From a virus (taxonomy: Duplodnaviria > Caudoviricetes): a stretch of DNA of 54,266 bases. A program made the position numbers and the translations under genes. Every line of letters begins with the position of its first letter. Position 1 is the stretch's first letter. The notes under the pieces are model-generated. The model did not search any database, had not been told where the DNA came from, and saw only the letters and a program-made list of their open reading frames with translations. The DNA lies in the IMG/VR virus record IMGVR_UViG_3300010354_007082, positions 1 through 54,266 of that record, one strand, 5' to 3'. Positions 1-54,266 of this stretch are shown piece by piece.

Positions 1-160
1 GTCGAAACCATGTCTGGCCCATCAGAAGTATACTGCACTAGCCAGTTGAATACAGCCGACCAGTCTTCCTTATCAGTGAAGTGCAATATACTTCTGGTGG
101 ACCAGGGGGCATCGAAGCCCCGTCCGCAATACTTTTCCATCAACTTCATACAACAATACC
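1..160 (-). ncRNA. ssrA: Circularly permuted (two-piece) tmRNA gene, truncated by window edge: acceptor piece ~160-95, intervening segment 94-21, coding piece starts at 20
   Basis: Minus strand reads ...GCGGAC-GGGGC-TTCGAT-GCCCC-CTGGTCC-ACCA (T-arm, 3' acceptor strand, CCA; ends at 95), then 74 nt, then GGGCCAG-ACATGGTTTCGAC (20-1), resembling the tmRNA 5' end GGGGCTGATTCTGGATTCGAC. GGGCCAG pairs with CTGGTCC with a G3:U70 alanine determinant and discriminator A. No anticodon arm. Tag ORF lies outside the window. Confidence 0.88.
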
Positions 161-164
161 TGTA

Positions 165-193
165 ATATTACTTTATCTTTATCCCTTTGTCAA
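165..193 (-). promoter_or_regulatory. Sigma70-type promoter for the tmRNA
   Basis: TTGACA (193-188), 17-nt spacer, TAATAT (170-165) on minus strand; predicted start ~159-161, right at the acceptor piece; embedded in the 3' end of the upstream CDS. Confidence 0.7.
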
Positions 194-740
194 TCTCAAA
201 TGGAATATTATATTTATCGGCATATTCTTTAACATACTTAGCGGCTCTAACAAATAGTCTTTTGGGCACGTCTCCTAAGTTGTGTGTAAATCTTGTGTCT
301 AATCGTAACTCAATTTTTACTATCTTATTATGTAAATTCTTAATATCACCAATTACAAATTCTTCTTGTAAAAATTCTTCTGGAGTTTTTTTAAATCTTG
401 TATGTGGACTAATCTGACTTCTATCACTTATTCCAGTATTCCATGGTATAGGTTTTTCTGATTTGTTAAACCGTTGTAGATGTACATAGTCCGCATCTAA
501 AGGAATAATCTTGTTATTTTGTGCTAACTTTTGTTGGTCAACTGTGAGTTTTACAAAGCCCCAACGCAATAACTTGTTTCTAGTGAAACTATTACCTTTT
601 ACTCTACCTATACCAGGTATATTGTGTTCCCATTGAGCAGGCATCATGTCTTTTTTAAATACATTTATAGCCTTATCCAATTCCATTCCGTGATACAAAT
701 ATCCTTCACGACCCTCTGTAATAAATTCTTTAATAAGCAT
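168..740 (-). CDS. Putative ADP-ribosyltransferase-fold protein, possibly head-packaged
   Basis: 190 aa; YLYHG...GNSFTR...QEEFV resembles the ART H/R-S-E strand motifs; N-terminal MLIKEFITE leader; start abuts upstream stop (TAAATG). Confidence 0.5.
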   Translation of the reverse strand: MLIKEFITEGREGYLYHGMELDKAINVFKKDMMPAQWEHNIPGIGRVKGNSFTRNKLLRWGFVKLTVDQQKLAQNNKIIPLDADYVHLQRFNKSEKPIPWNTGISDRSQISPHTRFKKTPEEFLQEEFVIGDIKNLHNKIVKIELRLDTRFTHNLGDVPKRLFVRAAKYVKEYADKYNIPFEIDKGIKIK

Positions 741-1094
741 TTACAAGCCCATTAATGGCTCATCGCCTAAATTTGTAATACGATTGGCAGGAATATCCTG
801 TGTTGTTGTGTACCAACCAAGATATTTTTCTAATGGAATACCTTTGATATCTACTTTTAACATTGTTAAAGGGTCTTGGGTTTCGTCTGTTTTAGCTAGC
901 ATCCAATTGTATACAATAGATAAATCATCTATTAATTTCTTTTTATCACCTGTGTCTACAACTACCCATATTCTACCTTCTTCACCTGTTAATAATCCAT
1001 CACGCATAATGCTATAAGCAGCCCATTCAGGAGTAATATGATAAGCAGTGGTATAATTATGTTCTGATTCGGTGAGGATTTCTTTGATACGCAT
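741..1094 (-). CDS. Small ART/Tpt1(KptA)-like fold protein, possibly head-packaged
   Basis: 117 aa; AYHIT...SIMRDGL...IWV...MLKVD...IPANRI pattern resembles NAD-binding Tpt1/DUF952-like domains; N-terminal MRIKEILTE leader; late promoter directly upstream. Confidence 0.45.
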   Translation of the reverse strand: MRIKEILTESEHNYTTAYHITPEWAAYSIMRDGLLTGEEGRIWVVVDTGDKKKLIDDLSIVYNWMLAKTDETQDPLTMLKVDIKGIPLEKYLGWYTTTQDIPANRITNLGDEPLMGL

Positions 1095-1098
1095 TTAG

Positions 1099-1106
1099 TA
1101 TTTATA
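1099..1106 (-). promoter_or_regulatory. T4-type late promoter TATAAATA
   Basis: Exact T4 late consensus, 4 nt upstream of ATG at 1094, no Shine-Dalgarno. Confidence 0.7.
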
Positions 1107-1134
1107 AAAAAAAGGAGTAAGCTAGGCTTACTCC
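1106..1134 (-). terminator. Rho-independent terminator after BMP lipoprotein gene
   Basis: Minus strand GGAGTAAGC-CTA-GCTTACTCC perfect 9-bp stem followed by a run of 8 T. Confidence 0.85.
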
Positions 1135-1157
1135 CAAGTACTACAAAAACTTTATTA

Positions 1158-2279
1158 TTACTTACTGCTTGGAACCTTACCCTCTACACCTTCTATAAAG
1201 AAGTTAATCTTACCCTTCCATGCATCATCACCAACTTGGTCTTTTTCTAGTACAACTTTACCTGTGTTGTCTTTGATTGGACCCACAAATACATTAAATG
1301 TTCCTGCTTTTAGACCTGATTTTACTTCTTCAACTTTTTTCTTTGCTGAATCACTAACTACATCATTAATCTTAATCAAGTCATTAGCACCCTCTTTAGT
1401 ACCCCACTTAGTATCCGCAGTTTTCCATGTATTGTTTAATACATCGTTTACTGCTTTCTCATAATATGGTCCCCAATTAACAACTGCTGATCCCAAATGT
1501 GCCTTAGGAGCAAACGCACTCATATCACTATCCCAACCAAAAGCATACTTACCATTCTTTTCAGCGGTTTGTAATACTGCTGTACTATCTGTATTCTGTA
1601 ACAGTACATCTGCCTTTTGATTAATCAATGCTTGTGCTGCTTCACTTTCTTTTGGTGGATCGAACCAAGTATTAACCCATACAACTTTTGTAGTTACTTT
1701 AGGATTTACACTGCGCGCTCCTAAGGTGAATGCGTTAATATTACGCAATACTTCAGGGATAGGGAAACTACCTACAAAACCAATTGTATTTGTTTTAGTC
1801 ATAGTACCAGCTACAATACCTGCCAAGTAAGCATCTTCATAAAACTTTGCTTCATAGACACGTAAGTTTTCACTTGTTTTATAACCAGTAGCATGTTCAA
1901 ACTTAACATCAGGATGATCCTTAGCTACTTTTTCCATAGCATCACCAAAACCAAATGATGTAGCAAAAATCAATTTATGACCTTGTGACACTAGGTCACG
2001 GATAACACGTTCTGCGTCAGCTCCTTCAGGTACTTTTTCTACAAAAGTAGTTTTGATTTTATCACCAAATTTACTTTCAATATGTTTACGACCATTATCA
2101 TGGGCAAATGTCCAACCAGCATCTCCAACTGGCCCAACATAAATAAATCCAACTTTTAACTGCTCTGCTGCTTTTGCTGGTTCAACAGGTTTATCTTCTT
2201 TCTTACTACAGCCTGCCAATCCTAATACAGTAAATCCAGCCATTACTATACGCAATAAATTCCTTTTATTAAATGTCAT
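1158..2279 (-). CDS. BMP/PnrA-family ABC transporter substrate-binding lipoprotein (nucleoside/purine-binding type)
   Basis: Signal peptide with lipobox LAGC; KVGFIYVGPVGDAGWTFAHDNGR, LIFATSFGF, GFVGSFPIPEV, WFDP motifs; RBS AGAGGA. Confidence 0.92.
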   Translation of the reverse strand: MTFNKRNLLRIVMAGFTVLGLAGCSKKEDKPVEPAKAAEQLKVGFIYVGPVGDAGWTFAHDNGRKHIESKFGDKIKTTFVEKVPEGADAERVIRDLVSQGHKLIFATSFGFGDAMEKVAKDHPDVKFEHATGYKTSENLRVYEAKFYEDAYLAGIVAGTMTKTNTIGFVGSFPIPEVLRNINAFTLGARSVNPKVTTKVVWVNTWFDPPKESEAAQALINQKADVLLQNTDSTAVLQTAEKNGKYAFGWDSDMSAFAPKAHLGSAVVNWGPYYEKAVNDVLNNTWKTADTKWGTKEGANDLIKINDVVSDSAKKKVEEVKSGLKAGTFNVFVGPIKDNTGKVVLEKDQVGDDAWKGKINFFIEGVEGKVPSSK

Positions 2280-2300
2280 AATTTGTTCCTCTAGAGTTAA

Positions 2301-5300
2301 TTATTTAATGTTACCGTATTTGTTATAAAAATATTGTTTACACCATGGCCAATCATAGCTGAGTTTAAGTTTATCGATATCACCATTTACATTATTATAG
2401 TATTCTACTCCATCATTAGCACCTTTAGTACTATATTCAGCAAAGTTACCCTCGGCTTTTTCACACCAAATATCCAATCTTAACTTATCAACAGGCAATT
2501 CACTAGCACTAAGTTTTATAGTTTCACGAAACGATGTACGCCATGTACTGAATTCGTCAGTGTTAAACATAGCTATACCTGAATTAATTCTACAAACTTC
2601 ATGCTCACTATCAAGGGTAAAATCTAATCCTACACCCGAGTTACCTAACACTAATTTTTTATTATAAGCAATCATTGCTTGATGACCATATACTAACCCA
2701 TTAACTGGATTCAATGCGTGAAATATATAATGTTTAGGCTTTTGTAATCTATCAGGTTGCCAACTAAAATCAAACTTTGGATTAATCTTTAATTTAGCAA
2801 ATACTGTAAACATCCATGGAGTATTACTAGCAATAGCAGCAGCATGGTATGATTTAACTCTACCATTTACACCGTCAACTCTTATTACTCTATTATCTAA
2901 ATGTTTAGTATGTTCTATCAAATATTCATAATGCTCGTCAGCTAGTTTTTCGCCATTACTTAAAAATACAATGTCTAATGGTCTGCTACCTACACAAGTC
3001 TTACTTGTTATAATATATGGGTAATCATATAGTTCATCCTTGACATAACTTACTACATCATATGGGATAATACAATTACTTGCCCCAATACTATTAATAA
3101 TAATATTTCTGTCCTGAACTGTCCAAAAACTCATTGGTTCATCTATTTTTACTTTTGTGTCGGCATTATCTATCGTTACAAAATTAATGTATGGAAAGTT
3201 AAATTCACTATTAACAGAATCTACCATTGTATCACTATCAAGCGTAACTATAGGACATTCTACTCTACGTGTTCTAAAGGTTTCGTTAAAATTAATTTTA
3301 TCAAATTTTGATAAATCATCCAAGTCTTTTAACAAATTTAAATTAACAAATATCGTATCGCCATATTTTTGTTTATCACATGGAAATGTATGTAATTGGT
3401 CTATTGCGAATGGATCCACGACATAGGTAAAATCAAAATCAGTATAATCACTCAGTGTACTTACTATCCATACAAAATTATCTGTTTTTGTTTCTTCAAT
3501 AAGTGGTAACAATGTTTGATATAAGTCAACACAATAACGTAGTGTATGTTTTACTTTATTACTTGTTTTATTATTAATATTATCAAAAAAAGCATTTATA
3601 TTTGTATTGCCAAAATCAATAACAATAACATCATATAGACAATTTGTAATAGCTGCCCTACGTGTTTTTACATGATTAATATTAGGCAGATGCTCAATAA
3701 TTTTTATATATTTGGTATCTTCTTCAAACTTTTCACAGTTAACTAGATATGTTGTGCCCCAGTGATTCCATTGTGTACCAAATACATTTACCATACTCAT
3801 TTGCCATGGATTAGGATAATAATTAAAGTCAAAATTAGTATAATCTAATTCGCTATTCAATATCCAACACAATTCTGTTTGTGACTTTTTGGTACATCTA
3901 ACAATAGTATCTACCCAAGTATTTAAAAACCGTGTGCGTTGTATGTTTGGATACAATTCTTTAAGTTTGCTAAAACGTTCTGAACTTTCCTTATTCCCAC
4001 GATCAACAAAAAACATATCAGGTTTTTTGAACGATTGTACTAGAAATTCTTCAGTAATTTGTGTATCATGTTCAACAAAATTAATTAACTTATGGCCTTT
4101 AGCAATCATCTTGCCGTTAACAAGATATGTACATGTTAATTCGCTTTCTGGACTACCAAACGCATTGATATGATAACTGTTATCTTTGTTAGGTCTCCAA
4201 CTAAAATCAAAGTTATCGTAATTTAAATTGCTACGACATGCCCAAAATAACTCATTCTTATGTTTTTCAATAAGTTCATCTAATGAGTTATCAATGTAAT
4301 ATCTAGGAATATCAGTTGGATTAATTTCCTTGCGTAGTATTTTAATAACAGTTCCATCATTACCGGGCGTTATATATCTTGGTCCATCATTCTCATCAGT
4401 TGTAGTACCAAATTGATATATGTATGGTGGACTAGTTCCATCAGGATGCCAACTAAAATCAAAATTGTCTACACGAATATTTTCAGGAATTTCCCAGTGC
4501 TCATTACTTGGTAATACTTCTGCTATAATATCTTCGACATATTTTATTACAGTAGCATCTTTGACAACATACCTTGGCCCATGTGTTTTAGCCCATTGTG
4601 TTCCAAATTGGTATATGTAAGGATCATCATTTGGGTTTGGTATCCAGCTGTAATCAAATTTTTTGACTAAACGTGTGTTTTCAAAATGTTCAGGTCTTTG
4701 CTTTATTGTAGCTATAACATCATGAACATACTTTATTGTTGTGCCTTTTTTATTAACATATTTTACAGTAGGCATAACTTCAGGACCATACCATTGATTT
4801 CCAAACACATACGTCATTGGTGGGTCATATGGATCGGGTACCCAACTATAATCAAATTCTATATCAGTAATTAATTTTTCAAATAAATCGGGTTTATGTT
4901 TAAGTTTTACTGTTATATCATTTATGTATTTTTTATCAGTTGCTCCCTCGACAACATACTGTAATGTGGGCATTTTTTCAGCACTATATTGTGTATTTCC
5001 AAACACATAGATAAATTTTGGTTCCCATGGATCAGGTCTCCAGCTAAAATCAAAACTATCTTCATCAACATCATGTAATAAAAACCAACGATCCCATTCA
5101 GGTTTAACTGGAACATCATCAGTCATGTATTTACGTTGACTACTACCAGGCACATGGTATTCTAGTGTGGGGGTTATAGCACCTGGTATGTATTTATTAC
5201 CCCATGTATATATAAAAGCAGGTTCACGTGGATCAGGTCTCCAAGACAAATCAAAGTTTTCATTATCAACTTGCTGAACCTGTACCATGTATTTGCTCGG

Positions 5301-5816
5301 CAATAATTCAACAATATTATCCATGTACTTTACTTGAGTTGCCCCTGGAACTACATATTCTAATACATGTTGTAATTCATTTGGATAATATTTACAGCCC
5401 CAACGATAGATAAAACTTGGTTCGGTAGGATCAGGATGCCAACTGAAATCAAATTTATTTGTGTCAACATCTTCATAAAACTTCCAGTTACTTGTAATAC
5501 TTACAATGCGGTATACAGGTGTTACATCATTTCTATAAATTTTATATTGTTCATTGGTATTATTTGAAACAAGCCAAGTTCCACTATCTTTTTGATGTTG
5601 ACTAGGCCATATGTTAATATGGTTAATTGCCCACATATCTTCGTCACGTAAACTATCAAAATTAAAATCAAAATCAAAATTAGAATAGTCACAAAACTCG
5701 TTTATTATCCAAAAGTGTTCCGTAGTGGCTAGGCTTTTCGCATGTTCAAAGTCACTAGCCTTACGTTCAGTTGGGTAAACATTAGGTTTTGCCCCGTAAT
5801 AAAATACATCTCTCAT
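2301..5816 (-). CDS. 1171-aa repeat protein built of degenerate glycosyltransferase-like units
   Basis: C-terminal LDIVFLSNGE...RVDGVNGRVKSYHAAA...WRTSFRE domain is visibly paralogous to 16137..17093; six FDFSWxPDP repeats and several longer degenerate units upstream. Confidence 0.7.
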   Translation of the reverse strand: MRDVFYYGAKPNVYPTERKASDFEHAKSLATTEHFWIINEFCDYSNFDFDFNFDSLRDEDMWAINHINIWPSQHQKDSGTWLVSNNTNEQYKIYRNDVTPVYRIVSITSNWKFYEDVDTNKFDFSWHPDPTEPSFIYRWGCKYYPNELQHVLEYVVPGATQVKYMDNIVELLPSKYMVQVQQVDNENFDLSWRPDPREPAFIYTWGNKYIPGAITPTLEYHVPGSSQRKYMTDDVPVKPEWDRWFLLHDVDEDSFDFSWRPDPWEPKFIYVFGNTQYSAEKMPTLQYVVEGATDKKYINDITVKLKHKPDLFEKLITDIEFDYSWVPDPYDPPMTYVFGNQWYGPEVMPTVKYVNKKGTTIKYVHDVIATIKQRPEHFENTRLVKKFDYSWIPNPNDDPYIYQFGTQWAKTHGPRYVVKDATVIKYVEDIIAEVLPSNEHWEIPENIRVDNFDFSWHPDGTSPPYIYQFGTTTDENDGPRYITPGNDGTVIKILRKEINPTDIPRYYIDNSLDELIEKHKNELFWACRSNLNYDNFDFSWRPNKDNSYHINAFGSPESELTCTYLVNGKMIAKGHKLINFVEHDTQITEEFLVQSFKKPDMFFVDRGNKESSERFSKLKELYPNIQRTRFLNTWVDTIVRCTKKSQTELCWILNSELDYTNFDFNYYPNPWQMSMVNVFGTQWNHWGTTYLVNCEKFEEDTKYIKIIEHLPNINHVKTRRAAITNCLYDVIVIDFGNTNINAFFDNINNKTSNKVKHTLRYCVDLYQTLLPLIEETKTDNFVWIVSTLSDYTDFDFTYVVDPFAIDQLHTFPCDKQKYGDTIFVNLNLLKDLDDLSKFDKINFNETFRTRRVECPIVTLDSDTMVDSVNSEFNFPYINFVTIDNADTKVKIDEPMSFWTVQDRNIIINSIGASNCIIPYDVVSYVKDELYDYPYIITSKTCVGSRPLDIVFLSNGEKLADEHYEYLIEHTKHLDNRVIRVDGVNGRVKSYHAAAIASNTPWMFTVFAKLKINPKFDFSWQPDRLQKPKHYIFHALNPVNGLVYGHQAMIAYNKKLVLGNSGVGLDFTLDSEHEVCRINSGIAMFNTDEFSTWRTSFRETIKLSASELPVDKLRLDIWCEKAEGNFAEYSTKGANDGVEYYNNVNGDIDKLKLSYDWPWCKQYFYNKYGNIK
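4340..5490 (-). repeat. Six tandem ~62-68 aa coding repeats FD(F/Y/L)SWxP(D/N)PxxPx(F/Y)IYx(W/F)G...Y..GAT..KY
   Basis: Copies: FDFSWHPDPTEP, FDLSWRPDPREP, FDFSWRPDPWEP, FDYSWVPDPYDP, FDYSWIPNPNDD, FDFSWHPDGTSP. Boundaries approximate. Confidence 0.85.
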
Positions 5817-5840
5817 AATTATATAGGCAGTTATAAAATT

Positions 5841-7331
5841 TTAATTTTCATACCCTGTTAGAACTTTAGTTTTATAAAAACTTTCAAATCTTTTCGCATC
5901 TTCAACATCATTAACCATTGGTTCCCCTCTTATGTTAAGTGATGTGTTTAATAACATAGGGCAATTTGTTTTTTCATACCATGCTTCAAGTAGTTTTCTA
6001 ATATTAGAATTATCTTTGGGCACAGTTTGAACACGACTTGTTCCATCGTAATGTGTAATGGCAGGAAATTTTTCAGGATAGGAACATTTTGCTATGACCT
6101 GCATATATCTACTATTAGTCCAATTTTTAGGCATAACAAAATATTCATTAACAAATTCTTCAAGAATCACAGGAGCAAAAGGTCTGAATTTTTGCCTACG
6201 TTTTATTTCATTTACTTTATCTTTTATTTCATTACCTCTAGGATCAGCAAGTAAACTACGATTACCTAAGGCCCTTGGACCAAACTCAGCACGTCCGTTA
6301 GCTACTCCTACAATTTTATTAGTTTCTAATTCATTAATAATTTTATTAATAGGATATGCTGCTACAATGTCTTTTCCAAGAAAAGCATTTTGCCAATTTA
6401 ATCTTTTTCCATAACCCAAAGCACAAGCCCCTAAACTAGAACCAGCATCTCCTGGATTTGGCATAATCCAAATATCATTAAAATATTTACCCAACAGTCT
6501 GTTAGCCAAACAATTTAAAGCAACTCCGCCCATATAAACAAGGTTAGAACTTTTACCAATAATATTGGCTTTTGAAATTATTTTTTCTATACATATTTCT
6601 GTTAACAATTGAGCACTTGATGCTATATCCATTTCATTAGCATCTTGTAAAAATTCTCGCTCGATACCTGCGTGTAAATTTTCCTTAAAATCTAATGTAT
6701 CTTCATCTAAAAATCTATTAATCATAGCATTAGTATGTATAGGATTACCATATGCTACCATACCCATTAAAATATATTCTTCATCTAATGGTTTTAACCC
6801 TACATGTTTTGTCATAGCACTATAAAATAATCCAATACTATTTGGATATTTTTTACTATATAATTTTTTATATTTGGCATATCCATTATTATCGTAGCTA
6901 GCGTCCCATATAGTTATTGTATCAAATTCTCCAATAGCATCAATTACTACAATAGTTGCGTCACTAAAATTACTTGTTTGAAAACCGGCGGCAGCGTGGC
7001 TTAAATGATGATTATGTGTGCGTATTTTATCAGTACCAATTAAATTAATAATTTCGTTACCAATCCGTTGTTTGGTACTACTAAAATCAATAGATTGACC
7101 TGCTCTAATTTGTCTTAATTGAGTTAACAATGGACGCTCATAATAATCAATAACTTTAATTTTATCAGTTTTGTAGTTTAGAGCGTCTAGCAAAATATCA
7201 ACATTAAGTTCTTTATCATGTTTTAATTTACTATATCGCTCAGTATGACCTGCGAACAATATATTTCCTTGGTTGTCAACCAACGATATACTAGCATCAT
7301 GAAAGTTATTACTAATACCTAAATAGTTCAT
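5841..7331 (-). CDS. O-carbamoyltransferase, NodU/CmcH/TobZ family
   Basis: FHDAS, ERYS, HHLSHAA, DAIGE, GGVALNC, GDAG, EFGPRALGNRS, RPFAP, LNTSLN motifs. Confidence 0.95.
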   Translation of the reverse strand: MNYLGISNNFHDASISLVDNQGNILFAGHTERYSKLKHDKELNVDILLDALNYKTDKIKVIDYYERPLLTQLRQIRAGQSIDFSSTKQRIGNEIINLIGTDKIRTHNHHLSHAAAGFQTSNFSDATIVVIDAIGEFDTITIWDASYDNNGYAKYKKLYSKKYPNSIGLFYSAMTKHVGLKPLDEEYILMGMVAYGNPIHTNAMINRFLDEDTLDFKENLHAGIEREFLQDANEMDIASSAQLLTEICIEKIISKANIIGKSSNLVYMGGVALNCLANRLLGKYFNDIWIMPNPGDAGSSLGACALGYGKRLNWQNAFLGKDIVAAYPINKIINELETNKIVGVANGRAEFGPRALGNRSLLADPRGNEIKDKVNEIKRRQKFRPFAPVILEEFVNEYFVMPKNWTNSRYMQVIAKCSYPEKFPAITHYDGTSRVQTVPKDNSNIRKLLEAWYEKTNCPMLLNTSLNIRGEPMVNDVEDAKRFESFYKTKVLTGYEN

Positions 7332-7441
7332 TTGTAAATATATGGGTCTTGTTCTTTCATTTTCTTAAGGCGTTGTCTAAACTTATACTCACGTATAATT
7401 TTTCCTATTGTAAAATGATATAATCTTCTAAACAAATTCAT
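7328..7441 (-). CDS. Small basic peptide (37 aa) coupled to carbamoyltransferase; not in ORF track
   Basis: MNLFRRLYHFTIGKIIREYKFRQRLKKMKEQDPYIYK; fills the gap exactly, ATGA overlap with the 7331 start, and overlaps the upstream gene end. Confidence 0.7.
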   Translation of the reverse strand: MNLFRRLYHFTIGKIIREYKFRQRLKKMKEQDPYIYK

Positions 7442-8450
7442 GGTTCATAGCCCCTAACCTATATTGATCCAGTTCTAAAATTAATATTTCACGCATGGTT
7501 TTTGTAAGTTGCTCGTTGTCAATCGCTCTATGAAGTTGAATACCCAATTTTGAATTAAAGAAATAATGTGCGCTTACTAAAAACTTAGTTTCGTCATCTA
7601 TAACTTCACTCGTAATCCACTTGTTATAATATTTTTGCGACAATACAAAATTAACAAAAAGATCATAATACTCTTTAGCTTGAGTTGAGCATTCACGTAA
7701 TGCTTTTGTATGTATCATACCTAACTGTGGAGCGATATTAAAACAATCTACTCCTGCGTCTAACCTTAAATTAACTTCTCTCGCATGTAGGTAATCAGCA
7801 TTATGTTCTTTAAATAAAAGATTGTTATTGTGTACTAATTCAGTAATTTTTGTTGTAGTATAATTATCAAAATTTCCCACTTGCTTGTGTTTGGTAAGAC
7901 TTCCCGTTTTGGCAACGAAATATTTAAGATTTGGTTTATATTGGTTTAAAAATGACATTTGGTTGTGGTAATAAGAAAAATCACCATTCGTATTACCGTT
8001 GTTATCCTCACTCCCGTATTCAAACATAACATTAGGATTATGTCTCAGGGCAAAGTTAAACAATCGTTCAGCAACTTGTATTTGCTCATTTTGTTCTACT
8101 CTGCTAACATCAATATGTAATAAATCAAAACCATTGTAAGTATCTGTTTGAATTGTGCCAAAACAACGATTTAGTGCTTGTTCTAAATCTAAACCAACAT
8201 CTTTATCACTAAAGTATGGACCACAATGGTCACGGCAAATTAACACATTTTCTTTTACATAATTTTTGTTATTTTTAATAAATTTTACAAGATTTGGTGT
8301 GCTAAAGGCATAACCACCATCATAATCAACTTGATTTCTGCTTGAAATAATTAATAAAGGAAAATCATTCTTAAAACTATATTCTAAACATAAATCTGTA
8401 ACTATAGGACTCATAGGTCCAACACCTAATTTAAATTTTTTCAAGTCCAT
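7428..8450 (-). CDS. GatZ/KbaZ-like (tagatose-6-phosphate epimerase-type) TIM-barrel protein
   Basis: SRNQVD..GGY, CRDHCGP, LHID, EYGSE, KEHNADYL, NIAPQLG match GatZ-family motifs. Confidence 0.75.
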   Translation of the reverse strand: MDLKKFKLGVGPMSPIVTDLCLEYSFKNDFPLLIISSRNQVDYDGGYAFSTPNLVKFIKNNKNYVKENVLICRDHCGPYFSDKDVGLDLEQALNRCFGTIQTDTYNGFDLLHIDVSRVEQNEQIQVAERLFNFALRHNPNVMFEYGSEDNNGNTNGDFSYYHNQMSFLNQYKPNLKYFVAKTGSLTKHKQVGNFDNYTTTKITELVHNNNLLFKEHNADYLHAREVNLRLDAGVDCFNIAPQLGMIHTKALRECSTQAKEYYDLFVNFVLSQKYYNKWITSEVIDDETKFLVSAHYFFNSKLGIQLHRAIDNEQLTKTMREILILELDQYRLGAMNHEFV

Positions 8451-8913
8451 TAATTACCCTTTCCAAATAGATACACGCATCTAATACTGCCCCACTGCCC
8501 GCATCACTTGGTGTAACATATTTAGCAGCTTTTTTTGCTTCTATTCTAGCAGTGTTAGGAGCTATACCAACCTTTACCTTTGATAATATGGGAGCGTCAT
8601 TATACCCATCTGCTATAAAAGCTGTAGTTTCTAAATCACAGTTATCGTAGAACCACTGTAATCTTTCTTCTTCACGCACTAAAATTAATTGATCTGGTCT
8701 ATATTTCCAATCTCTTACAATTCTACAATACGTAATATCCCATCCAGTCTCGTCGGCAGTTATAAACGTAATATCTTTAAGATATTTGGTAATTATTTTA
8801 AAACCATCTTTGTCATGTGGCCCAAAAACTTTAAAGGTTTTTCCATACTTGTTATATAAAATATGTCCAGTATTTAAAACTCCATCAACATCTAACACTA
8901 ATTTTTTAATCAT
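8431..8913 (-). CDS. KdsC/YrbI-like HAD phosphatase
   Basis: LVLDVDGVL motif I, KVFGPHDKDG, FIADGYND, G.GAV C-terminal motif. Confidence 0.85.
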   Translation of the reverse strand: MIKKLVLDVDGVLNTGHILYNKYGKTFKVFGPHDKDGFKIITKYLKDITFITADETGWDITYCRIVRDWKYRPDQLILVREEERLQWFYDNCDLETTAFIADGYNDAPILSKVKVGIAPNTARIEAKKAAKYVTPSDAGSGAVLDACIYLERVINGLEKI

Positions 8914-9629
8914 TTTTCTAAATAAAATTTGTCATACACTTTTGTATCTATGTCAATATCTGTATATAATTTGAATTGTTTTATAAATTGTTGTTTATAA
9001 AATACCTGCCCACTAACATAATTTATATTACGTGCCTGATCAGTAAGCTTGTTTGGATTAATAGACATATCAATAACGCATTTTACTCTATCGGACAAAT
9101 GTTTAAATGGACTTATATTTTCTATGGTTCCCAATCCTGTACAATTAATAACTACATCAAACTCTGAATGTCTTTGTTCCCAGTTGTTCAAACTTCTGCT
9201 GAATACTGATAGATTAACATATTTATTTGCTGTCAGGAAGGTTATAAACATTCTTCCTATTGACCCATTGCCCAAAATACACACATTACTGAAGCTGTTT
9301 ATATTATTACAAACATAAGCTACACCAAAAACATCGGCATTATAACCATGTAGTTTACCAGTTTTATTTATAATAGTATTACAAGACATATAATCTGTCA
9401 CACTTTTATCAACGTAGTCTAACTCTTTGATAACCAAACTTTTAAAAGGCATACTAATTGATATGCCCTCATACTTTTTTTTAGCTTCTAATAAATCCTT
9501 TTGTATATTTTGAATTGACGAACTTTTGGGCATATAAACACTATCGCAATTATAATAGTTAAAAAACTTATTATAAAAATACTTACCCTGTGTTCCTGGA
9601 TTTGAACTATAGCTCACATATGTTTTCAT
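8910..9629 (-). CDS. Shikimate dehydrogenase (AroE)-like oxidoreductase
   Basis: SISMPFK, SCNT, GYNAD, LGNGSIG, VINCT motifs in AroE order. Confidence 0.75.
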   Translation of the reverse strand: MKTYVSYSSNPGTQGKYFYNKFFNYYNCDSVYMPKSSSIQNIQKDLLEAKKKYEGISISMPFKSLVIKELDYVDKSVTDYMSCNTIINKTGKLHGYNADVFGVAYVCNNINSFSNVCILGNGSIGRMFITFLTANKYVNLSVFSRSLNNWEQRHSEFDVVINCTGLGTIENISPFKHLSDRVKCVIDMSINPNKLTDQARNINYVSGQVFYKQQFIKQFKLYTDIDIDTKVYDKFYLEK

Positions 9630-9955
9630 CTTTTAAAAGCATGTATAGAATAGATTTTTCCATCTTTAAAAGTAATTACGTCAACTACATTTAAAAAGGT
9701 TGATTGTCCGTTTACAATAATATTGATTAATAACTCTGAAAAAACGGTTTGATCTTCACAGGCATTCTGTAATATAGTAACTTTAACACTGTCAACCTTA
9801 TCAAATATTTGTTTATTTGCTTCTAATACTTTATCACGACCTGATACATTATTGTCCCAATCAATTAATTGTACATTAGGATGAAACATTTTCTCTAATC
9901 CTAACAAATCTTTGTTGCTAAATTTATTAAAATATTGTTCAACTTTATTTTTCAC
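9626..9955 (-). CDS. SnoaL/NTF2-like protein
   Basis: 109 aa; YF..F..KDL..L..MF...V.L.DW...GR, VVDVITF.DGKI..I.AF pattern; GTG start overlapping upstream stop. Confidence 0.8.
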   Translation of the reverse strand: MKNKVEQYFNKFSNKDLLGLEKMFHPNVQLIDWDNNVSGRDKVLEANKQIFDKVDSVKVTILQNACEDQTVFSELLINIIVNGQSTFLNVVDVITFKDGKIYSIHAFKR

Positions 9956-11478
9956 TATTGTTCCTCAAATAACTTTATACCTAAATACCAAAGTAATAAA
10001 TCAAAGTCAGGAGTATGTAAGGGAGCCATATTCCAAAATATGATCGGCACTAACAATTTTGTTTTTTTAACACTATAATTTTTACTAATTAAAAAATCCT
10101 CAACTATTTTAATATATTGTTCGTAGTTTTGAATATGAGGAATGGTTAATTTAACATGACCATTATTGTACTCATATTGAAAGTTGTTGTTTTTTACTTC
10201 ACTGTAATTAATTATAAATCCACCCAATAATTTAGCAAAATCATAATATATGTCGCCAACCTCAACTAATCCAGCAAATTCATGTCTCCAATCAATTATT
10301 TTAAAATGTTGCGAACTGTCTATAATAATATTATCAAATTGTAAATCCCCGTGTATGAAACCAGGCATGTTTATATTTTCAAGCATATCCCAATCAATAT
10401 TATTTAAGTAATAATAGTATGGTTTAACAGGAATATTGTTAACAGTGTGGGCATTGCCTATATTTGGATACTTTTTTAAAAATAAGTTAACACGTTGTAA
10501 TGTTTTTTCTTTATAAAACTTTTTACAATAGCTATCCAAAGATATATTTTTTTTATTCCAAACTTTGCTATCAAACCAATTTAATAAATTTAGAAGTATA
10601 TCTACGGAGTAATTTTTATAAACAACCTCGCCTTCAAAGTAATCATATACCAGCCATTGCCCAATATTGTTTACATTATTAGGAAATATATTAGTGTTGA
10701 GTTTTGTTTTTTCATATTTTTTCTTTGGTATGGATTCGTCCAAAAACCACTTGATAACTTTATTACTAGTAAAATAAGTAATTTCGTCAGTTTTGGTAAA
10801 ATCGTATTTTTGTGTTTTTTTTACTTCACTATTATATATTTCTAAATTACCAAAATCTTTCCAAGAATTTAAATTAACTTGATTAGTGTCTTTTTCTATA
10901 GCAAATACAATTTCATTACTCTGTGAGGATGACAATCTATGTTTAAAATTAACATAATCTTTGATAAACATAACACCAGTAAATGCTTCCCAATCCATAG
11001 TCTGTTGTATCTTAAACGTCATGTCCTTTACTTTGTTGTTTTGAATTTTAAACATTGTGTAGTGTTCAGACATTTCAGTTGGAACATTTTTTGTAAAAAC
11101 AGTATCGTGCTTTAAGTTAAAACTAGTTAAATCTTCATTATAATATGTATCACAAGGTATATACCAAAATTCACTATTCAAAATATCAAAACACTTACTT
11201 ATTGTATAACCTGGGCCCGATTTTTCACTAACGTAATCATCGATTATAACAAATTTTATTTTTAAAAAAGGATAAACTAACTTACAATAATCAATAACTT
11301 GTTGTGATTGATATCCAATTGGAATTATAAATTGTGTATCTGTAGGAAAACTTTCTATAATATGTGAAAGTATGGGTTTATTTTTATAAGGAATTAATGA
11401 TTTGTTTAAAAATTGAGTAAGTTTTCCTAACCTACTACCCAATCCTGCAGTTGGTATGACTACTGTATTTTTATTCAT
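9955..11478 (-). CDS. Fused sugar-nucleotidyltransferase + APH/choline-kinase-like phosphotransferase
   Basis: N-terminal VIPTAGLGSRL..LT...NKSL; C-terminal HGDLQFDNII, IIDWR, GDIYYDFAKL. Start moved from 11538 to MNKNT at 11478 (overlaps upstream stop). Confidence 0.85.
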   Translation of the reverse strand: MNKNTVVIPTAGLGSRLGKLTQFLNKSLIPYKNKPILSHIIESFPTDTQFIIPIGYQSQQVIDYCKLVYPFLKIKFVIIDDYVSEKSGPGYTISKCFDILNSEFWYIPCDTYYNEDLTSFNLKHDTVFTKNVPTEMSEHYTMFKIQNNKVKDMTFKIQQTMDWEAFTGVMFIKDYVNFKHRLSSSQSNEIVFAIEKDTNQVNLNSWKDFGNLEIYNSEVKKTQKYDFTKTDEITYFTSNKVIKWFLDESIPKKKYEKTKLNTNIFPNNVNNIGQWLVYDYFEGEVVYKNYSVDILLNLLNWFDSKVWNKKNISLDSYCKKFYKEKTLQRVNLFLKKYPNIGNAHTVNNIPVKPYYYYLNNIDWDMLENINMPGFIHGDLQFDNIIIDSSQHFKIIDWRHEFAGLVEVGDIYYDFAKLLGGFIINYSEVKNNNFQYEYNNGHVKLTIPHIQNYEQYIKIVEDFLISKNYSVKKTKLLVPIIFWNMAPLHTPDFDLLLWYLGIKLFEEQ

Positions 11479-11908
11479 GTTCACTAGATATTTTACCGTG
11501 TGTTCTTCCTTGATCGTCCTGTAGTCTAAAAACATCATCTAATTCAGGGGTGCTTGCTTCCATAAACTCTAAATCTGTGATAGCAACAACTCTATGTACA
11601 TAATTAGGAAAAACATTAAATATCACACCAGGCATCAAGTCAACTATGTCCATTGATTTTTCATAATCATTGACTTGTTCATTTGACATACCTTTGGTTA
11701 AAAAAGTATTGATGTTAAAAACATCCCTACTTATGTAAAGTTTACCTGAGCCACTTAAAACATAATTTGTTTCTGTTTTAAATTGATGAACTTGTAAACT
11801 TGTTCTATTTCCTGCTAAAAACAAAATTCTTTTTAATGCGTATGGAGTTTTAATTCCGTCGGCTATCCAAAGTTCCTGTCCCCAATGTTTTTTAACAACT
11901 TTTGTCAT
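11471..11908 (-). CDS. Cupin, mannose-6-phosphate isomerase type II-like
   Basis: KHWGQE, RTSLQVHQFKTETNYVLSG, HRV, EASTPELDDVFRLQD; likely start MTKVV at 11908 after AAAGG. Confidence 0.8.
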   Translation of the reverse strand: MTKVVKKHWGQELWIADGIKTPYALKRILFLAGNRTSLQVHQFKTETNYVLSGSGKLYISRDVFNINTFLTKGMSNEQVNDYEKSMDIVDLMPGVIFNVFPNYVHRVVAITDLEFMEASTPELDDVFRLQDDQGRTHGKISSEHE

Positions 11909-11918
11909 AAAATTACCT

Positions 11919-12677
11919 TTAATCATTATATATCAATCTTTCACACAACCAATTTAAACTATAACCTGATTTTGTCTGATACCAAAGATGGCTTAATTGT
12001 TTTATACTTTCATAGTCATTTAGATAATAATTTCTAGATATGCTTCTCAAAATAAAAATATCACTTATTGGTGTGATATGTTTAATGTTTGTAAAAAATT
12101 CTTTGAAAATATTTGCTAAATGGACATGTATATTGCTATGATCGGATATTGTTTGAATGTCTTGGTCGATGTTTTTAAGTTTTAACATCTCTTTGTATTT
12201 TCCAATTAATATCACATCTTGCATATGAAAACCATTACGTAGATTTTCATTACTTTGTCCTATATAACCATATATACAATTATCTTCTATCTCATCTAAA
12301 AATTTATCCCACAAAGTTAAATCGTTTTTGAATACTAAATCAGGTCTTAATAGAATAACAACATCATAAAGTATATTGCTTTTTAACATTAAATCTAATA
12401 CGCTATGCCAACGATTTAACATAAGCTTATTAGTAAAAAGGTAGTCAACGTCATTTTTATTATCAATTTTACTATCAAAACAAAGTAAAACATCATTAAT
12501 TTTTTCCGTTGTAATTTTTTCTGAAAGATTAATGTTTAACTTTTCGTTATACTCTGTTGAAATATCCCAAGTACTAAAATAGTAATGAACATAATCTGAA
12601 AGTTTATTAAACTCCCAGTATTTGTAAGCTCTATCGAATTCTCGATACTCTCCAGCTATTAATACTGCTATCTTCAT
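11919..12677 (-). CDS. Putative glycosyltransferase-like protein (KIAVxxxGxxR...YDxVxxxRxD family)
   Basis: MKIAVLIAGEYR, YFSTWD, YDVVILLRPDL, QDVILIG; paralog of 13402..14208. Confidence 0.5.
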   Translation of the reverse strand: MKIAVLIAGEYREFDRAYKYWEFNKLSDYVHYYFSTWDISTEYNEKLNINLSEKITTEKINDVLLCFDSKIDNKNDVDYLFTNKLMLNRWHSVLDLMLKSNILYDVVILLRPDLVFKNDLTLWDKFLDEIEDNCIYGYIGQSNENLRNGFHMQDVILIGKYKEMLKLKNIDQDIQTISDHSNIHVHLANIFKEFFTNIKHITPISDIFILRSISRNYYLNDYESIKQLSHLWYQTKSGYSLNWLCERLIYND

Positions 12678-13405
12678 AAATCCACATTAGATAACAAATT
12701 ATTATTACTTATATAGTCTAATAAACGTTCTGCCCAAGCATTATGTCCTTCAATAAGAGGATGATGATTTGGGCCACGTGGGAATTTGTTTCTATCAGAA
12801 AACATACTAAATGAATCGTTAACTATAAATCTGGGAGTCAATCGTTGATTAAGAATATAGCTGGGTACATGTTTTATCTGGTCATCAAAAATAGTTTTAT
12901 AATGAAATGAATAAGTTAAAAGATAAGGGATTTTGTGTTGCCTTAAAAAATTCTGTATGCCCAAAATCATTAATTGATCAAATTCATGTTCACTTTTATC
13001 ACTTGAAAAACTTTTTACCATAAGCTCCCATAGTTTATGTTCATCTGTATAGTCAGGTGGTTCATGTGTAAGCATGTGAACATAATACTTATTACGTTCA
13101 CTATTAAAAAATTCTCTGCGTAAACAATGTGTTATACTTACGTTGACAAAAATTTCACTAGGATCATAGTTTGTAAGTGCTTCACTAATGTTCTCTACTA
13201 ATTTTCTATAAGCACGTTGATTACTACCTCCAGGAAGTGCGGTGTTTTTATAGTTAAGATACCCCAATTTATCGGACATGATTCCACTATAACAATGTTT
13301 ACGTTGAAAGTTACTAAAATAATAAAGATTTCCTGGTTCTCTTGGACCGTCTAATTCTTGTCCAAAAGCATAACTGTCGCCTGTAACGTAAAATAACTTG
13401 GTCAT
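12674..13405 (-). CDS. SGNH/GDSL-like hydrolase or acyltransferase
   Basis: VTGDSYAFG block I, GGSN block II, HHPLIEGH..WA block V. Confidence 0.65.
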   Translation of the reverse strand: MTKLFYVTGDSYAFGQELDGPREPGNLYYFSNFQRKHCYSGIMSDKLGYLNYKNTALPGGSNQRAYRKLVENISEALTNYDPSEIFVNVSITHCLRREFFNSERNKYYVHMLTHEPPDYTDEHKLWELMVKSFSSDKSEHEFDQLMILGIQNFLRQHKIPYLLTYSFHYKTIFDDQIKHVPSYILNQRLTPRFIVNDSFSMFSDRNKFPRGPNHHPLIEGHNAWAERLLDYISNNNLLSNVDL

Positions 13406-14208
13406 TTATAAATCTCATTATTTAATTGAACTATTTTATCATAGTCATTAACTACATGTAATCCTATTCCATCTTTGTTCACTGCGTCTTTACGGTATAC
13501 ACACTCACTTAACGATTTTGCTGAACGAAAAAATTTAATGTTAGTATGTCTCAAGTATTCACTCATTAGCGTGCCTGGACCTAGAAAATCACAATCTTCA
13601 GGTATATGGTATTTGCGTTCACTTACCATAAACCAATATATGTCACTAATTACATCCATTACTTCACTACTACCATAATATATTACATCACTAATATTTA
13701 CTCTGTCATACTCCATACCCATTCTACCATTATGTGTTCCATAAAAGTCATAAGGTTTTTTATAATCATATGGATCGTTTAGTCTGTAATCTAACTCAAA
13801 TGTATGGTATGGAATAAACACAAGATCATATCTAGATTTAATAACAAAATCAAATTCAAAGTTATGTTCTAACTCATATTCTCTTTTCAAGTAATTTGCT
13901 CTCATTTGACTATAATAAAGTGAGTCCCACGGAATTATATCATTAGGTAAATCTTCTCGTGACTCTATTACAATTTTTTTAGGATTTAATAAATTGGTAA
14001 TTTCTTCTATTAAAACATTTTTTGGTACTACTTCATGTTTCCAACTTAATACATTATCTTCTCGAACCTTGTAGGTATTATAGTCCCAAGCGTGGCAAAA
14101 ATAATAATATGAGTAATTTTCATTGTTCTGAAAAAAATTTAGTGTACTTGGTAACGCATATTTGTACGTGCGAGGTTGACCACTTAAACATACAGCAATT
14201 TTATACAT
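13402..14208 (-). CDS. Putative glycosyltransferase-like protein, paralog of 11919..12677
   Basis: KIAVCLSGQPR, FCHAWD, LKREYE, FDFVIKSRYDL, SDVIYYGSS. Confidence 0.55.
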   Translation of the reverse strand: MYKIAVCLSGQPRTYKYALPSTLNFFQNNENYSYYYFCHAWDYNTYKVREDNVLSWKHEVVPKNVLIEEITNLLNPKKIVIESREDLPNDIIPWDSLYYSQMRANYLKREYELEHNFEFDFVIKSRYDLVFIPYHTFELDYRLNDPYDYKKPYDFYGTHNGRMGMEYDRVNISDVIYYGSSEVMDVISDIYWFMVSERKYHIPEDCDFLGPGTLMSEYLRHTNIKFFRSAKSLSECVYRKDAVNKDGIGLHVVNDYDKIVQLNNEIYK

Positions 14209-14210
14209 AA

Positions 14211-14714
14211 TTAAAACTCAACAAAAAGTTCCTTATTGTTTTTAGTAAGACAAATAGTACTTATTTGTCTTGACTTTAAAAACTTATAAAAATTTAATTC
14301 ATGTGGTTCTTGACGGAAATAACATCTATAGTATTCACAAGCATGATTAAAGGTTAGTGAATTAGCACAAAACATAGACGGGAAAATACCCGTTCCAAGT
14401 CCAGGTCTCCAATTACCTTTGTAATAATACAAAGTCCTAAAATGTAAATTATTTGGCAGTTCAAAGTAATCAATTAAAGAATCTGAGCAATCATACAAAA
14501 TGTTTATATAGTAGGTAAATCTATGATTGATTTCATATAATCTCTTATCAAACGCGGTATTAAATATTTTTGTAAAGTAATCAGCTTGTTTTTCTGTATA
14601 GAAAAAGTCTAATTTATAATTTGGCAAAAGATTACGAAACTTATCTTTTATTATAGGTATATAATCATTATTTTGATTTACCAAACATATCCCGATTTTA
14701 TTTAATACAATCAT
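14211..14714 (-). CDS. Hypothetical protein, possibly a degenerate member of the same family
   Basis: KIGICL, DKRLYE, MFCANS loosely echo 13402..14208 motifs; ATGA-coupled. Confidence 0.45.
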   Translation of the reverse strand: MIVLNKIGICLVNQNNDYIPIIKDKFRNLLPNYKLDFFYTEKQADYFTKIFNTAFDKRLYEINHRFTYYINILYDCSDSLIDYFELPNNLHFRTLYYYKGNWRPGLGTGIFPSMFCANSLTFNHACEYYRCYFRQEPHELNFYKFLKSRQISTICLTKNNKELFVEF

Positions 14715-16165
14715 GTATATTCACACTGTTTATAAAAATCAACAAATTCAGGAAAATAATCAACAAACTTGGTATTGTTTCTACGATCATATTCACTGTA
14801 AAACAAATAAAAGTCTTTCATAGCTGTTTGTAAATTAAAATCTATAGGTCCATTTATCCAATCTATAAGTCTTTGAATCTTACTTATTTCAAAGTCATAA
14901 AATCCCTTAAACAAATTGTCTTTTGTTCTTTGATTATTCTCCATAAATTCTTTTGTTTTATAAAGTTCAGGTAAAAAATCTTTGTTAATTTTAGCGTTAA
15001 GCCATATTGGGTATTCAAGTTGTGGCATATCAAACCAAACCAGCTGGCGGTCTGTATTGTATTTAAATCTTAAATCTAAAATGTTTTTAATATATTCGTA
15101 GAAACCAACATAACTTAACACATTAAAGGTAATAATAAAAGTCAAACTATGAGCAGAACCTTCACTTAAATATTGATTTATATTTTTATATAATAAATTA
15201 AAGTCCATTCCATTTCTTATATACTCAGCTTGCTTGCCCCAACTATCAAGACTACAAAACAACATAAAATGCTCAAAAGAATCTGTGCTAGTCATATCGT
15301 GAAGGGAAGTCATAAACTTACTCCATTGGTTTCCAGGTGGACAGCAATTGCTTGTTATACTAAGATGTAAATCTTTTTTTGGATTTTTCTTTACATAATC
15401 AAAAATCCTAAAAGTACTTTTATCCATTAATGGTTCGCCACCAGTCATTCTAAATGTTTTTAGTGTGGGATATATTGTAGGGAACCATTCCCAAAAAGCT
15501 AGCAAGTACGGATTATCAGGCCCATTTTGTGGCCACATATTAGCATTTTTCATCCATATGGTATCATTGTGTTTTGTATTACTTAATTGATATGGACCGT
15601 TTTTATCTATATCTTTCATCCACTCAGTGCTTAAATGCGGGCTACAATAACTACATTTAAAATTACATGCTTGGTTAAAATTTACTTCAACATACCTAGG
15701 GCGAGCGTTCCCAACATAACCTAATTTAAGTGCTTCTTTGATTATTCCTTCTTCATAGATATCATTACTACGATAAGCTCTATCACTTAGTTGTTCTCCG
15801 CTGTCCTCTATTCTCCAACAAAATTCACATTCATTTGGACGAACTCCATCCAACATTAATTTTCTTTGTTCTTTTTTATATTTTGTATTATGTAAAGCAC
15901 TTACATCTATTTCAATTTCTTGTAAAGGTATATGATGACTGCGTGGATGATAACAGCTATGTGTTTGACCTGTAGGAATATGTATACTTACATTAAACCA
16001 CTTAGCCAAACAAAAACTTGGGCTAACCTCATTTAACTTTTCAAATACTTTTTTTGTGTTGTGACCATAGTAACTTTCAAATTGGTCATTATTTACAACT
16101 GATTCATTACCTTTCGTACCCTGTATTTCTGACAATTTACCATCCTTCAATTTGGCGTATAACAT
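14711..16165 (-). CDS. Radical SAM protein with N-terminal twitch/SPASM-like Cys cluster
   Basis: CNFKCSYC, TGGEP, SLDS..YIRNG; N-terminal CLAKW, SCYH, CEFC. True start may be TTG at 16135. Confidence 0.88.
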   Translation of the reverse strand: MLYAKLKDGKLSEIQGTKGNESVVNNDQFESYYGHNTKKVFEKLNEVSPSFCLAKWFNVSIHIPTGQTHSCYHPRSHHIPLQEIEIDVSALHNTKYKKEQRKLMLDGVRPNECEFCWRIEDSGEQLSDRAYRSNDIYEEGIIKEALKLGYVGNARPRYVEVNFNQACNFKCSYCSPHLSTEWMKDIDKNGPYQLSNTKHNDTIWMKNANMWPQNGPDNPYLLAFWEWFPTIYPTLKTFRMTGGEPLMDKSTFRIFDYVKKNPKKDLHLSITSNCCPPGNQWSKFMTSLHDMTSTDSFEHFMLFCSLDSWGKQAEYIRNGMDFNLLYKNINQYLSEGSAHSLTFIITFNVLSYVGFYEYIKNILDLRFKYNTDRQLVWFDMPQLEYPIWLNAKINKDFLPELYKTKEFMENNQRTKDNLFKGFYDFEISKIQRLIDWINGPIDFNLQTAMKDFYLFYSEYDRRNNTKFVDYFPEFVDFYKQCEYT

Positions 16166-17093
16166 CCATCTCTTTAACTAACAATCCTTTGTTATACTTA
16201 TCTGCACCATAATGACGTTTAAAGAATTTACTTTGCTCAATATTAAACATACACATAGGTAATCCTAACTTATCGTGTAATTCTATACCAATCTGTTCTG
16301 ACATTTCTGTAGGATCTTTTTCCTTACAATGTTCATCCCATAATTTAGGATAATTATCAAACCACTGTACATTATTTGGATCCCAATCAGTTAACATAGT
16401 TAGATATGTACCTAATCTCGCTCCATATATCGCCCATATTCCGTTATCCACATCTGTCCCAACATTTTGCCATATAGTAAGATTGTTAAGATTTCTACTT
16501 GCCACACTTGTTTTAAACTCATCAATGTTTGGTACACGTCCACCATGTAATACCATTTTTACGCCTTCACGAAATCCAGCACGCCATGCTTGAAAACTTG
16601 TATAGTTTGGATATGTAATACTATAACAATCAGCCATAGCCCAGTAAATATTATCTCTACTATCTAAACAAAAATCTACTGTGGTTGTGCGGTTTCCATC
16701 ACTATGTTCATGCGTTTTCATATTAGCAACATAAGTTTTAGTCCAACTACTCATACCACCATTGCCATATCGTAATCCATTAATATGATTAATTGCTTTC
16801 CAACGATATTGTGCTATTTTATAAACAGGATCTTTACCACGAAAATCAAACTGCCCATTAAAGAATTCAGGATGTGGCATGTTATCACCGTCAATCAATA
16901 TAAAACGTTCAGTATCACTTGCTTCTCCTGCTGCTTTATGAGCAGCATCACTACCTTTTACACCATCAACACGCTTTGCCCATGGCACCATGTTTTTTAT
17001 TTTTAACCAAAATTCTTCTTTTTGTGGTTCATCATAGCTTAGATAGATACAATCTAAGTCAGCAATATCTATAATATCAAGTTCTGTACTCAT
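16137..17093 (-). CDS. GT-A-fold glycosyltransferase-like protein
   Basis: DCIYLSYDEP, RVDGVKGSDAAHKAA, FILIDGDN (DxD), NGLRYGNGG, AWRAGFREGVKM. Confidence 0.65.
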   Translation of the reverse strand: MSTELDIIDIADLDCIYLSYDEPQKEEFWLKIKNMVPWAKRVDGVKGSDAAHKAAGEASDTERFILIDGDNMPHPEFFNGQFDFRGKDPVYKIAQYRWKAINHINGLRYGNGGMSSWTKTYVANMKTHEHSDGNRTTTVDFCLDSRDNIYWAMADCYSITYPNYTSFQAWRAGFREGVKMVLHGGRVPNIDEFKTSVASRNLNNLTIWQNVGTDVDNGIWAIYGARLGTYLTMLTDWDPNNVQWFDNYPKLWDEHCKEKDPTEMSEQIGIELHDKLGLPMCMFNIEQSKFFKRHYGADKYNKGLLVKEMDVIRQIEGW

Positions 17094-17409
17094 AAACTTT
17101 TATACTCCAACGTTTTATATCAATAAAATCTTCATCAACAATAACACTAACATCATATGAATGACAAGATTTACCTTCTTTGCTAGGTACTAATTTCTCA
17201 ACAATTACAAAATCTTTACGTCTTACAATTTCTCCATCTATTACACGTACATCATATCTTGATTCGGCAAAAGTTTGACTATCAATAACAATATAATTAC
17301 CAGGCAAATCTTCTGTGGTATAATGTAATACACTTCCTTTCTCGTCATAATACAACCTAAATTCAGGTTTATTAATCTTAGGTGCTTCAAAAATGACTTG
17401 TTCACTCAT
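17077..17409 (-). CDS. Hypothetical protein
   Basis: 110-aa ORF overlapping both neighbours within the operon. Confidence 0.7.
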   Translation of the reverse strand: MSEQVIFEAPKINKPEFRLYYDEKGSVLHYTTEDLPGNYIVIDSQTFAESRYDVRVIDGEIVRRKDFVIVEKLVPSKEGKSCHSYDVSVIVDEDFIDIKRWSIKVYEYRT

Positions 17410-18191
17410 AATAAATTACAAAAATTTTTATTTACATAATGCACAGGATATTTTTGTGCGTAACAATTAATCTTAAAACAATCATCACTTACTTCATAAA
17501 TTAAGTTTTCAGTCCAATCTTCACTAAAAATATTATTGATTTCCTTTTTCATATGAACAAAACTAAAATCAGTAAAACAATCTAGTGTGGTATGTTCATA
17601 TCCAACAATATGACTAGCTAAACTATATACCCAATCTGTTGTGGCAGGTTCATTTTTGTTACAACGTAAGATTTTTTTATACTGATCCCAATTTTCAAAA
17701 ACATTTCTAACAACTTTATAGAACTTTTCAGCTAGTTCTGATTTACGAAAATATGTTAACCCATTATATGTATCAGGTAATTTGTTGTCTGTAATAAACT
17801 TTCTATAGAACTTTACTTGGCTTAATTCTTGTCTAAAGGTTCTGATGTTAGTACAAACAACCACATCTTTGATAGATAATGCTTCCCAATAATAATCTAT
17901 ATTATATGGAACATAAATGTCTGCTTCAATTTTAATGGTATGTTTGTATGGACTTGCTTCATAAACTTGCCAATCATTTATTAATTTCCAATTACTATAG
18001 GGTGCTAAATCTCCATGTGGCAATTTTACAATATGATCAAAGTTAATGTCACTTATATCTTCATCTGTTAATAACGTTACATGACAATTGGGCATGTAAC
18101 TTTTTAAGCTTCTAGCACAAAGTTTGGCACAATCAATATAGTTTGTGTTTTTTGTGTTTTGTGCGTAGATTAGATAACCATATTCAATCAT
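17406..18191 (-). CDS. GT8-like nucleotide-diphospho-sugar transferase-like protein
   Basis: GYLIYA..., SPYKHTIKIEAD (ExD), YFRKS, FVHMK; paralog of 18188..18988. Confidence 0.55.
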   Translation of the reverse strand: MIEYGYLIYAQNTKNTNYIDCAKLCARSLKSYMPNCHVTLLTDEDISDINFDHIVKLPHGDLAPYSNWKLINDWQVYEASPYKHTIKIEADIYVPYNIDYYWEALSIKDVVVCTNIRTFRQELSQVKFYRKFITDNKLPDTYNGLTYFRKSELAEKFYKVVRNVFENWDQYKKILRCNKNEPATTDWVYSLASHIVGYEHTTLDCFTDFSFVHMKKEINNIFSEDWTENLIYEVSDDCFKINCYAQKYPVHYVNKNFCNLL

Positions 18192-18988
18192 AATAAACTC
18201 AACAATTTACTTTTATCCAACATATGAAAATCAATATCTTGTATTGTGATATATTCTTGTTTTGTTCTACCATAAATCGTTTTATCAAAGACTGCGGTAA
18301 AATCAGTACAAATTGTTGAATTATTATTTTTATAAAATTCGTGTATTTTTCCTACATGTAATAAATTCCATGGGATAACATCACAATGATTAAACAAATG
18401 CCCGTTCACAATATCTAGTGCTAATGTAAGAGCATAATCATTTCTAAATTGTGTAGGCATAAAGTTATGTATGTATCCATAATGACTGTAGTTGTTTTCA
18501 ATCATTTCCATACAATCAAAAACTTGTTTAGATTTTAAAGTTTTCTTAAAGGTGATGACGGTTGCCCAAAAAGTTTGATGACTATAATTTGATAAAAATT
18601 CTTGTTTATAATCATAAAAATTAACATACTGTACAGTATTATGAGCACATATATCAGTAACAAAATCAAACGTGGTTAATAATTGCTTAGAATTAATTAC
18701 ATAATCCACATCAAGTAATATTGTATTGTCATATGGACTAATCTCATAAGCAAGATATCTACCTTTATTGATCCAAACTTTATTACGTAATTGGTTACTA
18801 TCGTTTGGTTCTACAAAAATTACTTTGTCAAACTTGTGTGTTGTATCACTATTAAAAGTTTCTGTATTAGTAATTAGTGTGACTGGTAAATCTAAAAAAT
18901 AGTTTACACGTTCAGCACAATGTTTTGCCATACTATAGTAATCATAATTTATTGTATTATGAGCAAAAAGCAACACACCGTTTTTCAT
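18188..18988 (-). CDS. GT8-like nucleotide-diphospho-sugar transferase-like protein
   Basis: GVLLFA, SPYDNTILLDVD (DxD), WATVITFKK, FRNDYA, DFHMLDK. Confidence 0.6.
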   Translation of the reverse strand: MKNGVLLFAHNTINYDYYSMAKHCAERVNYFLDLPVTLITNTETFNSDTTHKFDKVIFVEPNDSNQLRNKVWINKGRYLAYEISPYDNTILLDVDYVINSKQLLTTFDFVTDICAHNTVQYVNFYDYKQEFLSNYSHQTFWATVITFKKTLKSKQVFDCMEMIENNYSHYGYIHNFMPTQFRNDYALTLALDIVNGHLFNHCDVIPWNLLHVGKIHEFYKNNNSTICTDFTAVFDKTIYGRTKQEYITIQDIDFHMLDKSKLLSLL

Positions 18989-19290
18989 CGTTTATTTTCA
19001 AGCTTCTTGTATTCTGTATACCATTCATCCATTACAGTATGATACCTGTTTTTACAAACTTCAAGCATTTGTTGTGTGTTTACACGTACTGGAACTTTAT
19101 ATTGGTCAATCATTACTACAAATTCTGTATTAACGCTTTCTAAAAAGGCAATTAAGTTAATATCAATTTTCCAAAGTCCTTGTTGTTCTGCTACAATAAG
19201 CTTACTTTGATATTTGTTTTGTAGATAATCGGTTGCTATTTGATGGGCAAAACGAAGTTTTGCTTGTTCAACCAATAGTTTAGTATCCAT
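18985..19290 (-). CDS. Hypothetical protein, first gene of the modification operon
   Basis: 101 aa, RBS GGAG, preceded by TGTAAATA. Confidence 0.75.
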   Translation of the reverse strand: MDTKLLVEQAKLRFAHQIATDYLQNKYQSKLIVAEQQGLWKIDINLIAFLESVNTEFVVMIDQYKVPVRVNTQQMLEVCKNRYHTVMDEWYTEYKKLENKR

Positions 19291-19306
19291 AAATTACTCC
19301 GTAGAG

Positions 19307-19314
19307 TATTTACA
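19307..19314 (-). promoter_or_regulatory. Late promoter-like TGTAAATA
   Basis: Intergenic TAAATA core upstream of RBS and ATG at 19290. Confidence 0.5.
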
Positions 19315-19336
19315 ATTGATTATGTTGAGTGAAAAA

Positions 19337-20299
19337 TTATGAACCTGAAACTGTACCAGCAATTAGTACAGTGCCCCAACTATTACTAATATTATTTGTA
19401 CTAGGGGGTCTTACTACGCAAGTTGTTGATGATCCTGCTGAAATTGTTATTCCAGAAGGAATTTCATCCCATACAGTGTATAATGTAATAATATTACCTG
19501 CGTCACTATTACTACCTTGCGTACCATTTGATTTGGCTATTACTCTTATTCTTCCATTACCACCATAATAATAATAGTAATAATAACTAGAGCTTGCAGT
19601 TTGTGAGAATAATTGAGCGTTACTACTATTAAGTGCGTAATACCCATTATTAGTAGATATAATAGGAGTGCTTCCCCCTCCACCAATTTTTGTTACTCCA
19701 TTATAATTTGTACTAGCAACAATAATTGTACCTGACGTTGGCGCACTAAGCACAACTGTTCCGATAGCACCTGCTAATCCGCTCATTGTTCCATTGAATC
19801 CTGAACCAGCAGGATGACTACACGTAATAGCGATTTGACCGCCTGCGTTAAAAAAGTAACGTGCTGCGTCACCACTTACAAATGTAATATTATGTTGAAA
19901 AGTTACACTAGTTCCCCATGTTGAACCATAAGTTTGTACATTGCTGGTAGTTGTTCCTTGTGCGGTAGCGTTTAGCCTATTAGTATAAATTGTTGTAAGA
20001 TTTGTTGGGATAGCTGATAAAAATGTGATAGTACCACCAGATACAGGAGCACTTACACTTGTTATTGTTGATCCTTGATGTAATGCTGATAGTGCTGTAC
20101 TATTAATTAAATTAGCCCAACTAGTTGCGGTTACAACATCACCTACGTTTACTGTGGCTAGTGCTGTCTGACCATAACCTGCGCTTGAACCTCCTACAGC
20201 CCAAACCGTGTTTAATCTGTTAGCTGTAGTTCCGGGACTTGTCCCCACTAAATTGTTATAATCCGTAGCTTCAACTGAGCCATATTGTGCGTAGGTCAT
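19337..20299 (-). CDS. Virion structural/fibre-associated protein
   Basis: Thr/Ser/Gly-rich; GYGQT, ARYFFNAGG motifs; follows fibre gene; contains a 7-Tyr run. Confidence 0.6.
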   Translation of the reverse strand: MTYAQYGSVEATDYNNLVGTSPGTTANRLNTVWAVGGSSAGYGQTALATVNVGDVVTATSWANLINSTALSALHQGSTITSVSAPVSGGTITFLSAIPTNLTTIYTNRLNATAQGTTTSNVQTYGSTWGTSVTFQHNITFVSGDAARYFFNAGGQIAITCSHPAGSGFNGTMSGLAGAIGTVVLSAPTSGTIIVASTNYNGVTKIGGGGSTPIISTNNGYYALNSSNAQLFSQTASSSYYYYYYYGGNGRIRVIAKSNGTQGSNSDAGNIITLYTVWDEIPSGITISAGSSTTCVVRPPSTNNISNSWGTVLIAGTVSGS

Positions 20300-20308
20300 T
20301 AGTGTCCC

Positions 20309-21517
20309 TTACTTAATGCTAACGATTGCCTCAATAGTCCCTACACCTTCTGTGTTTTTACCTGATAAGGCCCTTCCTATAGTGTTAAATGCGTTTGGTT
20401 CGCCACGTTTTGCTGCTCTTGCTATACCATTTCCAGCACTAACTAACCTATCTCCCTTTTTTATTACCCCTGCTACTTTAACTTGTACACGCCCACTTAC
20501 TGCGACTGGAGGATGTGTTGTATCATCTCCTGCTCCAGCATTCATTAAGTAAGCAGCAGTATCACTTATCACACCAAATATATCTTCACTTAGTTCATAC
20601 TTAACTGCTGTAATTTCTTTATCACCGCCCAATTCTACAACTGTACCAGCATCATAAAAACTATCAGCCTCAAATCGTTCTGCTAAGTCAGCGTATGTAG
20701 CTTGTAATCTACTACCACTACTTAATGTCCAATTACCTGTAATCGTACCTGCTGTTGCTGCTGCGCCTGTTGTTAATATTGGTGTTCTAACATTAGCACT
20801 AAGTATGTTTCCATTATAAACTGGCATATATGACGCAACGTTAGCATTGCTATAGCTACCACCGAATGGAATTGCTGTACCATTTGAATAGTAATAATTA
20901 TCACAAACAATTCTATATGTTGGAGCTACATATAAACCTCCTGTGTTTAATATAATAGCATTACCACTAGCACCACCTGTACCATTTACAGTCCAAGTAC
21001 CGGTTAGTGTACCTGAAGTAGTATTTGCTCCTGTTGTAATAATTGCTGTATTAGTTGTGCCACTGTTTAATGTAGTTATATTACCTGTTGCGATTGTAGC
21101 AGTATTTGTTACTGTAATATTAACAAATGTGCCAGTTGTTGCTGATATTGTGTTACCAACTGAAATATTACTTGTTGTTATGTTGCCTGAAACAGTAATA
21201 TTACCGAATGTTGTTGTACCTGTACTCGTACTGGTAGCAAGTGATACCCAATTAGCAGTATTTGACTCGTAATCGGTTGGGCATACATTTAGTGTGCTTG
21301 TACTAGTATTGTACCATAACTGCCCTCTAAGTGGATTAGCAGGCGGTGTATCATCCGCAAAGTTTTCTATGACATGAACGAAATTAGTATCTTGTGATTG
21401 TCCATATCCTGCGTAATTCCTACCTGGCAGTGCTAAACTGGTACTGGTTGTGTTGATAGTACCATCAGCGATTGTTGTTAGTATTTCACCATCGCTTTTA
21501 ACTATTGTGTATGCCAT
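20309..21517 (-). CDS. Tail fibre-like protein with C-terminal intramolecular chaperone (peptidase G2/IMC-like)
   Basis: N-terminal L.L.GRNYAGYG...ENFA..P.NPLRGQLWY; beta-rich Thr/Asn repeats; C-terminal YADLAERF...GVIS..AYLMN...SGRVQVKV...KGDRLV. Confidence 0.7.
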   Translation of the reverse strand: MAYTIVKSDGEILTTIADGTINTTSTSLALPGRNYAGYGQSQDTNFVHVIENFADDTPPANPLRGQLWYNTSTSTLNVCPTDYESNTANWVSLATSTSTGTTTFGNITVSGNITTSNISVGNTISATTGTFVNITVTNTATIATGNITTLNSGTTNTAIITTGANTTSGTLTGTWTVNGTGGASGNAIILNTGGLYVAPTYRIVCDNYYYSNGTAIPFGGSYSNANVASYMPVYNGNILSANVRTPILTTGAAATAGTITGNWTLSSGSRLQATYADLAERFEADSFYDAGTVVELGGDKEITAVKYELSEDIFGVISDTAAYLMNAGAGDDTTHPPVAVSGRVQVKVAGVIKKGDRLVSAGNGIARAAKRGEPNAFNTIGRALSGKNTEGVGTIEAIVSIK

Positions 21518-21536
21518 TTTCTAGTTGCTCCGTACA

Positions 21537-21544
21537 TATTTATT
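21537..21544 (-). promoter_or_regulatory. Late promoter-like AATAAATA
   Basis: Intergenic, followed by GGAG RBS and ATG at 21517. Confidence 0.55.
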
Positions 21545-22165
21545 TTAAATCGTCACCAAATTTGTCAGTGATTGTATTCTTATTGTATAATCTATTTGTA
21601 TTTGTCTATTCAATGCTTTTTGAACAGGATGAAATATTACATGTGTCAATAATCTTGTAATAACATTTCCATTTTCATCTGTTCCGTAATACGCCTGCAA
21701 CCCCAACTCATCAAATACAAAACTACTATCTGTCTGTGTGCTATTGTCAAAAGCGTCTTGTCCAGGTGGCTCGCCATAATCTAATAAACACTGTACTAAA
21801 ATATCACTGTAAATTCTTCCAGCAGTATGAAATACTGTCATTTTATTACGTGCAGGATCAAGATTAAACACGCTTGTATCATCAACAACTTTTTGATAAG
21901 TTTGATTGTATAACGCAGCGTTTTGTCCAGTTGTGTTTGGTGGCAAGTATGTGATAATTCCAGTATCACTAACACTGGCACCACCGTTACCAAATGCCAT
22001 TTGGTAAATTTCACCATATCCACGACTTGATAATGTATCAGCAATCGCTTCACTCATGTTTTCGTAGTTAATAGCATTCTTTTTATCTACAAAAACTTCA
22101 TGGTTATTAGGGTCATAAATCTTTAAAAACCCTTCTACTTTATATGATAAATTAATAATTGACAT
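21545..22165 (-). CDS. Virion structural protein (baseplate/fibre-attachment-like)
   Basis: KNAI, MAFGNGG, FDELGL, THVIFHPVQK...IDYTIRI; position between giant baseplate protein and fibre. Confidence 0.6.
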   Translation of the reverse strand: MSIINLSYKVEGFLKIYDPNNHEVFVDKKNAINYENMSEAIADTLSSRGYGEIYQMAFGNGGASVSDTGIITYLPPNTTGQNAALYNQTYQKVVDDTSVFNLDPARNKMTVFHTAGRIYSDILVQCLLDYGEPPGQDAFDNSTQTDSSFVFDELGLQAYYGTDENGNVITRLLTHVIFHPVQKALNRQIQIDYTIRIQSLTNLVTI

Positions 22166-22323
22166 TAGGTATCTGCCCTTTTCTGCACATAAACTTTCTT
22201 ACTCTCTGGATCATGTATTTTAATATGGCTGGAAAAATAATAGCCAATATTCTCGTCAGGCTTCTTACTGTCAATAGGTTTTCTTAATTCTGATAATTTA
22301 ATTGGTGTATTTTTCTTGTCCAT
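22165..22323 (-). CDS. Small 52-aa protein; not in ORF track
   Basis: MDKKNTPIKLSELRKPIDSKKPDENIGYYFSSHIKIHDPESKKVYVQKRADT; TAATG overlap with next gene; late promoter 4 nt upstream. Confidence 0.75.
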   Translation of the reverse strand: MDKKNTPIKLSELRKPIDSKKPDENIGYYFSSHIKIHDPESKKVYVQKRADT

Positions 22324-22327
22324 ATTA

Positions 22328-22335
22328 TATTTATC
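22328..22335 (-). promoter_or_regulatory. Late promoter-like GATAAATA
   Basis: Intergenic, 4 nt before ATG at 22323. Confidence 0.6.
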
Positions 22336-22340
22336 TCCCA

Positions 22341-25300
22341 CTACATACCACTTTTTAAGAACTCAGCTGGATATGTATTACTTATTTGTAATGGCATAGT
22401 TAAGTCAGTGTCGTATGTATTTGTGCTGTTCCAATCAGTATCATAGTACTCTGGTCCTAATAAATTACTATCAAATATTGCATAAACACGGTTATACTTT
22501 TCAACAAACGTTAATGTTGGGGTAACATTAACACCTCTTGTTAATCCAGTAATTTCATTAGTACCAAGATTATAGCTAGTAAACTTAATTTGTTCTCCAT
22601 TAACATATATCAAACCACCAATAATCATAGTAATCGTAACACTGTTTCCTGCTGCTATATAAGTAGGATTGTTTTCAATCTCTAAGATAGGTTGATTTCC
22701 ATTAAATGTTTGTGTTACAATATTATTTGGAATAGCTACTGCCAACGTATTATTATATAATGTATATCCCAATATCTTATTGCTATTTTCAGTTAATTGT
22801 AACGTAAACACATTATTTGCTAACGCAGGCACAGTTTGTGTACTTTCTACATCTTGTAACAACTTACTAGCATCATATACAGTAATTGTTGATGTAGTAT
22901 CTGTGATATCCTCAGTTAACCAAGTGGTTGTGCTTTCTGCTGTTCTATAGATATTTGGAGTATTGTCAACAAACACATTATTAAAGTACAATTCGTTATT
23001 TGGTGTTGCGCTAGGCATCATACTTAAAATAGTGACATAATCACTTACATTGCTTAAAGCAACTTCAATTCCAACAAAATTATTATTATAAACTTGTAAT
23101 TTTTCACTAGGTACACGATAACCATTTACAGTTACCCATAATCTATCAACATCATCTTGTTTAAATTGACTAATGTTTACAACTCCAACTGCGCTAGTTA
23201 ATACATATTCATTACCATCTTGTGTACTGCTAATCGTTATTGATTTAGCAAAAGCTGTTCCATCTCCTGAACCTGCCCCAGTAGCAATAAATGTGCCTCC
23301 AGTGACTGGAGCACCAACATAACCAATTGCGTTCCAATTAGTTGTACCCAAATCTTGAATGATATATTCTTCATTTACAATGAATGATCCTGCTGTGATA
23401 CTTGGACCAACTTCTAATATCCAATATAAATCATTGTCAACAATACCACCAACTAAACTATCTCCATTGACAGTAGTTAGGCTTGTAAAGTATACAGGAG
23501 TTCCCGGTACTAACTTATCTATACTTGAAACACTGATTCTATTAACTGTAGCAAATGTTCGTACTGTAGTAGCTGTTGTTAATGTGAATGTCCTATCATT
23601 CCAAGCGAATCCTGTTCCTGTATAAGCATCAAATATACTAACTGCGTCTGCTGCGTCTAATCCAGGATCTGTAAACAATTCATAACTTGTTGGGCTAACA
23701 ACACTTACGTACAGTGTTCTATCATTAATTTGTGAGGTACCAGTTACACCGCCGAAACGTATAGCATCACCATTGCTTAATCCTAAGGTAGCACTTAGGT
23801 TGACTTGTGCTCCTAAGTTAGGACCTGTTGTGATAGAAGAAATTGTTACTACAAGTCCTTGTATATCAAATTGTGTGTTTAGGTATTGTCTAAATGTTTG
23901 ATTAAACGTAGTTACAGCTACAATATCGTTTAATGACAATGGAGTTACAAAAGTCAAGCTAGTTGTAGCAAAATCAATCGTATACCCTGAACTTACACGT
24001 AATCCATTTACTTCAACAATAGCATCTGTTTCATTGTCATACGCACTATAATTGCTTAGTATAAACACAGTTTGACCAGCGGTAGCAGTAAATACCTCTG
24101 TTTCAGGTAATGTGTAACCATATTGTTCTGGCTCAGTTTCACCAAAGAAACTATAAGCTAAGTAATCTGTGCTTGCGTCATATTGACTAGCAAACACGAC
24201 TTTTGCTTGTACTCCATTTGGTTGTAATCCAATAGCATAATCATTAGTTACAAAAACACTGCGTCCTGTAGCATTTGTTAATGTTAGTGGATTACCTGGA
24301 CTTAATGGATCTTCTAATCTAAACTTAGTACCATCTACAATATTTAAGATGTTATAGCTTGTTTGTGGTGTAACAACTCCAAACATGTTATCATCAAAAA
24401 TAATTGTGTCGCCTGCGTTCAATCCACCTGTTGTACTTACTACAACTGTATTTGTACTAGAACGTGTAGCCAACGCAACATTAGTACGTCCAACTAATAA
24501 CCTATCACCATTATGTTGAACATATGGGTCAGTCCAAGGAACACCTGCTCCTGAACTTAATATTGCTGTCATGTTTCCTGTAGCATTACTTAATGCAAAT
24601 ACAGGACCAGCAATACCACTAGATATTGTAGCACTTATTACAATTGAACTGGTTGCTGTGTTAATGAACTTAACATAATAATTCGTATCAGCAACGATAT
24701 TACCAAAAACTGTACCTTGGAATCTTACTGTAGCATTTAATGTAAACGCTGAAACATTATCTACTGTAATCGTATTGTAGGTACTTTCTGTTTGTGTACA
24801 ATTTACATTTGTAACATAAGGTAAGTCTTGTATCAACCCACTACCATTTGTAATTGTCTTACTATAATTACAATTTAGATATATTTCATCAAATCCTGTA
24901 TTATCATCAGTTCTGATAGGATCAATAAATGTATTACTTTTAACTAGTTGATCGCCATTTCCAACTTCATAAACATCAATACGTAATTGATCACCTACTG
25001 TTAATGTACTGTTCAATGTGACAGTTTGTGCTATCCAATCTACAGTATAATCATTGGTTACATATATTGATGTTGATAGTCCTGTTGCTCCATCAATAAC
25101 AAATAATGCTAATTGAGCAGGAATTTCAACCAAATTAGCAAAACTATATATAACTTGATTGCTTGGACTTGGTGTATATACGTTGCTAACAACATTGTAT
25201 CCAACGTGTTGATATAATGTAGCATCCCAATTTGTACCAGGGCGTGTATTAACTTGAATTGTTAAATTATCTTCAACAATACCAGGAATCATTTCTTCTG

Positions 25301-28300
25301 GACCATATCCACTTAAGAATGAATCACCTTGTACTGTATAGATTGGTTCAGGTACATCGTAAGTTGCTTCTTTATCCCATGTAACTCCATTATCACTACT
25401 TGTTAAAATTACATTGTTATCACCAACTACTACCCACTTACTATTAACACTATCATAAATGATACTGTTTAGATTATTTGGAACATTGCTACTTACTATA
25501 CTCCAAGATAATGAATCTGTACTTACTTTAATTAATCCCTCACCCAAATATACATCACCGACTGCTATAAATTTACCATTAGCAAATTGTACACTATTCA
25601 AGTTACTTGTCTGTGGGTACAAGTACATGTACGATGATACAGTAGGACTTGTTAAGAAAGTTACCGCTGTAAGTTGTAATTGTGTACTACTAATGATATT
25701 ACTAATCGTGTATGTTGTAGTAGTGTTGATAACGTCAAACGCACTACTAAATCTCACACTATCGCCAACTTGGAAGCCTGCTGTACTTGTAACATTTAGA
25801 TAGTTACTTGGAACGTTTGTGCTAAACGCAAAAGTTTCATTAACACCATACCAATTTACTAAATCTGTACTACGTGAAATAATACCATTTTGTCCTACAC
25901 CAACTATAACTGTACCGTTACTTGCTAAACTATAGTTAAAATATCTTGAATCTGGGATACTACCACTCCATGTTGTAGCATTTGTACTATATAAAAATAT
26001 TGGGAACGGCTCATACTGTGTTCCAGAAACAACATATGCTGATCCAACTACACCATAATAGTTTGTACTACTTAAAGAAACTTGTTTTGTTTCATTCATT
26101 ACAACAGGAAGTGAGCTAGAAAAGTTTGCTGTAACTGTCCAAGTATTACCGTTTGTACTTGTGTAAACCTCTTCACCTACAGCAACATATTTTCCATTAT
26201 AATACATGATGCTGTTAATTGGTTCTGAAGTTAATGAACTTATATTAGTATTAACATTCCATGTAACACCATCAGTGCTTTCAATGATTGGAGCACTGCT
26301 ATCAGTTGTTGTTATGATATACTTTGTACCTGAATAAACAATATCAGTAAAACCAACATCTATTACAGTAATATTTTCAATATCATACGCAAGTGAATCA
26401 GCACTTCTAAACAATCCTGAATTATTAGCAGTGTTAGTAGTAATTAATATATCTGTTCCATCATTTATAACACTGGTATTTGTATAACCATATGGTATAA
26501 ATTCTTGTCCTTGTAGATTTGTTTCTACTGTAAACTGATATGCTGGATTGAATTGATTTCCATAATATGTTGTGTTTGGATACTCAAGACCTGTCATTAA
26601 CTGTGGTAAATTAATACCTGGCATATTAATAGTTGGGCTGTAATACCCAACAACTCTGTCTAATGCGTTTAGTTTTCTGCTATCACTATTAACAAGTTCC
26701 CATTTTCCAATAACAAATTCATCATCATTATTACTAATCAAGCACTCATAAACATTGTTGTTGTAGCGTACTAAACTTTGATTATACAATAATGGAGCTT
26801 GTTTGTAAGCAATTGATCCAAGCTTACTGATATACATCTCACTATCAGTATCAAAGGTAGTTAATGTTTTAGCTGGTCCACCTGGATAGTCACTTAATCT
26901 AATCAAATAATCAGAAGTAATACTATGAATATAATATGGAACATACTCTAATAAACCACCACCAACATTACCTGAGAAAAATACTTGGTCATATACTTGA
27001 TAGAAACTTGTATTAGGATCTACCAAACGTAGTCTATTTGCTTCACCTGTATCACTAATATATTCAACAGTTTGTGTTGTTAATCCGTTATATGGTATAG
27101 CAATGACTGAAGCTGTTCCTGTACCTGTTCCTATTCCCGTAGCAACAAATTGTCCACCTTCAACAGCAGTACCAATATATCCTATGCTATTCCAATTAGT
27201 TGAACCCAAGCTTACGATTGTGTATAACTGTCCAATTGTAAATGATCCTGCTACTTCGATTGTTTGTCCAACAACTGGTATAGTCAACAACGGATCACTA
27301 TATAATGCTAATTGATTAGCTCCTATTGTTTTAACATAATAATTATTGCTGATTGTAGGAGGTGTGCCTGAAACAATTACGTTTGTAATTGCACCAAAAC
27401 TGTCTACATTACTAACATATATCGTACAATCATTATCAGGGCTTATTCCGCCCATAGCAGTACCTGAGATTGTCAATAAATTACTTTCAGTATAACCTGA
27501 TCCCTGATTTGTAATTATTACACGATATCCACCTAATATTGAACTTAAACTAAACTGTGGTATACCTAGTGTAGCAGTATTTTGACCTATAGTTTGTGGA
27601 CCTAAAGCTTGTGATAATGACACACTTGTGCCTGCTCTACTCGTAGATACTTTGATAAATTGTTCACCAACACCACGCATAATCCCTGTATCATTAGTAA
27701 CAGTAACAGCAGGTCCACCTTCAGTAGCACTAATTGTAAAGCTATTATTGCCTGGTGTATAACTTATTGAATTAACAAAATACTCAACACCTACACTAAC
27801 ACCACCTAAGCCTTCTTCACTGAATACTATTGGCATTCCTACATACAAATCTTCTGCTGTAATACATGACAGTGTATTTGGAGCAACTGTTTGCGTAACA
27901 TCAACTTTAAGACTTGGCGTTGTCAATCCAGTTTGTGGATTAACATAACCACTATAATCTATAATATAATATGTTACTCCAGTGCTAAGTCCACCTATAC
28001 TTGAACCAGTTAATCTTAATGGCATATTAATATAAACATAGTCAGTAGCATCAATGCTAGGACTTGGTTTTCCTAATGCGATTTTATTAACTGTACTGTC
28101 TGGTGAACCAATTGTAGCATTTATTGTTCTACCCCAAAGTTCAGTGTTTGTAGCTGTTAAGTTTGGATATTGCTTAGTGCTCGGATATAAAGTAAATTCT
28201 TGACCATTGACGATGCCAGGACTGATTGGTAGTGCTACCATCATAGTCATATTTCCTGTACCATTTGGTAATGTATCAATTAAACTTTGGTCATAACAAT

Positions 28301-31300
28301 AACCTGTACCTTGTTGGTTAGTTAATGTCAAATCACCAGCACCTGGACTTGTACTAATCTTTAATTGTGTACTACTAACAATAGCACTGATATAATAAAA
28401 CGTACCACTTGAAATACCACCGAATGTTGTTGTACTTGCGGTGCCATTACCCTGTGTTGCTGTACCTGAACCTGAACCTGCCCCAGTAGCTATAAATTTC
28501 ACACCAACTGTGTTGCTGATAGCACCTACTAATGTAAAATCAGTGCTACCTACAGATTTAATTGTGTATAACAGTCCTGGTATAAACCCACCTGCTAAAA
28601 CTGTGCCTGAGGCTGTAGCTACAAACTTTTGTCCTACTGTATTAAATGGGCTACCTAATAATGTAAAGTCAGTTGTACCCAATGATAATATTGTATACGT
28701 TTGACCAACAACAAAATTACCTGAAGTGAATACGAAGTTAGTAAACACCACTGGATCATTAAAACTAAATCCATCAGTATTGTTTACAGTAATTATGTTT
28801 GTAGAACTTGTGGTTTGTGAAACTGTAGCACGTACTGTATTTTCACTATGACTAATTGTAAATGACTCATCATCAAACACAGCACTTACAAAGTAGTTTT
28901 CGTTAGGTATAATTGAACTAAACTGTGTACCAGTAAACAATAATGATACCCCAGAATATAATGAGTTAGTGCCACCTGTGCCAATTGGTGTAGGTATGCT
29001 ATAAACACGATTATTAATTACTTGTGTAACCTGTTGTATTCTTGGGTAATAAACATCCAACACCGCAGTATCAGTAATTGTGCCAGCGTATGCTTTTGCT
29101 CCAGGTATGACTGGAACACTTGATGTTGTTAATGTAAATGTTGGCCCAAATTGTTCTTCACTTATAGTAAATGTTGTATCACTTACTATACTTGCTACAT
29201 AATATGTTGTATTTGGAACAATACCACCTTGTAATGGGCCTTGGAATATAATCGGCATACCAATCGTAAATCCAAATGTTGACCCTGAAGCAGTACTAAA
29301 TCCTGCTCCATCATCATATGGTAATAGTACAACTGTGTTACTTCCACTATTTGTCCCAACTACTCGTCTTGCGAACTCGCTGTAAGTAATTAATCTATCA
29401 TTAGATACATTATTAATAATAAGTGGAACATCACTTATACTAGAAAAAATATTGTTAATCGGTGGTAGTGTGCTTTCTAGTGTAACACTGCTACTTGCGT
29501 ATGATACTAAACCTGTACTACTAGCAATTTCTCCAGCGTAAAAACTTCCAGATACCCAATCAGTAACCTGCGGTCTGTAACTTGTTCTATCAAATCTTAA
29601 AACAGGACTTAGTTCACGTGTTGGACTTGAAGTTGTTGTTGGTATTACTCTAGCACCCAAATTCAATGTGTTCGTACCTGTACCACTATCATAAAATTCT
29701 ACACGGTGATTATCTAGTGTAGCATCTTCTAATGTTGTATATAAACCAATAATACCACTTGGTTGTATAGCCAGTACATTAATATAATACCATTGATTAT
29801 CAATCAAACCACCTATTTTATTACCCGAAACATTTTTGTACTGTACTAAATCTCCTGTCTGTAAGTCAGGAGCAAAAACACGTATTACACTAAATGAACT
29901 ATTAACATCAGTGCTACTAAATGTTACAACTAAGCTTGGTTCAACATTAATCACAGGAGCTGTCATGTATCCTTGACCTGGATTAATTACATTTACACTC
30001 AACAACACATCATTGTCCATTACAGGCTCTAATTGAATATATTGTCTTGGGGCAGGATAGATACTTGTGTCATATTCGACTGTAATTCTTGGTGGTTCAG
30101 TATAACCACGGCCGCCATATACTACGCTAACCTCAGGTAATTGTAAATATACCATAGTATTAGGTAAGTGTACAGCAATTTCTGTTCCATTTAATCCACG
30201 AACCAATTGACTTACTTTATTACTTGCTGTATCAATTTCATAATATCCAATTTGTTCATTATCAATTTGAATAACACCTGTAGTTGGGAATCCATATACA
30301 TTATCAACATACAAGAATGAACTACTTGTGTCAACATAACTATCTAACAATGTAGCTGGATAGTTGTCAATCGTTGTTAAACTAAGACCTTTATTTTGGA
30401 ACCATTGCTTATATGACACTGTATCCCATATAATGCTTGTAGGTAAGTATTGATTGTTTTGTGTTGGTGTATTATACACTAACATTGGAGTAATGAATTG
30501 TTGTTCACCTACACTGTATTGACTTGGTAAATCAAAATCAGTTACATTACCTTCATAGAATTCTGTACCTGTATATTTCAATAAGAAATCTTTAATTACT
30601 ACATGATATGGCTTAACTTCATTAATATAATTTTCTAAAAATACTTGATTATCTGTTTTGAAATTTTCAAAAGGTAGTAATTCACGTAATGTGTGACTAA
30701 CATCAACTAAGCTAGTCTTATTGAGCCATGGTAAGTAATTTTGTGATTGAATTGTTTCAGCTTGTATAAAGTCAAACAATAATATCAGTGATTTATTTCT
30801 GAAAATTAACAAATCTTCAGTATAAATTTGTTCACATAATGCTCTAATAATAAAATATGTTTCACGTGATGGATACTCATCAAAATCATCTACGTCAAAG
30901 AAGTTATCACCAAATCCTATTCTACCAGCTGGATAATCATATAAGTATTCACTAAACTCAATTGTTCCATTTTGTAATCCAATACGTCTCCAATTTGGAT
31001 TACTTGCTCTAGTGATAGCTTCAGGGCTACTACAAATATATGATTCAACTTCATTTAATGTAGCAAGACCATTTACTAAAACATTAACCCAATAATCAAG
31101 TCCTGCTTGTTCAGCATAACGCCCCAAACATGTTAGATAAACTTCGTTGATAATTGTAGCATATGTTGTAGCATTAGCTCCTGATATAGTTGTTGAAAGT
31201 TCTGTACCAACACTAAGATTAGGTTCGTAAATATAAAACTCTTGACTACCAACGTTTTGTCCTACTAACACAATTGTTCCACGTGGCACACTTAATGTAG

Positions 31301-34300
31301 CTAAATCAGCATAGTTTGATACTTGATATGCTGCTTTTGTATTATCATCATAACCAGGTGCCCACCAATTGATAGTAGTCCAATAATTAGTTACATCATA
31401 AGGAGTTCTACGTCCTTCAATTAATGCTTCAGGACTACTGCAAATTAAACCACGAACTTCGTCAAGTGTTAATGTATTGCTAACTAAAATTTCTACCCAA
31501 AAATCTAAACCACCTTGATCAGCATAACGTCCTAGACATTCTACGTAAATGTTATTAACTAAATCAGCATAATAATCAGCCAATGTATTGTTTACTGTAG
31601 TAGTTAATTTTGTACCCAAGCTAAATGATCTGTAAAGTAAACTTAGATCAGGCTTGATTTCCATTATTGGAAATTGCTTAACCACAGTGTTCGCATACTG
31701 TATATAATTTTTCAGTGCTAATAATCTGTCATAGAAAAAGCTTTGTCTTGGTCTTACTTCAATACCTGACTGTACAGCAGGAGGTAAGTAAAAATCAGGA
31801 ACAACTTGGTCATTGCTATCTACACCACTTAAGCTTGCTAATAATCTAGCGTATAAACCAGTTGGTTCTTGGTCGTAAATAGGAACCTGTGTGCCAGTAA
31901 CAATTTCAGGGACACCTGGTAAAAAGTCATCAGCAAAATTACTACGTACTAAAGTATATTCACTATGTGGGATATCACTACTACGTCCTGTAGTATATCC
32001 AACATGTAATATACTGTTTACACCATTTAAATATTGTTGAATGTTATACAATCCAAATGTATTTGGTAATAATGGTTCAAAATAACTAATACCAGATTGT
32101 AAAGGATTTTGTATATAACTAGCAACTACTGAATCAGCAAGCGTCTTATTAGTTTGTGTGAAGATTATATTTGTGTCTCTTACCCAAAAGTAATAAGTGT
32201 CTCCTAATTGATTAGCAGCATTTAGTGTTGGCTCAATTACATACAATGTAGGATCATAAACAGTGCCTGGACCAACATAAGCATTTGGTGGCACTGTGCT
32301 AGCTACCCAACTATAAACAGCAACATCACTGCCTGGGAAAACAGTACCCCAATATTTGCTATTGTACTTTACATCATTTTGATGGTAATTTACAAAACGA
32401 ACATTATTTGTGTCGAACCATAATTGTCCAACATTTTGTGGGCCCCACACCATTCCGTTAATTTCACTATCTGGGCTATTATACTTTGCTGGATCAATGT
32501 TAGATATATAATCTAAGTTTTGTCTAGCAGCACCTAAAATCTTACCTTGTAATGGATCAATATAATCTAAATTAACAAGTGTATTATTGGTTGTCACATC
32601 ATAGATTTGTATATTTTGTATGCGTTCTATATCAACAACTTGACTTGATGAACGATATACTGCCCAATCTTTTACTCCAACACTATTATTAAAGATGTTA
32701 ACTTTACCATCTACTGATCCTGAACTAAAGTTTGGACTACCAACAATCACACTATATTCATTGAAGTCAACACTACTTCCATATCTTGGGCTTGGGCCAA
32801 AACTTGAACTGGTATCATTAACACTTTGTGCGTATACAAAATTACCTGGATTACTTAAACTTTCATTGTAAGCTGGTAAGTAATCATACATATAAACAGC
32901 CCCAGCATTAGGATAATCATCAACAAATTGTGTTGCGTTGTTATCAAACACTGTGTCATTTTCAAAGTTTTCATCATCGGTAAAATCAAATGATGTGAAA
33001 ATATAACGTGTTCCTACTGGAGCACCAATCACTACACTATCAAAATCATTAAATTTAATACTACTACCAAATTGTGTAGCACCTACTGGATGTGGGCAAA
33101 GAATGATTTGCGTTTGATTATAAATGTTTATACCCAATTCATTCAATGTTGTCACAGCATTATCATATACTGTAAGTAGTAATTTTTCATTTGGTACTGC
33201 TAAATTACTATCAATTATACCAATCATTAACATTCCATTATTAGCAACTGCTTGAATGTTTGGTAATTGTAAACTATTAATAATGTTTGCTACATCACTA
33301 GCATTTAAGTTAGGTCCAGTTGGAGCTGGAATTATAACTTCAAATCCATTTAAATAAATCTTGCGTTGGGCAGATACGCTTACTGTGTTTGTACCAATAA
33401 TTAATCCATACTTTCCGCCTGCGTTTGTATAACGATATACGCTGCCTTCTTGAGTTTGGTTGTTTAAATCATATGGGGCACCAATTAATAATTCACTACC
33501 ATATCGTGTGGTGTCAACACTATAACCATAACTACTTCCTATTGTTGGTGTATTTGATGGTTCTAATGTTTGAATTAAGTTTAATTTACTATCACCCACA
33601 CTTAACAAATCGCCTGCCAACAAAGGAGCAGTAAATACAAACTTATCATCAACAACACCATAATCACTATTTTGTACAACTACACCATTCTTAACAACTT
33701 GTAAATCATTTGTTTGGAAGTATGCGTATGGTAAAGTAGCAAATATAGCACTGTCAATATTTAAAACTGTTGAACTGTTTCTATCTTCTTTGATTGTAAT
33801 TGTGAAAGTAGTGTTTATTATTGCTTCTTCAATCGTATAAACAAAATAAACTTTATATTGTTGTACTAAACTATCTAATAAATTGCCCTTGAATATAACA
33901 GGTTGTAGTGGTCTATAGACTTTACCTGTGCCTGTACCAACACTAGTAGCAGTGAATGTTACACCAACTGTGTTTGAACTTGCTCCAATACTAGTAAATG
34001 ATGTGCTACCAACACTTAGGATTTTATAATCAAGACCAGGTACAATACTTGTTGCTGGAATAATTACATCTGCTGTATAGTTACAAAGTATTTTATCGTT
34101 GATACCAGTTGTGCTTATAACAGTTGTACTAGCTTGATTTGGTGTCCAGCCTAAACTAAACTGTTGATATCCAAATAATATAGAATTATATTGTACTTCG
34201 TATTGTTGTGTAGTTCTGTTATAAACATAACTTCTACCAGTATTATTAGTGTTTATGTCAAAATCATAGCTAGGAGCACCTACTATTAATGTGTCACCAT

Positions 34301-37300
34301 TATAATCAGTTACTACACTATATCCAAAATCTATTTGATTTGTTGGAGCTACAACATATCCATTATTGTATGGGCTTAATCTATAAGTAATTTGATTTGC
34401 TGTACCTGTACCTGTACCAACTCCTGTCGCTACAAACGTTATTCCAACTAAATTGTCTGTACTACCAATCGTTGTAAAGTCAGTTGTGCCAACACTAGTA
34501 ATTGTGTAAACTTGTCCTGGTACAAAATATCCAGCAGCTAGTGGAACATTTTCTTTAACATAAACATATACTCTATCATTTGTTCCACTATTGTAAATTT
34601 CACTTATATATAAATAATTACCATCACGACTAAAATCAATACTACTACCAAAATTACTTGAACTACCTGGGTTTAGTATTGTTTGTATTTCTATTAAGTT
34701 ATTGGTTGTTTCACTATTAGTGTTAGTAACATAGATATAAACTTTTGGTGAGCCACTACTTGGTTCACTTACAGCAATAAAGTTGTTATGATATGTAATA
34801 CTTGTACCATAACTTGTACCTTCTGTAATTGTTTCAGTAAGTTCTAGTTCATTTGTAAATGTGTTTAAAGTATAACGATAAAGTTTACCATCTAAACTGT
34901 CCCCAACCAAATAACCAAAACTATTGTCATAAGCAACACTAGTTCCATAATTAGTTGTGTTTGGCTCGTTAAATGAATTTGTACCGTTGTAATTTAAAGA
35001 TTTACGATATACTGCCCAACCACCATTAGTATCAGTTTCTACCCAAGCTTTATTTTTAACAAACTCACTTGTTAATAAATCTAAGTTTATGATATCACTA
35101 GGATTTTGTACCTTATGTGAGGTAAATTTTAATACAATACCCTGACCTGTTAAAACATTATTATTAACATCAAGTGTAAGATTGATAATAACTTCATATG
35201 GATTAACTACAGTAGTAACAAAATAATACCCATTAGCAGCACCGTCAAAATTAATGATACTGATAGGATCAAGTCTTGATAAGTTGTGAACATTAGCAAA
35301 ACGTATTGTAGTGCTACCGTTTAAGTTACCACGCATTGTTACTACACGTCCAATTGACTGCCAGCCATAAACTTGCCAATCACTTAAGAAGTTAGCTAAC
35401 CAAACATAATCACCTACATAAAAATCAGTGATTGGAACAACTACGTTATCAGTATTAACAGCGTTTGGTAAGTCACCATAAAAGTAACTTGACATTTTAA
35501 CATCATTAAAGTTTACAAATCCAGCAGTTGGATATAACTCACTAGGCGTGTAACTTTCAATTGTTGGCAATACATTAATATTAGTAATTGGTGTAATATA
35601 GTTATAAATTTGATACAACGGTACGTATTGTTGTGCTCCAATTGTTGGAACACCATTAGTCAAACTTAATATACTAGGATTACCTGTTAACAAACTTTCA
35701 CTAAGTCTTACTTCAAAAAAGTTATCATTTAATGTGCCACCAAAATCAGCAGTCTTAATTGCCCAATTTTCATAAACATCATAATTAATACCACCTTGCG
35801 GTAATTGTGCCCCACGGAATGTATCTACACTTAATCTGCTACCCTTATTACGTATAAAGTTTTTATATACCTGTACTTGTGCTGTATCTGTCAAATCAAT
35901 CGTTGACAAATAATCACGTGGTCTATAGCCTATCAAACTATATGCTAATAAATTACTATCTTGTTCTAGGTTAGCTTGGTTGACGTTATAATATAGTGCT
36001 GACTCATAACTGCGTGTGCTACTATTGGGTAATAATCCTTTTTGTATTTCATTATAATCTGTTTCTTTCCAACCTAACTCATCAAATATTGCGCTCGGTT
36101 GTAGTTTCTTTAATGCTGTCCAATATTTGTTTTTATACTTGACTATCTCGCCTTTTGTATAAGCTTTGGTTTTGTCCCATTCTGTTATATTATCTTGGTT
36201 AAGTATAAATCCACTAGCAGTAACAGTGCCGTTCCAAGCTGCTGTTTTTACACCTTTTAATAAGATTCTATCTTGTCTTAGTCCTGTTACAAGATTGTAT
36301 ATAACATCATCAAATAATGTAATATTATCAAATACAACACCATGCTCAAAATTACTTACATTAAATTGTGCGTAACTAATCGCATCACCGCGATTTAATG
36401 GCTTGACTATAAACTCTGTTTGGTCACGTTCAATACTTAAATCATTTAATTGTATTGGATATAAGTTTTGATTTAGTACAAAATTAGTACGCTGAATAGT
36501 TAATGGTTGTACTATATTACTATCTTTATTAAAGTATAACTTGTTAGCAGCAGCATTAATAGTAATAATGTTACCTAACTCCCAACCTGTTTGTGACCAA
36601 TATAAAAACTCACCAATTAATTGTCTAACATTAATTTCTAAACCGTTTTCAATTTCATCAAACAATAAACCTTGATATTGTAAATATGCTCCGTAACTAG
36701 CTAAAAATTGTGATAATTCTTGTACTGTATTGAAAACTGTTCCATATGGAACAATTGATGTATTATTACTATAATCATTTGCTACTCTTACAGAAACATT
36801 TTCAACAGTAATACTATCAACATTACCATTGTTGATTGGATTTAATATTGTAAAATAAGCAATGTTTTGTGAATTACCATATACTGCGTATCCATTGTTA
36901 ACAATTTGTACAACTACGGAACTATAAACAATTCTGTTGAATGGTTGATTTTCATACAATAATAATGCGTAGCTTTCATCAGGTATTAGTAATGAAGCAT
37001 TAACACTATTTGGTGTTCCCTTCTCAACAAAAAACTTTAAGAAAGTTTTATCACTATACCCTGCTAATCTATAAACCAAACGTACATCTAAGTTTTTCAA
37101 TAAATTAGTTATGTTTGTGGTAGCATTGATACCTACCTGTTTTTCATAATCTACAATCCAATTGATGTAACTTGTTTTAGCAACCCCGTTGCCATATATT
37201 TGTACATCACTTAGTACAAGATGACTACGTTCATTAACAAGATATTGGTTAAATTCTTCAACGTATTTGTAGTTGTCTAAATCTATACCAAGATTAAAAA

Positions 37301-40300
37301 ATTCTGCAGGTTTGGTTAGTGCGAATATACGCATTAAATCAAATGGCCAAGTAGAACTTTTTCTATAACTGTACTCAACAGGGGCAACATCGCCCACTTT
37401 CCATTCACGTTTAAATAAACTTTCAGTAAAATTACCTACTACAGAACTTAAAGGACTTAATAAATTACCAGCACTATCTACAGGAATTATATCAAGTAAG
37501 TTTGGTCTGATTGCTTGTTGTACAACATATGGATTACCATTGTTCCAAACTATACCTTGTGCCAAATCATTCCATAATACAAAGTTATCACTTGTATATG
37601 GGCTTGGACCATATCTAGTTTCCCACCAACTTGGTTTACTTGTTAGTCCTAACATTTCCCATGGTGTTGTGTTTGGTGTACTTGTGTCGTAGAAGTATAA
37701 ATTAATACCACGCCAAAACCCTTGGAAAATCTCATCATCATTTATTTTATTACCACTTTGCCAATAGTTGTATGAGAATTCATTATTAGCATTATATAGT
37801 TGTGTCTTATACTCTAATCTATTTGCTCCTACCCAATTTAAAAACATTTCACTATAAATTGTTAAGAAGTCATTTACGCTTAATGTAGTGTCTCTAAAGA
37901 ATCCAGGTAGTATTTCATAATCACGTAATAGTACTTCGGTTGAAAGTTTTAAATTGTTATAAACACGTTTTTCAAATTCTAGCAATGCTTGGTCACGAAA
38001 ATCTACAAGTGAATCAATTGCGTCATTATAAGTCCCATATAATTTATTATATGAACCATCGTGTCCTAATATAAAATAAGTTGGGGTTTGATAACTACTG
38101 TCTAAAATAACTTTTGGTTCAAAGCTTGGATACAATCCCAACTTAGTTGGTGTATTGGGAACATAACTACCATATGTCTGATTATATTCTTTAACAGTTA
38201 CTACATCACCTTGTAATAAATCAAATGTTACAGTTAAGCTTGGACTATCAGTGCTGATTGTATAGTCAAGACCCTTTACTAACTGCTTTTCAACTGTTAA
38301 GCCGGATTGTGTACGGAATACATAAACTAAAACACCATCATAATTTGCTGATGTAAAATTATATACTTTTGATAATGGAAAAATACTTGTATCAAAATCA
38401 TTATTGAATGTATATTGATTTGTTATATAAGCATTTTTATTTGGTATCATGTCACTCCAAAAGAATGACTGTGTATCTGTTTTATTACCATTTATAACAT
38501 CTAATGCGTTATCAAGTACACTACTAGGTGTGTATGTTTGATTCATTGTTATTTGTGCTACAGTATCAACTAACAATGTTTTAAATGTAATATATTGTCT
38601 ACTATTGTATAATAATGCGTCAAATAGATTATGGTTCTGTAGTCTTAAGAAACTACCCACACTTGCTAATGAACTACTATTTTGTATAATACTTGTCCCG
38701 TATGGTACTAAGTTACCTAAATCACGGAAGTTATTAGCTCCAAACAGTTGACCTGTTATGTTAGGAGTATTATAAAAAATACTTTGATATTGTGAACGAA
38801 TATCACCAATATTAACCGTAGTAATATCTGTATTAAATGGGTTATTACTTAAATTAATTGGAATAGTATAATAAGCATTTTCACTTACTACATTACTCAA
38901 TAATAAAACTTGTACTTTTGTATTAGTAGCACTATTAACGATTAATTGAATAGTGGTTGAACTAGTATTTGTTGTAACTGTGTAACTATTTGGTAATTGA
39001 AATTCATTATTAATAAAAACTTTTACACTTGGGAAAGGTGTGTTTTTCCAACTTGGGTCTAATGCTTCAGGACTACTACAAATTAATGTTTCAACCTCAA
39101 CGATTGTTAATGTATTGTTGACTAATAATTCTACCCAATAATCTAGTCCTGATTGTTCAGCATAACGACCTAAACAGTTAAGATAAATGTCATTAACTTG
39201 AATAGCATATTGCCCTGCTCCTTCTCCAACAACTTTTGTTTTTAACTCTATACCACTATATGCGTTTAATGGAACATCACAAACAAATGAACTTGTTGGT
39301 CTTGTTACATCAAAATCAAATTCAAAAACTTGATATTGAACACTGTCGCCTACACTGGTTTGCCAACCTAATTGTCTAGTAAAATCAGTACGTGTTGAAT
39401 AATTAAGTACATATCCAGTGTTAACATTTGTAGTAATTGGGTTTGTGTTAATAACATAATTAAACGTGTCACTGTTTAAAGAAACATCAAAACTAATATC
39501 ACCAACATTATCAATACTACTATAGCGAATAGGGAATCCTAATATTGGATCATCAACTCCAACATCAACACCATAATTAAAAAGTTTACACCCTACAAAA
39601 CTTGAACCAGGATAAAATTCAGTATTGCTAAAACTTATTCCAGCATTATCAAATACGTCAAACAATGGAGCTTGATTGATACTTGATTTTTCTTGTGCTA
39701 CTAGATATTCTGTACCTTGTAAATAAAACGTTCTACCTGTATACAATGCTCCACGGGTAGCAGTAAATTGATTATCCTCTAAAATTTGTCCATTAGGAAC
39801 TTCAGTCAATGTTATTACAGGAGGAATAGATGTATCAACAGTCTCAAAGTTGACTACATAAATTTTTGTTTTAGTTTCAGTGTTGCTATCATTTACAAAT
39901 ACAATTTTAGCTCCATCAAATAACTGATATGAACTTAATGGATCATCAGTGGCTACAAATTGAACATTTGTCTTTGTTGTGAAAGTTGCTGCTGAACTCC
40001 AAGAAACTGTAATCGTTAATGTGGTTGTACCTGTAATACTTGTAATTGTAGCATTATTTGGAATAACACTAACTGTTGGTGTTTGATAGATATCTTTAAT
40101 ATACTGACCAACAGCAAATGTACCAGTCACATTGTTTTTGTCAATTGTAATTGTTGTTGATGTACCTGCTACAACACCATTAATTGTTCCACTATATGTT
40201 GTGTAAACATTAGTATCAGGATAATAGTTATATTGACCAGCAACATAACTCAATGCGTCACCAGTTCTTGCGTCAACAAAGTCTACTAAACCTTTGCTTA

Positions 40301-41963
40301 GTGTTCCTGTATCAAATAATCTTAAGTTAGGATAAAACTCAATGATAGGACGTTTAGCTTTGTTTTCATAACTACCATATGTTGTTACAATGGTAGGATC
40401 ATTGTTGTATTCAGCAGTTGCTTTAATTACATCAATATGAAACCAACGATTACTACGACTCCATGGATTGTTATTAATAGCATTGCGTGCTATTGTAATA
40501 TAATCAGGTTCGGTAGGCACGTTAAGATTAAAATCAAAATTACCTATATCAAAAGGTAACAAATCATATAATGAAGGTAAATTACTTGTATATGCTTCAA
40601 AATTAACAAGATTACTTGTTTTTACTAATTCAATACTACTACCCACGCCTTGTACATAATATTCTCCAACACTATAACTTGTTGGAAAAATATCACCATC
40701 AAAAATTACTTTTAATCCATTGGTAAATACAACTCCGTTTGGACTGGTATAATTTTGTCTACCTAATATTTCTGTATCAACATTTATTCTGCTTAGTAAA
40801 TTGCTTTCAACTAATTTGATGATACCAACTTTACTTGGTTCAGTTCCATCTTGATAATATAGTGTGTCTAGTTCAGCACTAAGATATGGAATAAGTGTGA
40901 TTACACCAGCTACACTACGATAAAAACTTCTACCTAAATATGTTGTACCATATTGTACATTAAGTTTAACATTAGTTGGAATAGCTGTACCAGCACTTAA
41001 TGTTATTGTAGGATTACTTGTGCTACCACTAGTTGTAATTGTATAGAAGTTTGTAGTTTCAGCAGGGTTTCCTGATCCTGTATCATAAAATAATATGTTA
41101 AGTCCGTTAAGTGATGTTACGCCATCAATACTACCACCTATACTACTTAATGTTTGTCCATTTACTGAAGTATATGGTAATGTACAAACCAAATCTACAT
41201 TTAATGAAGTTGGAAAGTTATATTCATTTTGTGCGTTTTTTAATGGTACATCAAATGTAATTGTACCTGACTGTGTTCCATTATTAGTAACACCCAAAAC
41301 ATTGCGTACATTAAGATTTGGTTGTATTAAACTTGTACCATTTACTTCTGGTTCGCCTTGTATCCAAAAATCTGTATCTTGGTTAATTTCAAATGTATAA
41401 CTACCGCCACGCAATAATGTAATAGTAGGATTATTAGTTTCTACATCGTTGTTACCTTCAACTTGAAAGTTATATGTGGCATTTGTATTTGTAACAATAT
41501 AATTACCGTCAGGATAAACGATTCCACTTTTTACAATAACTGCAGGTGGACCTTCTGCTAACCAATAATATTCATTATAATTTATCAATGTGTCTAAATT
41601 ACAAAAACTGTCCCAACTATAGAATGGAGCACTAAACAAGCTACTATTATTGTCAACAATACCACCTTGTAGTTTTAATGCGTCTAAAATACCTGGGTAT
41701 GATAAGAAATCTTTCGCTACAGTTTCATTTGGTTTGGTGAAAATAACACCAGGATCTAATTGATAATCTGTTCTTGTTTTGTTTGGTTCTGTTACATAAT
41801 AATCATTAGCATTAATACCATACCCTAAACGACTTCCTATATAACCTTCAATTTTGTGTAACTCAGGACCATTTACTAATTGGTCAAGTGTAGCATTTAA
41901 AAATTGTTTATTGGTTGGGGTCTGAAAAATCTCAGGTAAAAAATTTAGTGTTCTTATTCTCAT
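22341..41963 (-). CDS. Giant (6540 aa) mosaic baseplate/adhesin-like virion protein
   Basis: Uninterrupted 19.6-kb ORF directly after gp6-like wedge; VKPYH motif; FG-GAP-like blades (FGYSV...LIVGAP...GRSYVY), Asp-box blades (STDGVTW, STNGNTW, SSDNGVTW), G..V.F.G..G.I...YYV repeats, three DUF4214-like modules. Confidence 0.75.
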   Translation of the reverse strand: MRIRTLNFLPEIFQTPTNKQFLNATLDQLVNGPELHKIEGYIGSRLGYGINANDYYVTEPNKTRTDYQLDPGVIFTKPNETVAKDFLSYPGILDALKLQGGIVDNNSSLFSAPFYSWDSFCNLDTLINYNEYYWLAEGPPAVIVKSGIVYPDGNYIVTNTNATYNFQVEGNNDVETNNPTITLLRGGSYTFEINQDTDFWIQGEPEVNGTSLIQPNLNVRNVLGVTNNGTQSGTITFDVPLKNAQNEYNFPTSLNVDLVCTLPYTSVNGQTLSSIGGSIDGVTSLNGLNILFYDTGSGNPAETTNFYTITTSGSTSNPTITLSAGTAIPTNVKLNVQYGTTYLGRSFYRSVAGVITLIPYLSAELDTLYYQDGTEPSKVGIIKLVESNLLSRINVDTEILGRQNYTSPNGVVFTNGLKVIFDGDIFPTSYSVGEYYVQGVGSSIELVKTSNLVNFEAYTSNLPSLYDLLPFDIGNFDFNLNVPTEPDYITIARNAINNNPWSRSNRWFHIDVIKATAEYNNDPTIVTTYGSYENKAKRPIIEFYPNLRLFDTGTLSKGLVDFVDARTGDALSYVAGQYNYYPDTNVYTTYSGTINGVVAGTSTTITIDKNNVTGTFAVGQYIKDIYQTPTVSVIPNNATITSITGTTTLTITVSWSSAATFTTKTNVQFVATDDPLSSYQLFDGAKIVFVNDSNTETKTKIYVVNFETVDTSIPPVITLTEVPNGQILEDNQFTATRGALYTGRTFYLQGTEYLVAQEKSSINQAPLFDVFDNAGISFSNTEFYPGSSFVGCKLFNYGVDVGVDDPILGFPIRYSSIDNVGDISFDVSLNSDTFNYVINTNPITTNVNTGYVLNYSTRTDFTRQLGWQTSVGDSVQYQVFEFDFDVTRPTSSFVCDVPLNAYSGIELKTKVVGEGAGQYAIQVNDIYLNCLGRYAEQSGLDYWVELLVNNTLTIVEVETLICSSPEALDPSWKNTPFPSVKVFINNEFQLPNSYTVTTNTSSTTIQLIVNSATNTKVQVLLLSNVVSENAYYTIPINLSNNPFNTDITTVNIGDIRSQYQSIFYNTPNITGQLFGANNFRDLGNLVPYGTSIIQNSSSLASVGSFLRLQNHNLFDALLYNSRQYITFKTLLVDTVAQITMNQTYTPSSVLDNALDVINGNKTDTQSFFWSDMIPNKNAYITNQYTFNNDFDTSIFPLSKVYNFTSANYDGVLVYVFRTQSGLTVEKQLVKGLDYTISTDSPSLTVTFDLLQGDVVTVKEYNQTYGSYVPNTPTKLGLYPSFEPKVILDSSYQTPTYFILGHDGSYNKLYGTYNDAIDSLVDFRDQALLEFEKRVYNNLKLSTEVLLRDYEILPGFFRDTTLSVNDFLTIYSEMFLNWVGANRLEYKTQLYNANNEFSYNYWQSGNKINDDEIFQGFWRGINLYFYDTSTPNTTPWEMLGLTSKPSWWETRYGPSPYTSDNFVLWNDLAQGIVWNNGNPYVVQQAIRPNLLDIIPVDSAGNLLSPLSSVVGNFTESLFKREWKVGDVAPVEYSYRKSSTWPFDLMRIFALTKPAEFFNLGIDLDNYKYVEEFNQYLVNERSHLVLSDVQIYGNGVAKTSYINWIVDYEKQVGINATTNITNLLKNLDVRLVYRLAGYSDKTFLKFFVEKGTPNSVNASLLIPDESYALLLYENQPFNRIVYSSVVVQIVNNGYAVYGNSQNIAYFTILNPINNGNVDSITVENVSVRVANDYSNNTSIVPYGTVFNTVQELSQFLASYGAYLQYQGLLFDEIENGLEINVRQLIGEFLYWSQTGWELGNIITINAAANKLYFNKDSNIVQPLTIQRTNFVLNQNLYPIQLNDLSIERDQTEFIVKPLNRGDAISYAQFNVSNFEHGVVFDNITLFDDVIYNLVTGLRQDRILLKGVKTAAWNGTVTASGFILNQDNITEWDKTKAYTKGEIVKYKNKYWTALKKLQPSAIFDELGWKETDYNEIQKGLLPNSSTRSYESALYYNVNQANLEQDSNLLAYSLIGYRPRDYLSTIDLTDTAQVQVYKNFIRNKGSRLSVDTFRGAQLPQGGINYDVYENWAIKTADFGGTLNDNFFEVRLSESLLTGNPSILSLTNGVPTIGAQQYVPLYQIYNYITPITNINVLPTIESYTPSELYPTAGFVNFNDVKMSSYFYGDLPNAVNTDNVVVPITDFYVGDYVWLANFLSDWQVYGWQSIGRVVTMRGNLNGSTTIRFANVHNLSRLDPISIINFDGAANGYYFVTTVVNPYEVIINLTLDVNNNVLTGQGIVLKFTSHKVQNPSDIINLDLLTSEFVKNKAWVETDTNGGWAVYRKSLNYNGTNSFNEPNTTNYGTSVAYDNSFGYLVGDSLDGKLYRYTLNTFTNELELTETITEGTSYGTSITYHNNFIAVSEPSSGSPKVYIYVTNTNSETTNNLIEIQTILNPGSSSNFGSSIDFSRDGNYLYISEIYNSGTNDRVYVYVKENVPLAAGYFVPGQVYTITSVGTTDFTTIGSTDNLVGITFVATGVGTGTGTANQITYRLSPYNNGYVVAPTNQIDFGYSVVTDYNGDTLIVGAPSYDFDINTNNTGRSYVYNRTTQQYEVQYNSILFGYQQFSLGWTPNQASTTVISTTGINDKILCNYTADVIIPATSIVPGLDYKILSVGSTSFTSIGASSNTVGVTFTATSVGTGTGKVYRPLQPVIFKGNLLDSLVQQYKVYFVYTIEEAIINTTFTITIKEDRNSSTVLNIDSAIFATLPYAYFQTNDLQVVKNGVVVQNSDYGVVDDKFVFTAPLLAGDLLSVGDSKLNLIQTLEPSNTPTIGSSYGYSVDTTRYGSELLIGAPYDLNNQTQEGSVYRYTNAGGKYGLIIGTNTVSVSAQRKIYLNGFEVIIPAPTGPNLNASDVANIINSLQLPNIQAVANNGMLMIGIIDSNLAVPNEKLLLTVYDNAVTTLNELGINIYNQTQIILCPHPVGATQFGSSIKFNDFDSVVIGAPVGTRYIFTSFDFTDDENFENDTVFDNNATQFVDDYPNAGAVYMYDYLPAYNESLSNPGNFVYAQSVNDTSSSFGPSPRYGSSVDFNEYSVIVGSPNFSSGSVDGKVNIFNNSVGVKDWAVYRSSSQVVDIERIQNIQIYDVTTNNTLVNLDYIDPLQGKILGAARQNLDYISNIDPAKYNSPDSEINGMVWGPQNVGQLWFDTNNVRFVNYHQNDVKYNSKYWGTVFPGSDVAVYSWVASTVPPNAYVGPGTVYDPTLYVIEPTLNAANQLGDTYYFWVRDTNIIFTQTNKTLADSVVASYIQNPLQSGISYFEPLLPNTFGLYNIQQYLNGVNSILHVGYTTGRSSDIPHSEYTLVRSNFADDFLPGVPEIVTGTQVPIYDQEPTGLYARLLASLSGVDSNDQVVPDFYLPPAVQSGIEVRPRQSFFYDRLLALKNYIQYANTVVKQFPIMEIKPDLSLLYRSFSLGTKLTTTVNNTLADYYADLVNNIYVECLGRYADQGGLDFWVEILVSNTLTLDEVRGLICSSPEALIEGRRTPYDVTNYWTTINWWAPGYDDNTKAAYQVSNYADLATLSVPRGTIVLVGQNVGSQEFYIYEPNLSVGTELSTTISGANATTYATIINEVYLTCLGRYAEQAGLDYWVNVLVNGLATLNEVESYICSSPEAITRASNPNWRRIGLQNGTIEFSEYLYDYPAGRIGFGDNFFDVDDFDEYPSRETYFIIRALCEQIYTEDLLIFRNKSLILLFDFIQAETIQSQNYLPWLNKTSLVDVSHTLRELLPFENFKTDNQVFLENYINEVKPYHVVIKDFLLKYTGTEFYEGNVTDFDLPSQYSVGEQQFITPMLVYNTPTQNNQYLPTSIIWDTVSYKQWFQNKGLSLTTIDNYPATLLDSYVDTSSSFLYVDNVYGFPTTGVIQIDNEQIGYYEIDTASNKVSQLVRGLNGTEIAVHLPNTMVYLQLPEVSVVYGGRGYTEPPRITVEYDTSIYPAPRQYIQLEPVMDNDVLLSVNVINPGQGYMTAPVINVEPSLVVTFSSTDVNSSFSVIRVFAPDLQTGDLVQYKNVSGNKIGGLIDNQWYYINVLAIQPSGIIGLYTTLEDATLDNHRVEFYDSGTGTNTLNLGARVIPTTTSSPTRELSPVLRFDRTSYRPQVTDWVSGSFYAGEIASSTGLVSYASSSVTLESTLPPINNIFSSISDVPLIINNVSNDRLITYSEFARRVVGTNSGSNTVVLLPYDDGAGFSTASGSTFGFTIGMPIIFQGPLQGGIVPNTTYYVASIVSDTTFTISEEQFGPTFTLTTSSVPVIPGAKAYAGTITDTAVLDVYYPRIQQVTQVINNRVYSIPTPIGTGGTNSLYSGVSLLFTGTQFSSIIPNENYFVSAVFDDESFTISHSENTVRATVSQTTSSTNIITVNNTDGFSFNDPVVFTNFVFTSGNFVVGQTYTILSLGTTDFTLLGSPFNTVGQKFVATASGTVLAGGFIPGLLYTIKSVGSTDFTLVGAISNTVGVKFIATGAGSGSGTATQGNGTASTTTFGGISSGTFYYISAIVSSTQLKISTSPGAGDLTLTNQQGTGYCYDQSLIDTLPNGTGNMTMMVALPISPGIVNGQEFTLYPSTKQYPNLTATNTELWGRTINATIGSPDSTVNKIALGKPSPSIDATDYVYINMPLRLTGSSIGGLSTGVTYYIIDYSGYVNPQTGLTTPSLKVDVTQTVAPNTLSCITAEDLYVGMPIVFSEEGLGGVSVGVEYFVNSISYTPGNNSFTISATEGGPAVTVTNDTGIMRGVGEQFIKVSTSRAGTSVSLSQALGPQTIGQNTATLGIPQFSLSSILGGYRVIITNQGSGYTESNLLTISGTAMGGISPDNDCTIYVSNVDSFGAITNVIVSGTPPTISNNYYVKTIGANQLALYSDPLLTIPVVGQTIEVAGSFTIGQLYTIVSLGSTNWNSIGYIGTAVEGGQFVATGIGTGTGTASVIAIPYNGLTTQTVEYISDTGEANRLRLVDPNTSFYQVYDQVFFSGNVGGGLLEYVPYYIHSITSDYLIRLSDYPGGPAKTLTTFDTDSEMYISKLGSIAYKQAPLLYNQSLVRYNNNVYECLISNNDDEFVIGKWELVNSDSRKLNALDRVVGYYSPTINMPGINLPQLMTGLEYPNTTYYGNQFNPAYQFTVETNLQGQEFIPYGYTNTSVINDGTDILITTNTANNSGLFRSADSLAYDIENITVIDVGFTDIVYSGTKYIITTTDSSAPIIESTDGVTWNVNTNISSLTSEPINSIMYYNGKYVAVGEEVYTSTNGNTWTVTANFSSSLPVVMNETKQVSLSSTNYYGVVGSAYVVSGTQYEPFPIFLYSTNATTWSGSIPDSRYFNYSLASNGTVIVGVGQNGIISRSTDLVNWYGVNETFAFSTNVPSNYLNVTSTAGFQVGDSVRFSSAFDVINTTTTYTISNIISSTQLQLTAVTFLTSPTVSSYMYLYPQTSNLNSVQFANGKFIAVGDVYLGEGLIKVSTDSLSWSIVSSNVPNNLNSIIYDSVNSKWVVVGDNNVILTSSDNGVTWDKEATYDVPEPIYTVQGDSFLSGYGPEEMIPGIVEDNLTIQVNTRPGTNWDATLYQHVGYNVVSNVYTPSPSNQVIYSFANLVEIPAQLALFVIDGATGLSTSIYVTNDYTVDWIAQTVTLNSTLTVGDQLRIDVYEVGNGDQLVKSNTFIDPIRTDDNTGFDEIYLNCNYSKTITNGSGLIQDLPYVTNVNCTQTESTYNTITVDNVSAFTLNATVRFQGTVFGNIVADTNYYVKFINTATSSIVISATISSGIAGPVFALSNATGNMTAILSSGAGVPWTDPYVQHNGDRLLVGRTNVALATRSSTNTVVVSTTGGLNAGDTIIFDDNMFGVVTPQTSYNILNIVDGTKFRLEDPLSPGNPLTLTNATGRSVFVTNDYAIGLQPNGVQAKVVFASQYDASTDYLAYSFFGETEPEQYGYTLPETEVFTATAGQTVFILSNYSAYDNETDAIVEVNGLRVSSGYTIDFATTSLTFVTPLSLNDIVAVTTFNQTFRQYLNTQFDIQGLVVTISSITTGPNLGAQVNLSATLGLSNGDAIRFGGVTGTSQINDRTLYVSVVSPTSYELFTDPGLDAADAVSIFDAYTGTGFAWNDRTFTLTTATTVRTFATVNRISVSSIDKLVPGTPVYFTSLTTVNGDSLVGGIVDNDLYWILEVGPSITAGSFIVNEEYIIQDLGTTNWNAIGYVGAPVTGGTFIATGAGSGDGTAFAKSITISSTQDGNEYVLTSAVGVVNISQFKQDDVDRLWVTVNGYRVPSEKLQVYNNNFVGIEVALSNVSDYVTILSMMPSATPNNELYFNNVFVDNTPNIYRTAESTTTWLTEDITDTTSTITVYDASKLLQDVESTQTVPALANNVFTLQLTENSNKILGYTLYNNTLAVAIPNNIVTQTFNGNQPILEIENNPTYIAAGNSVTITMIIGGLIYVNGEQIKFTSYNLGTNEITGLTRGVNVTPTLTFVEKYNRVYAIFDSNLLGPEYYDTDWNSTNTYDTDLTMPLQISNTYPAEFLKSGM
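23250..34545 (-). repeat. Six dispersed ~48-aa Gly/Thr modules AGxFxxGxxYxIxSxGTTxFxxIG...FxATGxGxGxGTA
   Basis: Copies near 34395-34545, 33920-34065, 28600-28730, 28455-28600, 27110-27255, 23250-23400. Confidence 0.85.
31017..39250 (-). repeat. Three dispersed ~65-70 aa DUF4214-like modules (~39060-39250, ~31423-31620, ~31017-31210)
   Basis: IYLNCLGRYAEQSGLDYWV...ICSSPEA; IYVECLGRYADQGGLDFWV...ICSSPEA; VYLTCLGRYAEQAGLDYWV...ICSSPEA. Confidence 0.85.
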
Positions 41964-41964
41964 G

Positions 41965-44900
41965 TTATCTTATCTGAAGTTGATTGGGTGTTAATGCCGG
42001 TATTACTTGTACATCATTTGCTGTAGCTGCGTTTACAAAAATTTCATAAGGTTGACATTTTATTTCATACAAATCTCCAAAAGTCATAGTAGGATCATTA
42101 GGAACTAATACAGCACTGCTTATTAGTTCACCACATTCATTATGTAAATAAGCACTTAATTCACTGAAATAAAATGTGTCACCAAAGTTCCAATTGTTTA
42201 TGTTAAAATAATTATTCATCGCTGTTAGTACCGCACTACGTATTTCACTATCACTAGCATTTGTTGTGCTGTCTTTAATTACTTTAATCGTGGCACGCAA
42301 AGCAGGAGCTGCTTTAGCACCAAATAATGGTTTAAACACTACACTATTCATAACAATACTATCACTTAACATTTTATAATCATTAAGCTGACCATATGCT
42401 GTTTGTAAATCATTTATTGTTGGCATATCAGGTTCAGGAATAGTGTTTGTACTATCCTGTATGTAATTTTGATATGCTGTATAATATGCTTGTGTTACCA
42501 CATAAATGTCAATAATGTTTGTTGTTGCTGGATCAATACGTGTTGTATTATTACTATTATGTCTATATTGGTAACTTAATCCTTGACGACCTGGTTGTAC
42601 ACTATAATTAGTTTGTTCAACTAAAATATAACTTGGAGTTAATACTGTTGTATCTTGTACTGATTTGTAAAATTTATTATCGCTATAAGCATAAAATAAC
42701 TGACCAAGTGGGTATTCATATTTTACTGTTTCAACTTGCGCTTTAGTTGGATATTGATATGCTACTGATGCGCTTGGTATAAGTTGTAATTTTGTTAAGT
42801 TAAGTGGATCTTGAACTGTTTCAAAAAACGCATATATCCCAATATTACTTGCGCCTGTTACGTATCCAGTTATTTCATTAAAGAAGTCAGGATCAACAAG
42901 TATTTGTGTGTTGTTAGTATCAGTACTTGCCACTTCTACTTCAAAATTATTTACGTATCCATCACTTTCAACTTGCTGCCCAACAACATTAACTCTGTAA
43001 TCAATACCTAAACTTGTAGTTGAACTTGGTTGTGTATTGATACTTAAAATATTTACAAAGTCTTGTAATACTTTGCCACTAAATGGATCATAAACTAATT
43101 CATTTTCACTGTAAACAAATCTTGTTTGACTAACACTACCAAACAAATATTCTAATGACCTATATTGTGTTGTATAAATGTTGCTACCATTAGATATAAT
43201 TTTCACAAACCAATTATTATTATCTAAATCATCAACACTCCAACGTTCTTGGTTGACTAGTAAAGAATTATCAAATACTAAAGTAAAGTCTTGTAACAAT
43301 TCCATTTTTAATACAATTTCATCAATTAGTGTATTGCTAAACGTATTATCAAAAACTGGAATTACTGTAGTAATAATAGCTCCAGACGGAATAAAACCAT
43401 TGACTACAACTGGACCTGTTCCATTAGCAAAATTACCTTGTCCATTATTTGTACCATCACCTATAACATTTAAGATTGCTGTCCAAACATGTGTAATAGC
43501 ATTAACAGGAGGTATGCCACTTACTAATCTATATTCATTATTAAAATAATATCCAGTTGGAGCTACAAATTTAACTAATGCTCCTGTTGTAACATATTTT
43601 AAGTTATTAGTTGCTAATGTGTTTACTGTAGCAGGAACTTTTGTTGAGCCACTTAATGTATAGAAGTATCCACTATTACTATTGGCATCAACTGTACTTG
43701 TTTGCCAATATACAGTTGAACTTATGCTATAACGTGTGTAATTTTGTACATAATACTGTAATGGATTATTACCGCCTAGCAATGATGCTAGTTCAACAAC
43801 AAATGCTCTAATACCACTAGTATTATTAAATCTTCTAACAATAACTGCTGGATCTGTGTTTTGATATAATGCCCCGTCTGTTCCAAATGTATTAATACTG
43901 CTATATTTTCCAGTTGGATCTAGTAAGTCTAAATTCTTACTTACACCGATACTACTACGGTTAATTGCCTTACTTTTAATAATACTATTATAAAGTGTAT
44001 ATGGGAAGTTATTGTAATCTTCACCGTTAACCATACGATTTTGTGTATAGTAACGTGTTGGAGCACGTAATTTAATTTCAGCTAATGTTTCACGTGCCTG
44101 TGCTGTGCTTACTGCTAATGGTAGTTCTAAAACAAATGTAATATTTTCATTACGTCCTGATCTACTAACATATGTAAATGTAACACTAATACCCTGCATT
44201 TCATTTGGATCAATCGTATATGTCAATGCGTTTCCAGCACGAACATATGCTCTAAAATTTCCAACTGGTATTTCACTAAAAACACCATCACCAAATATAT
44301 AACTTACTTGGTCATTAAATCTACTATCTACACTAAAGATATTACGTAAACTATTTTCAGTTTGTAGATAAGCATTTGCGTAAACATTCTCAACTTGTTT
44401 CCAAAGCAATCTAGTATTATTGTTTGTATTAAGCTGGTACAACCATGTATCAGTATTATTGATACCTTGAATATCAATGTTTAATACTTGATTTGCTATT
44501 TGTTGTTCATATGTAAAGTCTACTGATTCTAAATTTCCTTGTTTGAAATAAAAGAAGAAACCAGTTTCAGGGCTACCAAATCCTAATTGGTCATTACGAT
44601 ATAATATGTTAAATCTACCAATTGGAGCAGGTGGTATTTCATAGATATAATCTTCATTTAAACTTGTCACACTTACAAGTTCAAAATTCATTGCTAATCC
44701 ATCTACAGTAGATTGAAATGGTACAATAGGTAAGTTACCACTTGGTATACTTATTGAATATTCTTGTGTATTAACACCTAAAATATCAGCAACATTACCT
44801 GGTCTACCAACACGTTGTGGATTAATTAATGTAGCATTAATAATTGCGTTAAATTGTTCTTGCCAATTTGGGTTAGCACTGTCGTTCCATAATATGGGAG

Positions 44901-45318
44901 TATTTGATAAATTTAATCCATTTAAATCAATAACGTTTTCTGTGGTTCTTACACTTGTTACTTTTAAATAACCTTGACCAGCAATATTACGCTTTGGTGT
45001 GTAGCTTACTAAGTTGGCTAATTTAACAACGCTATCACGGCGTTCAGCAGTATCAATAAAATTTTCACGTGAGTTTAAATCATTACGAAATGCTAAACCT
45101 TGGCCCATAAATGCCATAACATCAAGCAATGCGATAAACTCACTACTTTCAATATAGTCATTAAATGTTTCAGGGTAATAAACTCTTAAGTAATCAATAA
45201 AACTTTTACGCAAAGTTTCATAATCGTAACTACGAAAGTCTGCTTCACGGAAAGTTTGATAGATAGCTTTCCAGTCGTTTACCCCAAAAAGTGCTGATTG
45301 TCGTGAACTTATAGCCAT
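41965..45318 (-). CDS. Baseplate wedge subunit, T4 gp6-like
   Basis: DYETLRKSFIDYLR, ENFIDTAERRDSVVKLA..SYTP, FGDGVFSEIP, ETLAEIKLRAP..YYTQNRMVNGEDY. Confidence 0.85.
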   Translation of the reverse strand: MAISSRQSALFGVNDWKAIYQTFREADFRSYDYETLRKSFIDYLRVYYPETFNDYIESSEFIALLDVMAFMGQGLAFRNDLNSRENFIDTAERRDSVVKLANLVSYTPKRNIAGQGYLKVTSVRTTENVIDLNGLNLSNTPILWNDSANPNWQEQFNAIINATLINPQRVGRPGNVADILGVNTQEYSISIPSGNLPIVPFQSTVDGLAMNFELVSVTSLNEDYIYEIPPAPIGRFNILYRNDQLGFGSPETGFFFYFKQGNLESVDFTYEQQIANQVLNIDIQGINNTDTWLYQLNTNNNTRLLWKQVENVYANAYLQTENSLRNIFSVDSRFNDQVSYIFGDGVFSEIPVGNFRAYVRAGNALTYTIDPNEMQGISVTFTYVSRSGRNENITFVLELPLAVSTAQARETLAEIKLRAPTRYYTQNRMVNGEDYNNFPYTLYNSIIKSKAINRSSIGVSKNLDLLDPTGKYSSINTFGTDGALYQNTDPAVIVRRFNNTSGIRAFVVELASLLGGNNPLQYYVQNYTRYSISSTVYWQTSTVDANSNSGYFYTLSGSTKVPATVNTLATNNLKYVTTGALVKFVAPTGYYFNNEYRLVSGIPPVNAITHVWTAILNVIGDGTNNGQGNFANGTGPVVVNGFIPSGAIITTVIPVFDNTFSNTLIDEIVLKMELLQDFTLVFDNSLLVNQERWSVDDLDNNNWFVKIISNGSNIYTTQYRSLEYLFGSVSQTRFVYSENELVYDPFSGKVLQDFVNILSINTQPSSTTSLGIDYRVNVVGQQVESDGYVNNFEVEVASTDTNNTQILVDPDFFNEITGYVTGASNIGIYAFFETVQDPLNLTKLQLIPSASVAYQYPTKAQVETVKYEYPLGQLFYAYSDNKFYKSVQDTTVLTPSYILVEQTNYSVQPGRQGLSYQYRHNSNNTTRIDPATTNIIDIYVVTQAYYTAYQNYIQDSTNTIPEPDMPTINDLQTAYGQLNDYKMLSDSIVMNSVVFKPLFGAKAAPALRATIKVIKDSTTNASDSEIRSAVLTAMNNYFNINNWNFGDTFYFSELSAYLHNECGELISSAVLVPNDPTMTFGDLYEIKCQPYEIFVNAATANDVQVIPALTPNQLQIR

Positions 45319-45334
45319 ATCTTTCTCTTTTTAG

Positions 45335-45342
45335 TATTTATC
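45335..45342 (-). promoter_or_regulatory. Late promoter-like GATAAATA
   Basis: Intergenic, upstream of AGAGA RBS and ATG at 45318. Confidence 0.6.
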
Positions 45343-45362
45343 ATACCAAAATAGTAGTGTTT

Positions 45363-45815
45363 TTATGACGTTAGTGCTGCTCTAGCTGTTTCTGTATTAA
45401 AAAACACACTTAATAATGTGGCTTCGTTAAATGGTGTTATGGCACACTCTACTTCAATTAAAATACCATTTTCTTTTGGATATGACTTAACATAATTAAG
45501 TTGTAATCTTGGATCTAAACTAGCAACTCGTCTGACTTCACTTTCTATACTAAATTGTACATCGGCAGTGTTTGGTTCAAAAACATAATCCCATAATGTT
45601 GTGCCATATTGAGGCTGTCCAACTTTTTGTCCTTGACGAATGTTAAACGCATTTACAAAATCTTGAATGACAAGTTGAGCATCTAGCATACGATATTTTT
45701 TACCAAACACTACAGGATTAGTAACACTACCAAATCCACCAGCATTACCCGCACTTACATTAGTGGTTTTTGGTTTATTTGCGTTTATCGTGCTAAATCC
45801 AATATATGATGGCAT
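45363..45815 (-). CDS. Baseplate wedge subunit, gp25-like
   Basis: D..LV..D..N.FNIR.GQK...PQYGT.LWDYVFEP...DPR motif. Confidence 0.85.
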   Translation of the reverse strand: MPSYIGFSTINANKPKTTNVSAGNAGGFGSVTNPVVFGKKYRMLDAQLVIQDFVNAFNIRQGQKVGQPQYGTTLWDYVFEPNTADVQFSIESEVRRVASLDPRLQLNYVKSYPKENGILIEVECAITPFNEATLLSVFFNTETARAALTS

Positions 45816-45832
45816 AACATATCCTAGTTTAA

Positions 45833-48800
45833 TTATTTACTTATCAAATCACGAAATTCTTTTTGTATGTCTAATAACTTTTTAACTTCATCATCATACT
45901 TTTGCTTTAGTTCTGCTACTGCTGGATCACCTTCTGGGAATGAATTTTTAGCTTCAAGCCATGCTACTTTTGCTGCTTTAGCCACTTCCAATTGTTTATT
46001 AAATCTATCGTTTACTATTTTTCGTTGAGCCAAGTCATCAAGAAGTTTTTGGTTTTGTTTTTCAAGTTCCTGTTGTACTGGGTCATTTTCAGGTGTAGAA
46101 CCAAATCTTGGAGGAGGAATCTTAGGATCACCCAACACATTTGTTATTTGCGTATCTAGACCTGCTCTGTTAAATGTATTAGTAGCAACTATAGGCATGC
46201 GTACAGGATTTCCGCCACCAAAGTTTAATGCGCTTAATGATCCTGTTAATTGAGCAACCGCACTTTGTGGTAAACCTAAATTAGCTAGACCTAATAATGC
46301 TCCTGGTGATTTTAATTGAGCATTACTTGGTAAGAAACTATTAGCTATATTAGTTAAATTGTTAGCAGCACCTAATATTGGAGTGATACTAGGGGCAAAT
46401 GTTCTAGCTGTAGCACTTAATAAGTTGCTTGGGCTTAATGCGTTTAATACACTAGTGCCTGTGTTTAATGCCGATCCAGCAACATTACTTACCCCAGGTG
46501 CTGTGTTAAATCGTATAGCATTATTAACTACCGCAGCAGCAACTCTAACCCCACCTGGCAAGTTACTCATGCCACTTGCTATACTTTGTGTAGCACCACG
46601 TAATGTATTCGTTAGTACATTGTTAGCTAAACTACCAAGATTACCTGGTGATAGTGTATTGCCCAAAACTGCGTTAGCGCCTGCTTGACCAGCTGCTGCT
46701 ATAACATTTTGTCTAGCAATAGCAAACAAGTTTTGTGGTAGTCCGGCTTTGAGTGGTTTAAATCCACCTAATATTTTATCAAACGCGGCAGCGGCAATTC
46801 CACGTGCTGCCATGTTTAATCCACCAAGTGATTGTATACGATTGGCTGCGTTTAAGGCTTGATTAATACCAGCCAATCCTTTTACTTTACTTTGTGCCAA
46901 ACTAGCAGCAAAAGTACCTGCTGCTATAGCACCCAATACATTACCATTAGCTCCTGCTATAGCTGCGTTAGCAATATTTGTAACACCTTGTACAGTACGT
47001 AATGTTTGTGTTACTTTGTTTATACCTTGTGTAGCACCTGCCATTACAGCACCCAATGATTGTACACTACTTTCTTTACCTGACAATACTCCAATTTGTT
47101 GTAATGCTCTTTGTGATTGTTGTAGATTTCTTACCACTCCAAATGCTTGACCTGTTACGTTAGTAGCAAGTTGTGTTAGATTTTGTACACCAGGTACACC
47201 TGTAAATAATGAACTTGGTAATGCTTGTTGTGGTGTTCTCCCGCTTTGTATTAATGATTGTACTAATGGGGCACTACCTGGTTTAATAAATCCACCTGCT
47301 TCCATTTGTTGTGGATTCATAGCAAAAGCACCAACTGCTAAAGTTTTGGTTGCCCCTGTAGTAATAACTCCTATTCCTTGTTTAACAGCATCTTTAGCAG
47401 GACCTGTTGCTGCGTCTACTGCCATTTGACTTACAGCAACACTAGTTGTAGGCTTATCAATAGCTTCACTAACAGCAGGAACACTTGGAACTGTTGAACT
47501 TGTTGACACTGTAGTTGGTGTGACACTACTACTTTGTGCTGCTTGATTAGCCTGCTCTACTGGCTGACTTGCTGGTTCAGGTAGATTGTCTGCTGCTGAT
47601 GTACTAACTTTAACATCAACACCTTGATTAGCATTTGCCCATGGAGCATGTGCTGGTGCTCTACTAACAATAGTTAATAACTTACCTGGAGCAGCAGCAA
47701 ATCCTTTGGTAGCATCACCTAATGTATCAGTTTGTGCTATAATTGGAACAGGCTTAACTTCTTTTGGTACATTACTTGATTTACCTGTATTAAGATTTAT
47801 TTTGGCTCCATTTACAAATGTATTAGCAGCACTGGCAAAACTACTATCACCTTTACTATCATAGCTCATGCTATCATCTGACTTTACAAGTATTTTACCT
47901 AGTGTATGTAAATTGTAATTTTGACCAACACGTTGATTAAATTCCTGATCGGTATTCATGTGAAAGTTTTCGCTTTGTATGCTTAACTTTTTACCTGCGT
48001 GTATGTTTACGTTATTATCAGCGTGTAGGTTAAGATCACCTTGCGTTCTAACATTAAAACTATTAGTTGAATAAATGTCAACAGTTCCCTCTTTACCTAG
48101 TTCAATATAACTCTGTCCATTGCTATGTATAATGAATAATGTTTGTGCGTCATCACTCATTAATATTTGATGACCTAACGCACTGCGTATTCTTACTAGT
48201 TGATCACGACCAATTAAGTCACCGTCATCCATTACAATAGTATGTCCACCTCGTCGTGCCACAACTCTTAATGAACTACGGTTTCCACTATCTTGTGCTG
48301 CTCCAAGTATACTTTCGTCAGTATACCCACCTTCATAAATAGGTCTCCCCGGTGTACTAACTCCCCAACCAACACGACTTGGGCTTTCACGTTGTGCGCT
48401 ACTACTGATTGTACCTCTAACAGGATCACGTATTAATCCTTGTTGTGTAAGTATAGCAGCAACATAACTGTGTATAGGTTTAGGAGCTGTGATAAAATCA
48501 ATACTATCAGCTACACCTGAATTATTTGTATTAATGTTTGTTACAGGTAATCTTACAGCACCACCATAGCTTTCAGCTTCACCACTGTTAGCAATAATAT
48601 TATCAGTAGCACCAATAGCAGGTACCATTTGTAATGTGTCGGGGTTAGGAATCGCTCCTAAATAAAATCCATAATTTTGATCACCGTTAATAAACAAACA
48701 AACAACTGTTGTTCCTAAGTCAGGTGGACTATTCCAAAAACCATAACTACTAGGATTTGCTTTATAAGTACCGAAACCAGTATCATTAGCATCGGGAATT

Positions 48801-49027
48801 GTTTGACCAAAGAAAGGACTTAAGTAACTGACTGATACCCAGTTGTTTCTATCATTTGGGTCTTTACCACTGTTATCACTTAGATAAACAAATATTCTTC
48901 CACTACGATTTGGATCAATATTATCTTTTACAACACCAAGTGTTGGCACTGTGCGAATTGGAGCTTTGCCACCACTGTCTGGTTTAGCAGATTGTAATGT
49001 TCCACTTGGCTTAAAAATATCTTCCAC
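45833..49027 (-). CDS. Baseplate central spike, gp5/VgrG-like, with long C-terminal extension
   Basis: OB-fold GVVKDNIDP.RSGRI.V...W...PPDLGTTV; beta-helix GHTIVMDD...GHQILMSD...SYIEL; RAPAHAPW; Ala/Gly/Asn-rich tail. Confidence 0.8.
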   Translation of the reverse strand: MEDIFKPSGTLQSAKPDSGGKAPIRTVPTLGVVKDNIDPNRSGRIFVYLSDNSGKDPNDRNNWVSVSYLSPFFGQTIPDANDTGFGTYKANPSSYGFWNSPPDLGTTVVCLFINGDQNYGFYLGAIPNPDTLQMVPAIGATDNIIANSGEAESYGGAVRLPVTNINTNNSGVADSIDFITAPKPIHSYVAAILTQQGLIRDPVRGTISSSAQRESPSRVGWGVSTPGRPIYEGGYTDESILGAAQDSGNRSSLRVVARRGGHTIVMDDGDLIGRDQLVRIRSALGHQILMSDDAQTLFIIHSNGQSYIELGKEGTVDIYSTNSFNVRTQGDLNLHADNNVNIHAGKKLSIQSENFHMNTDQEFNQRVGQNYNLHTLGKILVKSDDSMSYDSKGDSSFASAANTFVNGAKINLNTGKSSNVPKEVKPVPIIAQTDTLGDATKGFAAAPGKLLTIVSRAPAHAPWANANQGVDVKVSTSAADNLPEPASQPVEQANQAAQSSSVTPTTVSTSSTVPSVPAVSEAIDKPTTSVAVSQMAVDAATGPAKDAVKQGIGVITTGATKTLAVGAFAMNPQQMEAGGFIKPGSAPLVQSLIQSGRTPQQALPSSLFTGVPGVQNLTQLATNVTGQAFGVVRNLQQSQRALQQIGVLSGKESSVQSLGAVMAGATQGINKVTQTLRTVQGVTNIANAAIAGANGNVLGAIAAGTFAASLAQSKVKGLAGINQALNAANRIQSLGGLNMAARGIAAAAFDKILGGFKPLKAGLPQNLFAIARQNVIAAAGQAGANAVLGNTLSPGNLGSLANNVLTNTLRGATQSIASGMSNLPGGVRVAAAVVNNAIRFNTAPGVSNVAGSALNTGTSVLNALSPSNLLSATARTFAPSITPILGAANNLTNIANSFLPSNAQLKSPGALLGLANLGLPQSAVAQLTGSLSALNFGGGNPVRMPIVATNTFNRAGLDTQITNVLGDPKIPPPRFGSTPENDPVQQELEKQNQKLLDDLAQRKIVNDRFNKQLEVAKAAKVAWLEAKNSFPEGDPAVAELKQKYDDEVKKLLDIQKEFRDLISK

Positions 49028-49028
49028 A

Positions 49029-51269
49029 CTATGCTCCTGGTAATGTTGAACTTAAATTGGGGTCATTATCATCATTTGCGGTAGTATTTGACCCAGATGA
49101 TCTAGTTTTAATATCAGTTTCAGTAGCAAGTTTTTTTACAAAAGTAGGATCATTCTTTAATCCAGTACTACCTGTTGTATTACTTCCACTGGCATTAGTA
49201 CCCGGTGCGTTTGGTGTTTGTTGTGTAGTAGCTTCACGTTGACTTGAGCTTTCTTCAGCAGGATCACTAAATGTGTTAATTCTACAATCCAATACTTGTG
49301 TAAACTTACCATTACTAAAACTGCTAGTAACTTTAATAACGTGATAACTTACTCCCTGTATTACTTTGCTTACATTTTCAGGATATCTCCAAAATAATAC
49401 ACTACTGTTAATATCATATAATCCAGTATTCGTATTGTAATCTACACCTTCTTTAAAATCTATTTCAATAAAAACTTGTCCACCATTTGCCTTGACAGTA
49501 AATCCATTAGGTCCATAAAATCTATTATACACTTCTTGTACACTTTGCGGTAATTCACTGTCTGGCATTAGAAAATCAGGATCACCTAATATAGTAATTT
49601 TAGCTTCTGCGAATCCTTTTGGATCAAATAAATTTGTTAAATAAGCATTTTGTGCCTCAGCACCAACATCTAACTTTCCAATATGTGGTTGATTTTGACG
49701 TTGGTTAGCTTTAATAGGAACATCAACTGCTCCTCCTTTACCTTGACTATCACTTACTTCGGGCTTAAGTGCTACATTAAAAAAGGCAGTATTTAATACT
49801 TGTTCATAAAAAATAATTTCTTGATTTTCACCAGTATACCAATACTTGTAACGTTTATGTGGACCATAATATCTACTGCCAGGTGCTGTATAACTATTTT
49901 GTATCACTGGTGTTTCATATGGAGTAATAATGTATTTTATTTTCATAGCAAAGTCAGCACGACTTTCATCCCATTCCATATTACTAATCACTGCGCTAAT
50001 ATTATACCAACTTACAGTTGAAGGTTTGTTATTTTGTTGTTCATTTTCTGTTTTCTTTTCTAAATTGGGCTCGACATTTGTCGTATAAACAACTTTTAGC
50101 GCATCTAACAAATATGTACTTTGACTAATTATTTGATTAATAGCTTGAACAATTGGAGTAGTTCCCTGTATACTAAATGTTCTAGTTTGACTATTTGGAG
50201 TGGCTTTTAATGCTGCTGCGTCATTACTTTGACTAACATTAGTAGCTCCTGAACCTGCCCAAGTATATTTTTGTAAATCTGCTTTACTAGCAACTGTAGC
50301 GGCTTTTAACAAATCATCCATTCCACCTAAATATTCAACTTCATATCTATCAGCAATTTTTATTGCTTGCGGGCTTTGGTTAACTAAATTTTGTTGGTCT
50401 TGATTAAGTTTATCAATAATTTTTTGTATTGCTTCGTAAGCATTACTTGCTTCAAAGTTTGCTCCCAAATCAATCAATCCACGTTTTGTTCCAAACGCTT
50501 CTTTACTAGGAACACTTGCCGCTTTAATTTCATAAGTTACAATTTTACCAGTTAATTTAAACTTTACTTCAGTTAATGCTATATCATAAAATGTTTCAAA
50601 TAATCCATTATTGTTTGCTGTATTAACATTTAATGTATCTTGTGTACTATCAACTATATTACCAAGTTTATCATAACCAATAAATCTAAGTCCTAGTATG
50701 AAAAACTGTCTAGTTGGGTTTTGTAAACCTTTTTGAGCACGACCAGTGCCTGCTACATATGCCTGTAATGCGTCTTGGGCCTTCTTAAGATTGTTTATAA
50801 AACTAAAACCATATTGTTCATATACATTAAAACTTATACTAGTGACGTTTGTACTTGTTCCTGTACTAGCGCCTTGGACTGCTGATACTAATTTTAAATT
50901 ATCAATGTAATAATCAAACTCAAATCCTGGTGCTCTTTTTTGTGTGCTGTTGTTTACACCACCACTTTGTGCTATTAAATAAACACCAGCTTTTAAATTG
51001 GCACTAGCTCCTCCACTTGCGTTTTGAAAAGCATAAATGTTTTTTCTACCAGTTTGTATAAAAGCATCATATGCTTCAGGAGTAATCATATACAAACTAA
51101 TATTGTAAGTATAACTGGCAAACTGACTTAGTGGATTATATAACCTGCGATCAGGGTTACTACCACTTTTATTATTACTTGTGCCAGTATTAGTCTGTGC
51201 TTGCCCTGCTACTGTTTGTGTGTTCAGTGCTCCATAATCACCGTCACTTGATCCTACTAATCCTGTCAT
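49029..51269 (-). CDS. Baseplate hub-like protein (gp27-like position)
   Basis: NPLSQFASYTYNISLY, KRYKYWYTGEN, ITILGDPDF, Y.VIKVTSSFSNGKFTQ.L; sits between gp53-like and gp5-like genes. Confidence 0.6.
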   Translation of the reverse strand: MTGLVGSSDGDYGALNTQTVAGQAQTNTGTSNNKSGSNPDRRLYNPLSQFASYTYNISLYMITPEAYDAFIQTGRKNIYAFQNASGGASANLKAGVYLIAQSGGVNNSTQKRAPGFEFDYYIDNLKLVSAVQGASTGTSTNVTSISFNVYEQYGFSFINNLKKAQDALQAYVAGTGRAQKGLQNPTRQFFILGLRFIGYDKLGNIVDSTQDTLNVNTANNNGLFETFYDIALTEVKFKLTGKIVTYEIKAASVPSKEAFGTKRGLIDLGANFEASNAYEAIQKIIDKLNQDQQNLVNQSPQAIKIADRYEVEYLGGMDDLLKAATVASKADLQKYTWAGSGATNVSQSNDAAALKATPNSQTRTFSIQGTTPIVQAINQIISQSTYLLDALKVVYTTNVEPNLEKKTENEQQNNKPSTVSWYNISAVISNMEWDESRADFAMKIKYIITPYETPVIQNSYTAPGSRYYGPHKRYKYWYTGENQEIIFYEQVLNTAFFNVALKPEVSDSQGKGGAVDVPIKANQRQNQPHIGKLDVGAEAQNAYLTNLFDPKGFAEAKITILGDPDFLMPDSELPQSVQEVYNRFYGPNGFTVKANGGQVFIEIDFKEGVDYNTNTGLYDINSSVLFWRYPENVSKVIQGVSYHVIKVTSSFSNGKFTQVLDCRINTFSDPAEESSSQREATTQQTPNAPGTNASGSNTTGSTGLKNDPTFVKKLATETDIKTRSSGSNTTANDDNDPNLSSTLPGA

Positions 51270-51584
51270 TTAGATTCCTAGTACTGATTTAAGTGTTTCT
51301 AATTTTGGTACATAAATTTGTAATCCAGCAACAAAGTCAAAGTAAGGATCGTATCCCAATCTATTTGGATTTCTTTCAGCAAATACCCACCATAATTTTG
51401 GATCACCATATAAATCAAATGCTAACAAATCAGGTCTATACTGATAGGTTTCAGTCAATGTAATTAATACATCACTAGGGATAATTGGAATAGGTCTGTA
51501 ATTTAAAACATCTAAATATTTTGCCTCTATTACTCCCGTAGTATAGTATGGACTTGTCTGTGGATAAATTGAATTAATTGCCAT
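51270..51584 (-). CDS. Baseplate wedge gp53/LysM-like protein
   Basis: YQYRPDLLAFDLYGDPKLWWVFA.RN...G.QIYVP; start MAINS at 51584 via TAATG overlap. Confidence 0.8.
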   Translation of the reverse strand: MAINSIYPQTSPYYTTGVIEAKYLDVLNYRPIPIIPSDVLITLTETYQYRPDLLAFDLYGDPKLWWVFAERNPNRLGYDPYFDFVAGLQIYVPKLETLKSVLGI

Positions 51585-53071
51585 TACCAAATTCCTGGAT
51601 TGTTAAGTTTACTACCACGTAGTAATCGACCACTAGCATAATCTTTAAAGCTAAACCTATCACTTATGTCTTTTCTACTTACTACAGGCATACATGATAT
51701 TTGAATTTGTAGTTTTGTTGGTACATATGTAGGTTCTGTTGTTCCTGACTGTGGATTACTGAACACTGTAGGAGTTGGATTTCCTCCTGGTGTTACATTA
51801 CCAGGCAATCTACTATTAGGATTTGATTGATTGTTTGTATCTTTACTAACACCTGATAATGTTGTTGTTGAACTTGCTCGTATATAATCTACATCATTAG
51901 GTAAATTATATGTGAAATTCTGAATTACTAATGGATGTTGATCAAATTGAAATGCTCCAAATCCTTTTAAAAATAGCATTGGAGGAGGTGTTCCTAATTT
52001 AGGTTTTTCATCTTGTCCATAAAACATTTTTGTACAACTACGTAAAAAATGTATTACTGCTAATAGGTAATTCGCTTCATAAGTATCTTGTGCTGTAAAA
52101 TCACCAGTAATTTGAATATTCTCAATCGCACTACTTTGATACTGTAAAATTTTATAATTGCTATGTGTTAAACTCGTTGGATCATAATTGGCAGTATATG
52201 TAACGTTAACTGTTGGGGTATAAGGAAATATAATACCTTTTGTAGCAATTAATGGACGTAGTATACCAGGATCACTTGCTTTATATAGATATCCATTAGC
52301 ACCCGGTGCTAATGTAAGCCTAACTCGCCAATCTTCTTGTAAATTAAAATTAACGCTGTCTTGTAAGTCAGCCTGTGATCTTGCGCTAAGACCTTCTCCA
52401 GATATACCTTTTGTATTGCTTGTAGCATATGGAGCATTACCATCATAGTCATACCCATATAAATCACTATTAACAGGAGCAGCGGCAGCACTAGCGGCAG
52501 CATCATCGGCAAAACTACTATTATAAGCAGGGTCATTATCAACAGCAGGTGCTTCATTAGCTTCTGCTAATTGAGATTGTTGTTGGTTAAATGCTAAATC
52601 TTGTTCGTTTTGTGGTTCTTGATTGGCTTCAAGAATTGCTGAATCATTTTGTATAGGCTCAGTAGTTGGAACTGTTGGTGTGTTTGGATTTCCCGGGTCA
52701 GCACTAGCAGGTGGAGTATTTAAATTAGTGTTAGGTGCTCCTGAATTAGCTATTACTACTTGTTCAGAAGCATAATTATAATCACGTTGTGCGGCATTTA
52801 AATCATCACGTAATGTTTGTTCAGCATTTTGTGCAGGCTTTAAAAATTCTCTGTAATAATTAATCCTTGCGTTTCTAGCAGCTTCATACTCAGCTACCTT
52901 GGTTGGATCATCTTTAAGTTGATTTTCAGCAAATGAAAGTGTATTAAATCTGTCATTGGCATTTTTTAAATTGGTAGTGGCTGTTCTTAATAGTGGTCCA
53001 ATACTATCAATATCTTTTTGGGCTTCATCCCTAACCGTTGCCCAATCTCGTGCTGTTTGTTGATTTGCCAT
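51584..53071 (-). CDS. Tail tube initiator/baseplate protein (gp48/54-like) with N-terminal coiled-coil and low-complexity extension
   Basis: C-terminal GIIFPYTP, THSNY, FLRSCTKMFYG, GTPPP...FG...P.VI.NF.Y.LPNDVDYI, VPT. Confidence 0.6.
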   Translation of the reverse strand: MANQQTARDWATVRDEAQKDIDSIGPLLRTATTNLKNANDRFNTLSFAENQLKDDPTKVAEYEAARNARINYYREFLKPAQNAEQTLRDDLNAAQRDYNYASEQVVIANSGAPNTNLNTPPASADPGNPNTPTVPTTEPIQNDSAILEANQEPQNEQDLAFNQQQSQLAEANEAPAVDNDPAYNSSFADDAAASAAAAPVNSDLYGYDYDGNAPYATSNTKGISGEGLSARSQADLQDSVNFNLQEDWRVRLTLAPGANGYLYKASDPGILRPLIATKGIIFPYTPTVNVTYTANYDPTSLTHSNYKILQYQSSAIENIQITGDFTAQDTYEANYLLAVIHFLRSCTKMFYGQDEKPKLGTPPPMLFLKGFGAFQFDQHPLVIQNFTYNLPNDVDYIRASSTTTLSGVSKDTNNQSNPNSRLPGNVTPGGNPTPTVFSNPQSGTTEPTYVPTKLQIQISCMPVVSRKDISDRFSFKDYASGRLLRGSKLNNPGIW

Positions 53072-53089
53072 ATCAATGATCCTATTACA

Positions 53090-53097
53090 TATTTATG
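53090..53097 (-). promoter_or_regulatory. Late promoter-like CATAAATA heading the baseplate operon
   Basis: Intergenic, upstream of AGGA RBS and ATG at 53071. Confidence 0.6.
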
Positions 53098-53140
53098 ATA
53101 AATAAAAAAGCACTTTTTTACCCACATTTTACCCTAAATG

Positions 53141-53170
53141 TTGTGCCCTCCGCAACATATGTGTTATAAT
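53141..53170 (+). promoter_or_regulatory. Sigma70-type promoter for late sigma gene
   Basis: TTGTGC (53141-46), 18-nt spacer, extended -10 TGtTATAAT (TATAAT 53165-70). Confidence 0.65.
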
Positions 53171-53191
53171 ATTTCTAAAATAAAGGATTCT

Positions 53192-54088
53192 ATGAGTACC
53201 ACAAAAAAGCCTGTCAACTACCTTAATAATAGGGACATACTAAAAGAAATACACGAAAGCAAAAACAGTTATTGCTATTATACAAAACAAGAATACCATC
53301 ATTACGATTTAATAGTTGATATGCCTCAAGATACACTTGAGGCTTGTTTTAAATACGCACATAAACGTGATACGATTAAACAAGCAAAAGAAAATCGTGC
53401 CGCTAGATTATCAAACGAAACTGGCACAAAGATTGAACCAAAATCTATTCCAACTACTGATTTAGTATTTCGTGTTATGACTTGGGAACATATCCCACTC
53501 AGTCCAAAACTACAAAAGAAAACAGCAAAGAAAAAAACAGCAATTGATATCATGGAGTTTGATGATATTGATGAAGAAATCTTTGTTGATTTGGAAGACC
53601 CAACCACAGCAGGTGAGGTTGATGATATGGTACATATGAAAGTAAATTTCCCACCATTTCAACATTATAAAATTGATGATGAAGGAAGTTTTTATTGTGT
53701 AGGTAAAAGTCATTGGGTAGGTGGCATTAAGCGTGGTCATTTTAGCAAAGATCATGGAAATCTTACTGATAAACTAGCACGTATGTATATTATGTTATGT
53801 GAAAAATACGCTATGAAGTTTAATTGGCGTGGATATACATATAACGATGAAATGCGTAATTCAGCTATATTACAATTGACTTATGTTGGGTTGCGATTCA
53901 ACGAAGCAAAATCACAAAACCCATTCGCATATTATACAGCAGCAATTACAAATAGTTTTTGCCGTGTATTGAATACAGAAAAGCGTAATCAAAACATTCG
54001 TGATGATATATTAGAAATGAATGGACTTAACCCAAGTTATTCACGCATGAATTCAGGTATACGTGAAAAAGCTTGGTTAGAAGATTAA
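53192..54088 (+). CDS. Late-transcription sigma factor, T4 gp55-like
   Basis: NYLNNRDILKEI, NWRGYTYNDEM, FNEAKSQNPFAYYT..I.NSF.R.L..EK; start MSTTKK at 53192 after AAGGA; precedes gp47-like gene as in T4-like phages. Confidence 0.85.
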   Translation: MSTTKKPVNYLNNRDILKEIHESKNSYCYYTKQEYHHYDLIVDMPQDTLEACFKYAHKRDTIKQAKENRAARLSNETGTKIEPKSIPTTDLVFRVMTWEHIPLSPKLQKKTAKKKTAIDIMEFDDIDEEIFVDLEDPTTAGEVDDMVHMKVNFPPFQHYKIDDEGSFYCVGKSHWVGGIKRGHFSKDHGNLTDKLARMYIMLCEKYAMKFNWRGYTYNDEMRNSAILQLTYVGLRFNEAKSQNPFAYYTAAITNSFCRVLNTEKRNQNIRDDILEMNGLNPSYSRMNSGIREKAWLED

Positions 54089-54101
54089 TTAACCAATATC
54101 T

Positions 54102-54130
54102 TTGATTTAGTCAAACAAAAGATTTATAAT
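54102..54130 (+). promoter_or_regulatory. Sigma70-type promoter
   Basis: TTGATT (54102-07), 17 nt, TATAAT (54125-30); ATG at 54136. Confidence 0.7.
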
Positions 54131-54135
54131 ATTGA

Positions 54136-54266
54136 ATGGCAAATTTATTTAAAAAAGCAGCATTTTATACCGATATACATTATGGTTTAAAGAGTAACAG
54201 TCTACAACATAATCAAGATTGTGATAATTTTGTAGACTGGTTTATTCAAAAAGCTAAAAAAGAAAA
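54136..54266 (+). CDS. Recombination endonuclease subunit, gp47/SbcD/Mre11-like (5' partial)
   Basis: MANLFKKAAFYTDIHYGLKSNSLQHNQDCDNFVDWFIQKAKKE; DxH metallophosphoesterase motif I; runs off the window. Confidence 0.8.
   Translation, partial: MANLFKKAAFYTDIHYGLKSNSLQHNQDCDNFVDWFIQKAKKE

What the first reader, a model, noticed from the sequence alone, without database searches (positions are those of the whole stretch)
7428..11908. Unusual six-enzyme cassette for a rare nucleotide-activated sugar or polyol
Seen: cupin isomerase, nucleotidyltransferase-kinase fusion, NTF2/SnoaL, AroE-like dehydrogenase, KdsC-like phosphatase and GatZ-like protein, all overlapping. Established: GatZ-family members include hexose-6-phosphate C4 epimerases; isomerase-kinase-phosphatase-nucleotidyltransferase is the logic of NDP-heptose synthesis. 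Inference: an analogous but non-homologous route to an uncharacterised NDP-sugar (ketose, heptose or cyclitol derived). I know no described pathway with this combination.
Basis: partly seen in the sequence, partly recalled or inferred. Interest (0 to 1): 0.75.

Follow-up and report, generated by a model that had tools for sequence, protein, structure and literature searches.

The report
Phage cassette for unknown activated sugar
Six tightly coupled genes in an uncultured giant water phage are its copy of a widespread, still uncharacterised gene set, shared with many bacteria and archaea, that most likely turns a common sugar phosphate into a nucleotide-activated rare sugar for building surface glycans.

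Summary
Six co-directional, overlapping minus-strand genes at 7428-11926 encode a PMI-type cupin, a nucleotidyltransferase::APH-kinase fusion, a SnoaL/NTF2 protein, an SdhL-type shikimate-dehydrogenase-like enzyme, a KdsC-like HAD phosphatase and a GatZ-like class II aldolase-fold protein.

The would-refute test fails. Five of the six co-occur around the fusion gene in most of 80 viral and 80 bacterial or archaeal loci, with shuffled gene order. Natural fusions join the NT-kinase to the cupin, to a GatZ-like domain and to a GT2 glycosyltransferase.

In cells the set lies in polysaccharide loci. In this Rak2/Atu_ph07-like jumbo phage it lies beside a probable GT-A transferase, a carbamoyltransferase and a twitch radical-SAM enzyme.

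Best reading (0.6, inferred):
- a ketose phosphate is C4-epimerised;
- it passes a redox step;
- it is isomerised to an aldose phosphate;
- it is phosphorylated at C1;
- the distal phosphate is removed;
- it is nucleotidylated.

This is the logic of the NDP-heptose and phage UDP-arabinofuranose (AfhE/AfhF) routes. The product is unknown. My searches found no description of the combination. This scan has noted the same cassette on other DNA five times. Verdict: new variant of a known kind, interest 0.62.

The parts
11471..11926 (-). PMI-type cupin (151 aa), probable ketose-phosphate/aldose-phosphate isomerase
   Evidence: PF01050 is weak for the window protein, but homologues pass the cut-off. 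Q45, H47, E52 and H111 are 100% conserved in 117 sequences. Present in 56/58 viral and 47/52 genome loci. Fused N-terminally to the NT-kinase in 6 of 10 long forms examined.
9955..11538 (-). Bifunctional sugar-phosphate nucleotidyltransferase (N) :: APH-family kinase (C), 527 aa. The likely true start is M21 at 11478.
   Evidence: Homologue counts: 863; 701 50%-identity clusters at E<=1e-30. Remote full-length matches to phage NT-kinase proteins that sit beside HAD or isomerase genes.
9626..9955 (-). SnoaL/NTF2-like protein (109 aa), accessory, role unknown
   Evidence: PF12680 49.2 bits. Present in only 22/58 viral and 5/52 genome loci.
8910..9629 (-). SdhL-type shikimate-dehydrogenase-like NAD(P) oxidoreductase (239 aa)
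   Evidence: The family profile's best PDB match is 1npy (HI0607, SdhL) at E 9.7e-75, against about 1e-54 for canonical AroE. K63, D99, N84 and T85 are invariant. A classical SDR replaces it, mutually exclusively, in 13/52 genome loci.
8431..8913 (-). KdsC-like C0-type HAD phosphatase (160 aa)
   Evidence: TIGR01670 E 3.1e-16, below its cut-off. PDB KdsC matches at 2.5e-12 to 1e-6. D8 and D10 are invariant. Present in 26/58 viral and 43/52 genome loci.
7428..8450 (-). GatZ-like class II aldolase-fold enzyme (340 aa), probable ketose-phosphate C4 epimerase
   Evidence: PF08013 46.7 bits. Model pLDDT 95.1. TM 0.79-0.82 to GatZ 2fiq. Profile E 3.9e-13 to 2fiq, with DH, HxD and HxxDY motifs aligned. 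D74, H75, H112, E144 and H216 are invariant.
5841..7331 (-). NodU/NolO-like carbamoyltransferase, downstream after a 96-nt gap. Part of the phage island, not of the core.
   Evidence: Pfam Carbam_trans_N/C. phrog_1601 E 7e-100. Present in 42/58 viral and 5/52 genome loci.
11919..12677 (-). 252-aa ORF overlapping the cupin start by 8 nt; a paralogue of the DUF7796-like gene at 13402-14208
   Evidence: BLASTP E 4e-5, 28% identity over 135 aa. No family hit.
16137..17093 (-). 318-aa probable GT-A-fold glycosyltransferase, co-conserved with the cassette in phages
   Evidence: Model pLDDT 83.9. Top fold matches are GT-A glycosyltransferases: Z 9.3-8.0 over about 140 residues, Foldseek E 4.6e-4 to the PBCV-1 capsid glycosyltransferase. 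D68 and D70 are invariant. tblastn-positive in 63/80 viral and 0/80 genome loci.
14711..16165 (-). Twitch-domain radical SAM enzyme, part of the phage island
   Evidence: NF033640 303.8 bits, cut-off 170. Present in 53/80 viral and 1/80 genome loci.

Best explanation
The six genes are one translationally coupled operon. It is a jumbo phage's copy of a conserved five-enzyme pathway (cupin, NT::kinase, dehydrogenase, KdsC-like phosphatase, GatZ-like enzyme), with a SnoaL accessory, that makes a nucleotide-activated rare sugar for glycan assembly.

Shown here:
- the enzyme families;
- intact catalytic residues;
- conservation of the set across phages, bacteria and archaea with shuffled gene order;
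- natural fusions of the NT-kinase to the cupin, to a GatZ-like domain and to a GT2 glycosyltransferase;
- location in polysaccharide loci in cells;
- location beside a probable GT-A transferase and a carbamoyltransferase in phages.

Inferred route:
1. A central ketose phosphate (fructose 6-phosphate or sedoheptulose 7-phosphate) is epimerised at C4 by the GatZ-like enzyme, through a metal-dependent retro-aldol/aldol mechanism.
2. The SdhL-type enzyme performs an NAD(P)-dependent oxidoreduction. A classical SDR does this in some cells. Position and direction are unknown.
3. The PMI-type cupin isomerises the ketose phosphate to an aldose phosphate.
4. The kinase domain phosphorylates the anomeric C1.
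5. The KdsC-like phosphatase removes the distal phosphate.
6. The N-terminal domain couples the sugar 1-phosphate to an NTP.

Neighbouring transferases would then install the sugar on a glycan, and in phages carbamoylate it. The product's identity, its nucleotide and its acceptor are unknown.
For: Families and residues.

Co-occurrence among loci with at least 4 kb on both sides of the fusion gene:
- GatZ-like: 56/58 viral, 49/52 genome.
- Cupin: 56/58 viral, 47/52 genome.
- AroE-like: 52/58 viral, 36/52 genome.
- AroE-like or SDR: 49/52 genome loci, never both.
- KdsC-like: 26/58 viral, 43/52 genome.

Gene order differs between lineages.

Of 10 long forms of the fusion family examined, 6 carry an N-terminal cupin, 1 a C-terminal GT2, 1 a C-terminal GatZ-like domain, and 2 carry no extra Pfam domain.

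Cellular loci L086 and L125 carry a Wzx-type flippase, GT2/GT4, WavE, a PglF-like dehydratase and methyltransferases around the cassette.

Precedent for the logic comes from passages of PMC13326640. They report that phage AfhE, with an N-terminal NT domain and a C-terminal kinase domain, phosphorylates arabinose 5-P at C1. A HAD phosphatase, AfhF, then removes the 5-phosphate, and the NT domain makes UDP-Araf.

GatZ and KbaZ catalyse F6P to T6P epimerisation, with Asp87, His88, Glu171 and His257 modelled at the metal site (PMC11907403, abstract and section 14). The counterparts D74, H75 and H216 are invariant here.
Against: - No enzyme was assayed, and the substrate, nucleotide and product are guesses.
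- The dehydrogenase has no assigned step in the scheme.
- 32 of 58 viral loci lack the KdsC-like gene, so the phosphatase step would need a host enzyme there.
- The NT domain's best solved sequence relative is a phosphocholine cytidylyltransferase, LicC. Source annotations call homologues choline kinase or CTP:phosphocholine cytidylyltransferase-like. An alcohol or polyol substrate is therefore not excluded.
- The window's cupin and NT domains fall below the Pfam gathering scores.
- The sequence relation to AfhE-type proteins is remote: E 1e-10 to 4e-12 at 23% identity to Enterococcus phage proteins. I did not compare with AfhE of phage HY126 itself.
- All 80 genome loci returned are MAGs or single-cell assemblies, so no glycan structure can be linked to the cassette.
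Confidence: 0.6

Rival explanations
1. The cassette makes a CDP-activated polyol or other alcohol phosphate, by LicCA or CDP-ribitol/CDP-glucitol logic. The ketose phosphate is epimerised and reduced to an alditol phosphate, dephosphorylated, re-phosphorylated at another position by the kinase and cytidylylated. It is then installed as a phosphodiester-linked decoration.
For: The NT domain's best solved sequence match is LicC (E 2.3e-7). JGI names on homologues include choline kinase and CTP:phosphocholine cytidylyltransferase-like. A ketose-reducing dehydrogenase is a core member, and either of two unrelated reductase families can fill the slot. A shikimate-dehydrogenase-family enzyme that reduces a keto-sugar exists in the PDB: 5-ketofructose reductase 7cok matches the profile at E 1.9e-43.
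Against: The PMI-type cupin is nearly as conserved as the kinase and is often fused to it, yet it has no role in a polyol route. LicC-like structural similarity is also reported for the sugar-activating AfhE-type proteins (PMC13326640). One natural fusion is to a GT2 glycosyltransferase rather than a phosphotransferase.
Confidence: 0.2
2. In the phage, the activated sugar is the donor for hypermodification of virion DNA, as in the arabinosyl-5-hydroxycytosine phages, rather than for a protein or envelope glycan.
For: The only enzyme of this architecture that I saw reported as characterised (AfhE) serves DNA arabinosylation (PMC13326640). The remote homologue in Enterococcus phage 9183 lies among thymidylate kinase, thymidylate synthase, dUTPase and DNA polymerase genes.
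Against: In this 54-kb window the cassette lies between tail, baseplate and fibre genes and putative glycan enzymes. No thymidylate-synthase-like or dNMP-kinase gene was seen. The co-conserved phage neighbours are a GT-A-like protein, a carbamoyltransferase and a radical SAM enzyme. The cellular homologues sit with flippases. The window covers only about 13% of the genome, so this is not excluded.
Confidence: 0.08
3. The genes are a catabolic or salvage module for a rare sugar, of tagatose/galactitol type, carried as an auxiliary metabolic gene set. They are not a biosynthetic pathway.
For: GatZ-family proteins and polyol dehydrogenases work together in galactitol/tagatose catabolism (recalled knowledge). 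An sdhL gene next to the L-sorbose operon of E. coli ST648 is induced by sorbose (PMC12817954, passages).
Against: A nucleotidyltransferase has no place in catabolism. No transporter or PTS genes are conserved with the set. The conserved neighbours are flippases and glycosyltransferases.
Confidence: 0.05

Closest known systems
Phage UDP-D-arabinofuranose route (arabinose-5-P isomerase; AfhE, a bifunctional 1-kinase and UDP-sugar pyrophosphorylase; AfhF, a HAD phosphatase). Described for phage HY126, with counterparts in RB69 and DLP3. I read passages of PMC13326640. The primary paper (He et al., Nat Chem Biol 2026) I saw only as a citation there.
   Same: The same N-terminal NT plus C-terminal APH-type kinase architecture, a HAD phosphatase partner and a ketose-P/aldose-P isomerase. 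The logic is sugar-n-P to 1,n-bisphosphate to sugar-1-P to NDP-sugar. There are remote full-length sequence matches to phage proteins of this architecture.
   Different: The isomerase here is a PMI-type cupin, not a SIS-domain API. The phosphatase is KdsC-type, not GmhB-like. Two further core enzymes, GatZ-like and SdhL-type/SDR, have no counterpart. The context is glycan genes, not nucleotide metabolism. Sequence identity is only about 23%.
NDP-D-glycero-D-manno-heptose pathways (GmhA; HddA or HldE kinase; GmhB; HddC or HldE/HldC). Recalled knowledge.
   Same: The NT domain weakly matches HddC: NCBIfam E 1.2e-8, PDB 6jq8 E 7e-5.
   Different: There is no SIS isomerase, no GHMP or PfkB kinase and no GmhB-type phosphatase. 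An epimerase and a dehydrogenase are added.
GatZ/KbaZ fructose-6-P/tagatose-6-P 4-epimerases, and the phosphorylation-epimerisation-dephosphorylation route to tagatose (PMC11907403, abstract and section 14).
   Same: The fold (TM about 0.8 to 2fiq), the Pfam family and the Asp-His and His motif positions. An epimerase is paired with a sugar-phosphate phosphatase.
   Different: 340 aa against 420 aa, 13% identity. Only the N-terminal third aligns in the single-sequence Pfam match. The activity is untested, and it is embedded in an activation pathway.
SdhL class of shikimate-dehydrogenase homologues (H. influenzae HI0607, PDB 1npy). That its physiological substrate is unknown is recalled, not read.
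   Same: Best solved relative of the dehydrogenase family (E 9.7e-75, 254 bits, full length). The Lys/Asp catalytic pair is conserved.
   Different: The window protein is shorter (239 aa). The genomic context here is sugar activation. No link to aromatic amino-acid genes was seen.
LicC/LicA and fused LicCA (choline kinase plus CTP:phosphocholine cytidylyltransferase). The fused form is recalled knowledge.
   Same: NT then APH-kinase domain order. LicC is the best solved sequence match of the NT domain.
   Different: The partners here are sugar-phosphate enzymes (cupin isomerase, GatZ-like, KdsC-like). No choline-related genes are present.

Membership tests
GatZ/KbaZ-like family (PF08013) | Pfam model above the gathering score | tested here: met
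   46.7 bits against 26.7, but only residues 14-128 align. The family profile aligns positions 18-258 to GatZ 2fiq at E 3.9e-13.
GatZ/KbaZ-like family (PF08013) | GatZ-type TIM-barrel fold | tested here: met
   Model pLDDT 95.1. TM 0.79-0.82 to the 2fiq chains and 0.75 to 3txv. Class II FBP aldolases score lower, at 0.50-0.60.
GatZ/KbaZ-like family (PF08013) | Modelled catalytic and metal residues Asp87, His88, Glu171, His257 (PMC11907403) | tested here: inconclusive
   D74-H75 aligns with the GatZ DH motif and H216 with the H of 'HSTDY'. Both are invariant. The Glu counterpart is ambiguous: E144 is invariant, while E148 is the one aligned to the GatZ 'GTE'.
GatZ/KbaZ-like family (PF08013) | F6P/T6P 4-epimerase activity | not testable with these tools
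   Needs an enzyme assay.
Type II phosphomannose-isomerase-like cupins (PF01050) | Pfam model above the gathering score | tested here: not met
   The window protein scores 18.8 bits against a cut-off of 23.6. Homologues pass: L125 32.7 bits, L086 30.4 bits.
Type II phosphomannose-isomerase-like cupins (PF01050) | Gln-His-Glu-His metal site (motif recalled) | tested here: met
   Q45, H47, E52 and H111 are 100% conserved in 117 family sequences.
SdhL class of the shikimate dehydrogenase family | Closer to SdhL (HI0607) than to AroE or YdiB | tested here: met
   Profile scores: 254 bits to 1npy, at most 187 bits to AroE structures, 156 bits to YdiB.
Shikimate dehydrogenase AroE proper | NCBIfam equivalog cut-offs | tested here: not met
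   Best is TIGR00507 at 86.5 bits against 200.2. All 17 listed models are below their cut-offs.
KdsC (Kdo-8-P phosphatase, TIGR01670) | Model cut-off | tested here: not met
   59.7 bits against 106.95. The DxD nucleophile motif (D8, D10) is invariant. PDB KdsC matches range from 2.5e-12 to 1e-6.
AfhE-type bifunctional sugar 1-kinase/NDP-sugar pyrophosphorylase | N-terminal sugar-1-P NT domain plus C-terminal APH-type kinase domain in one chain | tested here: met
   The kinase HGDLQFDN and IDW motifs are invariant in A1.
AfhE-type bifunctional sugar 1-kinase/NDP-sugar pyrophosphorylase | Sequence homology to AfhE and its RB69/DLP3 counterparts | tested here: inconclusive
   Full-length matches to Enterococcus phages at E 1e-10 to 4e-12. 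Acinetobacter phage Ac42 at 6e-3. Acinetobacter phage Maestro matches in the NT domain only, at 3e-2. RB69 and HY126 were not among the 40 of 62 matching records listed, and were not compared directly.
NDP-heptose pathway | GmhA (SIS) isomerase, GHMP/PfkB kinase, GmhB phosphatase | tested here: not met
   None of these families was hit by any cassette protein. Only the NT domain weakly resembles HddC.

The most novel reading that the evidence does not exclude
The cassette makes a nucleotide sugar with no described biosynthetic route, for example an NDP-talose-type or galactose-type hexose, or a C4-epimeric heptose. It uses a GatZ-type epimerase and gives the orphan SdhL dehydrogenase class its first physiological role. 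In Rak2/Atu_ph07-like jumbo phages it is the donor-supplying core of a vertically inherited island of about ten genes (GT-A-like transferase, DUF7796 paralogues, carbamoyltransferase, twitch radical SAM enzyme). That island builds a carbamoylated glycan on the virion or on the infected cell's envelope.
Probability: 0.4. Interest if true: 0.8.

Novelty: new variant of a known kind. Interest (0 to 1): 0.62.

Why it matters
Nucleotide-sugar pathways define which sugars a cell or virus can place on its surface, and new ones are found rarely. This set is widespread. The fusion family has 701 clusters at 50% identity (E<=1e-30), spread across CPR bacteria, DPANN archaea, Planctomycetota, Legionellaceae, Bdellovibrionota, Pelagibacteraceae and a large clade of jumbo phages.

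It combines enzyme families not known to work together. It would assign a function to the SdhL class and to a short GatZ-like subfamily. In phages it points to virus-encoded synthesis of a rare, possibly carbamoylated, glycan, which bears on host recognition, superinfection exclusion and virion shielding. The pathway can be tested directly with six small soluble proteins.

Tried and rejected
- DNA-level search of cultured phages with the 4.5-kb cassette: no match.
- The search for related loci with the single fusion protein: no relative confirmed. The alignment was needed.
- Promoter and terminator scan of 5500-19500: 100 promoter-like sites against 93.6 expected, and 5 terminator-like sites against 3.9. 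No information on operon limits.
- ESM Atlas for the 318-aa and 268-aa phage neighbours: only unnamed viral clusters. The nearest named cluster, a GT2 at 0.87, is below the trust level.
- PDB sequence search for the cupin: nothing below E 0.5. For SnoaL: only a designed NTF2 protein.
- Literature: 'GatZ / shikimate dehydrogenase / nucleotidyltransferase / cupin' returned 2 unrelated papers. 'tagatose 6-phosphate 4-epimerase / GatZ / nucleotide sugar / O-antigen' returned nothing relevant, and the one Chem Rev hit has no GatZ in the held text. 'AfhE/AfhF' returned only PMC13326640. 'SdhL' returned only an E. coli sorbose-operon paper.
- RNA evidence: short near-identical contigs of one metatranscriptome library (X20) lie on the dehydrogenase, the cupin/fusion junction, the carbamoyltransferase and upstream genes. 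The tool warns that DNA can be present in such libraries, so transcription is not shown.
- Cyclitol origin: rejected, because no DHQS/EEVS-like or inositol-phosphate-synthase gene is conserved with the set.
- True aldolase role for the GatZ-like protein (DHAP plus aldehyde): not excluded, but the fold and profile are nearer to GatZ than to GatY/KbaY/FBA.
- Complex prediction was not run. No binding claim is made.

Full report
**What is there.** The window is a 54,266-bp IMG/VR virus record that CheckV estimates at 13% complete. It is AT-rich, at 28-39% GC, and nearly all its genes are on the minus strand. It carries T4-type baseplate genes: gp25, gp6-like, gp53 and a hub OB domain. Its 1117-aa gp6-like wedge protein is 32-34% identical over 95-100% of its length to those of Sinorhizobium phage Phosso, Agrobacterium phage Atu_ph07 and the Salmonella, Klebsiella and Erwinia jumbo phages of 337-490 kb. 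The source is therefore a Rak2/Atu_ph07-like jumbo myovirus of roughly 400 kb.

**The observation.** Six minus-strand ORFs lie at 7428-11926. The junctions overlap by 8 or 68, 1, 4, 4 and 20 nt. Family assignments are as follows.
- GatZ-like: PF08013 46.7 bits. An AlphaFold model of pLDDT 95.1 matches E. coli GatZ 2fiq at TM 0.79-0.82 and class II aldolases at 0.50-0.60.
- KdsC-like HAD: TIGR01670 E 3.1e-16. KdsC structures match at 2.5e-12 to 1e-6.
- AroE-like: the family profile matches H. influenzae HI0607 (SdhL, 1npy) at E 9.7e-75, well above canonical AroE at about 1e-54.
- SnoaL_2: 49.2 bits.
- The fusion: N-terminal sugar-phosphate nucleotidyltransferase (Arch_glmU 2.1e-12 and HddC 1.2e-8; LicC 2.3e-7) and C-terminal APH kinase.
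- The cupin: weak PF01050 for the window protein, but homologues pass the cut-off.

Catalytic residues are invariant across 75-119 family members. They are D74/H75/H112/E144/H216 in the GatZ-like protein, Q45/H47/E52/H111 in the cupin, K63/D99 in the dehydrogenase and D8/D10 in the phosphatase.

**Is the grouping real?** The fusion protein has 863 relatives in the word-indexed search. An exhaustive profile search found 701 clusters at 50% identity with E<=1e-30. Using an alignment (A1), 210 viral contigs and 127 genome contigs encode a relative, and 80 of each were fetched.

tblastn of the window proteins against these 160 loci gave the following counts.

| Gene | Viral loci | Genome loci |
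|---|---|---|
| GatZ-like | 75/80 | 69/80 |
| Cupin | 69/80 | 69/80 |
| AroE-like | 70/80 | 55/80 |
| KdsC-like | 30/80 | 59/80 |
| SnoaL | 35/80 | 5/80 |

ORF clustering was then restricted to loci with at least 4 kb on both sides of the fusion gene: 58 viral and 52 genome loci.

| Gene | Viral loci | Genome loci |
|---|---|---|
| GatZ-like | 56/58 | 49/52 |
| Cupin | 56/58 | 47/52 |
| AroE-like | 52/58 | 36/52 |
| KdsC-like | 26/58 | 43/52 |
| SnoaL | 22/58 | 5/52 |

Gene order differs between lineages. This points to selection for the set rather than inheritance of one block.

In 13 of the 52 genome loci a classical FabG-like SDR is present. AroE-like or SDR occurs in 49/52 loci and never both. 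The redox step is therefore obligatory, but two unrelated folds can supply it.

Among 10 unusually long members of the fusion family:
- 6 have a cupin fused in front;
- 1 has a GT2 glycosyltransferase fused behind;
- 1 has a GatZ-like domain fused behind;
- 2 have no extra Pfam domain.

Some of these may be gene-calling read-throughs, but they point the same way.

**Context.** In a Legionella MAG (L086) and an archaeal MAG (L125) the cassette is flanked by a Wzx-type flippase, GT2 and GT4 transferases, WavE, a PglF-like dehydratase, methyltransferases and B12-radical SAM enzymes. Other recurrent cellular neighbours are GT2, GT4, a second NT, an IMPase-like phosphatase and a 4,6-dehydratase-like SDR.

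The phage loci have a different conserved neighbourhood:
- a NodU/NolO-like carbamoyltransferase (56/80);
- a twitch radical SAM enzyme (53/80);
- DUF7796-like proteins (51/80), of which the 252-aa ORF overlapping the cupin is a paralogue;
- a large protein related to the 1171-aa ORF (65/80);
- the 318-aa ORF (63/80).

The 318-aa ORF has a model of pLDDT 83.9. Its first 160 residues or so take a GT-A fold, with Z 9.3-8.0 to glycosyltransferases. Foldseek's best match is the PBCV-1 capsid glycosyltransferase at E 4.6e-4, and a D-x-D pair is invariant. I treat it as a probable glycosyltransferase on moderate evidence.

On a FastTree of 127 fusion proteins, viral and cellular rows fall on two sides of one branch (support 91). 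The window sits inside a clade of 50 viral rows (support 100). The cassette has thus been carried within phages for a long time; identities within the clade are about 50%. The tree is a quick one, with several long branches flagged.

**How it most likely works.** Two published precedents give the logic.

First, GatZ and KbaZ, long annotated as aldolase chaperones, convert F6P to tagatose 6-P. The modelled mechanism is a Zn-dependent retro-aldol/aldol reaction using Asp87, His88, Glu171 and His257 (PMC11907403, abstract and section 14). The DH and H..DY motifs align with invariant D74-H75 and H216 here.

Second, in arabinosyl-5-hydroxycytosine phages a bifunctional enzyme of the same domain order acts on arabinose 5-P. 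Its C-terminal kinase domain phosphorylates C1. A HAD phosphatase removes the 5-phosphate. The N-terminal domain then makes UDP-arabinofuranose, downstream of a ketose-P/aldose-P isomerase (passages of PMC13326640, citing He et al. 2026, which I did not see). The NDP-heptose pathway has the same order of steps (recalled knowledge).

The window's fusion has remote full-length matches to Enterococcus phage proteins of this type (E 1e-10 to 4e-12, 93% coverage) and weaker ones to Acinetobacter phages. In Enterococcus phage 9183 the match lies among nucleotide-metabolism genes.

I therefore propose this route: ketose phosphate, then C4 epimerisation (GatZ-like), a redox step (SdhL-type), ketol isomerisation (cupin), C1 phosphorylation, distal dephosphorylation (KdsC-like), nucleotidyl transfer, and finally glycosyl transfer and carbamoylation by neighbours.

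Every chemical step is inferred. The placement and direction of the redox step, the starting ketose (hexulose or heptulose), the nucleotide and the acceptor are all open. SnoaL is accessory. In phage loci it and KdsC are almost mutually exclusive: 21 loci have SnoaL only, 21 have KdsC only, and 1 has both. The window therefore carries a rare six-gene form.

**Rivals.**
- A CDP-polyol or alcohol route of LicCA type keeps 0.2. The NT domain is LicC-like and a reductase is core. It leaves the conserved, often fused, PMI-type cupin without a job.
- Use of the product for DNA hypermodification keeps 0.08. The precedent exists, but neither the neighbours here nor the cellular homologues suggest it, and only 13% of the genome is in view.
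- A catabolic reading (0.05) cannot explain a nucleotidyltransferase next to flippases.

**Other evidence.** Near-identical DNA occurs in aquatic metagenomes of 13 studies, 3 rows of which may be the source sample. Short contigs from one metatranscriptome library lie on several cassette genes, but this does not show transcription.

**Comparison and novelty.** The cassette works like the AfhE/AfhF and NDP-heptose routes but is not a member of either. It has no SIS isomerase, no GHMP or PfkB kinase and no GmhB-type phosphatase, and it has two extra core enzymes. My full-text searches found no description of the combination. The held library lacks most subscription journals, so this is not proof.

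Earlier notes of this same scan describe the same cassette in five other genomes and reach similar readings. They are AI notes, not independent evidence, and I re-derived the counts here.

I rate it a new variant of a known kind, nucleotide-sugar activation by 1-kinase, bisphosphate phosphatase and pyrophosphorylase. Interest is 0.62. It would be higher if the product proves to be a new sugar nucleotide, or if the phage island is shown to glycosylate virions.

Noticed in passing
window 22341-41963 (-): A single 6540-aa ORF next to the baseplate genes. Pfam finds only DUF4214 repeats (E 4e-13) and faint FG-GAP, BNR-like and E1_FCCH hits. Probably a giant fibre or structural protein.
   Followed up: partly
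window 41965-53071 (-): A baseplate block with gp6-like, gp25, a hub with an OB domain, and gp53. The gp6-like protein is 32-34% identical to wedge proteins of 337-490-kb jumbo phages (Phosso, Atu_ph07, Munch, 7t3 and the Erwinia SNUABM phages).
   Followed up: partly
window 14711-16165 (-): A twitch-domain radical SAM enzyme (NF033640, 303.8 bits) conserved beside the cassette in 53/80 phage loci but only 1/80 cellular loci. Its substrate is unknown. It may tailor the sugar or the glycan.
   Followed up: no
window 11919-12677, 13402-14208 (-) and clusters c6, c9, c12 in the viral loci: Multi-copy phage-only families (DUF7796-like paralogues, 28% identical to each other) fill the space between the cassette and the radical SAM gene. 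Function unknown. The Atlas finds only unnamed viral clusters.
   Followed up: partly
window 12674-13405 (-): A DUF6071 protein. The related phage cluster also gives a faint GDSL lipase/acylhydrolase hit, so it may be an O-acyl esterase or transferase for a glycan.
   Followed up: no
window 1158-2279 (-): A Bmp/PnrA-like ABC substrate-binding lipoprotein (PF02608, E 3.5e-61) encoded by a phage, with no homologue in the 160 related loci.
   Followed up: no
window 20309-21517 (-): A 402-aa protein with a Peptidase_G2 intramolecular-chaperone autoproteolysis domain, as found in tail spikes and fibres.
   Followed up: no
viral loci L002-L081: SnoaL and the KdsC-like gene are almost mutually exclusive among phage copies: 21 loci with SnoaL only, 21 with KdsC only, 1 with both, 9 with neither, of the 52 phage loci that carry the AroE-like, cupin and GatZ-like genes. 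The KdsC-like proteins are 68-80% identical to the window's, whereas the other cassette proteins are 40-50%. Unexplained.
   Followed up: partly
genome loci, e.g. L158 10587-11309: A FabG-like SDR replaces the SdhL-type dehydrogenase in 13/52 cellular loci and never occurs with it.
   Followed up: yes
window 11471-11538: The first ATG of the fusion gene would give a 68-nt out-of-frame overlap with the strongly conserved C-terminal tail of the cupin. tblastn matches to residues 1-20 in phage loci may only reflect that constraint. M21 (8-nt overlap) is the start implied by the length of the near-identical protein P0001.
   Followed up: partly
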